The notes under the pieces are model-generated. The model made no database searches. It was not told the DNA's origin and was given only the letters and a program-made list of their open reading frames with translations. The translations under genes and the position numbers were made by a program. Below, in pieces: positions 1 through 64,000 of a stretch of DNA of 64,000 nt. The first letter of the stretch is position 1; the number at the start of each line of letters is the position of its first letter. This DNA comes from Macrostomum lignano (lineage: Eukaryota), in contig NIVC01001940.1 in the NCBI GenBank assembly GCA_002269645.1, positions 84,895-148,894 of the forward strand. Reading direction: 5' to 3'.

Positions 1-305
1 GAATCTCTAATGAGTGGAAGGGTGAATCTCTAATGAGTGGAAGAGTGAATCTCTAATGAGTGGAAGAGTGAATCTCTAATGAGTGAAAGGGTGAATCTCT
101 AATGAGTGGAAGGGTGAATCTCTAATGAGTGGAAGAGTGAATCTCTAATGAGTGGAAGGGTGAATCTCTAATGAGTGGAAGAGTGAATCTCTAATGAGTG
201 GAAGAGTGAATCTCTAATGAGTGGAAGAGTGAATCTCTAATGAGTGGAAGAGTGAATCTCTAATGAGTGGAAGAGTGAATCTCTAATGAGTGGAAGAGTG
301 AATCT
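1..305. repeat. 23-bp tandem repeat (GAATCTCTAATGAGTGGAAGRGT), truncated by window start
   Basis: About 13 near-identical units; unit starts at 1, 24, 47 and so on. Confidence 0.95.
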
Positions 306-361
306 CAATCGATAGAAAGGTTACTCAATAATGCGCAACAGACGCAGAAAAGGAAACTGGG

Positions 362-913
362 TCACTCACCATCGCCAGGTGCATCCACTGCTGGCAGCGC
401 CGCTTCCTCTTCCGCCAGACTCTTCCTGGTCTCCTCCCAGACCCGCTGCAGCACCAAGCTGTCCTGAAAGATCAAACTGCCGTCGGAATTGTAAGTGCGC
501 GCATTCTCGAATAGTTGGCGCACCTCGGCGTCGAGTTCTTCAACGCTTAAATAGCGACCGTCGCGAACTCGCTGACGAATTCTGGCGAAGTCCAACGGCC
601 GCCTGATCACTTCGTAATAGTCTGGCAGTTCACGCCGGCTCGGCAGGCGGATGAACGGCTCGGCCAGGGGCCGGTTGTCTGTCGGGTCGCGATAGCGCAT
701 CACCGGCTGCAGCAGGCGCTGCATGTGGGCCGTCAGCTCCGGCGACGGGGCCGCCGTCCGAACGCCGCCGCCGCTAGCAGCGGATCTGCCGTGCGATATC
801 GATTTCTTCTTTCTGCCTCGGCCGCTCTTGCCTTTGACGCCGCTGCCGGTGGCGTCGCTGCCGATGACATGCGGCGTGGAGCCATCGGCGTCCGATGCGA
901 ATGAAGCCTGGGA
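362..913 (-). CDS. brm: brm exon 9: basic linker plus bromodomain
   Basis: Acceptor ...ctggcag before 913, in frame with ORF 362-724 ([19 protein letters not shown]...[16 protein letters not shown]); ends at TGA 362-364 or at a GTGAGT donor at 369. Confidence 0.85.
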   Translation of the reverse strand, partial: SQASFASDADGSTPHVIGSDATGSGVKGKSGRGRKKKSISHGRSAASGGGVRTAAPSPELTAHMQRLLQPVMRYRDPTDNRPLAEPFIRLPSRRELPDYYEVIRRPLDFARIRQRVRDGRYLSVEELDAEVRQLFENARTYNSDGSLIFQDSLVLQRVWEETRKSLAEEEAALPAVDAPGDGE

Positions 914-3900
914 CTGCCAGTGGATTAAAAAACGTCAGACACAAGTGTGATCCATGGGAATGGCGGAAATAAGTTTGAGGCATAAATTCCGGTATGTACG
1001 GGGTTGTAGCCTAGTGGTTAGAGCGTCGGACTCACGACTGGAAGGTCGCGGGTTCGATTCTTGACCTACTCGGAACAATTTGTGTCATTAAGCAAGACAC
1101 TTAACTCTGCATTGCTTCAGTTCACCCAGCTGTAAAATGGGTGCCAGCATTAGCTGGGGAAAATAAGGGTGTGTTGCGACCCCCCCCCGTCCTTGGACTG
1201 AACAGCCGTACGCAGCCTTCAGATGCGCCGCGCAATATCTGCGGCTGAGCTGTCGGTTGCACATCTGCCCGTTAGCGAAGGCGTAATCAGTTATTATTAT
1301 TAGTCAGGTATGAAACAGCGAGACCCTAGAGTCTGGTACACAAAGAGTCGTAACGAAGGAGTCAGACAAGAGGGTAAAATATAAGAGTCAGATACGTAGA
1401 TATCAGAAACGAAAGAGTCAGATATAAAAGACAGATAAAGAGTCAGACAGTCCCATCCCAGAGTCACACATTTCAGACGCGAGAGTCAGATAAAGAGTCA
1501 GACAGTCCCATCCCAGAGTCACACATTTCAGACACGAGAGTCAGATAAAGAGTCAGACAGTCCCATCCCAGAGTCACACATTTCAGACGCGACAGTCAGA
1601 TAAAGAGTCAGACAGTCAGATCCCAGAGTCACACATTTCAGACACGAGAGTCAGATAAAGAGTCAGACAGTCCTATCCCAGAGTCACACATTTCAGACAC
1701 GAGAGTCAGATAAAGAGTCAGACAGTCCCATCCCAGAGTCACACATTTCAGACGCGAGAGTCAGATAAAGAGTCAGACAGTCCCATCCCAGAGTCACACA
1801 TTTCAGACACGAGAGTCAGATAAAGAGTCAGACAGTCCCATCCCAGAGTCACACATTTCAGACACGAAAGTCAGATAAAGAGTCAGACAGTCCCATCCCA
1901 GAGTCACACATTTCAGACACGAGAGTCAGATAAAGAGTCAGACAGTCCCATCCCAGAGTCACACATTTCAGACGCGAGAGTCAGATAAAGAGTCAGACAG
2001 TCCCATCCCAGAGTCACACATTTCAGACACGAGAGTCAGATAAAGAGTCAGACAGTCCCATCCCAGAGTCACACATTTCAGACGCGAGAGTCAGATAAAG
2101 AGTCAGACAGTCAGATCCCAGAGTCACACATTTCAGACGCGAGAGTCAGATAAAGAGTCAGACAGTCCTATCCCAGAGTCACACATTTCAGACACGAAAG
2201 TCAGATAAAGAGTCAGACAGTCACATCCCAGAGTCACATTTCAGACACGAGAGTCAGACAGAGAAACTGAGAGCTAAAGTCAGACGGCACGCAGCAACCT
2301 ACCAGCATTGAGTCCTCGCTTGCCATGGCTCGCTTCATTTTCTTCCTGTGCCGCATCTGGTCCTCCATCTCGTCCAGCGTGCCCTCTTGAATGGCCCGAA
2401 TAAACTGCTGGTCAGTGAGCGAGTCAGTGTAATCAACCTCTTTTCGTTGACGCTTGCCGAATCCGCTGCAGCTCTCGCTGTCCTCGCCGTCGTCTATCAG
2501 GCTAGAGGTGGCGGTCTCCTCCTCGATGCTGCTAATCCAGGGCGGCAGCTCGTCCTGTGACAGCAGCCTAGGCCGGTCGTCGTGCCGCTCCTTGTCCATG
2601 CGCTGGTAGACTTTGAACTCCTCCTCTGAGCGGGCCAGCATCTGGTTGATCGTCTCGTCGTCGTGCACTTCTAAATCATCGTTACCGTCTTGCTCTTCTT
2701 CTAGCAGGGCCATCAGAAATTCGCGACGCTGAACGCCAGTGGATTTCTGGTCAAACATGCCTGGCGGAGACGAAGAGAATTGCGAGATTTCTTTCATTAG
2801 TCACCTACGCCTGCTACTATTAGTAGAAAAAGATGCCGAAAATTTCATAAGGTGTGAAAAATGAATTAAATCTAAGAATATCTTTATACTAAAAATTAAA
2901 ATCTTGTTTTTTTCTGTCTCGGCCGTGGTTTTGTCTCGCATAGAGACGCCTAACCGCAGTCACTCCTGTGAAACTTTTCTCTGCCTGGCTGAAAGCTTGT
3001 AATGAGTGAGTAGGCTGGGTTGGAGGGTAATAGTGGATCAGGAAGGGCTGTGGGTAGCTGTATAGGAAGGCAGGCCTATACTTGTACCAGTTGGTGCTCT
3101 GACGGTCCCCCTCGGAGTGCACTCTGAGCGTACAGCCAGCGACCCTATTAAAGCTGGGAGTGTGCCAAAACCAGGACTGAGTCTGAGCAGGACGAGACCG
3201 TTGGCACGGTCACTATAGAAATGGCGGGTTGGCGAAGCAAAGGGTGAAATAGTCCCGGCGATTAGCCCTCCTGCCGCTTCAAAGATAAGAGACTGTCTGG
3301 CAAGAGTACCCGGGGTTTAGTTGGGGGGGGAGGCTCCTTCGGGTTGCCACGGCCGTGGGGGCGGTCAATTGACCGGTTTTTTGGCTTAACTAACCCTGGA
3401 GTAGGCACGGGCTTCCCTGATTGGTTCACTCAACCCCCTCTGGCCCCGGGGAGGTTTATGAATTGTTCCCGGGGGTGGTGGGCGGTCGGCCCCAGCATGG
3501 TTGCCACGGCTCTAGGCCTTCGGGCCATCCCTAATAGGCTTAAGGGTCTATCTAACCTGATTTTTTGGGCACGGGCTCCTGACTGGTTCGTCGAACCGCT
3601 GTCACTGTCCCCCGGGGAGGTTTGGATTTTATGATTCTGCCCTGTACAGTCCTCTATAGTCTAACTTGGCTTTTAGTGTACATAAGTACACTCCCAATCT
3701 GGAACCCAAATATTTCTCTAGTGGCGTAAGAGCCTGCTCAATGGCTGAGGCGCCGTATTACTTATTTAGTTAGTTAGTTGCTTTTTTTCTAAGAATCTAT
3801 TAATTAATCTCTTCCGAACTGAGCCATATTCTGTCAATCTCCGTTCCGGTAAGCTTACCATATTCCAGCAAATTTCCAGCAAAGCTTACCAAAGAAAATA

Positions 3901-6900
3901 TTTTTAGGAGGCACGACGTTCCCAGTCTATGATTATTCCAGTCTGGTAAAAATGCATAGCCTAAGAAAAAGTACAAATCAAAGCGTTCATAAACTAACAA
4001 GTTGGTTTTTTGCGACTGAATTAGATCATTCCTAAAGTACAGTATCTACTAGTCATAACTATGGCATCATTACTGGAAGAAACAGATAATCAATCGATTT
4101 CCGACATTATGACGTCTGATGACGAAGAGGCCTTCATATCCCAACTGCGGTAGATGAAACGGAAGAGCTTTCCTGGAATGCTGTAGTTGCTGGTTGAGAT
4201 GTACTCGAGAATTTAAACGAATTTCTGGGGACGCCTGGACTGAATCCAGGAATTACAGTTCCAGATTATGTTGAGGAAGCAACGCCATTATTTCTGGGCC
4301 TTTTTTTACCGGATAGCCTCTTTGAAGACCTGGCAAAGTGGACCAACCGAAGAGCCTGGGCAGCGATTCACTCGGTCGACGCTGAGGACCTGCCTGTGAG
4401 TTTTGCACATTGGAGAGACTGCAGTGCAAATGAGATAAAGAAAATTCTGGGAATGTATCTTTACATGGGCTCCAACAAGAAGACCGAAATGAGCGAGTAC
4501 TGGAGCACAGACAGCTACTACATAACACCTTATTTTCAAGCGGCTGAAGCTCTCTCTCGGGACCGCTTCAAACAGCTTCTGGGTCTGCTCCGTTTTTATG
4601 ACTGCGCTGAAGATCTGGCCGTAAACGACCCACTTTTTAAGATTCGCCCGTTGCTGCAGACATTGAGAGATGCTTGCGTTAATGTGTACAGGCCCGAGGA
4701 GGATGTGAGCGTAGACGAATCTTTGGTGCTGTACAAAGGGCGCTTACGCTTCAAACAGTATATTCCAACGAAGCGGGCAAAGTACGGCATAAAGTTGTAT
4801 TGTGCCTGTGAGGCGGCAACGGGCTACCTGTACAAATTTCGTGTTCACTCAACCCCGGAGGAAAACCGCCGGTTCGATGAAACATTGCAAGGAGACACCC
4901 TGTCTTTCAGCGAGAAGTTTGTTGTCGAGCTCTGCTACCATCTGCTGCACCAAGGCTACCGCATCTTCGTCGACAAGTGGTTCGGATCCTATCGGCTGTC
5001 GGAGTTACCTTCTGGCTCAAGGAACGCACCTGACTTGTACGGTCCGAGCTGACCGAGGCGTTCCGGTTGAGCTCAGAGAGCTGTATGTTCCACCTACCGA
5101 TGATGCCTTCATGCGCAAAGACCGTGTGTTGGCTGTAAAGATCATAGAAAGAAAGGAGAGTGGATTGAAGACGCTGTATTTGCTGGACACCGAAGAGGCG
5201 GCTGAGAAGGTTCAGACCCAACGAATTGTTCGAGGAGTGGAAACGACGGTGCAGAAGAGTAGGTCAGCACTTTCCTACAATCGGTGCATGGGCGGTGATG
5301 ACAGAATGGACAGCCACATCAGCCCCATCTGCCAGGTAGGAAAACGAAAAAGTGTTTTTTAAAGCTTGGTTTACACCTATGTATGCAGATGATTCGCAAC
5401 GCTTGGATAGCGTACAAGAGGTGCAGTGGACAAAGAACATTTGCTAAGTTTCTGGAGGCCAGCATTCGGGAACTGGTAGAGCGCACTGGAAGGAACAGGA
5501 GGCGACCAGCGACTGCCGTTCAAGCTGCTCAGACAGCCGGTCCTGACAGTCCGCACTTCCCAAAGAAGAAAGCGCTGTCGCATCTGCTACCGGGCTGGAA
5601 GCAGCAAGCGCACGATCTACTGCTGCCCCGAGTGCCCAGGAGAACCGGGGCTCTGTTTGGAAGCTTGCTTTCAGCAGTGGCATGCTTGACAGTGTAACTC
5701 TTAGACTGTACTCGTACTTTGTCAGAATGCAAAATGTTACCCAAGGAATCTGTTATCCTGTTTGATAAAGGCTCGCCTGCACCGTCACAAAATGAGTCCT
5801 AATTTCTCAGAAGTTTTGCACCTCAAAGTGCATATCTTTGTACACATGTCAAATTTAGTTAATATACATCGTTTGAGGGCGGTGTGAAAGAGCCTTCTGC
5901 CAGTTTATTGCTTCCAAAATATCCCCATTTCCATCGGATTCTCAACTGCCTTATTGCTTAAAACTATGCGATCCCTTTCTTTTGAAAATCCTGTTCAATC
6001 AAAATGAGAGACATTTGTCTTGCGTTGCACTAATCGTATTATTTGTTCATACCTGATTAGAAACATGTTACTTGTGCTACAGTTTCAATTCTTCGTTGAA
6101 CTTGCTATGTGAAATTGATTAACTGTCGTTTTTATGCTCTCTAAGTAAAATTACTAAGTAAAGACCTCCACAATTTCGCACAAACGCTTTGAAGCTCTGA
6201 GTCTGGCCGAAAAATGGTCTTAGGGACAGTTGCTTAATTCCTAGTACGAGCTATTGTAAAAATCTGTTAGGGTAAGCCTTGCTAAGCGACTGCTGAAGGT
6301 TTTAAATATGTGCTTAAAATCTCGAAATGCGCTACTAAAAACAGTAGATCACGAATTAAAGTCTAATAAAACTGTATCTCATTTTTAGAATTAAATAAAC
6401 AGTTCAAATTGCACTACTAAAAGTAGAAAAAGTGCCGTAAATCTAAAAAAGATTTTTAAAGGAGAAATCCTAGCTAACCGATTGCACTACTAACAGTAGG
6501 GAACCTGCTACAAATATTTAATAGCACACACCGAGAGAACAAGCTTACCAGCCTGGATAACCTTTTCGTCAACGTTGAGCTTGTACCTGGCAGCGGCTAG
6601 GATTCGTTCCTCGACCGAATTAACGCACATCAATCGCAATACGCGAACTTCATTTTTCTGGCCAATCCGATGCGCCCGATCCTGGGCCTGCAGGTCCTGA
6701 TGCGGGTTCCAGTCGGAGTCGAACAGAATCACAGTGTCAGCCGCCTGCAAGTTCAGGCCGAGACCGCCGGCTCGCGTGCTGAGCAGGAATATGAAATAAT
6801 CGGACTCTTTGTCGCTGAAGACCTGCAGCAGAGAGCCGCGATCCTCCGACTTGGTGGTGCCGTCCAAGCGCAGATACTTGTAGCCCATGTAGTCGAAGTA

Positions 6901-9900
6901 GTCCTGGGGTTGGTGTGATGGGAATCAGTGCGCTCTTTGATGGTTTGAAGAATGAAACAATAATAATAATAATAATAATTGATTACACCTGCCTTAATGG
7001 GCAGATGTGCAACCGACAGCTCAGCCGCAGCTATTGCGCGGCGCATCTGAAGGCTGCGTACGGCTGTTCAGTCCAAGGACTGGGGGGGGGGGTCGCCACA
7101 CACACAGCCTCAATTACCCCAGCTAATGCTGGCACCCATTTTACAGCTTTGTGAACTGAAGCAATGCAGAGTTGTGTCTTGCTGAAGAACACAAAATTGT
7201 TCCGAGTGGGTCGAGAACATACATGCGCAACAGTTGGCCGAGTCGGCCGATCCGGCCGACCGATTTGGCGGCCAACCAAGGAAGTCGCAAAAATGCCCAC
7301 CCGAAAAAATACCTAAGTAGTAGTACTAAGTAGCTGACGAGGCAATTTGACTTAATAAGACAGTCATAGTTACTCCTGCCGTTTACCCAAAGTTGCGTTA
7401 ATTTTGCATTACGTTTTTTTTACATGTCGCATTTTTGGCCAAAAACTACGTCGCATTTTTGTTAAAACTAAGTCGCATGGCCGACCGAATTTTAGAGGTT
7501 GCGCATGTATGGTCGAGAATCGAACCCTCGACCTTCCAGTCGTGAGTCCGACGCTCTAACCACTAGGCTACCACCTCTTGAAGGATGAAACAATAATAAA
7601 TATTTCGCAGTAGAGCTGTGAGTCGTTGGCGCAACGCCTTCAAGCTACATCGGTCATACAACCAGCGCTCAGGCGATTTTGCCCATTCCGCTGACTCCTG
7701 AGTACAAGCGCGCCAATACTGTACGCAGGCACACACTCATACACAGCTCACACAGGATGTACAGCGGCCCTGTGACTTTCTAATCGTCAGGCATGTACAC
7801 TGGCTGTGAATCACATGACAACCCCCGGGGCCAATCAGTCCCAAATGAATGTGAACGGTTGAGCAAATAATCAAAGCTATAAGTAAAAAGATTCTGGATA
7901 TGGATGAAAACGGTACCCAGGCCAAGAAGCGTCCCAGAGTCACTTGTGCACCCTTAGAGTCATTTCAGAGTTTTATTGTCTGCGACTCTGAAACGACACA
8001 AATGACTCAGGGGCCGTTGAGTCGCATTTGAGGCGTGCCAGAGTCGCTGTAGAATCGTTGAGTTGTTTACTAACTAGCCTACTGAGTTAGTAGAAAGTTA
8101 AGCGCCAAAACAACGATTCTTGGACGACTCTTTCGCGACTCTTTTACGATTCTACAACTCGCGTACTTTGAGTAATGAAAAGATCACAAAAGTTAACCCA
8201 GCGTCGCGCTATAGCCACTAGAACTATTTGCAACAGCTTTTTAGAGATTCTTGTCACGTTAACGTTTTCAAACGGGTAACCTCTAGGGCCTACGAGCGTA
8301 TAAATAGAGCTGAAAATTACCTGCATAACGGTCATCAGCTGGGTCATCTGGCAGAAGATCAACACCCGGTGGCCAGTGGCCCGAAGTTTCGGCAGTATTC
8401 GGTTCAGCAATTCGAACTTGCCAGATGATCTGTACAGATCTTCTCCGTTGACAGCCTGGTGGCCCTTGTGCTCGGTCATGGCGTCCTCGATGTGGGGGAA
8501 CAGGAACGGATGATTGCAGATCTTGCGCAGCTGCATGATGGTGTTGTTCAGCGTCCTGACGCCGCCGTTGCCCTGTGGAATATTGGGTTTATACAGCTGA
8601 TAGTGATTAGTGGTGCAAGTGATTATACAGGTCTACAGTCATCTATTAATAGACGAAATTTTGTCAGGTGTGATTCTGAGTGATCTGTTGACAGATTCTG
8701 AGTGACTTGTTGACAGATTCTGAGTGATCTGTTGACAGATTCTGAGTGACTTGTTGACAGATTCTGAGTGATCTGTTGACAGATTCTGAGTGACTTGTTG
8801 ACAGATTCTGAGTGATCTGTTGACAGATTCTGAGTGACTTGTTGACAGATTCTGAGTGATCTGTTGACAGATTCTGATTGACTTGTTGACAGATTCTGAG
8901 TGATCTTTTGACAGATTCTGAGTGACTTGTTGACAGATTCTGAGTGATCTGTTGACAGATTCTGATTGACTTGTTGACAGATTCTGAGTGACTTGTTGAC
9001 AGATTCTGAGTGATCTGTTGACAGATTCTGATTGACTTGTTGACAGATTCTGAGTGATCTGTTGACAGATTCTGATTGACTTGTTGACAGATTCTGAGTG
9101 ACATGTTGACAGATTCTGAGTGACTTATTGACAGATTCTAAGTGATCTGTTGACAGATTCTGAGTGACTTGTTGACAGATTCTGAGTGACATGTTGACAG
9201 ATTCTGAGTGACTTGTTGACAGATTCTGAGTGACTTGTTGACAGATTCTGAGTGACTTGTTGACAGATTCTGAGTGACTTGTTGACAGATTCTGAGTGAC
9301 TTGTTGACAGATTCTGAGTGACTTGTTGACAGATTCTGAGTGACTTGTTGACAGATTCTAAGTGATTTGTTGACGGATTTTGGTGACACTTCAACGGTGT
9401 GCCGCTAGACTTCACAGATCAGAACCATAAACACTCACCTTCTTGTCCTTCTCGGAGCCGGCGGTGAGTATGACATTCCGCTGACTCATATGATGGTGCA
9501 GAGTCCGCTGCAGGGCGCTCATGTCGCACTTAATCACGTACTCAACCTTCTCGGGCAGCTGAGATTCCACCTCTTTTTTGAGCCGGCGCAGCAGGAACGG
9601 CCGCAGGACTTTGTGCAATCGGCGAATAATGAGCAGGGTCTCCTCTTGGTTGAGCTCGACTTTCTCTGAGCTGGACAGAGCGAACGGGGCATTGAACCAC
9701 TGCTCGAAGGTGGTCACAGACGAGAACACTGACGGCAGCAGGAAGTTCATGAGAGCCCAGAGTTCGGGCAGCTTGTTCTGCAACGGAGTGCCAGTCAGCA
9801 GCAGTCGGTAGGGCGCGGTGAAGTAGGTGTTGAGCACGCAGGTGAGCTTGCAGTGATGATTCTTCATCCGATGGCCCTCGTCGATGATCATGTACTTCCA

Positions 9901-12900
9901 TTTGATTTTAGTTAGCACGGACTTGTCCTTTATGATGTACTCGTAAGTAGTCAGTAGGACATTGAATTTTGCCGAGCGAAGCTCCGTCTGTTGCAGCTGG
10001 CGGCGCATCTGGGGCGAGCCTGGCGCGGATTTTGGGGCGATGTCAGTTATTTATTAATGATATTAGCGTATCTCTACTTATGAGTAAAACTTGTCAAAAA
10101 AACATTAAAACATAACTGTTGTATTTATTACAGACGATTCTTAGGGATTTAGGGTTTAGGATTTAGGGTTGATCCTGAGGAGTTAGGGTTGATCTTGAGG
10201 AGTTAGGGCTGATCTTAAGGATGTAGAGGCGATTATCAAGGATTTAGGGCTGATCTTGAGGATTTAAGGCTGATCTTGAGGATTTAGAGGCGATTATCAA
10301 GGATTTAAAGCTGATCTTGAGGATTTAGAGGCGATTATCAAGGATTTAAGGCTGATCTTGAGGATTTAAGGCTGATCTTGAGGATTTAGAGGCGATTATC
10401 AAGGATTTAAAGCTGATCTTGAGGATTTAGAGGCGATTATCAATGATTTAGGGCTGACCTTGAGGATTTACAGGCGATTATCAAGGATTCAGGGTTGATA
10501 TTGAGGATTTACAGGCGATTATCAAGGATTTAGGGTTGATTTTGAGGATTTACAGGCGATTATCAAGGATTTAGGGTTGATTTTGAGGATTTAGAGGCGA
10601 TTATCAAGGATTTATGGTTGATTTTGAGGATTTATTAAAAAAGTTCTGATTTTGCATTTTAGCTTCTGATCACAGCGCACAAGTGCACCAAAGCAAACAG
10701 CTCCCGGGCTCACCTTTGTACAAGACTTTCTTAACAGACGGCGCCCATTTGTCGAACTCCAGCGACCAGTTAGACATGGTGGACAGCGGCACAATGATCA
10801 GATAGGGACCATTTTCTTTCTTCTTCTCCATCAGATAGGTGATAAGAGCGATGGTCTGGATAGTCTTGCCTAGGCCCATCTCGTCGGCTAGGATGCCATT
10901 CAGGTTGTTATTATAAAGCGACACGAGCCACTGCAGGCCTTTGAGCTGGTACTCTTTCAGCTTGCCGTTGACGAGAATGCTGGCCTGCTCTCGCACCCGC
11001 TCCTGGACGCTGTGCGCGCTGCCGTAGTAGCCCTGCTGCTGATGATAATCGTCATCCTCGTGCCTTTCACCGCGTCGTCAATTGCCTCGTCGTCTGACGA
11101 GTCTGTTGAATCGGCGTCGGCTGCGGCGGCGGCCGCGGCGGCCGTCTGCTGCTGGTGCTGATCCTCCAGCTCCTCTGGGCAGAGCACGCCGTCCTCGTTG
11201 ACTGGGATCACCCACCACCCCGGATGATCTGCTAGCCAGGCCTCCAGATCGCGGGCTAGCGGCCCGTTGTCATCCGTAAGGCGCTCGCCGGTGCTGGGGT
11301 TCAGGACTGGCACCTGGGAATGGGATTCGGGATCATTGAAATGGGATTGGGAATTAGGGGCTTGAGATTATTGAAATGGGATAGGGGATTAGGGGGATTG
11401 GGATCATTGAAATGGGATTGGGGATTAGAGGGATTGGGATCATTGAAATGGGATTGGGGATTAGGGGCTTGAGATCATTGAAATGGGATTGGGGATTAGG
11501 GGCTTGAGATCATTGAAATGGGATAGGGGATTAGGGGGATTGGGATCATTTAAATATGATAGGGGATTAGGGGGGTTGAGATCATTGAAATGGTATAGGG
11601 ATAAGGGGGATTGGGATCATTGAAATTTGATAAGGGATTGGGATCACTGAAATGGGATTGGGGATTAGGGGGATTGGGATCATTGAAATGGGATAAGGGA
11701 TTGGGATCATTGAAATGGGATAGGGGATTAGGGGGATTGGGATCATTGAAATGGGATAGGGGATTAGGGGGATTGGGATCATTGAAATGGGATAGGGGAT
11801 TAGGGGGATTGGGATCATTGAAATGGGATTGGGGATTAGGGGCTTGAGATTATTGAAATGGGATAGGGGATTAGGGGGATTGGGATCATTGAAATGGGAT
11901 TGGGGATTAGGGGCTTGAGATCATTGAAATGGGATTGGGAATTAGGGGCTTGAGATCATTGAAATGGGATAGGGGATTAGGGGGATTGGGATCATTTAAA
12001 TATGATAGGGGATTAGGGGGGGGGTTGAGATCATTGAAATGGTATAGGGATAAGGGGATTGGGATCATTGAAATTTGATAAGGGATTGGGATCACTGAAA
12101 TGGGATTGGGGATTAGGGGGATTGGGATCATTGAAATGGGATAAGGGATTGGGATCATTGAAATGGGATAGGGGAGTGGGGGATTCGGATCATTGAAATG
12201 GGATTGGGGATTAGGAGGGTTGGGATCATTGAAATGGGATTGGGGATTAGGAGGGTTGGGATCATTGAAATGGGATTGGGGATTAGGAGGGTTGGGATCA
12301 TTGAAATAAGATTGGGGATTAGGAGGGTTGGGATCATTGATATGGGATTGAGGGTTGGGAGGGTCGGGATCATTGGAGTGGGATTAAAGAAAACTTAGGG
12401 ATTTACTAGACAAAAATATGATATCTGGGATCAATGAAATAGGATTAACAGAGTCCATGGTGATCTGAGTTTTTAAATGCAACGGCAAATCAAATGTATA
12501 AAGATTGATGACCTCCACAGGGTTGCTAAATTGGAGGCAATAATTGGCCCTTTTCGGAATGGAGTTTCATGCATGAGCAACCCGCCGCACTCACCCTAAC
12601 AGTCGGATCTTCTACAGCCCGTTCAAGCCAGGTCTTAGCTAGTCCGTCTTGAATCTCTCTCTGCCTCAATCGGCGCTCCTTATGACGCTGAGATTTCTGC
12701 TTTTTCTTGTGCACCTTGACCAGTTTCGACAGCTTAGCAGTGAACTGGTCAGTCTGCTCTAGCAGATAGTGCAGTCTCTGGTCCTTCTGCTTGTCAATTA
12801 GCTCCCTGTAGCCTTTCTCGTCCTCGGCCATCAGCCGGCGCATTCGTTCCCGTTCAATCCGGCGAGCCTCCCTCTCGGTGTTGGCGTGCCAGGCCATCAC

Positions 12901-15900
12901 CAGCCGGTTGAGCTTAACCAATCGCGAATTAGCCAGCTTGTAGAACTCGCGCAGCTCTTTGCCGTGGGCCAGTACGGCATTGAGAAACTCTTGATGCTTC
13001 TGCTTTTGGCGCTTCTCCGCCTCCATCTGGCGGAGCAGCTCGGTGCGGACTGTGCCGCGAGCCTCGCGCAGGGCCACCTTTTTGGGCTTCTTGTAGGCGC
13101 GAGCGTTTAGCGCCGTGTCAAGACTGCTATCGCGGCGCGCGGTGCTGATCACCTGGGCGGGAGCGAATAGTATTACAGAATACAGGCTACTGATGAAGGG
13201 CAGTCTCTAAAGCCTCAATAATACAGTGAGATGCCCCCCAGACAGTGACGAAACTACGAGTACAAAAGTGACTAAACATTGTTGATTATCCTCCAAATAG
13301 ACAGTCCCACAGACAGTGACAGTACTACATACAATGACAGTCCCACAGACAATGACAGTCCTACAGTCAGTGACAGTCCTACAGACAGTGACAATCCTAC
13401 ACACAGTGACAGTACTACATACAATGACAGTCCCACAGACAGTGACAGTCCTACAGTCAGTGACAGTCCTACAGACAGTGACAGTCCTACAGACAGTGAC
13501 AATCCTACAGACAGTGACAGTCCTACACACAGTGACAGTTCTACAGTCAGTGACAGTCCTACACACAGTGACAGTCCTACAGACAGTGACAGTCCTACAG
13601 ACAGTGACAATCCTACAGACAGTGACAGTCCTACAGACAGTGACAGTCCTACACACAGTGACAGTTCTACAGTCAGTGACAGTCCTACACACAGTGACAG
13701 TCCTACAGACAGTGACAATCCTACAGACAGTGACAGTCCTTCAGACAGTGACAATCCTACACACACACAGTGACAGTCCTACAGTCAGTGACAGTCCTAC
13801 ACACAGTGACAGTTCTACAGTCAGTGACAGTCCTACACACAGTGACAGTTCTACAGTCAGTGACAGGAAAACCCCTTCAGACAATCCTACAGACGCGACC
13901 ACGCAGGAACAGGCCTGCGAGCGTACAGATAGTAATATGATATGATGATGACTCACCTCCTGTCGCAACTGACGCTGAAAGTTAAGCAGACGCAAAGCTC
14001 GCAGCTCAATCTGCAGCCGAGTCCGAGCTTCCTCGCTAACCGAAGCGGACATCTGCTCCAATTCACCAATGCGACCAACTATGCGGCTTTGCATTCGAAG
14101 TTCGCGTTCTTTGAGCAGCTCAACAGGGTCCAGGCCTGGCGGGCGGTCCGTTGGCACGAGGCAGTGTACAACTGGCAGGGCAGGCTGCTGCTGTGTGATA
14201 GACACTGACTGAACTGGCAGCTGCTGCTGCTGAGACTGCTGAGTCACCGATTGTGTTGGCTGCTGGACAATTGTCTGCTGCTGCTGTTGCTGCTGCTGCG
14301 GATGCGACAAAGCCAAGTGATGATGCTGAATCTGAACTGACTGATGATGCTGGAGCAGCGGCAGCGATACAGACACGGGTAGGTGGGTCGCCGTGGCAAC
14401 GCCGCCGCCAGCTGCCCCGGTAGCGCCAGCTTGTTGGACAACGGCCACCTGTTAGTTAGTAGTATGGGATGGTTTTCTATAGAATTTATAGTTAGGTCAA
14501 AAGTAGCATCACGGGACATATGAACCCACTACTGCCATCTATTCCCGATCCTTCAGTAGGTCACTACTGCCCTCTATTCCCGATGCTTCAGGTCACTACT
14601 GCCCTCTATTCCCGATGCTTCAGGTCACTACTGCCCCTATTCCCGATGCTTCAGGTCACTACTGCCCTCTATTCCCGATGCTTCAGGTCACTACTGCCCT
14701 CTATTCCCGATCCTTCAGGTCACTACTGCCCTCTATTCCCGATCCTTCAACAGGTTACTACTGCCCTCTATTCCCGATCCTTCAATAGGTTACTACTGTC
14801 CTCTATTCCCGATCCTTCAGTAGGTCACTACTGCCCTCTATTCCCGATGCTTCAGCAGGTCACTACTGCCCTCTATTCCCGATGCTTCAGCAGGTCACTA
14901 CTGCCCTCTATTCCCGATCCTTCAGCAGGTCACTACTGCCCTCTATTCCCGATGCTTCAGCAGGTCACTACTGCCCTCTATTCCCGATGCTTCAGCAGGT
15001 CACTACTGCCCTCTATTCCCGATGCTTCAGCAGGTCACTACTGCCCTCTATTCCCGATCCTTCAGTAGGTCACTACTGCCCTCTATTCCCGATGCTTCAG
15101 TAGGTCACTACTGCCCCTATTCCCGATCCTTCAGCAGGTCACTACTGCCCCTATTCCCGATCCTTCAGCAGGTCACTACTGCCCCTATTCCCGATCCTTC
15201 AGCAGGTCACTACTGCCCTCTATTCCCGATCCTTCAGCAGGTCACTACTGCCCTCTATTCCCGATGCTTCAGTAGGTCACTACTGCCCTCTATTCCCGAT
15301 GCTTCAGCAGGTCACTACTGCCCTCTATTCCCGATGCTTCAGCAGGTCACTACTGCCCTCTATTCCCGATCCTTCAGGTCACTACTGCCCTCTATTCCCG
15401 ATGCTTCAGTAGGTCACTACTGCCCTCTATTCCCGATGCTTCAGCAGGTCACTACTGCCCTCTATTCCCGATGCTTCAGCAGGTCACTACTGCCCTCTAT
15501 TCCCGATGCTTCAGCAGGTCACTACTGCCCTCTATTCCCGATGCTTCAGCAGGTCACTACTGCCCTCTATTCCCGATCCTTCAGTAGGTCACTACTGCCC
15601 TCTATTCCCGATCCTTCAGCAGGTCACTACTGCCCTCTATTCCCGATGCTTCAGCAGGTCACTACTGCCCTCTATTCCCGATCCTTCAGTAGGTCACTAC
15701 TGCCCTCTATTCCCGATCCTCCAGCAGGTCACTACTGCCCTCAATCTTGACAAGCCTACACTGCCCACTCTCTTCTCGCACCTTCGGCAGAGCGGACATG
15801 GACACAGTTACAGCAGACGGCTGCACAGCTGTAGACAAGCCAGCAGACAAAGCCACCACAGCCGTGCCAGGCAGTGCTGTGGCCATCACTTCAGACACAA

Positions 15901-16156
15901 CAGTAGCCACAGGAGCCGACTGAATCTGGCTAGACTGGGCCAGTAGCTGAGCAATATTCTCAGGCACAGGCCGAGTCAGCGAGCTGCCCATAGCCTGCGC
16001 TCTCAGCGCATCTGGTATCGGCTGATTCCGGCTCAAACTCTTGTAGGCATTGATTTGAGCTCTCAGCTGGGACAGCTGCGCAGGTGAGAATGGCGATCCC
16101 TCCGGTTGCTGATTGACAGAAGACTGTGGCGCTATTGTTGCCATGCTGTGGGACAT
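362..16156 (-). CDS. brm: SWI/SNF ATPase Brahma/SMARCA2-4 homolog, multi-exon gene (9 coding exons)
   Basis: Exons in the canonical order QLQ, HSA, BRK, SNF2_N ([27 protein letters not shown]), Helicase_C ([23 protein letters not shown]) and bromodomain; all GT-AG junctions have compatible phases; one frameshift near 11065. Confidence 0.95.
1000..1302 (+). mobile_element. tRNA-derived SINE with CORE-like central domain and (TTA)n tail
   Basis: A box (TAGCCTAGTGG) and B box (GGTTCGATTC) head, central GTGTC...GCAAGACACTTAAC...CTGTAAAATGGG, TTATTATTA tail; second copy at 6958-7577. Confidence 0.8.
1435..2255. repeat. 55-bp minisatellite built from GAGTCA subunits (brm intron 8)
   Basis: TCCCATCCC recurs at 1451, 1506 and onward; about 15 copies. 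Confidence 0.95.
2303..2760 (-). CDS. brm: brm exon 8 (SnAC region)
   Basis: ccgccag|GC ATG TTT GAC CAG (GMFDQKST...[14 protein letters not shown]...[10 protein letters not shown]); donor CTG|gtaggt. Confidence 0.9.
4061..5689 (+). pseudogene. Decayed piggyBac (PGBD4-like) transposase in brm intron 7
   Basis: VDESL, FVDKWF and MGGDDRMD catalytic-region motifs, [11 protein letters not shown]-terminal Cys-rich domain RCRIC...CPEC...LC...CF..WH ending at TGA 5689; spread over several frames; TIRs not located. Confidence 0.85.
6549..6903 (-). CDS. brm: brm exon 7 (Helicase_C)
   Basis: ccccag|GAC TAC TTC ([18 protein letters not shown]...); donor GCT G|gtaagc. Confidence 0.95.
6958..7577 (-). 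mobile_element. Second copy of the tRNA-derived SINE, interrupted by a MITE
   Basis: Reverse complement matches 1000-1302; head at 7512-7577, body and (TTA)n tail at 6958-7217. Confidence 0.85.
7218..7511. mobile_element. Non-autonomous hAT-type MITE
   Basis: 14-bp TIR CATACATGCGCAAC; 8-bp TSD GTCGAGAA at 7210-7217 and 7512-7519. Confidence 0.9.
8321..8572 (-). CDS. brm: brm exon 6
   Basis: ttccacag|GGC AAC (…[19 protein letters not shown]...SGKFELL...[10 protein letters not shown]); donor CAG|gtaatt. Confidence 0.95.
8665..9385. repeat. 22-bp minisatellite TGTTGACAGATTCTGAGTGA(CT/TC) (brm intron 5)
   Basis: About 30 units with two alternating variants. Confidence 0.95.
9439..10019 (-). 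CDS. brm: brm exon 5 (SNF2_N, DEGH box)
   Basis: cgccag|GC TCG CCC; [12 protein letters not shown]...[15 protein letters not shown]...[14 protein letters not shown]; donor AAG|gtgagt. Confidence 0.95.
10140..10635. repeat. Composite 20/21-bp minisatellite (GGATTTAGAGGCGATTATCAA / GGATTTAAGGCTGATCTTGA) (brm intron 4)
   Basis: Two related units alternate or run in tandem. Confidence 0.9.
10714..11313 (-). CDS. brm: brm exon 4 (BRK plus start of the ATPase), with a 1-nt frameshift near 11065
   Basis: ttcccag|GTG CCA; BRK ([10 protein letters not shown]...[11 protein letters not shown]) in one frame and HEDDDY...[10 protein letters not shown]...[11 protein letters not shown]...[11 protein letters not shown] in another; donor AAA G|gtgagc. 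Confidence 0.9.
11315..12410. repeat. G-rich 30-36-bp minisatellite (GGGATCATTGAAATGGGATTGGGGATTAGGGGGATT) (brm intron 3)
   Basis: About 30 variable units, each with several G-runs. Confidence 0.95.
12595..13152 (-). CDS. brm: brm exon 3 (HSA domain)
   Basis: cgcccag|GTG ATC; TALNARAYK...[34 protein letters not shown]; donor AGG|gtgagt. Confidence 0.95.
13280..13890. repeat. 18-bp minisatellite ACAGTGACAGTCCTACAG (brm intron 2)
   Basis: About 30 units. Confidence 0.95.
13957..14448 (-). CDS. brm: brm exon 2 (Gln-rich region plus conserved [11 protein letters not shown]...[14 protein letters not shown])
   Basis: ctaactaacag|GTG GCC; donor GAG|gtgagt; 164 codons. Confidence 0.9.
14525..15740. 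repeat. 35-bp minisatellite CTACTGCCCTCTATTCCCGATGCTTCAGCAGGTCA (brm intron 1)
   Basis: About 35 units. Confidence 0.95.
15782..16156 (-). CDS. brm: brm exon 1 (QLQ domain); further upstream exons are possible
   Basis: [27 protein letters not shown]; ATG at 16156; donor AAG|gtgcga; 125 codons. Confidence 0.85.
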
Positions 16157-16941
16157 GGAGCAAAGTATGTTTTAAGCCTTAATCTATAGCAGAAGAATTT
16201 GATAAATTACCAGATTCAAATCATCAAATCATCATTCTAGCATTGGTGGTCTCAAAACAATTTTACCAGCATAGCAACAAGATGGCATTGCTTATTAAAG
16301 GCCTATATTTAGCTAGGATTATTAGGATTAGTTCAAAAGATATAATGTGTAATAGTATGTATGGCGACCCCTAGTCTTTCAAGACTGAACAACTATATGC
16401 AGACTTCAGATGTGCTATGCAATAGCTGCAGCTAAGCTATTGGTGCACATCTACCCATTGGGGTAGGTATAATCAATTATTATTATTAGGCCTTAAACAA
16501 ATAAAAAACCTATAGCATAGTCACTAAAAGTAGATAGGCATTTAAGACATTTTGCTAAGCAAATATTTAGACAAATTGTTTTTTGATAAACAAAAGTTTC
16601 TAGACTAAGATTACCATTTTTATAAGAATGCTTATGCCAATTGAAATTTTAGATACAATACAACTTTTAACTAACTGTTTTAATTAGCATCATAAAATAT
16701 TAGAAGAATTGGTCTAGCAGATAAGAAGTTAGATGTGATAATATGGCAAAATTTAAAGATTTTTAGGCCCCTATTATGATTTTGATTTTGGTTTTCTAAA
16801 TTTCAGAAATTTTAAGTGCAAATTTTTATTTAAAAAATGTTGCTTTCTAAGTGGACTGATTTTTTGCTTGGAGTCTAGTTCCAATTTTTCGATTTAATAG
16901 GGCCTACTCTTAGAACTTCAATACTGTTTAGGCCTAATCTA

Positions 16942-17437
16942 CACTCTCGAATCTGTTATATGGTACGCCAGAAAAAATGACCCCTTACGCCATAAATTTA
17001 AGTTTATGCCAGAAAAAAATTTTGTACATGATATATATGCCGGAATGAAATTGCAACGTTACGCCAAATTGAAACTCAAATTTTAGGTCCCTTTTCTTTT
17101 TGAGTAAAATTACCTTTTACTTTATTAAACACAAAAATCTGGAAATAAATAAATAGTAACTGTTGTATAGTGTTTCTTGTTTTGTATTTTGTTTTAACAT
17201 TTTGTTTATAAAAACATTTTTAAACGTTTTTTGTACGTCAATTGAATATACAATACGTGAATACATCATTTTATATGTCTACTGCCACGCCAAACATATA
17301 TGCCAGACACCGATACGCCGGCGCAGTGGCGCACAATTGGCATAGCTGTTGTGTTATGCCGGATGTTATACGCCAAGCATATTTTCAGGTCTACTGTACG
17401 CCAGAATTTTCTGGCGTATATATAAGATTTGGGAGTG
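16942..17437. mobile_element. Possible MITE with imperfect TIRs of about 30 bp
   Basis: Left CACTCTCGAATCTGTTATATGGTACGCCAGAAAA versus reverse complement of right end CACTCCCAAATCTTATATATACGCCAGAAAA; internal TACGCCA motifs; no clear TSD. Confidence 0.45.
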
Positions 17438-18263
17438 GGGGGCCTAATGATTATGATTTTTAAAAGCTAGGCCTATTTTGTCATATTTTTGTAGACCTAT
17501 AAATTGATCTAATTAGAAAATACACAATTGATAATATGCTATGGATATTGTACATCAACATCTTGAAATTGAAATTTGAAAATGGTTGAACTTATAGTAA
17601 TTAAAACATGTAAATTCACAAGAACTATGGTTTTTGCTAGCTAATATATTATGGCAATAACCATTTTGGTGATAGACTGAAAACCCATAGCAGCAACATA
17701 GACTAATAGGTTGTAATAAATAAATAAATAAATAAAATTAGGCCTTACAAATTAAAAATAAAACAAATAAAATTACTGTTTAGGCCTACTATGCTACAGG
17801 TGCATTCAGGTGGCTACAGGCAAGCAAGAGTGCTTTTTTATAAGCCTAGTTGATTGCAAAAAATCAGCACAGATATAATTGCAGATGTAGCTAGTCAAAG
17901 CTATCTAGTCTTTATAGTTGACAGTATTGATACTATGTCATGTCACACCATTGTTGCAAGTCTTATGCTGCCATCGGGAGCACTGATTGCATTGCAATGC
18001 TTGTTGTCTGCTTCGGCAATCCTACACTTCCGTTTGGTAAATTATTTTCACATTTGAATTCGTACCACCGAGTCAAATGACGTTGATTGGCAATGTGTCT
18101 ATGGCCAAAAGTTTGAGCGAATAGAGTTTAAAGGGGTGCAAACTATTCTAAACTAAACTATAGTCTAAACCATAGACTATTTGGCTTCTGACTGAGCCAT
18201 AGATATTTTTTCCGGTCGGAAGCACACTGGTCCCTGTACAAAAGGAATGGGCAACACGAACAG

Positions 18264-18564
18264 CATACATGCGCAACAGTCGGCCGAGTCGGCCGATCCG
18301 GCCGACCGATTTGGCAGCCAATCAAGGAAGTCGCAAAAATGCCCACCCGAAAAAATACCAAAGTAGTATTACTAAGTAGCTGACGAGGCATTTTGACCTA
18401 ATAAGACAGTCATAGTTACTCCTGCCGTTTACCCAAAGTTGCGTTAATTTTGCGTATGGTTTTTTTAATTACATGTAAGTCGCATTTTTGGCCAAAAACT
18501 ACGTCGCATTTTTGTTAAAACTAAGTCGCATGGCCGACTGAATTTTGGAGGTTGCGCATGTATG
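18264..18564. mobile_element. Second copy of the hAT-type MITE
   Basis: Same TIR CATACATGCGCAAC and internal sequence as 7218-7511; 8-bp TSD ACGAACAG at 18256-18263 and 18565-18572. Confidence 0.9.
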
Positions 18565-20219
18565 ACGAACAGTATAAGAAACGTTCTTTTTCCTAGCCCC
18601 AGTCAGTTCAAACAGAGAAGCTGATCCATCTCCTTACTCGTCTAGCTTTTTGACAGTTTGTTTTATTGAGCTTCTCATATCTTCCTGTCTTCATTGCCAT
18701 GGCTAGGCGACCTGCAGCACCCGGGTTCATCATCCCATTAAATGAGGTTCAAAACACCGCCGAGCTACTCAATCTCAACATGTCGCTACGGGATCTGCAC
18801 ATCGTCACCCAGGACACCCTGTCTGCAATGCAGTGGTTTCAAATTCAAAATTCAAATGTCAAAATAATTTACCGAACGAAAGTGTAGGATTGCCTCTGCT
18901 TCTTTATGACAAAAAACACAATTAGACATGATTGTTAATAGAGGACTGACTGGCTGACCTACTTATATCGTATTGGACCTCACTTTAAGCTGCAATATAG
19001 GGCTACCCACAATGCAGATGGCTTGAAGATTGCATATGGGAATTTGTATATTACATAGGCCCTAGATTGTATTTGTCAATGAGAAATACTGATAGATCAT
19101 TACATTAGGCCTAGTTACAATTTGTTTAGAAGTGCAAGCTGGGAATTTGTATTTACATATTTGTACTTCTTAATGATACACAGAGAGATCATTACAATTC
19201 ATTTATGAGCGCATATGGGCCAAAAGTCACGGAAAAAACGTAAAATAGTGCCTAGGCCTATCGTAAAATTGAAATAGGTTCATTTCAATTGAACCAGAGA
19301 AAACCGAAATATACACTGCAAACTAGACAAAAAATGGAACACAAGAGTTTTTAACTATCTTAAAATGCGCAACGCGAGCCAACTTATGTTAGACGGAAGT
19401 TTGGGTAGAAAAATTTTTTGGTAGAAAAACCAAAGTGAGGACGCAACTTAAAAAACCGATGTTTTGGAAAATTGAAATTTAGAGTAAATTAAGCCCATAT
19501 AAACACAAATAAAGACCATATATGAGTAGAGTAGCAATTAAAGTGTGTTCTAGGACGTCGCACAAGCCAATTACAGGAACTTTCAGCAGCAGAAAAATAT
19601 GAAAATTTCAGCAGACACTTCCTGTCCTGCTCATCTCATAGCAGTCGGGCTTCAAACACGGATAATGAAGTAAGCCCAACGGGAAGCTCTAATCCATAGA
19701 TAATCAAAAATAGTATCCGTCTTTAGTATCTGTGCTCTAATCAGTGACGCGTCCAAGGGGGGCTAGGGGGGGGGGCCTGGGCCCCCCCAATTAAGCCACG
19801 GGCCCCCCTGTGGCCCTCCCAATTAAGCCACGGGCCCCCCTGTGGCCCACCCCCACTTTCAGTTTTTTTTCACTTTGGATTTCCAAAAGTTTCCAATAGT
19901 TTGAAAAACCCATTTTTTTCTTTTTTGCAATTTTAATTTTAGAAACAATAGTTTTTATACGAGCACTTGTAAGCTGTTGAAACCTGTGGATCTTGAACCC
20001 GTGGAATTCCAATCCCCGGAATTATTTTCGCACATTCTAGAATTTGAAGTCATACTCAAACAAAAACTTGTTAATAGTTAGGATGGAGATGAACATAAAA
20101 TGGAGTAAATTCGTGTAAAATTAAGATTTGAGGCAAGCATTGATCTCGTTGGCTGGGGTGCTGTGCAGAATATCAGGCAATGTTGATCTAAAACATGTAT
20201 TGGAAAAGTCGGGAAAACT

Positions 20220-21030
20220 CTGACCTCTGTCTCTGCCTCTCTCTACATGTACATCCCTCGGATCCTTTGAAACTTCTATCTTTGCTTCTGTTTCCTCTCT
20301 TTTCTCTCATCTTTCGTCTCTCCTGTCATCTCTTCTTTCCTAGCTCTTTCCTCTCTTCTCTCTCCCCTCTTCTTTTGTCTCTTCCCCACCTCTCTTCTCT
20401 CACGTCTTTTCTCATCTCTTCCCTGTTCTTTCCTCTCTCCTCTTTCCTCACTTTTTTCTCTCTGCTCTCCTCTCTCCTCTTTCCCCTCTACTCTCGTCTC
20501 TTCCCTTTCCTCTCTTTTCTCTCCTCTCTTCTCTTCTCTCTCATCTCTCTCATCTCATATCTTCTCTCTTATTTCCTCTCTCCTCTCTCCTCTTACTTAT
20601 CTCTCTGCTCTCCACTCCCCATCTCTCTTCTCTCTACTTTCTCCCCTCTCCATTCTCTTCTTTCCTCTCCCCTCTCTCCCCTGTTGTCGATTCTCTCCCC
20701 TCTTCTCTCTTTACTCCACTTCTTTCTCCCTTTGTATCTCTTCTCTGCTCTTACACATTTTTCTTCTCCATACTCTCTCCTCTCGTCTCCATAATCTCTT
20801 CTCTGTCCTCTGTTCTCTCTACTCTCCCATCTCTTGTCTGTTTACTGTCGTCTCTGTTCTCTGTTCTCCCCTCTCTCTTCTGTCAACTTTAATCTCTTAT
20901 ATGTTCTCTCATGTCTTTCCCCTATACTCTTTTATTTCCCGTCTTTGACTCCTCTCTTTCCTTTCTCCTCTCTTCTCTTCTCTTGTCTCTTCTCTTCTCT
21001 CTCCACTCTCCTCTCTCTTCTCTTCTCTCT
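20220..21030. repeat. CT-rich low-complexity tract
   Basis: Almost purely pyrimidine on the + strand, with no fixed period. Confidence 0.9.
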
Positions 21031-21439
21031 TTGGTAATTAAAATGTACGTATTTTTTTCTTAGAAACACGTCACTTTAAACAAGAAGTATACGTCTTTTT
21101 CGATACCGACTTATTTTAGCAAGGCTTCAAATTACGAGCGACTGATCTAGGGTATGTACTTTAATTTAAACTTAACATCCTGCACACATCTCTTTACACT
21201 ATTGGGTGAAATGACGAAATGACTATTTGAAGAAAAGGCTTTTGACGAAGGGTTTCTTGACGAAATGTCCATCCGCCTTTCCATATTGCTTGTTCTGGTT
21301 GTAGATCACAGATCTAATTTCTAAAGTATAACTGTCACCTAAACTAGTACTATAGAGTTGTAAGACACGGGCGTAGCCTATCGGGGAATTTCCCATTCAC
21401 TTTCCGTTTTGTTTCGTCTTTACGACTCGTTCGGGTATC

Positions 21440-24435
21440 TATGTGTATATATATATATATTAAGACGCAGAGGGGAGGACCCTTGCGCGCGCGCACTCGC
21501 AGAACAGGCGGGAGGGGCAGGCAGCAGCAGCCTGAGCGGTCAGCTCAAGCGCCTGCAAGTCAGCGATGAGGCAGTCCGTTAGAGTGGCAGTGCGGGCCTG
21601 GCCGCGGCGCAATTGCTCGGTCGGCCGGTGCAGCATGGCCAGGGCCAGAGGGACGGGCGCACTGCGACCCAGGGTAGCGCTCAGGGGCGGAGTTCCAGCG
21701 CGGGCCATCAGAGCGTTGGTCGACAGGCGATCCGGGTAGTGCACGCCCAGCAGCGATCGGTAAAGCGCGTCCAAGGCTCGCTCTCGCGTTTCGGTCAGCG
21801 ACACAGCCTCCATGCCGTACAGCAGGATCGGCTCGACGGCCGCGCGGAACAGGCGCACCTTCAGGTCGTCTCTGGCAGCTGTAGTAAAAACGTTCATGAG
21901 GAGGTGCACGGCGCGCCAGGCCTGGTTCCTTCTGTCGGAGACAATTGCATCGGGGCTAATCACCAGGGCGCCGAGGCACCGGAAGTCCTTGCACACCGCG
22001 ATGCGGTCTCCATTGGGCAGCGTTAGAGTTGGGCGGTATTCGTGCTCACGTGCAGCGCCTCCGTCTTGCGAGCGTTCACCAGCAGTCCAACACGGGCACC
22101 CTCGTCGCAGAGCCTTGTGAGAGCGCGCTGGGCAGCAGCTGGATCGCGGCAGAGCAGCGCGATGTCGTCAGCATACGCGAGAGCGGGAAGCGAAACAGCA
22201 GGGTGTCTGGAGCTTCGGCGTGAGACCAGCAAGTAGCTGTCATCCTCGCGGAGGGACCGACGAAGCACGTAGTCCACAACCACGAGGAAGAGCAGAGGAG
22301 CCAGCGTGTAGCCCTGAAGGACCCCTGAACTGGTGCCGAACTCTTCTGTGGGGCCGTCGCTCGACATGACAAAAGCCCTGGAGTCGCGGTAGAGGTCCAT
22401 TACCGCGCTCACCAGCGCAGCAGGTACACCATAGTGAGATAAAAGCCAAGCGATCGCAGGCCTGGACACCGAGTCAAACGCCTTGCGAAAGTCGACAAAG
22501 ATGATTGACACGGAGCGCTGGCGGGTCTTGCAGGCCTCGATGACAGAGCGGATGGTGGCAACCTGCTCGGTGGTGGACCTGCCCGGGCGGAAGCCGCTTC
22601 GGAGGCTCAGCAGCAGCGGGTTGAGGCTGGGCAGGAGTCGGTTGCGCAGAATCTCGTTCAGCAGCTTCGGCGTTGTGCATTCCAGAACGATGCCCCGCTG
22701 GTTGTCCAAGATGGTGGAGGCATCTTTCTTCGGGATGGAGACAATCTTGGAGGTGCGCCATTGCTGAGGAGCTGAGGCGGTCTCGTTGCCTCCAAGGCTG
22801 CAGTACTTGTTCAGCAGGCAGGTGATGATCGGGGTGAGCTCGGGCAGCTTCAGGACCCTGGGAGGGATGGCGTCCACCCCAGCGGCAGCATCAGCTCGCA
22901 TGGTCCTCAGTGCTCGGTCAACCGCAGTGATGTGGGCCGGTGTTGAAGGCGCCTGGCTGGGCTGGAGCGAAGTCTGGGATTGGCAGAAGAGGCGCAGTTG
23001 GAGCGGGCGCAGTGAGCAGCTCGCGGTAGTGGGTGGCCAGCAGGGCCTTGCGGTGCTCGGTGGAATCAGCGCCGACGATGGTGTTGGGCCTGGGCTTCCT
23101 GCCAGTCAGCTGGTTGATGGCCCTCCAGGCAGCACTATGGCGGCAGTTGTCAGTAGCGAGTTGGATTTCGCTCACAGCCTCTTCGATGAAGGCTTCAGTC
23201 CGCTGGGCGTAGATGCGCTGCAGCTCGTCCCTGGCAGCACTGGCCTGGTCGCTGTCATGGCCGTGGAGTGCAGCAGTGCTCTGCACATGCCGCCTTGCCT
23301 TGGAGATGATGAGATCGCGGTCCCACAGGGCCTTTAGATGATTTGACTGTCTCCGTGGGAGAAGCACTGCAGCATCCTCGACAGCGTGATGGAAAGACTC
23401 GAAGGACTCGGCTGGAGCAGGAGTGGCGGCATGCAGCTTGCGTAGGAAGACCTGCCGCGTGTCCGGGTTTCTCAGGTCGGCCCAGAGCGGGGGAGGTGGC
23501 GCAGGCCGGAGCTTTTGCCAGTGCAGATCGAAGTCGCATGCCACCAGGCGGTGATCAGATTGAACGCAGTCGGGGCGGATGTTGAGGACTCTGCGCACCC
23601 TGGACCTCAGAGCAGTTGGGCAGAGAATCCAGTCCAGCCGAGTCGTTCGCCCGTTGGGGCCAGAGAAAGTTGGAAGCTTGCTGAAGCGCTGTCGCATGAT
23701 GCCATTGACAGCCATCAGATCTCTGGCCTGGATAAAACTGGATAGAAAAGGTGAGTTGGCATTGGGGATGCCACAGCTGTTCTTTATCAGGCGGCCGTCC
23801 GCTGGCAATGGCGAGTTGAATTCACCAGCAACAATGACAGAGTCACGAGCAGGGATGGAATCAAGCAGTCTCGTAAAGGGCTTCTGTCTCAGATGGATCT
23901 TCACTGGTCCGGGGGGCCGTTGGAGCATAGACAGAGATGATGTGAAGCCGCCTGTCTTTTCCGGCAAAGGAGGCGAGTCCCAGGCGCTCGGATGGAAACC
24001 TGATGTCCAGCAGCACTCTGGATGCGGCGGGCGACAGCAGGAAGCCGATGCCTCCAGTTCCCTGGGGGGTGGCTAAGGCAACCTTGAATTGCCAGCTTAG
24101 GCCCAGATCCATAGATTCTTGAACTGCCAGGATGGAGATGTTGAGTTCGGCCGCCAGTCTTGTCAGCTCCTGCAGTCTCCATGTCTGACTGAGAGTGCGG
24201 GCATTGAAGGTGGCGACCCGAATCTGGCTTTGCAGATGCGGCTGACTTGTCTCCTTCTTGGCTCTGCTTGTGCGTGCATTGCGATGGCCCTCGAGGCTCC
24301 GGCTTGGCAGGCCGCGAGTCCTGGTGGGTCCGACAAGCATTGGTGCCAAGCACTTTGCGCCGCGCATTAAAGGGCTGCCGGCGGCGCTTAGAGGCCTCCT
24401 GACTCCGTCGTCCCCCGTGAGTCGCCCCATCTACA
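21440..24435 (-). mobile_element. RTE-like non-LTR retrotransposon, near full length, frameshifted
   Basis: APE endonuclease (IRVATFNARTL...ILAVQE; TRLDWIL; SDHRLV) and RT (QGYTLAPLLF, LAYADDIALL, VGLLVNARKT) spread over 4 ORF pieces; (TA)n tail at about 21445-21460. Confidence 0.85.
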
Positions 24436-25316
24436 TGTATGTATAGGGATGGGTATACCTATGTATTGTTCGACACAAAGCATATAGTTTTTTAATCAAA
24501 ATAATGGTAGTCAAAATAATGGTAGATAGTCCTAAGGCACAAATTGTGTTTTTTTCAAAAGCATCTGAAAAAAGAACTTTTTCTTTTTTCTCTGACCTCT
24601 GACCTCCTTTGATGAATCATATAGCTATTGTAGTTATTATTTAAGCAATCAATAATCTGATAATTAAGAAAAAGATCAAGGGCTACTACATACAGTGTCT
24701 CTCATATCAACGCTAGGGATTGAGCGGCTACCCCTATTCCCTGCTTGGCCGGACGCCAAACTGACAAAACAGTAGACAATAAGAATTCCTCGGCCTTAAT
24801 TAGTCACACTGCTGTACTTTAACGAATGTATTGAGAATTTAAAAGCAAAGCCTTAATATTTTTAGGAACAAAATTAAATACTAGATCAAATGGAGAATTC
24901 AAATGGTACACAAATCCATATGATGGATGCTCTGGTATAGGACAGGTCTTTTCTGTAATTTAATTTGAATTCCCAGCTCTGATTGGCTCACACCTGACCA
25001 ATGTCTAAACATGGCCTGATCCCAATAAAATCAAAAGCACATTGCAATTCTTGCATTAATTCTTCAAGGAGAGAATATTATTCACGATTCTGCGACAGAA
25101 ATTTAACGAATTCAATTTGGAAAACAGGTGAGTTTATCGTGTGTGCAAATCTGCTCATAAATGTTGTCCAATAAGCTTGAGCTCAGAGAACACAACATGT
25201 ACCTGTACAAGACTTGATGTGAATGTATCGCTTGCTACAAGCTTAGCGCTAGACTTTGATGGTACCTCGGATATTTGAAGGCCCACGCCAAATGGAATCT
25301 TAGAGAGTGTGCAAAT

Positions 25317-25880
25317 TCGGATGTCAGGGTTGTGTCAGGGCGACACTTCGGATGTCAGAGCGTCACTTCAGATGTCAGGGAGACACTTCGGATGTCAGGG
25401 CGTCACTTCGGATGTCAGGGCGTCACTTCGGATGTCAGGGCGTCACTTCGGATGTCAGGGCGTCACTTCAGATGTCAGGGCGACACTTCAGATGTCAGGG
25501 CGTCACTTCGGATGTCAGGGCGTCACTTCGGATGTCAGGGCGTCACTTCGGATGTCAGGGCGTCACTTCAGATGTCAGGGCGTCACTTCGGATGTCAGGG
25601 CGTCACTTCGGATGTCAGGGCGTCACTTCAGATGTCAGGGCGTCACTTCGGATGTCAGGGCGTCACTTCGGATGTCAGGGCGTCACTTCAGATGTCAGGG
25701 CGTCACTTCAGATGTCAGGGCGTCACTTCGGATGTCAGGGCGTCACTTCGGATGTCAGGGCGTCACTTCGGATGTCAGGGCGTCACTTCAGATGTCAGGG
25801 CGTCACTTCGGATGTCAGGGCGTCACTTCAGATGTCAGGGCGTCACTTCGGATGTCAGGGCGTCACTTCGGATGTCAGCA
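25317..25880. repeat. 20-bp minisatellite GATGTCAGGGCGTCACTTC(G/A)
   Basis: About 28 units. Confidence 0.95.
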
Positions 25881-26293
25881 TCACTTTGGATAATTGTAGC
25901 TCGCATAGGGTAAACACTTCGAGTGTCACTTTTTCGATTACTAATTAGTTGTATTGCCTCAAATGCACCATTGTTGGACGATAGAATTGGAACAAGAGTT
26001 AATCCAGGAGTGCTATAAATATAATTTAAAAAGAATGCAAATTCATAAAAATCCATAGAAAAATACTGCCGTGCCAGCACGACTTTGAAACTTTCGATGA
26101 GAAATGAGTGCTGCAACAATGCTGCATAAGCTTCCTTCTGAATTAGCGTTTGATTCGTTAGCATGGCAACGAGTCGTGAAGCTGGCCGTCAGTGTCAAAT
26201 ATTTTCCAAGAGTAAACAGAGCGAAGCCGCGGTCCGCTACAGTTAATGATAGCAGCCACACCGTTATCCAAATCATGGAATTTTCCCTGCCTA

Positions 26294-27604
26294 CGAGGGT
26301 CACTCAGAAAGTTCTTAGCCTGAACACGAAAACAGCAACAAATGAACTAAAAAACGACTACAAGTGCTCAAAATACTCTCCACCGGCATTGATACAGGCT
26401 TGCATCCTGTGAAACCAGCTGTCAAAGCACTGCCGCCAATCCTCATCCCGGAGCTCCTCGATGATGTTTTTGAACTCATTCACAGCTTCTTCCGGTGAAG
26501 AAAAGACCTGGCCCTTCAGAATCTCCTTGCACTTCGGAAACAGAAAAAAGTCGCACGGTGCCAGGTCTGGACTATACGCAGGGTGAGTCATCAGCTGGAC
26601 CCCACAGTCAGCCAGAAACTCAAGAGTTTGAGCAGCCGTGTGCGCGCTGGCGTTGTCGTGGTGCAGAAGCACCCAGCGCATTCCGCACCTTGGGCGCCTC
26701 TGGCTCACAGCAGAAAAGACTTTGGGCAGGCAAACCGTTGTGTACCAGTCAGCGGTGACTGTCTGGCGATCTTCAAGTGAAACGGAAGCCACATGCCCAG
26801 TGCGCATGAAGAAACAGGCCACCATCTGCTTGCCGACACTCCGGCTGCGTCGAAACTTGGTGGGGCTGTCCTCATCTCCAAAGGTCCACATGGCTGACTG
26901 GCGCTTGCTTTCGGGGTCGTATTGATAAATCCAGGTCTCATCGCCCGTGAGGATGTCCCAGATACGCCGGCTGGTCCCAGATTCGAATTTCTGCAGCATG
27001 AATCGGCACCAAGCAACCCTGGTGTCCTTCTGCACGTCCGACAGCTGATGGGGGATCCACCGGGAAGCCAGCTTCCGCACTCCAAGGTGTTCGTGCAGAA
27101 TGGCGTGCGCACTCCCCGATCCAATACCGATCTCCTGCTGGATCTGCTGGTAGGTCACTCGCCGGTCAGCGGCAATCATGCTGGACACAGCGCAGATATT
27201 TTCTGGAGTCACTGCGTCACAGGGTCTCCCGGATCGATGTTCATCTTCGAGGCTTTCTCGACCTCGGCGAAACTCAGCGAACCAGTTTTTGACGGTTGCG
27301 TATGAAGGACATACATGGGTAAAAACGTTCTGTAAAGTTTGATACGATTCGGCCGGCGACTTGCCTTGCTTGAAGTGCAAGTACATCATTGCTCTGAAGT
27401 CGCGATTTTCCAGCTTCATTGTTGAATTGAAGAACTCAGGGGGGTGAACTGACTCTAACTCGCTGCAGTGGACTCAAAAGTGGCTGCTTCTGTTTGAAAT
27501 TTTTGTTGCAATACTTTTAAAAGTTGGTCTTTACCATAGACAAATTTCATGCTTCTACGTCTCGTGGATCCTACTCAGGCTAAAGACTTTCTGAGTGACC
27601 CTCG
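26294..27604 (-). mobile_element. Full-length Tc1/mariner (mariner family) DNA transposon
   Basis: TIRs of about 28 bp (CGAGGGTCACTCAGAAAGT...TAGCCT) flanked by TA on both sides. Confidence 0.95.
26358..27419 (-). CDS. Mariner transposase, intact, 353 aa, DD34D
   Basis: HTH N-terminus, WIPHQL, TGDETW, HHDNASAH, YSPDLAPCD with 34 residues between D2 and D3. Confidence 0.95.
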   Translation of the reverse strand: MKLENRDFRAMMYLHFKQGKSPAESYQTLQNVFTHVCPSYATVKNWFAEFRRGRESLEDEHRSGRPCDAVTPENICAVSSMIAADRRVTYQQIQQEIGIGSGSAHAILHEHLGVRKLASRWIPHQLSDVQKDTRVAWCRFMLQKFESGTSRRIWDILTGDETWIYQYDPESKRQSAMWTFGDEDSPTKFRRSRSVGKQMVACFFMRTGHVASVSLEDRQTVTADWYTTVCLPKVFSAVSQRRPRCGMRWVLLHHDNASAHTAAQTLEFLADCGVQLMTHPAYSPDLAPCDFFLFPKCKEILKGQVFSSPEEAVNEFKNIIEELRDEDWRQCFDSWFHRMQACINAGGEYFEHL

Positions 27605-27744
27605 TACAACCTGCTCCGTTGTCCTGCAAAATATTCAGAATTCAGAGACGAAATGGGATAGGAGCTACCAAGCGGGGTGGGCGATCTCAGCCATTGTGAA
27701 ATTACCTGTTAGATGGTTGGTGACATTCACCTGTACGGATGGGT

Positions 27745-28132
27745 GGATATCCTGTTAGACTCGGGAGATGCATGTAAATGTGCAGGTTTAGGTAAAGGTG
27801 ACATCCTGTTAGACACGGGAGATGCATGTACATGTGCAGGATTAGGTAAAGGTGACATCCTGTTAGACACGGGAGATGCATGAACCTGTGTAGGATTAGG
27901 TAAAGGTGACATCCTGTTAGACACGGGAGATGCATGAACCTGTGTAGGATTAGGTAAAGGTGACATCCTGTTAGACACGGGAGATGCATGAACCTGTGTA
28001 GGATTAGGTAAAGGTGACATCCTGTTAGACACGGGAGATGCATAAACCTGTGTAGGATTAGGTAAAAGGTGACATCCTGTTAGACACGGGAGATGCATGA
28101 ACCTGTGTAGGATTAGGTAAAAGGTGACATCC
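27745..28132. repeat. 54-bp minisatellite
   Basis: GACATCCTGTTAGACACGGGAGATGCAT... recurs at 27800, 27854 and onward; about 7 copies. Confidence 0.95.
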
Positions 28133-28524
28133 TTTGACGAATTTTAGCGGACTTCTCTTAGCACAGATCGACCTACTATACTCGTAGTATGGTCTTCCAG
28201 CTACAGTAGCAAAAGCCATTGAGGGACACACAGAGCGCAGTGTTTGCACTGGTTTTTTAGATAAGAATATCCTGGATGCTGGATGAGTGAGATTTTACTT
28301 CATCGTCTGGCTGTCCAAGCCAAACAGAGCACAAACAGCCGCAACGCCCCAGTTTATTATCTATAAACCTCTGCTCTCCCTCGATCTCCGATAAATGCAC
28401 CGTTTGACAGGCACAAGTATAATACCATTCTTCCGTTATGATAAAAATAAATTTGCTGTTTTTTTCACCCATTTATTTTTTGCATCTATAAGGGCCGTAC
28501 CGTGTCTTTAAACGCCTTTCGTAG

Positions 28525-28770
28525 TTCCTCCTTCTCCCACTCCCTCTCTCCCACTCCCTCCCTCCCACTCCCTCTCTCCCACTCCCTCTCTCCCACTCCC
28601 TCTCTCCCACTCCCTCTCTCTCACTGCCTCTCTCCCACTCCCTCTCTCCCACTCCCTCGCTCCCACTCCCTCTCTCCCACTCCCTCTATCCCACTCCCTC
28701 TCTCCCACTCCCTCTCTCCCACTCCCTCTCTCCCACTCCCTCTCTCCCACTCCCTTTCTCCTACTCTCTC
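28525..28770. repeat. 14-bp repeat (CTCTCTCCCACTCC)n
   Basis: About 17 units. Confidence 0.9.
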
Positions 28771-29020
28771 ACTACCGACTTGTAAATGTATAATAGATGA
28801 ATCAAGTCGGCAATCAATCCATCAGAGCAAAAACTTTCCCTGACGAATAGCAACACGTTTCGGCAGTTCCTTAATCTACGTAAATCTAATCTGATTATTA
28901 TGACCTCTTTTCTCTTCCTTCCTCTCTCTCTCCTTTTTGCGTTAGGTTTTTGCAATAACTTCCACTTTCTGCTTCAGATAAACAAAACACAAGCCACTCA
29001 AATAAACAAATTGGAGCGTC

Positions 29021-30007
29021 ATGACGCCGGAGCAGCTGAAAAGCTTCGGCCTGGCCTACCGCGCCATTCTGCTGTGTCTGGGCCTGCCCTCAAACGCGCT
29101 GGTTCTCCTGGCCATGTCCGCCAAGCGACTGCGCGGCGGCAGCATCAGCGTCCAGCTTCGCGGTCTGGCAGCCAGCGGCTCCATCAGCCTGCTGTTCGGT
29201 CTGGCCCCGGATCTGGCGCTTCGAGCCGGCGCCCCGCCGCCACCAGCTGCCGATGTTGCCTGCCCGCTGTTGTCCTTCCTGGAGTACTGCAGCGGCGATG
29301 TGGCCGTGTGGATTGTGCCCTGTCTGGCCGCCGACCGGCTGGTGGCGCTTCTGGCGCCGGCGCGGGCTGCCAGGCGCCTGGCAACCACCAGAGCGGCGCT
29401 GGTGCAGCTGCTGGGCCTGGCGCTGCTAGCGGCGGCCAAGAACATCATTGTGCTGCTCGGCCGCGCCATGGTGGTGGTGCCGGCGGCTGGCAATTCCACC
29501 CGGCTCCGCTGCACCTGGCGGCCGGAGTTCGCCCAGACCAGGGAGATTCGTAGCTACGTTGCCATGGCAACGGTAGCCATCGCGCCCAGCCTGCTGGTGC
29601 TGGCGCTGAACGCCATTCTGCTGTGGGCGCTGTGCCGCCGCATGCGTCGCGGCCGTCGGATCGGCTCGACGTCGGTCGCTTCGAACTCCTCGGCGATGAC
29701 GAACACTCCCCCGGCAGTGTCGGCCTCGACCTCGGACGCAACGTCGAAGGCGATGCGCGGCTCCGTAGCCGTGACGCTGGCGATCTCGGCCAGCTTTGTC
29801 GTGCTCCTGATGCCGAACTTTGCCTACCTGATGGCTATCAACCTGGTTGATGTATCGCAGGACACAAAAGACCTGCTGTCTGAGGTGTTCCAGATGCTGT
29901 ACAATCTCAACCACACCGTCAACTTTCTGCTCTACGTTGCCGCGTCTCCGAATTTTCGACGCGAATTGGTCGGCTTGTTGCTCTGCCGCAAAGTGGCTGG
30001 CAAGTGA
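29021..30007 (+). CDS. Single-exon rhodopsin-class (peptide receptor-like) 7TM GPCR, 328 aa
   Basis: Seven hydrophobic segments; GLPSN (TM1), ADRL (TM3), FVVLLMP (TM6), NHTVNFLLY and FRREL (TM7/H8). Confidence 0.85.
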   Translation: MTPEQLKSFGLAYRAILLCLGLPSNALVLLAMSAKRLRGGSISVQLRGLAASGSISLLFGLAPDLALRAGAPPPPAADVACPLLSFLEYCSGDVAVWIVPCLAADRLVALLAPARAARRLATTRAALVQLLGLALLAAAKNIIVLLGRAMVVVPAAGNSTRLRCTWRPEFAQTREIRSYVAMATVAIAPSLLVLALNAILLWALCRRMRRGRRIGSTSVASNSSAMTNTPPAVSASTSDATSKAMRGSVAVTLAISASFVVLLMPNFAYLMAINLVDVSQDTKDLLSEVFQMLYNLNHTVNFLLYVAASPNFRRELVGLLLCRKVAGK

Positions 30008-30350
30008 GCGATAGAGAGACGACAATTTCTGACAAAAATCGACTCGACAATCTCCACAGCAATATCTCTATACTTCTTCATTAGCTGAGTCGAGCTTTCA
30101 ACATTAAATGTCTGGCACACAAAGCTGTGAAAGAAGCTTATTAGCAGGGGGGCAAACGGCAACTTAAACCGAGGGACTCTGTGACATCCGCCAGCTTTTT
30201 GTTTTTCGAGGAGGCTCTTCCCCCTCCTTTTCGTTCTGGCCTGGCGTGGAAGCGGCTAGCTTCCTCGTCTTGGTCTGCTGGTGGGGGACGGATCCCCCCT
30301 GCTGCTTTTTTGCGGGGCAGGTGGCTGCTAAGTAGTTGGCTGCTGGCTAA

Positions 30351-35437
<5,087 letters not shown>

Positions 35438-35527
35438 TCCTTGTGCTCTTTTACCTTGGGGTTGCGATAGGGGCCTCGCGGCCTATTCGCGGCGCCTGCG
35501 CCCCCCGTCAGTAGTAAGTAAGTAAGT

Positions 35528-37030
35528 AAGCTTATTAGCAGCTGAAACATTAGCCTGAAGCTGATTAGCAGCTGAAACATTAGCCTGAAGCTGATTAGCA
35601 ACTGAAACATTAGCCTGAAGCTGATTGGCAGCTGAAACATTAGCCTGAAGCTGATTAGCAGCTGAAACATTAGCCTGAAGCTGATTAGCAGCTGAAACAT
35701 TAGCCTGAAGCTGCAATTAACAGCTGAAAAATAGCCTGAAGCTGATGAGCAGCTGAATCATTAGCCTGAAGCTGATTAGCAACAGAAACATTAGCCTGAA
35801 GCTGATTAGCAGCTGAATCATTAGCCTGAAGCTGATGAGCAGCTGAAAAATTAGCCTGAAGCTGCAGTTAACAGCTGAAACAATAGCCTGAAGCTGATGA
35901 GCAGCTGAAACATTAGCCTGAAGCTGCAGTTAACAGCTGAAACAATAGCCTGAAGCTGATTAGCAGCTGAATCATTAGCCTGAAGCTGATGAGCAACAGA
36001 AACATTAGCTTGAAGCCGATTAGCAGCTGAAACATTAGCCTGAAGCTGCAATTAGCAGCTGAAACATTAGCCTGAAGCCGATTAGCAGCTGAATCATTAG
36101 CCTGAAGCTGATTAGCAGCTGAATCATTAGCCTGAAGCTGATGAGCAGCTGAATCATTAGCCTGAAGCTGATTAGCAACAGAAACATTAGCCTGAAGCTG
36201 ATTAGCAGCTGAATCATTAGCCTGAAGCTGATGAGCAACAGAAACATTAGCTTGAAGCTGATTAGCAGCTGAAACATTAGCCTGAAGCTGATTAGCAGCT
36301 GAAACATTAGCCTGAAGCTGCAGTTAACAGCTGAAACAATAGCCTGAAGCTGATTAGCAGCTGAATCATTAGCCTGAAGCTGATGAGCAACAGAAACATT
36401 AGCTTGAAGCCGATTAGCAGCTGAAACATTAGCCTGAAGCTGATTAGCAGCTGAAACATTAGCCTGAAGCTGCAATTAGCAGCTGAAACATTAGCCTGAA
36501 GCCGATTAGCAGCTGAATCATTAGCCTGAAGCTGATTGGCAGCTGAAACATTAGCCTGAAGCTGATTAGCAGCTGAATCATTAGCCTGAAGCTAATTGGA
36601 AGCTGAAACATTAGCCTGAAGCTGATTAGCAGCTGAAACATTAGCCTGAAGCTGATTGGCAGCTGAAACATTACCCTGAAGCTGATTAGCAGCTGAAACA
36701 TTAGCCTGAAGCTGATTAGCAGCTGAAACATTAGCCTGAAGCCGATTAGCAGCTGAATCATTAGCCTGAAGCTGATTAGCAACTGAATCATTAGCCTGAA
36801 GCTGATTAGCAACTGAATCATTAGCCTGAAGCTGATTAGCAACTGAATCATTAGCCTGAAGCTGATTAGCAACTGAATCATTAGCCTGAAGCTGATTAGC
36901 AACTGAATCATTAGCCTGAAGCTGATTAGCAACTGAATCATTAGCCTGAAGCTGATTAGCAACTGAATCATTAGCCTGAAGCTGATTAGCAACTGAATCA
37001 TTAGCCTGAAGCTGATTAGCAACTGAATCA
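35528..37030. repeat. 30-bp satellite CTGATTAGCAGCTGAAACATTAGCCTGAAG
   Basis: About 50 units; homogeneous variant block at the right end. Confidence 0.95.
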
Positions 37031-37682
37031 TCTATCGTATTTTTCAACCTGTCTAGATTTAGTGGTTAAAGCCAATAAAATTTACTCATTTTTACTTTCC
37101 GAATTCTATCTAGAAAGTAGCGATCTTAAAGGTTTTATTAAAAAATCCTTAAAAAGTCAAAATATGAAGTCCATGTTATAATACGTAAGAATTAATCGAT
37201 ACAAGAAAGCAGAGATTTCTGAGTAAACCGTGTTTATCGATCATTTTTTTCATTGTCTTTTTTCAGCATTAGTGGCTGAAATGATTAGATACGGGGGTAG
37301 CACAGATAAGAGTGGCGAAGTGTTAATGCGTTTTCGATCGGCCATTAATCTGTCTGAGCCATGACCTGCGGGTCAATACTGTGTCAGCGCATCCTCAGGT
37401 GTCAGCGGTATTATTGGCATTCCGATTCGTAATTGCTGGCCAAAAATATTGTAGAATCAGAATCTACAGGCACCCTGCTTACAAACCGAAACTACAAGGA
37501 TTTATAAAAAATCATGATTTTCGTTGGTATAATCAGGGGCGTCGCCTCCGGGGAGGGGGGGCGGACAAGGAGGACATGCCCCCTTAGTAAAAGCCACGGA
37601 TGGGGGACATATCCAATGCTTCCCCCCCCCCTCTACTCTAACTTTGTGTTGTTCCATTATGAAATTCAATAGTTTTACTTTA

Positions 37683-40600
37683 GGGCGCCAAAATGAGTGC
37701 CTACGGCGCCAAAATGAGTGCCTGCGCTGCCAAAATGAGTGCCTGCGGCGCTAAAATAAATGCCTGCGGCGCCAAAATGAGTGCCTGGCTGTGGCGCCAA
37801 AATGAGTGCGTGCGCTGCCAAAATGAGTGCCTGCGGCGTCAAAATGAGTGCCTGCGGCGCTAAAATAAATGCCTGCGGCGCCAAAATGAGCGACTTGCTG
37901 CGGCGCCAAAATGAGTGCCTGCGGCGCCAAAATGAGTGCCTGGCTGTTGCGCCAAAATGAGTGCTTGCGGCGCCAAAATGAGTGGCTGCGGCGCCAAAAT
38001 GAGTGCCTGCGGCGCTAAAATAAATGCCTGCGGCGCCAAAATGAGTGCCTGGCTGTGGCGCCAAAATGAGTGCGTGCGCTGCCAAAATGAGTGCCTGCGG
38101 CGCTAAAATAAATGCCTGCGGCGCCAAAATGAGCGACTTGCTGCGGCGCCAAAATGAGTGCCTGGCTGTTGCGCCAAAATGAGTGCTTGCGGCGCCAAAA
38201 TGAGTGCCTGCGGCGCCAAAATGAGTGCCTAGCTGCGGCGCCAAAATGAGTGCCTGGCTGCGGCGCCAAAATGAGTGCCTGCGGCGCCAAAATGAGTGCC
38301 TGCGGCGCCAAAATGAGTGCCTGGCTGCGGCGCCAAAATGAGTGCCTGCGGCGCCAAAATGAGTGCCTGCGGCGCCAAAATGAGTGCCTGCGGCGCTAAA
38401 ATGAGTGCCTGCGGCGCTAAAATGAGTGCCTTCGACGCTAAAATGAGTGCCTGCGGCGCCAAAATGATTGCCTTCGACGCCAAAATGAGTGCCTTCGACG
38501 CTAAAATGAGTGCCTGCGGCGCCAAAACGAGTGCCTGCGGCGCCAAAATGAGTGCCTTCGACGCTAAAATGAGTGCCTGCGGCGCCAAAATGAGTGCCTG
38601 CGGCGCCAAAATGAGTGCCTGGCTGTGGCGCCAAAATGAGTGCTTGCGGCGCCAAAATGAGTGCCTGCGGCGCCAAAATGAGTGCCTGCGGCGCCAAAAT
38701 GAGCGCCTGGCTGCGGCGCCAAAATGAGTGCCTGCGGCGCCAAAATGAGCGCCTGGCTGCGGCGCCAAAATGAGTGCCTGCGGCGCCAAAATGAGTGCCT
38801 GGCTGTTGCGCCAAAATGAGTGCTTGCGGCGCCAAAATGAGTGGCTGCGGCGCCAAAATGAGTGCCTGCGGCGCTAAAATAAATGCCTGCGGCGCCAAAA
38901 TGAGTGCCTGGCTGTGGCGCCAAAATGAGTGCGTGCGCTGCCAAAATGAGTGCCTGCGGCGCTAAAATAAATGCCTGCGGCGCCAAAATGAGCGACTTGC
39001 TGCGGCGCCAAAATGAGTGCCTGCGGCGCCAAAATGAGTGCCTGGCTGTTGCGCCAAAATGAGTGCTTGCGGCGCCAAAATGAGTGCCTGCGGCGCCAAA
39101 ATGAGTGCCTGGCTGCGGCGCCAAAATGAGTGCCTGCGGCGCCAAAATGAGTGCCTGCGGTGCCAAAATGAGTGCCTGGCTGCGGCGCCAAAATGAGTGC
39201 CTGCGGCGCCAAAATGAGTGCCTGCGGCGCCAAAATGAGTGCCTGCGGCGCTAAAATGAGTGCCTGCGGCGCTAAAATGAGTGCCTGCGGCGCTAAAATA
39301 AATGCCTGCGGCGCCAAAATGAGTGCCTGGCTGTGGCGCCAAAATGAGTGCCTGGCTGCGCAAAATGAGTGCCTGCGCGCCAAAATGAGTGCCTGCGGCG
39401 CTAAAATAAATGCCTGCGGCGCCAAAATGAGCGACTTGCTGCGGCGCCAAAATGAGTGCCTGCGGCGCCAAAATGAGTGCCTGCGGCGCCAAAATGAGTG
39501 CTTGCGGCGCCAAAATGAGTGCCTGCGGCGCCAAAATGAGTGCCTAGCTGCGGCGCCAAAATGAGTGCCTGGCTGCGGCGCCAAAATGAGTGCCTGCGGC
39601 GCCAAAATGAGTGCCTGCGGCGCCAAAATGAGTGCCTGGCTGCGGCGCCAAAATGAGTGCCTGCGGCGCCAAAATGAGTGCCTGCGGCGCAAAATGAGTG
39701 CCTGCGGCGCCAAAATGAGTGCCTGCGGCGCTAAAATGAGTGCCTGCGGCGCCAAAATGAGCGCTGCGGCGCCAAAATGAGTGCCTGCGGCGCCAAAATG
39801 AGTGCCTGCGGCGCCAAAATGAGTGCCTGCGGCGCCAAAATGAGTGCCTGCGGCGCCAAAATGAGTGCCTGCGGCGCCAAAATGAGTGCCTGCGGCGCCA
39901 AAATGAGTGCCTGGCTGTGCGCCAAAATGAGTGCTGCGGCGCCAAAATGAGTGCCTGCGGCGCCAAAATGAGTGCCTGCGGCGCCAAAATGAGCGCCTGC
40001 TGCGGCGCCAAAATGAGTGCCTGCGGCGCCAAAATGAGTGCCTGGCTGCGGCGCCAAAATGAGTGCCTGCGGCGCCAAAATGAGTGCCTGCGGCGCCAAA
40101 ATGAGTGCCTTGCGGCGCCAAAATGAGTGCCTGCGGCGCCAAAATGAGTGCCTGCGGCGCTAAAATAGTGCCTGCGGCGCCAAAATGAGTGCCTGCGTGC
40201 GCCAAAATGAGTGCGTGCGGCTGCCAAAATGAGTGCCTGCGGCGCTAAAATGAGTGCCTGCGGCGCCAAAATGAGTGCTGCGGCGCCAAAATGAGTGCCT
40301 GCGGCGCCAAAATGAGTGCCTGGCTGTGCGCCAAAATGAGTGCTGCGGCGCCAAAATGAGTGCCTGCGGCGCCAAAATGAGTGCCTGCTGCGCGCCAAAA
40401 TGAGTGCCTGCGGCGCCAAAATGAGTGCCTGCGGCGCCAAAATGAGTGCCTGGCTGGCGCCAAAATGAGTGCCTGCGGCGCCAAAATGAGTGCCTGCGGC
40501 GCCAAAATGAGTGCCTGCGGCGCCAAAATGAGTGCCTGCGGCGCCAAAATGAGTGCCTGCGGCGCCAAAATGAGTGCCTGCGGCGCCAAAATGAGTGCCT

Positions 40601-43600
40601 GCGGCGCCAAAATGAGTGCCTGCGACGCCAAAATGAGTGCCTGCGGCGCCAAAATGAGTGCCTGCGGCGCCAAAATGAGTGCCTTCGACGCTAAAATGAG
40701 TGCCTGCGGCGCCAAAATGATGCCTTCGACGCCAAAATGAGTGCCTTCGACGCTAAAATGAGTGCCTGCGGCGCCAAAACGAGTGCCTGCGGCGCCAAAA
40801 TGACGCTAAAATGAGTGCCTGCGGCGCCAAAATGAGTGCCTGCGGCGCCAAAATGAGTGCCTGCGGCGCCAAAATGAGTGCCTTCGCGCCAAAATGAGTG
40901 CCTGCGGCGCCAAAATGAGTGCCTGCGGCGCCAAAATGAGTGCCTGGCTGGGCGCCAAAATGAGTGCCTGCGGCGCCAAAATGAGTGCCTGCGGCGCCAA
41001 AATGAGTGCCTGCGGCGCCAAAATGAGCGCCTGCTGCGGCGCCAAAATGAGTGCCTGCGGCGCCAAAATGAGTGCCTGCTGCGGCGCCAAAATGAGTGCC
41101 TGCGGCGCCAAAATGAGTGCCTGCGGCGCCAAAATGAGTGCCTGCGGCGCCAAAATGAGTGCTGCGGCGCCAAAATGAGTGCCTGCGGCGCTAAAATAAA
41201 TGCCTGCGGCGCCAAAATGAGTGCCTGCTGTGGCGCCAAAATGAGTGCGTGCGCGCCAAAATGAGTGCCTGCGGCGCTAAAATAAATGCCTGCGGCGCCA
41301 AAATGAGCGCTTGCTGCGGCGCCAAAATGAGTGCCTGCGGCGCCAAAATGAGTGCCTGGCTGTTGCGCCAAAATGAGTGCTTGCGGCGCCAAAATGAGTG
41401 CCTGCGGCGCCAAAATGAGTGCCTAGCTGCGGCGCCAAAATGAGTGCCTGGCTGTGGCGCCAAAATGAGTGCCTGCGGCGCCAAAATGAGTGCCTGCGGC
41501 GCCAAAATGAGTGCCTGGCTGCGGCGCCAAAATGAGTGCCTGCGGCGCTAAAATGAGTGCCTTCGACGCTAAAATGAGTGCCTGCGGCGCCAAAATGATT
41601 GCCTTCGACGCCAAAATGAGTGCCTTCGACGCTAAAATGAGTGCCTGCGGCGCCAAAATGAGTGCCTGCGGCGCCAAAATGAGTGCCTTCGACGCTAAAA
41701 TGAGTGCCTGCGGCGCCAAAATGATGCCTTCGACGCCAAAATGAGTGCCTTCGACGCTAAAATGAGTGCCTGCGGCGCCAAAACGAGTGCCTGCGGCGCC
41801 AAAATGAGTGCCTTCGACGCTAAAATGAGTGCCTGCGGCGCCAAAATGAGTGCCTGCGGCGCCAAAATGAGTGCCTGGCTGTGGCGCCAAAATGAGTGCT
41901 TGCGGCGCCAAAATGAGTGCCTGCTGTGGCGCCAAAATGAGTGCTTGCGGCGCCAAAATGAGTGCTTGCGGCGCCAAAATGAGTGCCTGCGGTGCCAAAA
42001 TGAGTGCCTGGCAACGCCAAAATAAGTGCCTGCGGCGCCAAAATGAGTGCCTGCGGCGCCAAAATGAGTGCCTGGCTGCGGCGCCAAAATGAGTGCCTGC
42101 GGCGCCAAAATGAGTGCCTGCGGCGCCAAAATGAGTGCCTTCGACGCTAAAATGAGTGCCTGCGGCGCCAAAATGATTGCCTTCGACGCCAAAATGAGTG
42201 CCTTCGACGCTAAAATGAGTGCCTGCGGCGCCAAAACGAGTGCCTGCGGCGCCAAAATGAGTGCCTTCGACGCTAAAATGAGTGCCTGCGGCGCCAAAAT
42301 GAGTGCCTGCGGCGCCAAAATGAGTGCCTGGCTGTGGCGCCAAAATGAGTGCTTGCGGCGCCAAAATGAGTGCCTGCGGCGCCAAAATGAGTGCCTGCGG
42401 CGCCAAAATGAGTGCTTGCGGCGCCAAAATGAGTGCCTGCGGTGCCAAAATGAGTGCCTGGCTGTTGCGCCAAAATGAGTGCTGCGGCGCCAAAATGAGT
42501 GCCTGCGGCGCCAAAATGAGTGCCTGGCTGCGGCGCCAAAATGAGTGCCTGCGGCGCCAAAATGAGTGCCTGCGGCGCCAAAATGAGTGCCTGGCTGCGG
42601 CGCCAAAATGAGTGCCTGCGGCGCCAAAATGAGTGCCTGCGGCGCCAAAATGAGTGCCTGGCTGTGGCGCCAAAATGAGTGCCTGGCTGTGGCGCCAAAA
42701 TGAGTGCTTGCGGCGCCAAAATGAGTGCCTGCGGCGCCAAAATGAGTGCCTGGCTGTGGCGCCAAAATGAGTGCCTGGCTGCGGCGCAAAAATGAGTGCC
42801 TGGCTGTGGCGCCAAAATAAGTGCTTGCGGCGCCAAAACGAGTGCCTGGCTGTGGCGCCAAAATGAGTGCTTGCGGCGCCAAAATGAGTGCTTGCGGCGC
42901 CAAAATGAGTGCCTGCGGTGCCAAAATGAGTGCCTGGCAACGCCAAAATGAGTGCCTGCGGTGCCAAAATGAGTGCCTGGCTGCGGCGCCAAAATGAGTG
43001 CCTGGCTGTGGCGCCAAAATGAGTGCCTGGCTGCGGCGCCAAAATGAGTGCCTGCGGCGCCAAAATGAGTGCCTGCGGCGCCAAAATGAGTGCCTGGCTG
43101 CGGCGCCAAAATGAGTGCCTGCGGCGCCAAAATGAGTGCCTGCGGCGCCAAAATGAGTGCCTGCGGCGCTAAAATGAGTGCCTGCGGCGCTAAAATGAGT
43201 GCCTTCGACGCTAAAATTAGTGCCTGCGGCGCCAAAATGATTGCCTTCGACGCTAAAATGAGTGCCTGCGGCGCCAAAATGAGTGCCTGCGGCGCCAAAA
43301 TGAGTGCCTGGCTGTGGCGCCAAAATGAGTGCCTGGCTGCGGCGCCAAAATGAGTGCCTGCGGCGCCAAAATGAGTGCCTGGCTGCGGCGCCAAAATGAG
43401 TGCCTGGCTGTGGCGCCAAAATGAGTGCCTGGCTGCGGCGCCAAAATGAGTGCCTGCGGCGCCAAAATGAGTGCCTGCGGCGCCAAAATGAGTGCCTGCG
43501 GCGCCAAAATGAGTGCCTGGCTGCGGCGCCAAAATGAGTGCCTTCGGCGCCAAAATGAGTGCCTGCGGCGCCAAAATGAGTGCCTGCGGCGCTAAAATGA

Positions 43601-45908
43601 GTGCCTGCGGCGCTAAAATGAGTGCCTTCGACGCTAAAATGAGTGCCTGCGGCGCTAAAATGAGTGCCTTCGACGCTAAAATGAGTGCCTGCGGCGCCAA
43701 AATGAGTGCCTGCGGCGCCAAAATGAGTGCCTGGCTGTGGCGCCAAAATGAGTGCCTGGCTGTGGCGCCAAAATGAGTGCTTGCGGCGCCAAAATGAGTG
43801 CCTGCGGCGCCAAAATGAGTGCCTGCGGCGCCAAAATGAGCGCCTGGCTGCGGCGCCAAAATGAGTGCCTGCGGCGCCAAAATGAGCGCCTGGCTGCGGC
43901 GCCAAAATGAGTGCCTGCGGCGCCAAAATGAGTGCCTGCGGCGCCAAAATGAGTGCCTGCGGCGCCAAAATGAGTGCCTGGCTGTGGCGCCAAAATGAGT
44001 GCCTGGCTGCGGCGCAAAAATGAGTGCCTGGCTGTGGCGCCAAAATGAGTGCTTGCGGCGCCAAAACGAGTGCCTGCTGTGGCGCCAAAATGAGTGCTTG
44101 CGGCGCCAAAATGAGTGCTTGCGGCGCCAAAATGAGTGCCTGCGGTGCCAAAATGAGTGCCTGGCAACGCCAAAATGAGTGCCTGCGGCGCCAAAATGAG
44201 TGCCTGCGGCGCCAAAATGAGTGCCTGGCTGTGGCGCCAAAATGAGTGCCTGGCTGCGGCGCCAAAATGAGTGCCTGCGGCGCCAAAATGAGTGCCTGCG
44301 GCGCCAAAATGAGTGCCTGGCTGCGGCGCCAAAATGAGTGCCTGCGGCGCCAAAATGAGTGCCTGCGGCGCCAAAATGAGTGCCTGCGGCGCCAAAATGA
44401 GTGCCTGGCTGTGGCGCCAAAATGAGTGCCTGCGGCGCCAAAATGAGTGCCTGCGGCGCCAAAATGAGTGCCTGCGGCGCCAAAATGAGTGCCTGGCTGC
44501 GGCGCCAAAATGAGTGCCTGCGGCGCCAAAATGAGTGCCTGCGGCGCCAAAATGAGTGCCTGCGGCGCTAAAATGAGTGCCTGCGGCGCTAAAATGAGTG
44601 CCTTCGACGCTAAAATGAGTGCCTGCGGTGCCAAAATGATTGCCTTCGACGCCAAAATGAGTGCCTTCGACGCTAAAATGAGTGCCTGCGGCGCCAAAAC
44701 GAGTGCCTGCGGCGCCAAAATGAGTGCCTTCGACGCTAAAATGAGTGCCTGCGGCGCCAAAATGAGTGCCTGCGGCGCCAAAATGAGTGCCTGGCTGTGG
44801 CGCCAAAATGAGTGCTTGCGGCGCCAAAATGAGTGCCTGCGGCGCCAAAATGAGTGCCTGCGGCGCCAAAATGAGCGCCTGGCTGCGGCGCCAAAATGAG
44901 TGCCTGCGGCGCCAAAATGAGCGCCTGGCTGCGGCGCCAAAATGAGTGCCTGCGGCGCCAAAACGAGTGCCTGCGGCGCCAAAATGAGTGCCTGGCTGTT
45001 GCGCCAAAATGAGTGCCTGGCTGCGGCGCAAAAATGAGTGCCTGGCTGTGGCGCCAAAATGAGTGCCTGCGGCGCCAAAATGAGTGCCTGGCTGTGGCGC
45101 CAAAATGAGTGCCTGGCTGCGGCGCCAAAATGAGTGCCTGCGGCGCCAAAATGAGTGCCTGCGGCGCCAAAATGAGTGCCTGCGGCGCCAAAATGAGTGC
45201 CTGGCTGTGGCGCCAAAATGAGTGCCTGCGGCGCCAAAATGAGTGCCTGCGGCGCCAAAATGAGTGCCTGCGGCGCCAAAATGAGTGCCTGGCTGCGGCG
45301 CCAAAATGAGTGCCTGCGGCGCCAAAATGAGTGCCTGCGGCGCCAAAATGAGTGCCTGCGGCGCTAAAATGAGTGCCTGCGGCGCTAAAATGAGTGCCTT
45401 CGACGCTAAAATGAGTGCCTGCGGCGCCAAAATGATTGCCTTCGACGCCAAAATGAGTGCCTTCGACGCTAAAATGAGTGCCTGCGGCGCCAAAACGAGT
45501 GCCTGCGGCGCCAAAATGAGTGCCTTCGACGCTAAAACGAGTGCCTGCGGCGCCAAAATGAGTGCCTGCGGCGCCAAAATGAGTGCCTGGCTGTGGCGCC
45601 AAAATGAGTGCTTGCGGCGCCAAAATGAGTGCCTGCGGCGCCAAAATGAGTGCCTGCGGCGCCAAAATGAGTGCCTGGCTGTTGCGCCAAAATGAGTGCC
45701 TGGCTGCGGCGTAAAATGAGTGCCTGGCTGTGGCGCCAAAATGAGTGCTTGCGGCGCCAAAATGAGTGCCTGGCTGTGGCGCCAAAATGAGTGCTTGCGG
45801 CGCCAAAATGAGTGCTTGCGGCGCCAAAATGAGTGCCTGCGGTGCCAAAATGAGTGCCTGGCAACGCCAAAATGAGTGCCTGCGGCGCAAAAATGAGTGC
45901 CTGCGGCG
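37683..45908. repeat. 8.2-kb satellite, 21-bp monomer GGCGCCAAAATGAGTGCCTGC with 25-bp and GACGCT variants
   Basis: Several hundred monomers; recurring variant blocks. Confidence 0.97.
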
Positions 45909-47949
45909 TTGCACTGACCACAGCCACTTCAAGAGGTGCTGCTGCTGGTGCGAGGACAGGCGCGCACCCAACGCTTCGTTTTTCCTGCCTTGATGGCTGA
46001 CGCCTTATTTCCAAGACATTTTTGGAGAGAGAATATTTTTATCTTATACCGGTATTCCCTATTCAGTGCAGCTAAATAAGAAAAAGCTGCAATATGATAC
46101 AAGCATTCGCGCATTAGGACGCCAGCAAGGGAGAGAAACAGAGGTAATCTAACCCAGGATTGAGTGCAAGTTACATTAATGTCTGACTCAATCAGTCTCA
46201 TAGCCTAAATAAGGATTTAGTCGAGCAAGAAAAATGGTAATGAAATTTCTTGATGAGTGTAAAATACACAGCAATTATATAGTCAGTAGTATTCTCCTTA
46301 ATGTCCTTAATCGATATAAATCATATGTTTAGGAGGATAAAAACTTCATTCATGTCATTCTTTATACCTCCCAGGTCTTAATTAGTTTAAGCGTTGACCC
46401 CTCCCTGGAATGTCATCCGCTAAAGAACCTCTAAGTCTGCTATAGGATCTTCTATTTTTTTCTGACTCATTCCCATTTTTCGAAGAAATAAATTGGTTGT
46501 AGTCTCGAAAACACAGCCCTGAGGGAATAGCTCGTACTGTGTGATTATTTTTTGTTATATTTTCAGATCGTTGTTAAAATTATACAGTTTTCTTTCCAAT
46601 ACATCTATTAGCCTACTAGCAGCAGTAGCCATATTAGAAAGTGATGAACTTTTAATAATTAGGTGTTGCTCTAAAAATAATTTTTCCATTTCAATAAAGA
46701 ATCCAATGACTAACATCAGAGACACCTGCAACTTTTGAGGCGATGCCGGAATGCATTCAGGTCCAGTCAACATGACAACATGACTTTGATAGCTCAAACC
46801 AGAGTATCACTACTCGAATAGAATATAGAGAGAATAGAGAGAATTTAATTGAAACTTTATTCGTACAATCAACGGGCACATTTATCTAGTCAAGTGTGAT
46901 AGTCAAGTGTGATATAAGGCATGATAGGGTGTTATTCCAAAGAGGATACAGGATTTAAGAGCTTTTTAAATTCAGTTGAAACCTATTTAGGATGCTTCAC
47001 CTTGAGGATAAAACATAAAAATTTAATTACGCATATACTCAGTGCGTGAATGTAAAAGATTTTTGGATTAGCAAAGCACTTTTACGCACAGAGACGCTGC
47101 TGACGTTGCGTGCTCACAAAGCCATGACTTTGAAGCTTTCTATAGAGATGGGACAAAAACACCCTTGGCTTGAGGTTCCCTGCAGATGAAAGCGTTTCCC
47201 CCACAAGCAGCTGCACCCATACCTAAGCCTGTCCTGACCTAAAAACCATGGTACCTACCTAGCTTTTCTGTCAGTAAACTGAAGGCTGTACTAGCAAAAG
47301 CTTTAACGACTACTGCACTATACTACATTATATTGGCAATTTCTAAGACGCCTTTAAGCCAAGGATTTGCTCAGAAAACAAGTCAGCTGGGTTGCCTAAT
47401 TAGTAATAAGCAAGTCCCACAGGCAAAAAGGACAACTACAAGACTGTGAAGTCTGGGTTTGCGTGCCGAAAAGGTGGCCTCTGTATGGCTCTGTTTACTC
47501 AATATATTTATTAGTCAATATTGTGGGGTGGGGTGCAGCGATGCGCGATTGGTCGAGAATTGGTAAACAAGTTTAGGCGAGAGAATGAGTCATGAATAAT
47601 AATGTGGGGCAGAGAGTGCAGCGCACGGCCTACGCCCTACAAAGACCATTATTGCCTCCCACAGATACCGCAGTGCGAGACATTGCCCCAGAAATTCGAC
47701 AATATTTGACAATATTACAGGTACTGAGACTTTTGCCTCGCCTGGTCAAGCGTTTTATGCGGTGCCTGCTGATGTACAATCATTATTAAAAACTGGGATG
47801 AAAGTAAAGATCTCTAAGGACTGCAGAAAAGTAGCTATTCGACAATATAATCGTTCATGAACCAACAAACTTGAATTAGCACATGAACCTACTGAGTACA
47901 TGCAAGTCTGAGCGCCTGATCTAGAGTGAACTTTCAACTTTCAAGTCCG

Positions 47950-50900
47950 TCAGTGGTTTTTGCACCATGTCTCAATTTCCTCAATATCGGCGGCAGTCAG
48001 TTTGCCTCTGGCCAGGCTAAAGCACTGCAGCCAGCCCATCAGGCTCAGCTCAGGAACTCTAAAACCACCGAATCGCAAGCAGCTGTAGTGTTCCGGTGAG
48101 TTCAGGCGTTTGGCATTTAGTTGAGCAGTTCCCACCGGGCAGTTCCATTGTTGTCCATTGTAGAACAGAGTAGTTGAATCGTTGCTATTCGTACGATAGC
48201 CAAACGATGCAAAGTCGCTTGTGTTGAGAAAGGCGTTTGCGCTTTTCACGTACCTGTTGTATTTCAGTACGTGCATAGAAAGTTGCAGCCTGAATAGTTT
48301 GCCCTTTGGGTTGATTGTGAACCGCTCGCCCAACGTGCTGGTGTCGTTGCACATAGTGAAGTAAAAGAAGTGCATCATCGGTGGATTGTAGCTAAAAGGT
48401 GATTTTGGTGTGTTTTGTATGAAATTTGGTTACTTTGTTAGTCCGTTTAGTTATTTTAGTTCTTTCCATGGGCACTGCTGCAAATTAAGGAGACAGTCGA
48501 TTTGGACCTTGCAAGCAAGCACACGCTCAGACACACAGATGCGAGGGGAGTTCAATAAGTTTTCGGTTGTGCAAAGACTTAAATAGTTAAAGAGCAACTG
48601 ACTGTCAGATTTTTTCAAAGTACTCTTTGGAAGAGGCTACATGTATGCACCGTCGCATCCTCAGAAACCACTTATTGAAGCACTCTGAACTTGGCCCCTC
48701 CTTGACATGCTTGATGAAGGCCTCGACTGCAGCTTCCGACGATGAATAGCGAATGCCACACATCTTCTGCTTGATTTGCGGAAACACAAAGACGTCACAC
48801 GGGGCCAGGTCTGGGGCTGTAGGGTGGATGGCCGAGCTCTTGAATGTGTTCTCCAGCCAGGAATTCGACCACTTGCCTGGACTTCTGATTGGGGGCGTTG
48901 TCGTGATGAAGAAGCACACCCCGAGCTCGAGTCCTTCGGCGGCGGCTGGAGAGAGCACTCAGCACTTCTGGCCGGCAGTAGTTGGTATTACCAGTTGCCA
49001 GTGACTGTGCGCTGCTGTACAAGTGGCACGGTCGCTACATGACCAGCTTTCGTCACAAAAATGGCCACCATCTGCTTTGCTACGCTGCGCAGAGCAAAGT
49101 GTTTGAAATTACACAGATATAATCACAAGATAATGTACATAATACCTGCTATGCCAAAGTTATGTACATCACCTTCCCAATTTGTGCATCCGGAAACGTA
49201 TTGAACTCCACCTCGTATGTACTCAGGCACACGCTCACACAGGATGTACAGCGATCCGCTGTCTCTCATCGGCACCCGCAGAGCGTACCTTGGGGAACGC
49301 AGCCGTGCGCGAAACCGGACATGGGGTCTTTGGCTGCGCGAGAGTCAGAGACGCGTTAACCGCTGAGCTACTCTAGCCCTGAGCGATTGCAAAGCTTCGG
49401 GAATCAATTTCTATTGAGTTTTCACTTACTAAAAGTTCGGCAGGAACCGACCGCGGATGTAAACTGTGACATTGGAGGCAGGGATGAACAGCCGATCGGT
49501 GTCGGGCGCCGTAACCACATCCAGCAGAGAGTCGGCCTGGCCAGTCAAGTAGATGCCCATGGACTTGTTGTGAAGGACTCCGCGAGCCAACGGGGCGTGC
49601 GGATTGCCGCCGTCAGGAATCTGGGCCAGGTTAAACATCCCCATGCGGAAGTTGTACAGCAGCTTCATGGATTGCCGCACGCCAGCACTCAGGTCGCCGG
49701 TTCGCTCTGCGGGTTTCGAATGTTCAGCGGTGCAACTTCTCATACTCAAAACATTAGAAGGTAAGTAGGTTAGCTGCAAAATTTATTCAATTTGCCGACC
49801 AAGGACTACTCAAAGGACGGGAAACTACGTACGTTTCTTGGAATTTTTAGGAGTCAGGTTTTACAGAAAAATACATGACGGAGAATATAGGTTTTCATTT
49901 TTTCAGCACAAACCCAATTAATTGTTCATCTTTTGATATTTTTTGCCTTTCTTATAGTTCTATTGATATCCGTAAAGCTTTTCGTTCAGAAGATTAGAAT
50001 TCTATATATTATTTTAAATCCTACGTCCAGTCGAATATGTACTGTGCCTAAAAATCATAACAATGGCACGGCTCGACTCATTAGCTTTATGAATCTATTT
50101 TATCATTCTGTTACACACTTTTTTGCAGTCAATAAGCTAACAATGCTATGAGCGTATAGTGGATGTCATGTCAAAAAAATAATAATTAGGGAACTGCAAA
50201 GATGTGAAGCCTGGGAGGAATTGCTTTAATGCTGTGACTCTTGGGGAGAATCGATGAGATGTCAAGGCTTAGATTAGAGTTCATAAGATAAATTTAGTCT
50301 ATTCAAAAGTTTTCATTCCGTTTTTTGTTGGATTTCCATGCTATACCAGAATCCTAATTTTCTTTAAAGCTTTATGAGTATCAATAGAGCTATAAGAAAG
50401 GCTAAAATTTCAAAAGATGGACACTTGGGTCTGCCACCTACGAGTATCAAAAGCAGTAACAAATAAAAAGCTCCATCTCCGTGATGTATATTTTCGGTAA
50501 AGCCTGTCTCCTAAAAATTACCAAGAAACGTAGTTTCCTGTCCTTTTACTTGAGTAGTCCTTGAGGTCGGCAAAAATCTGAGTAGTCAAAAAACAAACCA
50601 ACAACTTAGTTTTCTTCTATAGTCGTGCTTTCCGAGTAGATATTTACGAGAAAACCACTTATGTGAATAATGTAAATGTAAATCACTCGTTTTTCACGCT
50701 TTGCCTTTTTAAACTATTTCAATAGCCCGATTTTGGATCATACTAAAGGATAATCGACTCACCAAGCTGAAATTTCCGAACGGCAGCTGTGTCCACAAAA
50801 GTCCGACAGCTGGAATCGGGAAGCCACTGGCTCAGGAAGGCCTCCACGCCGGCCATCAAGCACTGGCCAGAGCGATACAGTGCAGCAGTGCACTTGGACT

Positions 50901-51300
50901 TCAGTTTGCAGCTCAGAGTGCATCTTAGCTCTTGGCAGCTGGTCGCGTCATTGTCAGCTGAGCAGGCAATTCGACGCGCCAGGCTGCTGCCCGACTCGAT
51001 GTTGACGCCATCGGACTGGGCCACCGACTCAGCGGGACAAGCCTTGAGCTGCTGGAAGCTGATGGCAGCTGAGCTGGAAACTAGACTGCTGGTACCGATG
51101 GAAACCATAAGAACTGTCCAGCAGACAGCAGATCCCAGACGCTGAAATATTCCATATGAATCTGGTTATGAAAACGCAATGGCTAAAAAAAAATTCCAAG
51201 CTTGAAAACAACTAACTCAGTTTAACTTTCGGATCTATTGAACTACTCCAAAATTCACTACAAGCGAGTTCGAGGTTACAATACTCACCTTAGCCTGCAT
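47950..51300 (-). CDS. Predicted 4-exon secreted protein with a PAN/Apple-like domain and a C-terminal ConA/LamG-like region (exons 51289-51300, 50763-51141, 49430-49706, 47950-48391)
   Basis: Junction phases 0/1/2 all match (AAG|gtgagt, CTT G|gtgagt, TA|gtaagt; acceptors tttcag, ccgcag, ttttag); signal-peptide-like MQAKRLGSAVCWTVLMVSIG; Cys pattern C-x10-C-x3-C-x5-C..Y..G.C; C-terminus GWLQCF...LTAADIEEIETWC; domain names inferred from pattern. Confidence 0.65.
48542..49095 (-). pseudogene. Truncated mariner transposase fragment with one TIR-like end (intron 3 of the secreted-protein gene)
   Basis: LLHHDNAP, HPPYSPRPG/APDLAPCDVFVFP split over frames; CGAGGGGAGTTCAATAAGT end. Confidence 0.8.
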
Positions 51301-51657
51301 TTGATAAGGAGTTTTTGTTTTCTAGAGGAAGATTAGCTCTCGCATAGATACTAACAGCTTCGTTGGCTAATTGAAGTAGGCTGCCGCAGCATTGGGCTTA
51401 CAGGTTGGTTGTCATAGTTACACTGCCTTCCCAGCCTTGCTAATCATCTCAGCAGAGCACAGTTAAAAAAGTTTGCCTCAACTAAACAATGGACTAGTAT
51501 TTGACTTGGAATGTTCATAGCTATAGACTGCTTCAGAATAGCAGCATCTTTCTCAGCAGCTGCATCTGCAGTTGGCGACGGCATTGTTAAAATTCCTTGT
51601 ACGCTCTTATTTATGCAAAGCTATTCAAGCATGCTAAAGCTAAGAACCTATAAGTGC

Positions 51658-52110
51658 AGTAGTAGGGCGAATTATGATACTGCCGCACTAGCACTGGCGA
51701 GATAGGCGGCAATGCAAATGTATAGGGAAAAATACACTGCGGAGATATGAGCCCTATCTCTGTGCATTGGGGACGGCTAAGCACTGCAGAGATATGAGCT
51801 CTATCTCTGTGCATTGGGGACGGCTAAGCACTGCAGAGATATGAGCTCTATCTCTGTGCATTGGGGACGGCTAAGCACTGCAGAGATATGAGCTCTATCT
51901 CTGTGCATTGGGGACGGCTAAGCACTGCAGAGATATGAGCTCTATCTCTGTGCATTGGGGACGGCTAAGCACTGCGGAGATAGAGGCGATTCATGATACT
52001 GCCGCACTAGCGCTGGCGAGATAGGCGGCAAAAAGGATATAGGAAAAATACACTGCGGAGAGGATCCTATCTCTGTGCATTGGGAACGGCTAAACATTGC
52101 AGAGATAAGA
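51658..52110. repeat. Putative Maverick left terminal region: AGTAGT end, five 47-bp tandem units and a 319-bp-spaced direct repeat
   Basis: Units start at 51789, 51836 and onward; TGATACTGCCGCACTAGC at 51675 and 51994; the partner TIR is outside the window. Confidence 0.7.
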
Positions 52111-52432
52111 GGGGTGGCCAATCTCTGTGCTCTGTGTTAGGGTAAGGTTATAAAGTTTTACAACTGCACAGAGGACGGCTGGTGTTGCTTACCTGGATAA
52201 GGGGACGGGGGGATACACTAATTACAGCCAGTGGCCTCTATAACGGTAAAGTAATTATTACCTGAGCATGGCTGGATGTTCATATACGATATGATAAGGA
52301 GAGGGCATGCATGTACAAATTACTATATAAGCAGCCACGCAAGTACAAATAAACAAATAGACAAAAACAAATTGTATAAAAGGATTTTTAAAAACCTTAC
52401 TACTTCTAAAAAACAACTCTTTCTCTTTCAAA

Positions 52433-53851
52433 ATGAAAACTTTTAAAAGTTGTCATAGAGACCTCTATGAGGTCTGTATAAGCTGCGAAGTGTGCCTGCT
52501 TGGAGGCGTGTCCCCAAGACACCACGAGAATGAGAACTGTCTGGTCTCATGCTGGTTGGCATGCGACCAGTGCGGCACCGTCGAAGCTCTGCAGGAGGGA
52601 AAAATTCCAGCATATCATCGAGGACACAAGATCGTCAGCGATGACAAGAAAAAGCAAGAAAGTAACCGCTGGAAAGTAATCCGCGCCATCAAAAAGAGCA
52701 ACGAGAGAGAAAAGAAGAGCCAGCAGAAAAAGGGAGCCAGCAGGAGTCTGCTATCAGCTCACTTGAGTCAAGTAATTGACTCTACATTGAAGAGGATGAG
52801 GCCAAGCGGGTCTTCAGCAGCTGCAGAATTTGAAGTTGAGCTGTCTGCTGGAGTCGAGGCTGCTGGAGTCGAGGCTGCTGGAGTCGAGGCCGCTGGAGTC
52901 GAGGCTGCTGGAGTCGAGGCTGCTGGAGTCGAGGCTGCTGGAGTCGAGGCCGCTGGAGTCGAGGCTGCTGGAGTCGAGGCTGCTGGAGTCGAGGCTGCTG
53001 CTGTCATAAACTTCATAGAGGAAGATGTCCTGGATCAGTTCCTCAGGGAATTCAACGCTGGTCAGCAGCAGCAGCAGCAGCAACCTGTCTCTTCGGTTCC
53101 GGTGATTGCTGGAAAACAACTTCATCTAATTGAAGACGACCACGAAATGGAAATCCTAGAAGAGGAGGGCAGCGACAATGAGTCGCATAATGCAATTGTG
53201 CCACCTGCAGCTCCAGCCGCCCCAGCTGCTCTGGCCGCCCCAGCTGCTCTGGCCGCCCCAGCTGCTCTGGCCGCCCCAGCTGCTCTGGCCGCCCCAGCTG
53301 CTCTGGCCGCCCCAGCTGCTCCAGCCGCCCCAGCTGCTCTGGCCGCCCCAGCTGCTCCAGCCGCCCCAGCTGCTCTGGCCGCCCCAGCTGCTCTGGCCGC
53401 CCCAGCTGCTCTGTCCGCCCCAGCTGCTCTGTCCGCCCCAGCTGCTCTGGCCGCCCCAGCTGCTCTGGCCGCCCCAGCTGCTCTGGCCGCCCCAGCTGCT
53501 CCAGCCGCCCCAGCTGCTCTGGCCGCCCCAGCTGCTCTGGCCGCCCCAGCTGCTCTGGCCGCCCCAGCTGCTCTGGCCGCCCCAGCTGCTCTGGCTGCCC
53601 CAGCTGCTCCAGCCGCCCCAGCTGCTCTGGCCGCCCCAGCTGCTCCAGCCGCCCCAGCTGCTCCAGCCGCCCCAGCTGCTCTGGCTGCCCCAGCTGCTCC
53701 AGCCGCCCCAGCTGCAGCCTCTACAATTCCAGCTTCTCAATCCGAAACTCCACCCGTGCCAGCTGGAGTTGCCTTCTTTCTGCCTCCTGTCGGCGGGGCT
53801 GGGTACGAGGTAACGATTTTCGAAAATCGTATTAGAATTGTGCCGCTGTGA
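52433..53851 (+). CDS. Maverick accessory ORF, 472 aa: Cys-rich N-terminus, basic region, (AAGVE)n and (APAAL)n repeats
   Basis: ATG in AAAATG context, TATATAA at about 52324, unique N- and C-terminal sequence flanking in-frame repeats. Confidence 0.6.
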   Translation: MKTFKSCHRDLYEVCISCEVCLLGGVSPRHHENENCLVSCWLACDQCGTVEALQEGKIPAYHRGHKIVSDDKKKQESNRWKVIRAIKKSNEREKKSQQKKGASRSLLSAHLSQVIDSTLKRMRPSGSSAAAEFEVELSAGVEAAGVEAAGVEAAGVEAAGVEAAGVEAAGVEAAGVEAAGVEAAGVEAAAVINFIEEDVLDQFLREFNAGQQQQQQQPVSSVPVIAGKQLHLIEDDHEMEILEEEGSDNESHNAIVPPAAPAAPAALAAPAALAAPAALAAPAALAAPAALAAPAAPAAPAALAAPAAPAAPAALAAPAALAAPAALSAPAALSAPAALAAPAALAAPAALAAPAAPAAPAALAAPAALAAPAALAAPAALAAPAALAAPAAPAAPAALAAPAAPAAPAAPAAPAALAAPAAPAAPAAASTIPASQSETPPVPAGVAFFLPPVGGAGYEVTIFENRIRIVPL

Positions 53852-54735
53852 CTAAGCAATTTTTGTACTTTTTTGCTTTCTGTGTGGAGTGAGAAATCTA
53901 CCCATTTATTGCAATTATTGCTAAAACTTTATTTCAACTAGCTTTTTAAAGTTGAAAGTAGGTACATTAATTAATGATTTGATCATCTCATAACTCTGTA
54001 TTCGCTTCTAGGAATCTTGCTTATAAGTTTTCAGTTTTCATTTCCAAATTAGTTTTAAAAAAAGCTCGTAGCTCGTAGTGGCAACCAATATTTTTTTGGT
54101 ATCCGAGGTAAAAAAAAATTATTTGAAAAGTAGGTGAAACATTATACAGTTGAATTTAACAAATTAAAATCAACATAACATACTTTCAATAAATTGGTGA
54201 TGGTTTCGTATGCTTGGTGCGATTGATTAGGTATAATTTTCTTTCTACTGCTTTGATGCGGTGTTTCCTCATTCTTTAATTATTGAACTTTTCAGCTATA
54301 TTTCTGCTTCTAAACTCTCGTCTGTATTTGTAATTCATTGTTCCATGCATTGTTTATTGACTATGATTGCACCATGTGAATTCGATATTTTTTTAAAAAA
54401 TATATATATAATGTCAGCATTTTTCCACTCGGTGATTGGTTTGTTAATTAACTATTGGCTTCATTTTGCATTTTTTACCGATTGAGTCTGCGTAGGAGGC
54501 AAATAGAAACGAACTTTTACGAATAGGGATCAATAGAATATGCATGCAGAGAGCTAGCTTAAGGGAGAACCAAAAAAATATAACCAGCATCTACTAGCTT
54601 GTAAGTGTGGATATTGTACCAGTATTGCAGCAATAAAGACTTACGAAAAAAGATTTCAAATATTCACTCCCAGTTGCTTATGACACTCAGTTGCAGCCAG
54701 TAAACACTGTCAGCTTTTAACTGCTTGCCTTTTCT

Positions 54736-55132
54736 ATGGTTGAGCACTCCTGGATGGAGCAGGAGAATGACCACTCATGGATGGAGAATGACCACTCATG
54801 GATGGAGAATGACCACTCATGGATGGAGAATGACCACTCATGGATGGAGAATGGCCACTCGTGGATGGAGGATGACCACTCGTGGATCGAGTATGACCAC
54901 CCTTGGGTGGACCATGACGTCAGCAGCGAGTCAGCAGCCAGCAGCGAGTCGGCAGCCAGCAGCGAGTCGGCAGCCAGCAGCGAGTCGGCAGCCAGCAGCG
55001 AGTCAGCAGCCAGCAGCGAGTCAGCAGCCAGCAGCGAGTCAGCAGCCAGCAGCGAGTCAGCAGCCAGCAGCGAGTCAGCAGCCAGCAGCGAGTCAGCAGC
55101 CAACAGCGAGTCGGTGACTGATGCACACCAAG
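54736..55132 (+). CDS. Predicted first exon of pPolB: (ENDHSWM)n and (SSESAA)n repeats
   Basis: ATG at 54736; ends at CAA G|GTAAGT, phase 1. Confidence 0.6.
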
Positions 55133-55364
55133 GTAAGTGCCTTTATTTATCCTTTTCAACTTACTTAAAAATTTTCTTATCAATGCGATGTATATTATGC
55201 AGTCTAAAATTTTAGTCCAAAGAATGGGAGAAGGGGAGATAAAAGACTTTATACCGGTAGGGTTGTACATGTATGCTTGGGTACAGACGTTTAGTTTAGT
55301 ATCTTTGATATTTGAAACTATAGGCAGCAAAAAACAAAAATATTATCCTAAAACCACAAACCAG

Positions 55365-58300
55365 GTTCAACAGTCAGCTTCAGCAGAGTTGCCCAAGCCT
55401 ATGATCAATCACTGGAAATACTGAGGCTCAGATCGAGTCACCCAGACACGCTTCCGTCAGAATTTTTTGTCCAAGCTGGAGACAAAATTATTGAGGCAGT
55501 TCAGCAAAGAATTTCAAGACATCATTACAAAGTTCAGCTAAAGGCGAATATTCGAATGGTCCGAATAAGAGATGGGGAGATGCTTGCCGAAGAGGACAGA
55601 TGGATAAGCTGTAAAATGCAGGCCCTAGACCTAGGTGGTGAAGCAGGCCGTTTAAACAACTGGTTGATTGAGCAGGAGCAGGAGTTGGAGAGGATCTGTA
55701 GTATGATTAATACGAACGGCAGTGGCTGGACAATTAAACAAATTAATTTTCTAGACATCAACCTTGCCAGGTACAATCCAATTCGATTTCGCCAGGGCAG
55801 AGCCGTTAGATTCAATCTTCCTGCCAGTTTGAAGAACAAAAAGGCTGTTATCAATCCACCGAGCACAGGCAAAGACTGTTTCCTGTACGCCTGTCTCGCT
55901 GCACTGCACAGCGCCGATCCGAAAGTTCAGAAATCGCCCAACAGAATATCCTCTTACGATGAATGGTTGCGTGAGCTGGACTTTGCAGAAATCTCCATGC
56001 CAGTGAGTGTCGCTGATATCGATCGCGTCGAGTCTAACAATCCAGGAATTTGCATTTCTGCGTTCTCTTGGCAGCAGGGCAGTGTGACTCTTCTCCGTCG
56101 CCGCAAGCATGAGTCAGATGACCGAAGACACCTCATGCTTTTGCTAGTTAAAGACAGCTACGGATCGGAGCACTGGTGTGCAATTACTAATTTTGACAGG
56201 TTAATGAACAGTCGTAATGGTCCCGCCATGAGGAAGTGGTGCACGAAATGTTTAACATCATTTTATAGCAACGAGAGGCTTCAAGAGCACAGGAACGAAT
56301 GCAGCATTACTGCAGAAAATCCTGTCAAAGAAACGCTTCCAGTTCCAGGACAGAATGAAATAAAGTTCCGAAACTGTCAAAACACTGTCAGTCCACCATT
56401 CGTTGCCTATGCCGACCTGGAAGCCATTTTGCGAGCGAACACAGACCCTGCTAACCTGATCTCAAAGCATGAACCATGTGCAGCAGCTTTTCTTGCAGTG
56501 CCTCGTGAAGGCATGACAGGACCTCCGCTTAGGCCAGAAGGAGACATGTACAAGGTCTTTTGCAATGCGGACCCTGATGAGTGTATCCTTGGTTTTCTCA
56601 AATCTCTTGAAAGCCTGGCTCAGGATATATTTCACTGGAACCAGAAGCATAGCCACCAGCCGGCTGACCGATCATCCGCGACCGTCATGGATGATTTCAA
56701 TTCTGCTGAGGTATGTCACTACTGCAAGAAGAACTTTAAAAGTTCTACAGATAAACATTTTGACCACGATCATTTAAATGGACAGTACAAAGGTGCAGCA
56801 TGTCAAGAATGCAACCTGCGAGCACAGCTCCGACGCCGGTTTCTGCCCCTGGTTTTTCACAACTTAGGCGGCTACGACCTTCATCTTCTACTTTCCACTG
56901 CGCTTGGGAGCATGAAAAATTGGAAACTTAGTGTTGTTCCGCAATCATCCGAGCGATACTTGTCACTAAGGGCGGAATTCCCTGTTGCAAGTTACGTAAA
57001 GAACGGAAAAGTTGTGCCAATCATGTTTACAATTCAGTTCATCGACTCGCTCTGCTTTTTGAAGGGAAGTTTGTCCAATTTGTTTGCTAATCTTCCCGAA
57101 GCTGAATGCAAGCTGACAATGCAAATGCTTGAGTCAAGACCACATCTTTCAAGAGAGCTACTTCGAAAAAAGGGATTTTCCCATATGATTACCTCACAGG
57201 ATTTGAGATTCTCGAGCAGTCGGTTTTGCCGCCTAAAGATGCTTTTTTTAATCGACTTTCCGATCGGGGAATTTCCGACGACGACTACAATAGAGCAAGA
57301 GCGGCATGGGCGGCATTTCAATGCAAAAGTTTGAAGGATTATATGCTCGCCTATCTTGAAATGGATGTAAGGCAGCTGGCTGACATTTTCGAGACATTCC
57401 GACAGGCCAGTCTGAAAGAGGACGGATTGGATCCGGTACACTACTTTACTACTCCTGGTTTGTCTTACGACTCAGCTCTAAAGTCGACTGGAGTGGTTCT
57501 AGAGCAGCTGACTGATGCTGACATGTATCATCTGTTTGAGAAGGGAATACGAGGAGGCATGTCCTTCATTAATGTGCATTGCGTCAAAGGTAATAATCCT
57601 AGCTTGCCAGGTTATGATGATCAGCAAGAGAGTGTAAGCCTCATGCCGATCGATATGAACAACTTGTATGGCTTTGCCCTGTCGCTTCCGCTTCCATGCA
57701 GGGAATTCAGGTGGGTACCGGAACAGGAAATCCAGTTCTGGGACTCCAATCGGTTTCTGTCACTCAATCCAGAAGCCGAGATCGCCTACCTTGTTCAACT
57801 CGATCTAGAATACCCAGCTGAGATTCACGATTCGACTCAGGAGTTACCGTTTGCACCTGAAAAATCAAAACCACAGCCAGATCAATTCTCGCCGTACATG
57901 GCCGAACTATGGAAAGAGATTGCTGAACAGCGAACTGGCAATGCTGAAGCTAAGTTTCAAGCAACGGAGAAGCTTCTACTCACCTGTACCGACAAGGATT
58001 CTTACGTAGTTCACAGCACCGTTTTAAGATTTTACCTGCAACACGGAATGCGGATCAAGTGCGTCAAAAAAATGATTTCGTTCAAGCAGGAAAATATTTT
58101 CGCGCCGTACATTGCCAGCAACAATGAAAAAAGAGCTTTGGCAACTTCCGAGTTTGCTAAGGATTTTTACAAATTGAAAAACAATTCTCTCTTTGGAAAA
58201 ACTATGGAGAACGTTCGAAAAAGATGCGATGTTCGAATTTGCACTAACCAGACTCAAGCAGAAACTTGCGCCTCTCGACCAAACTGTGCCGCATTCTCGA

Positions 58301-59013
58301 TTATCAATGAGTCGTTGAGCATTTTTCAGCTCAAAAAAGATAAAGTCACGCTTGACAAGGCCATTTTCGTTGGCCAGGCAGTTCTCGATCTCTCTAAGAT
58401 GGCCATGTACAGCCTACTATATGACAGGCTCCGACCGCTGTTCTGTCATTCAGACGGTTCCAGAGACATGATGCTTTGCGGAGGTGATACTGACTCATTT
58501 TTTCTAGCTTTCAAGAATCATGATTTAACATCGGAGGTAATCCCGAAGCTTAGAGAGGAAAAAATACTTGACACATCCAACTATTCTCGAGACCATCCGC
58601 ATTTCTCTGAAGAGTTAAAAGGAAAGCTGGGCTGCGTTAAAGATGAATCTGCTGGTGGAATTTACCAGGAGTGGATTCTTTTGCGTCCAAAACTTTATTC
58701 GTTTCTCCCTGCCGAGAATTCGAGTGCAAAGATCAAGAAAACTGCCAAAGGCGTGAAGCAGTCAGTAGTAAGACAGCAAATTTCGCATGCGAACTATGTC
58801 GACGCGTTCGAGTCCAAGCAAGAGCAGATGGTTGCCATGACAGCGATTGTTTCCAAGAAACACGAAATCTTCACGTCGGTCATGGAGAAAAGAAGCCTAT
58901 CGGTGTGGGAGGATAAGCGAGTGTGGCTTAGCAGTAATCGAAGCCTGCCCTACGGACACTATGCGCTGACGCCCGCATCCCACGATCAGCTGAAGCGCAT
59001 CCGACTGGTCTAG
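55365..59013 (+). CDS. polB: Protein-primed family B DNA polymerase, with a 1-nt frame break at 57166-57172
   Basis: Frame open from 55364; C2H2-like finger, EndoVII-like CHYC...DHDH...CQECN, YADLE, FHNLGGYD, YLEMDV, DMNNLYG, KLKNNSLFGK, GDTDS, LRPKLYS, KGV. Confidence 0.93.
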
Positions 59014-59595
59014 TGCGGGTGTTTAACAGACTGTTTAGTACTTTTTCTTGCTTTTAGAGTTGTTTAAATTGCCAAATTCTGTTTTAAATGTAGTGACTTG
59101 CATGTAGTAACTTTTACAAATTTGTATGCTTGGCTAATTGCGCTAGATTTAGCTGTCAATTTGTTTTTGCGGCGTGAAATATTGATATCAATTTAAGTTT
59201 TACTTTTTATAAAGCTGTGTGGCAAGTGCGCTCATACAATATTAATTCATTTTTGTTTGCTTTGTGTACTACTTGTTTAAAATGTGTTTTTGGTTTTTAT
59301 CTGACACAAATTGTTCCTGTAAATTCAATCAGCGTTTTAATCATATTTTCTCTATCACTTTTCTATTTCTCTTCTCTCGGTGCACATCGTTTGTTATAAC
59401 GATGGTAGTATTGTTTACTTTCGGATTTGATATGCGTTTTGCGATACTTTTGGTGATGGGCTAAATACGTTTTTGAAGTGTTCCATAGCTGTCTGCCTGG
59501 GAAAATGAATGTAAAGAATACCAAGTTTATCCTTTTATTCACTTTTCACTAATCATTGAAATATTTGCGGCAAATTGCTTGACTTGACTTTATTT

Positions 59596-60168
59596 TTATT
59601 CAATGGAAAGAACTACATTGAGTAGACGCATGCTATCGGTATGCAACTGATTCAAGGACCGAGCTCCACTGAGAACAAAAGAGCCGCTGTGAAAAAGCAG
59701 ACATTTACAAAAGTTTAAATTGAAAATTAAAGCAGAAAAGGATTCTGGTTCATATTCGGCGTTTGGGATAATTGATTTTAACATTAATAAGGAAAGTGCG
59801 GAATGAACTGGGAGCTGTCCATGAGCAGTAATAGTTTTAATTCGAACACAAATTGTTTGATGAGGCAGCAGTTGAGCCGGCACTCTCCGATGCAGCATAG
59901 CCACGAAGCGACGGGCAGCCCTTTTGGCGTCTGCGTGGGTCTTGGCACCGCAGATGCTCAGTTGCCCAGTAGGGTAGAGTAGGAGAGTCACTCTGGGAAT
60001 CCGCATCCGCTTGATGAGCACCCGGGGCCAGACGGGCCGGTAGATCACATGAGCCATGCTGAGAGCCAGTTCCCGTAGAGGCAGCTGAGCGCCCCTGCCA
60101 CCATCCAGTCTCAGATCTACTCCGCCAACCAGATTGGTCACTCTTAGGGCTGTAGCTGGTGGGCTCAT
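59596..60168 (-). CDS. Divergent TATA-binding-protein-like protein (two TBP repeats)
   Basis: Repeat 1 NLVG...YRPVWP..LIKRMRIPRVTLLLYPTGQLSICGAKT..DAKRAAR; repeat 2 YEPESFSALIF...CLLFHSGSFVLSGARS; first ATG at 60168 (track start 60207 is TTG). Confidence 0.8.
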   Translation of the reverse strand: MSPPATALRVTNLVGGVDLRLDGGRGAQLPLRELALSMAHVIYRPVWPRVLIKRMRIPRVTLLLYPTGQLSICGAKTHADAKRAARRFVAMLHRRVPAQLLPHQTICVRIKTITAHGQLPVHSALSLLMLKSIIPNAEYEPESFSALIFNLNFCKCLLFHSGSFVLSGARSLNQLHTDSMRLLNVVLSIE

Positions 60169-60688
60169 TTCGATCGTCAACTTCTTCACCAAATCTGCTT
60201 CTGCCAACTTTACTGCTCGTGTGCCACGGACACTGCTCGCTTCTTAAGTTGATGCAGAACTTTGGCTTAAGCCAACTGTAGTGCAGCAACGAATTTCTCA
60301 CTGCACAGCCAGTATCTGAATCTTCAGTCGAGGGTGCTCCCAAATCTTCTAGGTTATAAACCTGTCTTCCAAGCAGCTCAGTCAGAAAAATCGACTTCCT
60401 TTCCCCATTTGACCAGATCGGACCACTGGCAATGCTCAGAATGTCTTCCGCCAGTTCCATGTACGGACGGGTTCCATCATTCCACTTAAACTGGTGCAGA
60501 CTCTTAGATAGCTGTCTGTAGTAAACTCGCATGTCAGGTGAGACTCTCTCCCATGGATACGGAGGTGCGTACACATGGTGAGCAATGTGGTAGCTCCCCG
60601 CTCTGATTTGAACAACTGCCAACTCCTTCACAACAAATTTTTTGCTTGTGCTGTTGCACGGGAATCCTTGGAAGTCAATGTAGTTCAT
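59837..60688 (-). CDS. Maverick-type DEDD-like exonuclease-fold protein; true stop may be near 60210
   Basis: YIDFQGF...FVVKELAV...PPYPW...WNDG..PY...VYNLEDLG...CAVRNS pattern recalled from Maverick accessory ORFs. Confidence 0.6.
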   Translation of the reverse strand: MNYIDFQGFPCNSTSKKFVVKELAVVQIRAGSYHIAHHVYAPPYPWERVSPDMRVYYRQLSKSLHQFKWNDGTRPYMELAEDILSIASGPIWSNGERKSIFLTELLGRQVYNLEDLGAPSTEDSDTGCAVRNSLLHYSWLKPKFCINLRSEQCPWHTSSKVGRSRFGEEVDDRNEPTSYSPKSDQSGWRSRSETGWWQGRSAASTGTGSQHGSCDLPARLAPGAHQADADSQSDSPTLPYWATEHLRCQDPRRRQKGCPSLRGYAASESAGSTAASSNNLCSN

Positions 60689-60717
60689 GATGCAGCTTTC
60701 CTTCGAAAATTTCGGAG

Positions 60718-61410
60718 TCAGTCCACCTTCTTATATACTTTTCTGGCAGGCAATTTCAGCCAGGCTGTGTTGCTCCCGTACCCCTTGACTAGACTCTCCT
60801 GTTCTTTCTCCAGTTCACCCCCTCTGCTGGTTGCCATTTTCTTCTTAACTGATTTACCAACAGCGGAAAGCGGAACATTAAGCTTTTTCTGCTGCAGAAA
60901 ATCGATGAACTCGTTCCACCCAACTGGTTCACGCTCACATGGCGAATCCCTCACTGTGTGCTGAATCAAGTCCAGTATGTTTGAGGAAGGGATTGACGTG
61001 CCTGCGATTTCCACCTCCCCGTTTTCACAAACTCGAATCAGCTCTGGATTGGTGGACAGGATCGTCCACAGACTGCGAGCCCTGGTTTTGAATTTCTGTG
61101 GCACCGACTTGCTGATCTTCTCTTCCCAGGTGCTTATCTGGGGTGTCTCTGTTTTCATCAACTTGGCTTCAGTATTGCGTGCTCCTTCTTTTCCAGCGTG
61201 CTTGCGCTTGGCCAGCAAACTTTGCATTGCACTTTGGTACATGGCGGTTTTCACATCTTCTGGACAATCCTCGGCATACAAGATGTCATCGCATTTCTTC
61301 TGAGCCTGCTTCAAGTCAGCTTCAGTGGTAGTCTCATTTGGCTTCAAATTCTGCATCAACATCTCATACTCTGCTTTAGGAATCAGAACCATTTCTGAAA
61401 ATTTGTTCAT
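60718..61410 (-). CDS. Conserved Maverick hypothetical protein, 230 aa
   Basis: EMVLIP...GEVEIAGTSIPSSNILDLI...PVGWNEF...VPLSAVG pattern and syntenic position. Confidence 0.65.
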   Translation of the reverse strand: MNKFSEMVLIPKAEYEMLMQNLKPNETTTEADLKQAQKKCDDILYAEDCPEDVKTAMYQSAMQSLLAKRKHAGKEGARNTEAKLMKTETPQISTWEEKISKSVPQKFKTRARSLWTILSTNPELIRVCENGEVEIAGTSIPSSNILDLIQHTVRDSPCEREPVGWNEFIDFLQQKKLNVPLSAVGKSVKKKMATSRGGELEKEQESLVKGYGSNTAWLKLPARKVYKKVD

Positions 61411-61744
61411 TTTGCTTCTTCTTCTTTACCAGCTTAAGCAGAATCGGGAGTATTTTGATGAAGCCAGCCTTCAACAAGTCTGTCTTTCTTCTTTTGTGAG
61501 TAATTTTTCGAATTATCTCTTTTGACTTTGCAAGAACAGCTTTTTCATCGAGCGAAAACGATAGATTGTTTTGTAAGAGATTATGGCAGGCCTCGACAAG
61601 AAAATAACGCACTTCTTTTGGACAATTTTTTATCAACAGCCGCTTGAAGCGCACGGTATATTTAGGTGACGCAAGAACCGCAAAAAGACTTGCATATGAA
61701 TCAAGCACTTCCATTGCGATGAAAACAATAGCTGATAAAAACAA
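61376..61744 (-). CDS. Small basic Maverick protein (possible core/DNA-binding protein); likely start at M11
   Basis: LIKNCPKE...EACHNLL...KEIIRKI...KAGFIKILPILL; Lys/Arg-rich. Confidence 0.55.
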   Translation of the reverse strand: MFLSAIVFIAMEVLDSYASLFAVLASPKYTVRFKRLLIKNCPKEVRYFLVEACHNLLQNNLSFSLDEKAVLAKSKEIIRKITHKRRKTDLLKAGFIKILPILLKLVKKKKQNEQIFRNGSDS

Positions 61745-61755
61745 GCTTCACTTTC

Positions 61756-62435
61756 TTAAGCAAATACAAGATGGGGTCGCTGGTTGGGCAGAATTCTGGC
61801 CCGCACTCGCAGCTCATCGGGAGTTGATGGGTGAAAGTCTAGGAACAGGTAGCTCCCCTGCCCTGCGCGGTCACGTGCTTGAACACTGACAGCAGAAAGC
61901 CGGGCTTCTCTGTAAAGCACTGCCTGCCCAGTGCTGCAATCTGCAGCTGGTCTCTGGGGTTTTTCAAGATAGCTAAATACATTACATTCAAGCTCATTGT
62001 TCGCGACTCTTTTCCCTTGAAAAATATATTCTGAGTCAGCATCACCAAAAAGCACGGCAAGTGATGTGCGATTCCTGTGAAAAAATTTCGCATTGAAGCA
62101 GAGTTTGAAGTTTCCTCTATTAAGTCATCGAAAACAACCAGGTCATTGGGCCTAAGTGCTGCCTCGATGTTGGTGGGAAATCCCTGGCGCAGCTGCACAC
62201 CTAGGCTGTTCAGTTCTGCATGGCCTGCCTGTGAGATCCCATAGTACCACAGAACTCTGCCAGGCTTCACATCAAACATGACGTCTCTGTACTGGATCAG
62301 GTGTTTGACAAAGGTTGTTTTTCCTGCATTGGTGGGCCCGCAGACAATCATGCAGCTTCCCTGCCTGAGGCGGATATCGTAGCAAACTTGCTTTTCTCCC
62401 ATGTTTAATGCATAAATATTAGAAATCACGGACAT
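61756..62435 (-). CDS. FtsK/A32-type genome packaging ATPase; C-terminus in a second frame after about 61855
   Basis: Walker A GPTNAGKT, Walker B LVVFDD, AHH...LTQN, RTMSLN; tail SYLFLDFHPSTPDELRVRARILP in ORF 61756-62055. Confidence 0.9.
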
Positions 62436-62938
62436 CTTTTTCTTAAGTTGGCTTCAAACCTCTGTAAGATTCTATCATTCAAATGATTTTTCTCATTAGC
62501 ATGCAAATGCTTCAAAATCCCCTCAAATGACCGATTGAACAGAAACTTTTGATAAGCAAAATAGATGCAAAACATTCCGCATTTATTAGAGTTAGCACAT
62601 TGAACTCTGTTTATATTGCTTCGGAGCCAAAAGCCAGTTGTTTTAATCTCTCGAAACAAATTATAAACCAAAGATAAAATTTCAGGTTCCCAGCCGAGGG
62701 AGTTGAACAACTCAATGCGATTTCCTTGCCCAACATAGCACACCACCCAGTGACCAAATGAGCCATTGTGCTGAAGTAGGACAAAAACAAACTTGTTTTC
62801 AAAGGAAATTGATGATCTAAATTTTCTTTTTACATTCAAGGGCAGAGAATTTTTATAGCGCAAATGTAAAGTAACTATGAGAAATTTTTGGTAAGGCAAA
62901 AATTTTCTGGCGAGATTAAGTAGTTGAATTGCATCCAT
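62426..62938 (-). CDS. Adenain-like cysteine protease (capsid maturation)
   Basis: GHWV, ELFNSLG, VQ...SNKCGMFCIYF; ATG at 62938 lies 1 nt after the capsid stop codon. Confidence 0.85.
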   Translation of the reverse strand: MDAIQLLNLARKFLPYQKFLIVTLHLRYKNSLPLNVKRKFRSSISFENKFVFVLLQHNGSFGHWVVCYVGQGNRIELFNSLGWEPEILSLVYNLFREIKTTGFWLRSNINRVQCANSNKCGMFCIYFAYQKFLFNRSFEGILKHLHANEKNHLNDRILQRFEANLRKRCP

Positions 62939-62939
62939 G

Positions 62940-64000
62940 TCAATTAAGAGAATAGTCCAGCAAAAGCTCTCGGTGCTTGGTGACCTCAATCAGCGAGTCA
63001 TACAGGCACATAGCAATCAGGGACACCGCTTCATTCAGAGCCTGTTGGAAGCGAATCTCCAGCCGCAGGTTGCCCTCCTTCTGTCCGTACCACAGAGCCG
63101 CTCCCTCGGGTGTGAGATCGAATGCAAACACCGTGCTGTTGTTGGAGAAGAGCTGGTAGGGGATCCACGGACCGAGTTTGTGTGGCTTGCAGATTGACAG
63201 CTTTTCAGGTAGTGCAAGTATTCTCTTACGAAAGGAATTGTTTTCAGGTGTGAAGGCGCCGTGGCACACGGTTTCCCCACCTTTCTTTAGAGCCAATCGG
63301 CTAAGGTTGAAGCTCTGGAACTGTAACGGGCTCGCGTGATGATGACCGTTGAATGCTCGGTGGCTCACGAAGGCCAGCATGATGAACTTCGGCAATTTTC
63401 CATGAGTGAATCCTTCAATGTTTTTTGACTGAATACCCTGGGGTAGGATGAAGTTCTGCATTTCAGTTCGCTCGATGGGATACAGTGCATTTTGGTTTGT
63501 CAGCCCCTGCTCATGGGCCAGGCTGATGTGGGGCATCACTTTGACTCGGCGAAGATGCAGAATGCTGTGAGAGATTTCCATTCGGTATGCCGCGTTGTTT
63601 GCATTCGGGGTTCTGATGGCAAAGGCCCCATCGCTGGGGACCAGTTTGATGTGCAGGTGCAGATTGCTTAGCAGAAACACTCGGCACTGGAAAACATCGC
63701 TGAAGAGCGGCCCGCATACTCCATCCATTGGGATTCCCTGTGGCTCTCCGTGTGCTCTTCAGCTTGCCGAGTTCGGCTCCAGGAAGCCAGCAGGGTAAAG
63801 TTTTAGTTGCTGGGCATCGGATGAGCTCATTAGTGCTTTGAAGTACGCATGGTAGGGATAGAGCTGTCTCCACCAGACACCACTCGCTGGTTAATGCTCA
63901 CAATTACATCTGAGAAGGCTGTAGACAGAACAAAATTTTCTGGGTGCACGTCACTGTCTCTGCGCTCGGTGATGATGCCATCTCCATCTCGAACATCCTC
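62940..64000 (-). CDS. Major capsid protein (PY-like), 5' end outside the window, interrupted by frameshifts at about 63710-63865
   Basis: VHPENFVLSTAFSDVIVSIN, LYPYHAYF, GPLFSDVFQ, LHLRRVK, LPKFIMLAFV...AFNG, STVFAFDLT, GNLRLEIRF. Confidence 0.85.

Follow-up and report, generated by a model that had tools for sequence, protein, structure and literature searches.

A Maverick of Macrostomum lignano, a virus-like element of ~17 kb with many copies in that genome, encodes its own TATA-binding protein (TBP), and a non-standard TATA-like word, CTTAAGAA, stands ahead of the majority of the element's genes for capsid, packaging, and integration. The sequences suggest that this TBP is probably a late-promoter specificity factor that would use host TFIIB and RNA polymerase II (Pol II), much as the herpesvirus TATT-binding factor does. 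The locus contributes three TBP/word pairs and TBP-less controls in one genome, together with residue changes that predict specificity. The finding bears on how Mavericks time and drive their virion genes, and on the long-standing question of a real viral cycle. A TBP and an 8-bp word can be tested with one small protein and short oligonucleotides (TATAAAAG, CTTAAGAA, TATAAGAA, and TATAAGCA).

The element and its TBP gene

By every feature examined, the carrier is a Maverick. The window (the whole 64,000-nucleotide stretch of DNA analysed) ends at the contig end, where the capsid gene is cut, and the right terminal inverted repeat (TIR) and integrase of this copy lie beyond it; the right arm was completed from sister copies, which add ORF123, a minor capsid gene, an rve integrase with a chromodomain, and a PC4-like gene. 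The Maverick/Polinton gene set is present: a protein-primed family-B DNA polymerase (PolB), the rve integrase (in sister copies), an ATPase, a protease, and a capsid gene, the last named by its position and its likeness among copies, with no Pfam match. Complete sister copies are ~16.5-16.8 kb long (n = 2). The TIRs start with AG and are flanked by a 6-bp target duplication, exact in three of four two-ended copies and with one mismatch in the fourth. Table 1 lists the features of this copy, the end coordinate of the left TIR being transferred from a complete sister copy. On the minus strand, TBP is followed by ORF283, ORF230, ORF112, ATPase, protease, and capsid, and it faces PolB, the convergent arrangement inside the Maverick that the initial annotation had described. 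We infer from its position, which matches that of the adintovirus 'Oncoid' genes, that ORF472 is a candidate early regulator.

Table 1. Features of the Maverick copy, in window coordinates
Feature	Position	Strand	Details
Left terminal inverted repeat	51658..52033	.	begins AGTAGTAG; contains 47-bp tandem repeats; 376-bp inverted match in complete sister copy
Second TATA-like box, TATAAAG	52149-52155		upstream of the canonical 52324 box
Canonical TATATAAG box	52324..52331	+	upstream of ORF472
ORF472	52433..53851	+	Cys/His-rich N-terminus; body acidic, Pro/Ala-rich
Protein-primed family-B DNA polymerase	55556..59013	+	split over two frames here, with the break at about 57.2-57.3 kb
Two AATAAA signals	59589..59600	-	at TBP stop codon
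Maverick TBP	59596..60168	-	190 aa, two lobes
ORF283	59837..60688	-	conserved 160-aa domain, D-x-Q/E-G start, plus tail
CTTAAGAA	60241..60248	-	80 nt ahead of TBP ATG, within upstream ORF
ORF230	60718..61410	-	conserved element gene, no Pfam match
TATAAGAA	60728..60735	-	47 nt ahead of ORF283 ATG
ORF112	61376..61714	-	conserved basic helical gene
CTTAAGAA	61753..61760	-	46 nt ahead of ORF112 ATG
Packaging ATPase	61839..62402	-	start common to relatives is the second ATG; extra ATG at 62435
Adenain-like protease (Peptidase_C5)	62426..62938	-	
CTTAAGAA	62440..62447	-	45 nt ahead of ATPase ATG at 62402
Major capsid gene, 3' part	62940..64000	-	cut by contig end

A PC4-like transcription coactivator domain (PF02229, just below the cut-off) occurs in the same elements (L025:7884-8627, L032:1130-1855, and L038:3538-4176), and in families A and B its gene has a canonical TATA box upstream. 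Outside the Maverick (window 21460-35437 and 38000-46000) are LINE-type ORFs (22023-23928 and 30696-35437), a Tc1/mariner transposase (26358-27419), an intronless GPCR gene (29021-30007), and a long GC-rich tandem array.

Two stretches of the 190 amino acid protein match the Pfam TBP family (PF00352; E = 7.9e-25), the 35 distinct PDB sequences matched with E up to 0.01 are all TBPs or TBP fusions, and the ESM Atlas returned TBP clusters. The AlphaFold model, whose input alignment included host TBP and TRF2, has a pLDDT of 92.3 and a pTM of 0.82. Foldseek ranks 1-44 are TBPs (TM 0.78-0.83 among the 39 matches listed), and the fit of the model to solved TBPs (TM ~0.8) is far closer than its fit to viral TBP-like models. 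Pfam, AlphaFold, and Foldseek together show two tandem TBP repeats forming one saddle, and the complete two-repeat fold claimed in the initial annotation was thus confirmed. The protein is a core only, without an N-terminal extension, and its nearest database protein, at 99%, is from Macrostomum lignano. The extent originally given to the gene, 59596..60207, was in the right frame but took in 13 codons upstream of the ATG; from ATG to stop, it runs from 59596 to 60168 on the minus strand. That the gene is intronless is likewise true but undiscriminating: the host TBP and TRF2 cores (L056 and L057) are also single open frames without introns, and lack of introns is therefore no argument.

A search of the host's own genome with the TBP scored 150 candidates and yielded 152 matches, of which 25 are identical and the subfamilies lie at ~89, 80, 77, 75, and 38%; the gene position, after ORF283, is constant in all A/B/C copies examined. 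Both lobes have dN/dS ratios of mostly 0.1-0.25 (saturation affects several of the pairs compared for repeat 2), indicating purifying selection on an element gene. Identity of the Maverick TBP is 27% to host TBP, in line with the divergence first noted, and 26% to host TRF2. Element TBPs hold their own side of the tree with support of 99/97 (96/94 with family H added, the branches being long), and a clade uniting element TBPs with host TBP is rejected (AU p = 1.42e-5). Word-indexed protein searches recovered only close or family-C/H-like relatives (5, 15, and 1 proteins), the range outside the host being under-sampled, and IMG/VR scans with the TBP, the TBP alignment, and the capsid and ATPase alignments gave no match.

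TBP copies are recombinant within the gene at about codons 100-120 (window about 59810-59870). The subfamilies are mosaics, in which a likeness of 93-100% over repeat 1 and the capsid arm goes with synonymous-site saturation in repeat 2 and ~50% identity in PolB; in one copy, repeat 1 groups with family A and PolB with family B. Pairwise identities of PolB and of TBP repeat 2 showed no significant correlation (Spearman 0.20, p = 0.23), and strict co-segregation is therefore unsupported.

For 329 nt, the tail of ORF283 shares its DNA with TBP repeat 1 but is read in a different frame, and ORF283 remains open for 110 codons inside the TBP gene (window 59837-60168). Within the overlap, none of 15 at-risk codons ends in T, vs. 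26 of 74 elsewhere (p = 0.002); a like overlap is found in family C (p = 0.09), and the tail sequence is unconserved. The tail was rejected as a conserved protein, its dN/dS of >1 meaning that it is shaped by the TBP frame, and fusion of ORF283 to TBP by frameshifting was judged unlikely because family B has a stop directly before the TBP ATG. ESM Atlas matches for ORF283 were unnamed arthropod-rich clusters and a weak Maelstrom lead (0.87); that the ORF283 domain might be nuclease-like is a lead only.

A word positioned ahead of right-arm genes

In unbiased counting, CTTAAGAA was the top 8-mer of families A and B, occurring 5-6 times per module against 0.13-0.18 expected. At one locus (L076), it was present six times vs. 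0.56 expected, a count reached in 0 of 200 shuffles, and all eight sense-strand matches to [ACT][AT]TAAGAA lie 12-148 nt before a gene start, with none on the other strand. Over the whole window, the word is not enriched (3 vs. 2.74 expected); its three sites there all read on the minus strand, one each ahead of TBP, ORF112, and ATPase, and there are none in the 51,600 host bases of the window or on the sense strand of seven left arms. Counted together with its variants TTTAAGAA and TATAAGAA, the word (consensus YTTAAGAA) is found upstream of 8 of the 11 right-arm genes, mostly by 37-80 nt; these are the integrase, minor capsid, ORF123 (at -149), major capsid (at -110), ATPase, ORF112, ORF283, and TBP genes. 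No clear word precedes the protease gene or ORF230, and the PC4-like gene and ORF472 have the canonical TATATAA instead. Both TATA-like boxes of the left arm that the initial annotation had pointed out, at 52149 and at 52324 (TATATAAG), are present, and they are likely to be ordinary early promoters of the host-TBP type.

The word is kept inside the coding sequence of overlapped genes, in differing frames. Three word sites read TTA-AGA, TTA accounting for only 17 of 226 Leu codons, and distances from the word to the start common to relatives are at least 35 nt, the sites in this distance and codon analysis having been picked after the word had been seen. Stray ATGs occur at +9 to +21 from the word, one with a stop after two codons; that these are passed over while the used starts lie at least 35 nt away fits a transcription start near +30. 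No initiator consensus was found 25-35 nt after the word. Family C provides an exception to the spacing, with CTTAAGAA 12 nt before the minor-capsid ATG and a second site at -95. The footprint of a TBP is 8 bp, the same width as the word, which is usable for annotating gene starts in these elements.

Other TBP lineages, TBP-less families, and contact residues

Two more TBP lineages have words of their own. The family C TBP is 37% identical, and its word is YATAAGAA. The family H TBP is ~20% identical, with 72 genome matches and four of six proteins over the Pfam cut-off; Foldseek matches it to TBP at E = 9e-8, the lobes in its model being misplaced (TM 0.43, pTM 0.67). The family H word, TATAAGCA (consensus TATAAGYA), was seen 17 times vs. 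0.5 expected in five modules. TBP loci of family H are L143:1101-1715 (G000:C1704), L174, L163, L166, L169, and L177; the gene lies upstream of a nucleoside kinase and PolB, it begins at an apparent splice acceptor, and in one subfamily it is fused to the kinase (L169:6940-8319).

As controls, 20 loci of other polinton families were found by PF03175 plus PF21738. A sensitive TBP profile matched one of the 20, which is a family H locus; by our assignment, 15 of the remainder belong to three TBP-less families, and four are PolB or integrase fragments. The positioned word is absent from the 15 TBP-less loci, CTTAAGAA occurring 10 times in the 380,672 bases of all 20 control loci. Since the lineages are related and TBP and word are co-inherited, the three with both and the three without are not independent tests, and the TBP-less families differ in the whole virion module too, which counts against the TBP/word link. 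TBP-less loci (L098-L101, L112-L113, and L126-L127) carry a PF21738 capsid, Pox_A32, a PLA2-like gene, and adenovirus pX. In the TBP-less loci that were read in detail, many gene starts consist of a T-rich run plus TAAAA(A)ATG (six of eight long ORFs in L113, none in four A/B/C loci). Such starts resemble poxvirus or virophage late promoters, and these families may depend on a helper virus.

Residues were compared with those of host TBP in yeast TBP numbering. Relative to host TBP, N69, T112, L114, F190, L205, F207, and V213 are kept, and the changes are F116 to Tyr, S117 to Pro, K120 to Gln, V122 to Ser, T124 to Cys, Q158 to Lys, N159 to Thr, V161 to Thr, and P191 to Ser. The intercalating aromatics had initially been read as W/Y in repeat 1 and F/F in repeat 2. 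Three of these hold, i.e., Y65, which replaces the repeat-1 L5.1 Phe, and the retained F144 and F159, but W47 aligns with the Arg preceding the first repeat-1 Phe (it is His in family C), and that Phe (F99) aligns with P48 in three alignments. Proline in place of F99 is common to families C and H and a metagenomic relative. The canonical set of four intercalating Phe and two central Asn is thus incomplete: F190, F207, and N69 are kept, whereas F116 is Tyr, F99 is Pro, and N159 is Thr. The Thr at the second Asn, correctly suspected at the outset, is invariant in 17 of 17 rows. Common to all three TBP lineages are Pro for F99, Tyr-Pro for F116-S117, Ser/Thr for V122 and N159, and Thr for V161. 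With F99 and N159 gone, the protein could be a poor DNA binder, like TRF2, which counts against a specificity factor.

On the other face, the TFIIB loop E140-P141-E142 is invariant in 17 of 17 rows and is Asp/Glu in family H; the counterparts of E140 and E142 (human E284/E286) are the TFIIB-binding glutamates, according to Ravarani et al. (PMC7221094). The basic helix-2 patch is mostly kept in family A/B. As for a TFIIB of the element's own, PF00382 gives 15 genome matches on seven contigs, none multicopy, and hence no multicopy element TFIIB, although a very diverged one could escape this profile. The DNA face thus carries a fixed set of alterations, and the TFIIB face is like that of the host protein.

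Position 6 of the TATA register is G in all three words (YTTAAGAA, YATAAGAA, and TATAAGYA). In solved TBP-DNA complexes, V122 reportedly faces base pair 6, where G would clash; we infer that its replacement by Ser/Thr in strand S5 of repeat 1 would make room for this G. The match of G6 words with the V122 replacement across three TBP lineages is suggestive.

Proposed role, alternatives, and known systems

If the Maverick TBP is a late-promoter specificity factor, host TBP would start early-type genes (ORF472 and the PC4-like gene) at canonical TATATAA boxes. The element TBP would then bind YTTAAGAA before the capsid, packaging, and integrase genes, hold host TFIIB via the conserved Glu-Pro-Glu loop, and recruit Pol II, with transcription starting ~30 nt downstream of the word; in this way it would switch on the late block, its own gene included. 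Redirection of host Pol II, already raised in the initial annotation, remains the best-supported idea, but the left-arm boxes proposed there were the wrong ones: the word linked to the TBP is YWTAAGAA before right-arm genes. That the TBP gene itself lies behind the word leaves the source of the first TBP as a point against a late factor, and the TATAAG words of families C and H, one base from canonical, may be usable by host TBP. Sequence contigs from four runs of uncertain type give even coverage of 10 kb of a sister copy, lack splice joints, and are silent on expression. More broadly, and with somewhat more doubt than belief, we suggest that beta-type animal Mavericks have long had a TBP lineage of their own, which turned the TATA box into a new code (G at 6, with lineage-specific flanks) and so into a one-protein early-to-late switch on host Pol II for a 17-kb integrated virus, TBP-half swaps and three coexisting TBP/word pairs then being a natural test set for orthogonal promoter codes. 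If true, no smaller viral system for promoter specificity on Pol II would be known; it would parallel late transcription in herpesviruses, and its TBPs would form a natural altered-specificity series in which TBP reading of a G-containing box could be tested.

Host TBP/TFIID might instead read the word as a weak TATA box, the element TBP being a general booster that escapes host regulators. Wild-type TBP has been crystallised with single T(-30) and G(-26) variants (from PDB titles), TATAAGAA and TATAAGCA are close to TATAAA, and family A/B retains most of the basic helix-2 patch; nevertheless, CTTAAGAA departs from TATAAAAA at three positions, is under selection at synonymous sites, and is unlike the canonical TATATAA boxes that the element itself has, and the DNA-contact changes are fixed across lineages, all of which makes this reading unlikely. 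We regard as quite unlikely, too, that the word is a TAAG-type initiator for another polymerase, from a helper nudivirus- or baculovirus-like virus, with the TBP doing something else. All three words do contain (A/T)TAAG, the baculovirus late start motif, the TAAAA(A)ATG starts of TBP-less families imply that helper-type promoters exist in this genome, and one family-C site is only 12 nt from its ATG. Conservation, however, covers 8 bp, the word rarely comes closer than about 35 nt to a start, transcripts begun at the word would include the out-of-frame ATGs at +9 to +21, and the word tracks TBP presence.

The same association bears on a decoy, also raised in the initial annotation: a protein that would tie up host TFIIB or TAFs, with no productive binding to DNA, and so damp host transcription or defence. 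Invariant TFIIB-loop glutamates alongside changed F99, N159, and V161 are what a decoy might look like, but lineages with only 20-37% identity have kept the altered DNA face, and the matching word, found only where the TBP gene is present, would be left unexplained; we consider a decoy very unlikely. A recent retrocopy of host TBP, absent from other copies of the element, had been named at the outset as one outcome that would overturn the initial annotation. The intronless host TBP core would make capture easy, yet with 27% identity to host TBP, a joint clade rejected at AU p = 1.4e-5, dN/dS well below 1, and 152 matches with the same gene position in all A/B/C copies examined, recent capture as a non-functional copy is scarcely credible.

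With cellular TBP and TRF2/TBPL1 (PF00352), the Maverick TBP shares the two-lobe saddle (TM 0.82), N69, L114, F190, F207, and the Glu-Pro-Glu TFIIB loop; it differs from cellular TBP in being 27% identical, in its altered DNA-contact residues, in having no N-terminal extension, and in residing in a mobile element. NCLDV TBPs also have a viral TBP fold (Foldseek BFVD matches, 7-20% identity), and NCLDV TBP-TFIIB systems come with a viral polymerase; unlike in NCLDV, no TFIIB or RNA polymerase was found in the element. In most viral TBPs the TFIIB glutamates are lost, and the virus supplies a TFIIB itself (NCLDV, e.g., ASFV B263R; PMC7221094), whereas the Maverick TBP keeps these glutamates and is structurally nearer cellular TBP. 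Beta- and gammaherpesviruses pair a vTBP (KSHV ORF24, EBV BcRF1) with TATT late promoters on host Pol II, early promoters keeping TATA. ORF24, a large mimic with several domains, makes its own contact with the Pol II CTD through an N-terminal domain and works only with five further viral proteins, in a six-protein complex (both points from PMC7498053). A variant box before late genes and canonical TATA before early genes would be common to both systems, early and late here being presumed timings; the Maverick TBP differs as a bare 190 amino acid protein that has kept its TFIIB loop intact and is encoded by an element of 17 kb. It is not a member of the herpesvirus vTBP system, and the likeness, by analogy, would be only in how it works.

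Adintoviruses share PolB, an rve integrase with chromodomain, ATPase, adenain, capsid, inverted repeats, and 6-bp duplications (Starrett et al. 2021, PMC8502044, as far as its accessible portion goes). The label 'TBP' appears in adintovirus figure legends there and in the preprint (10.1101/697771, likewise accessible in part); the accessible portion of the paper holds nothing more on a TBP gene, no promoter word, and no Macrostomum, and that of its supplement gave no match. A literature search that covered few subscription journals found no paper on a Maverick TBP beyond this legend label.

Among 17 metagenome contigs picked by their ATPase, three have a TBP beside it (L197:362-859, L195:740-1354, and L192). 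One metagenome TBP, of 166 amino acids, has the Pro and Ser/Thr signature and is followed by an ORF283-like start, and the TBP of one short contig has Arg at the V122 position. Another is near-canonical and groups with cellular TBPs, which, from its sequence, suggests a second capture.
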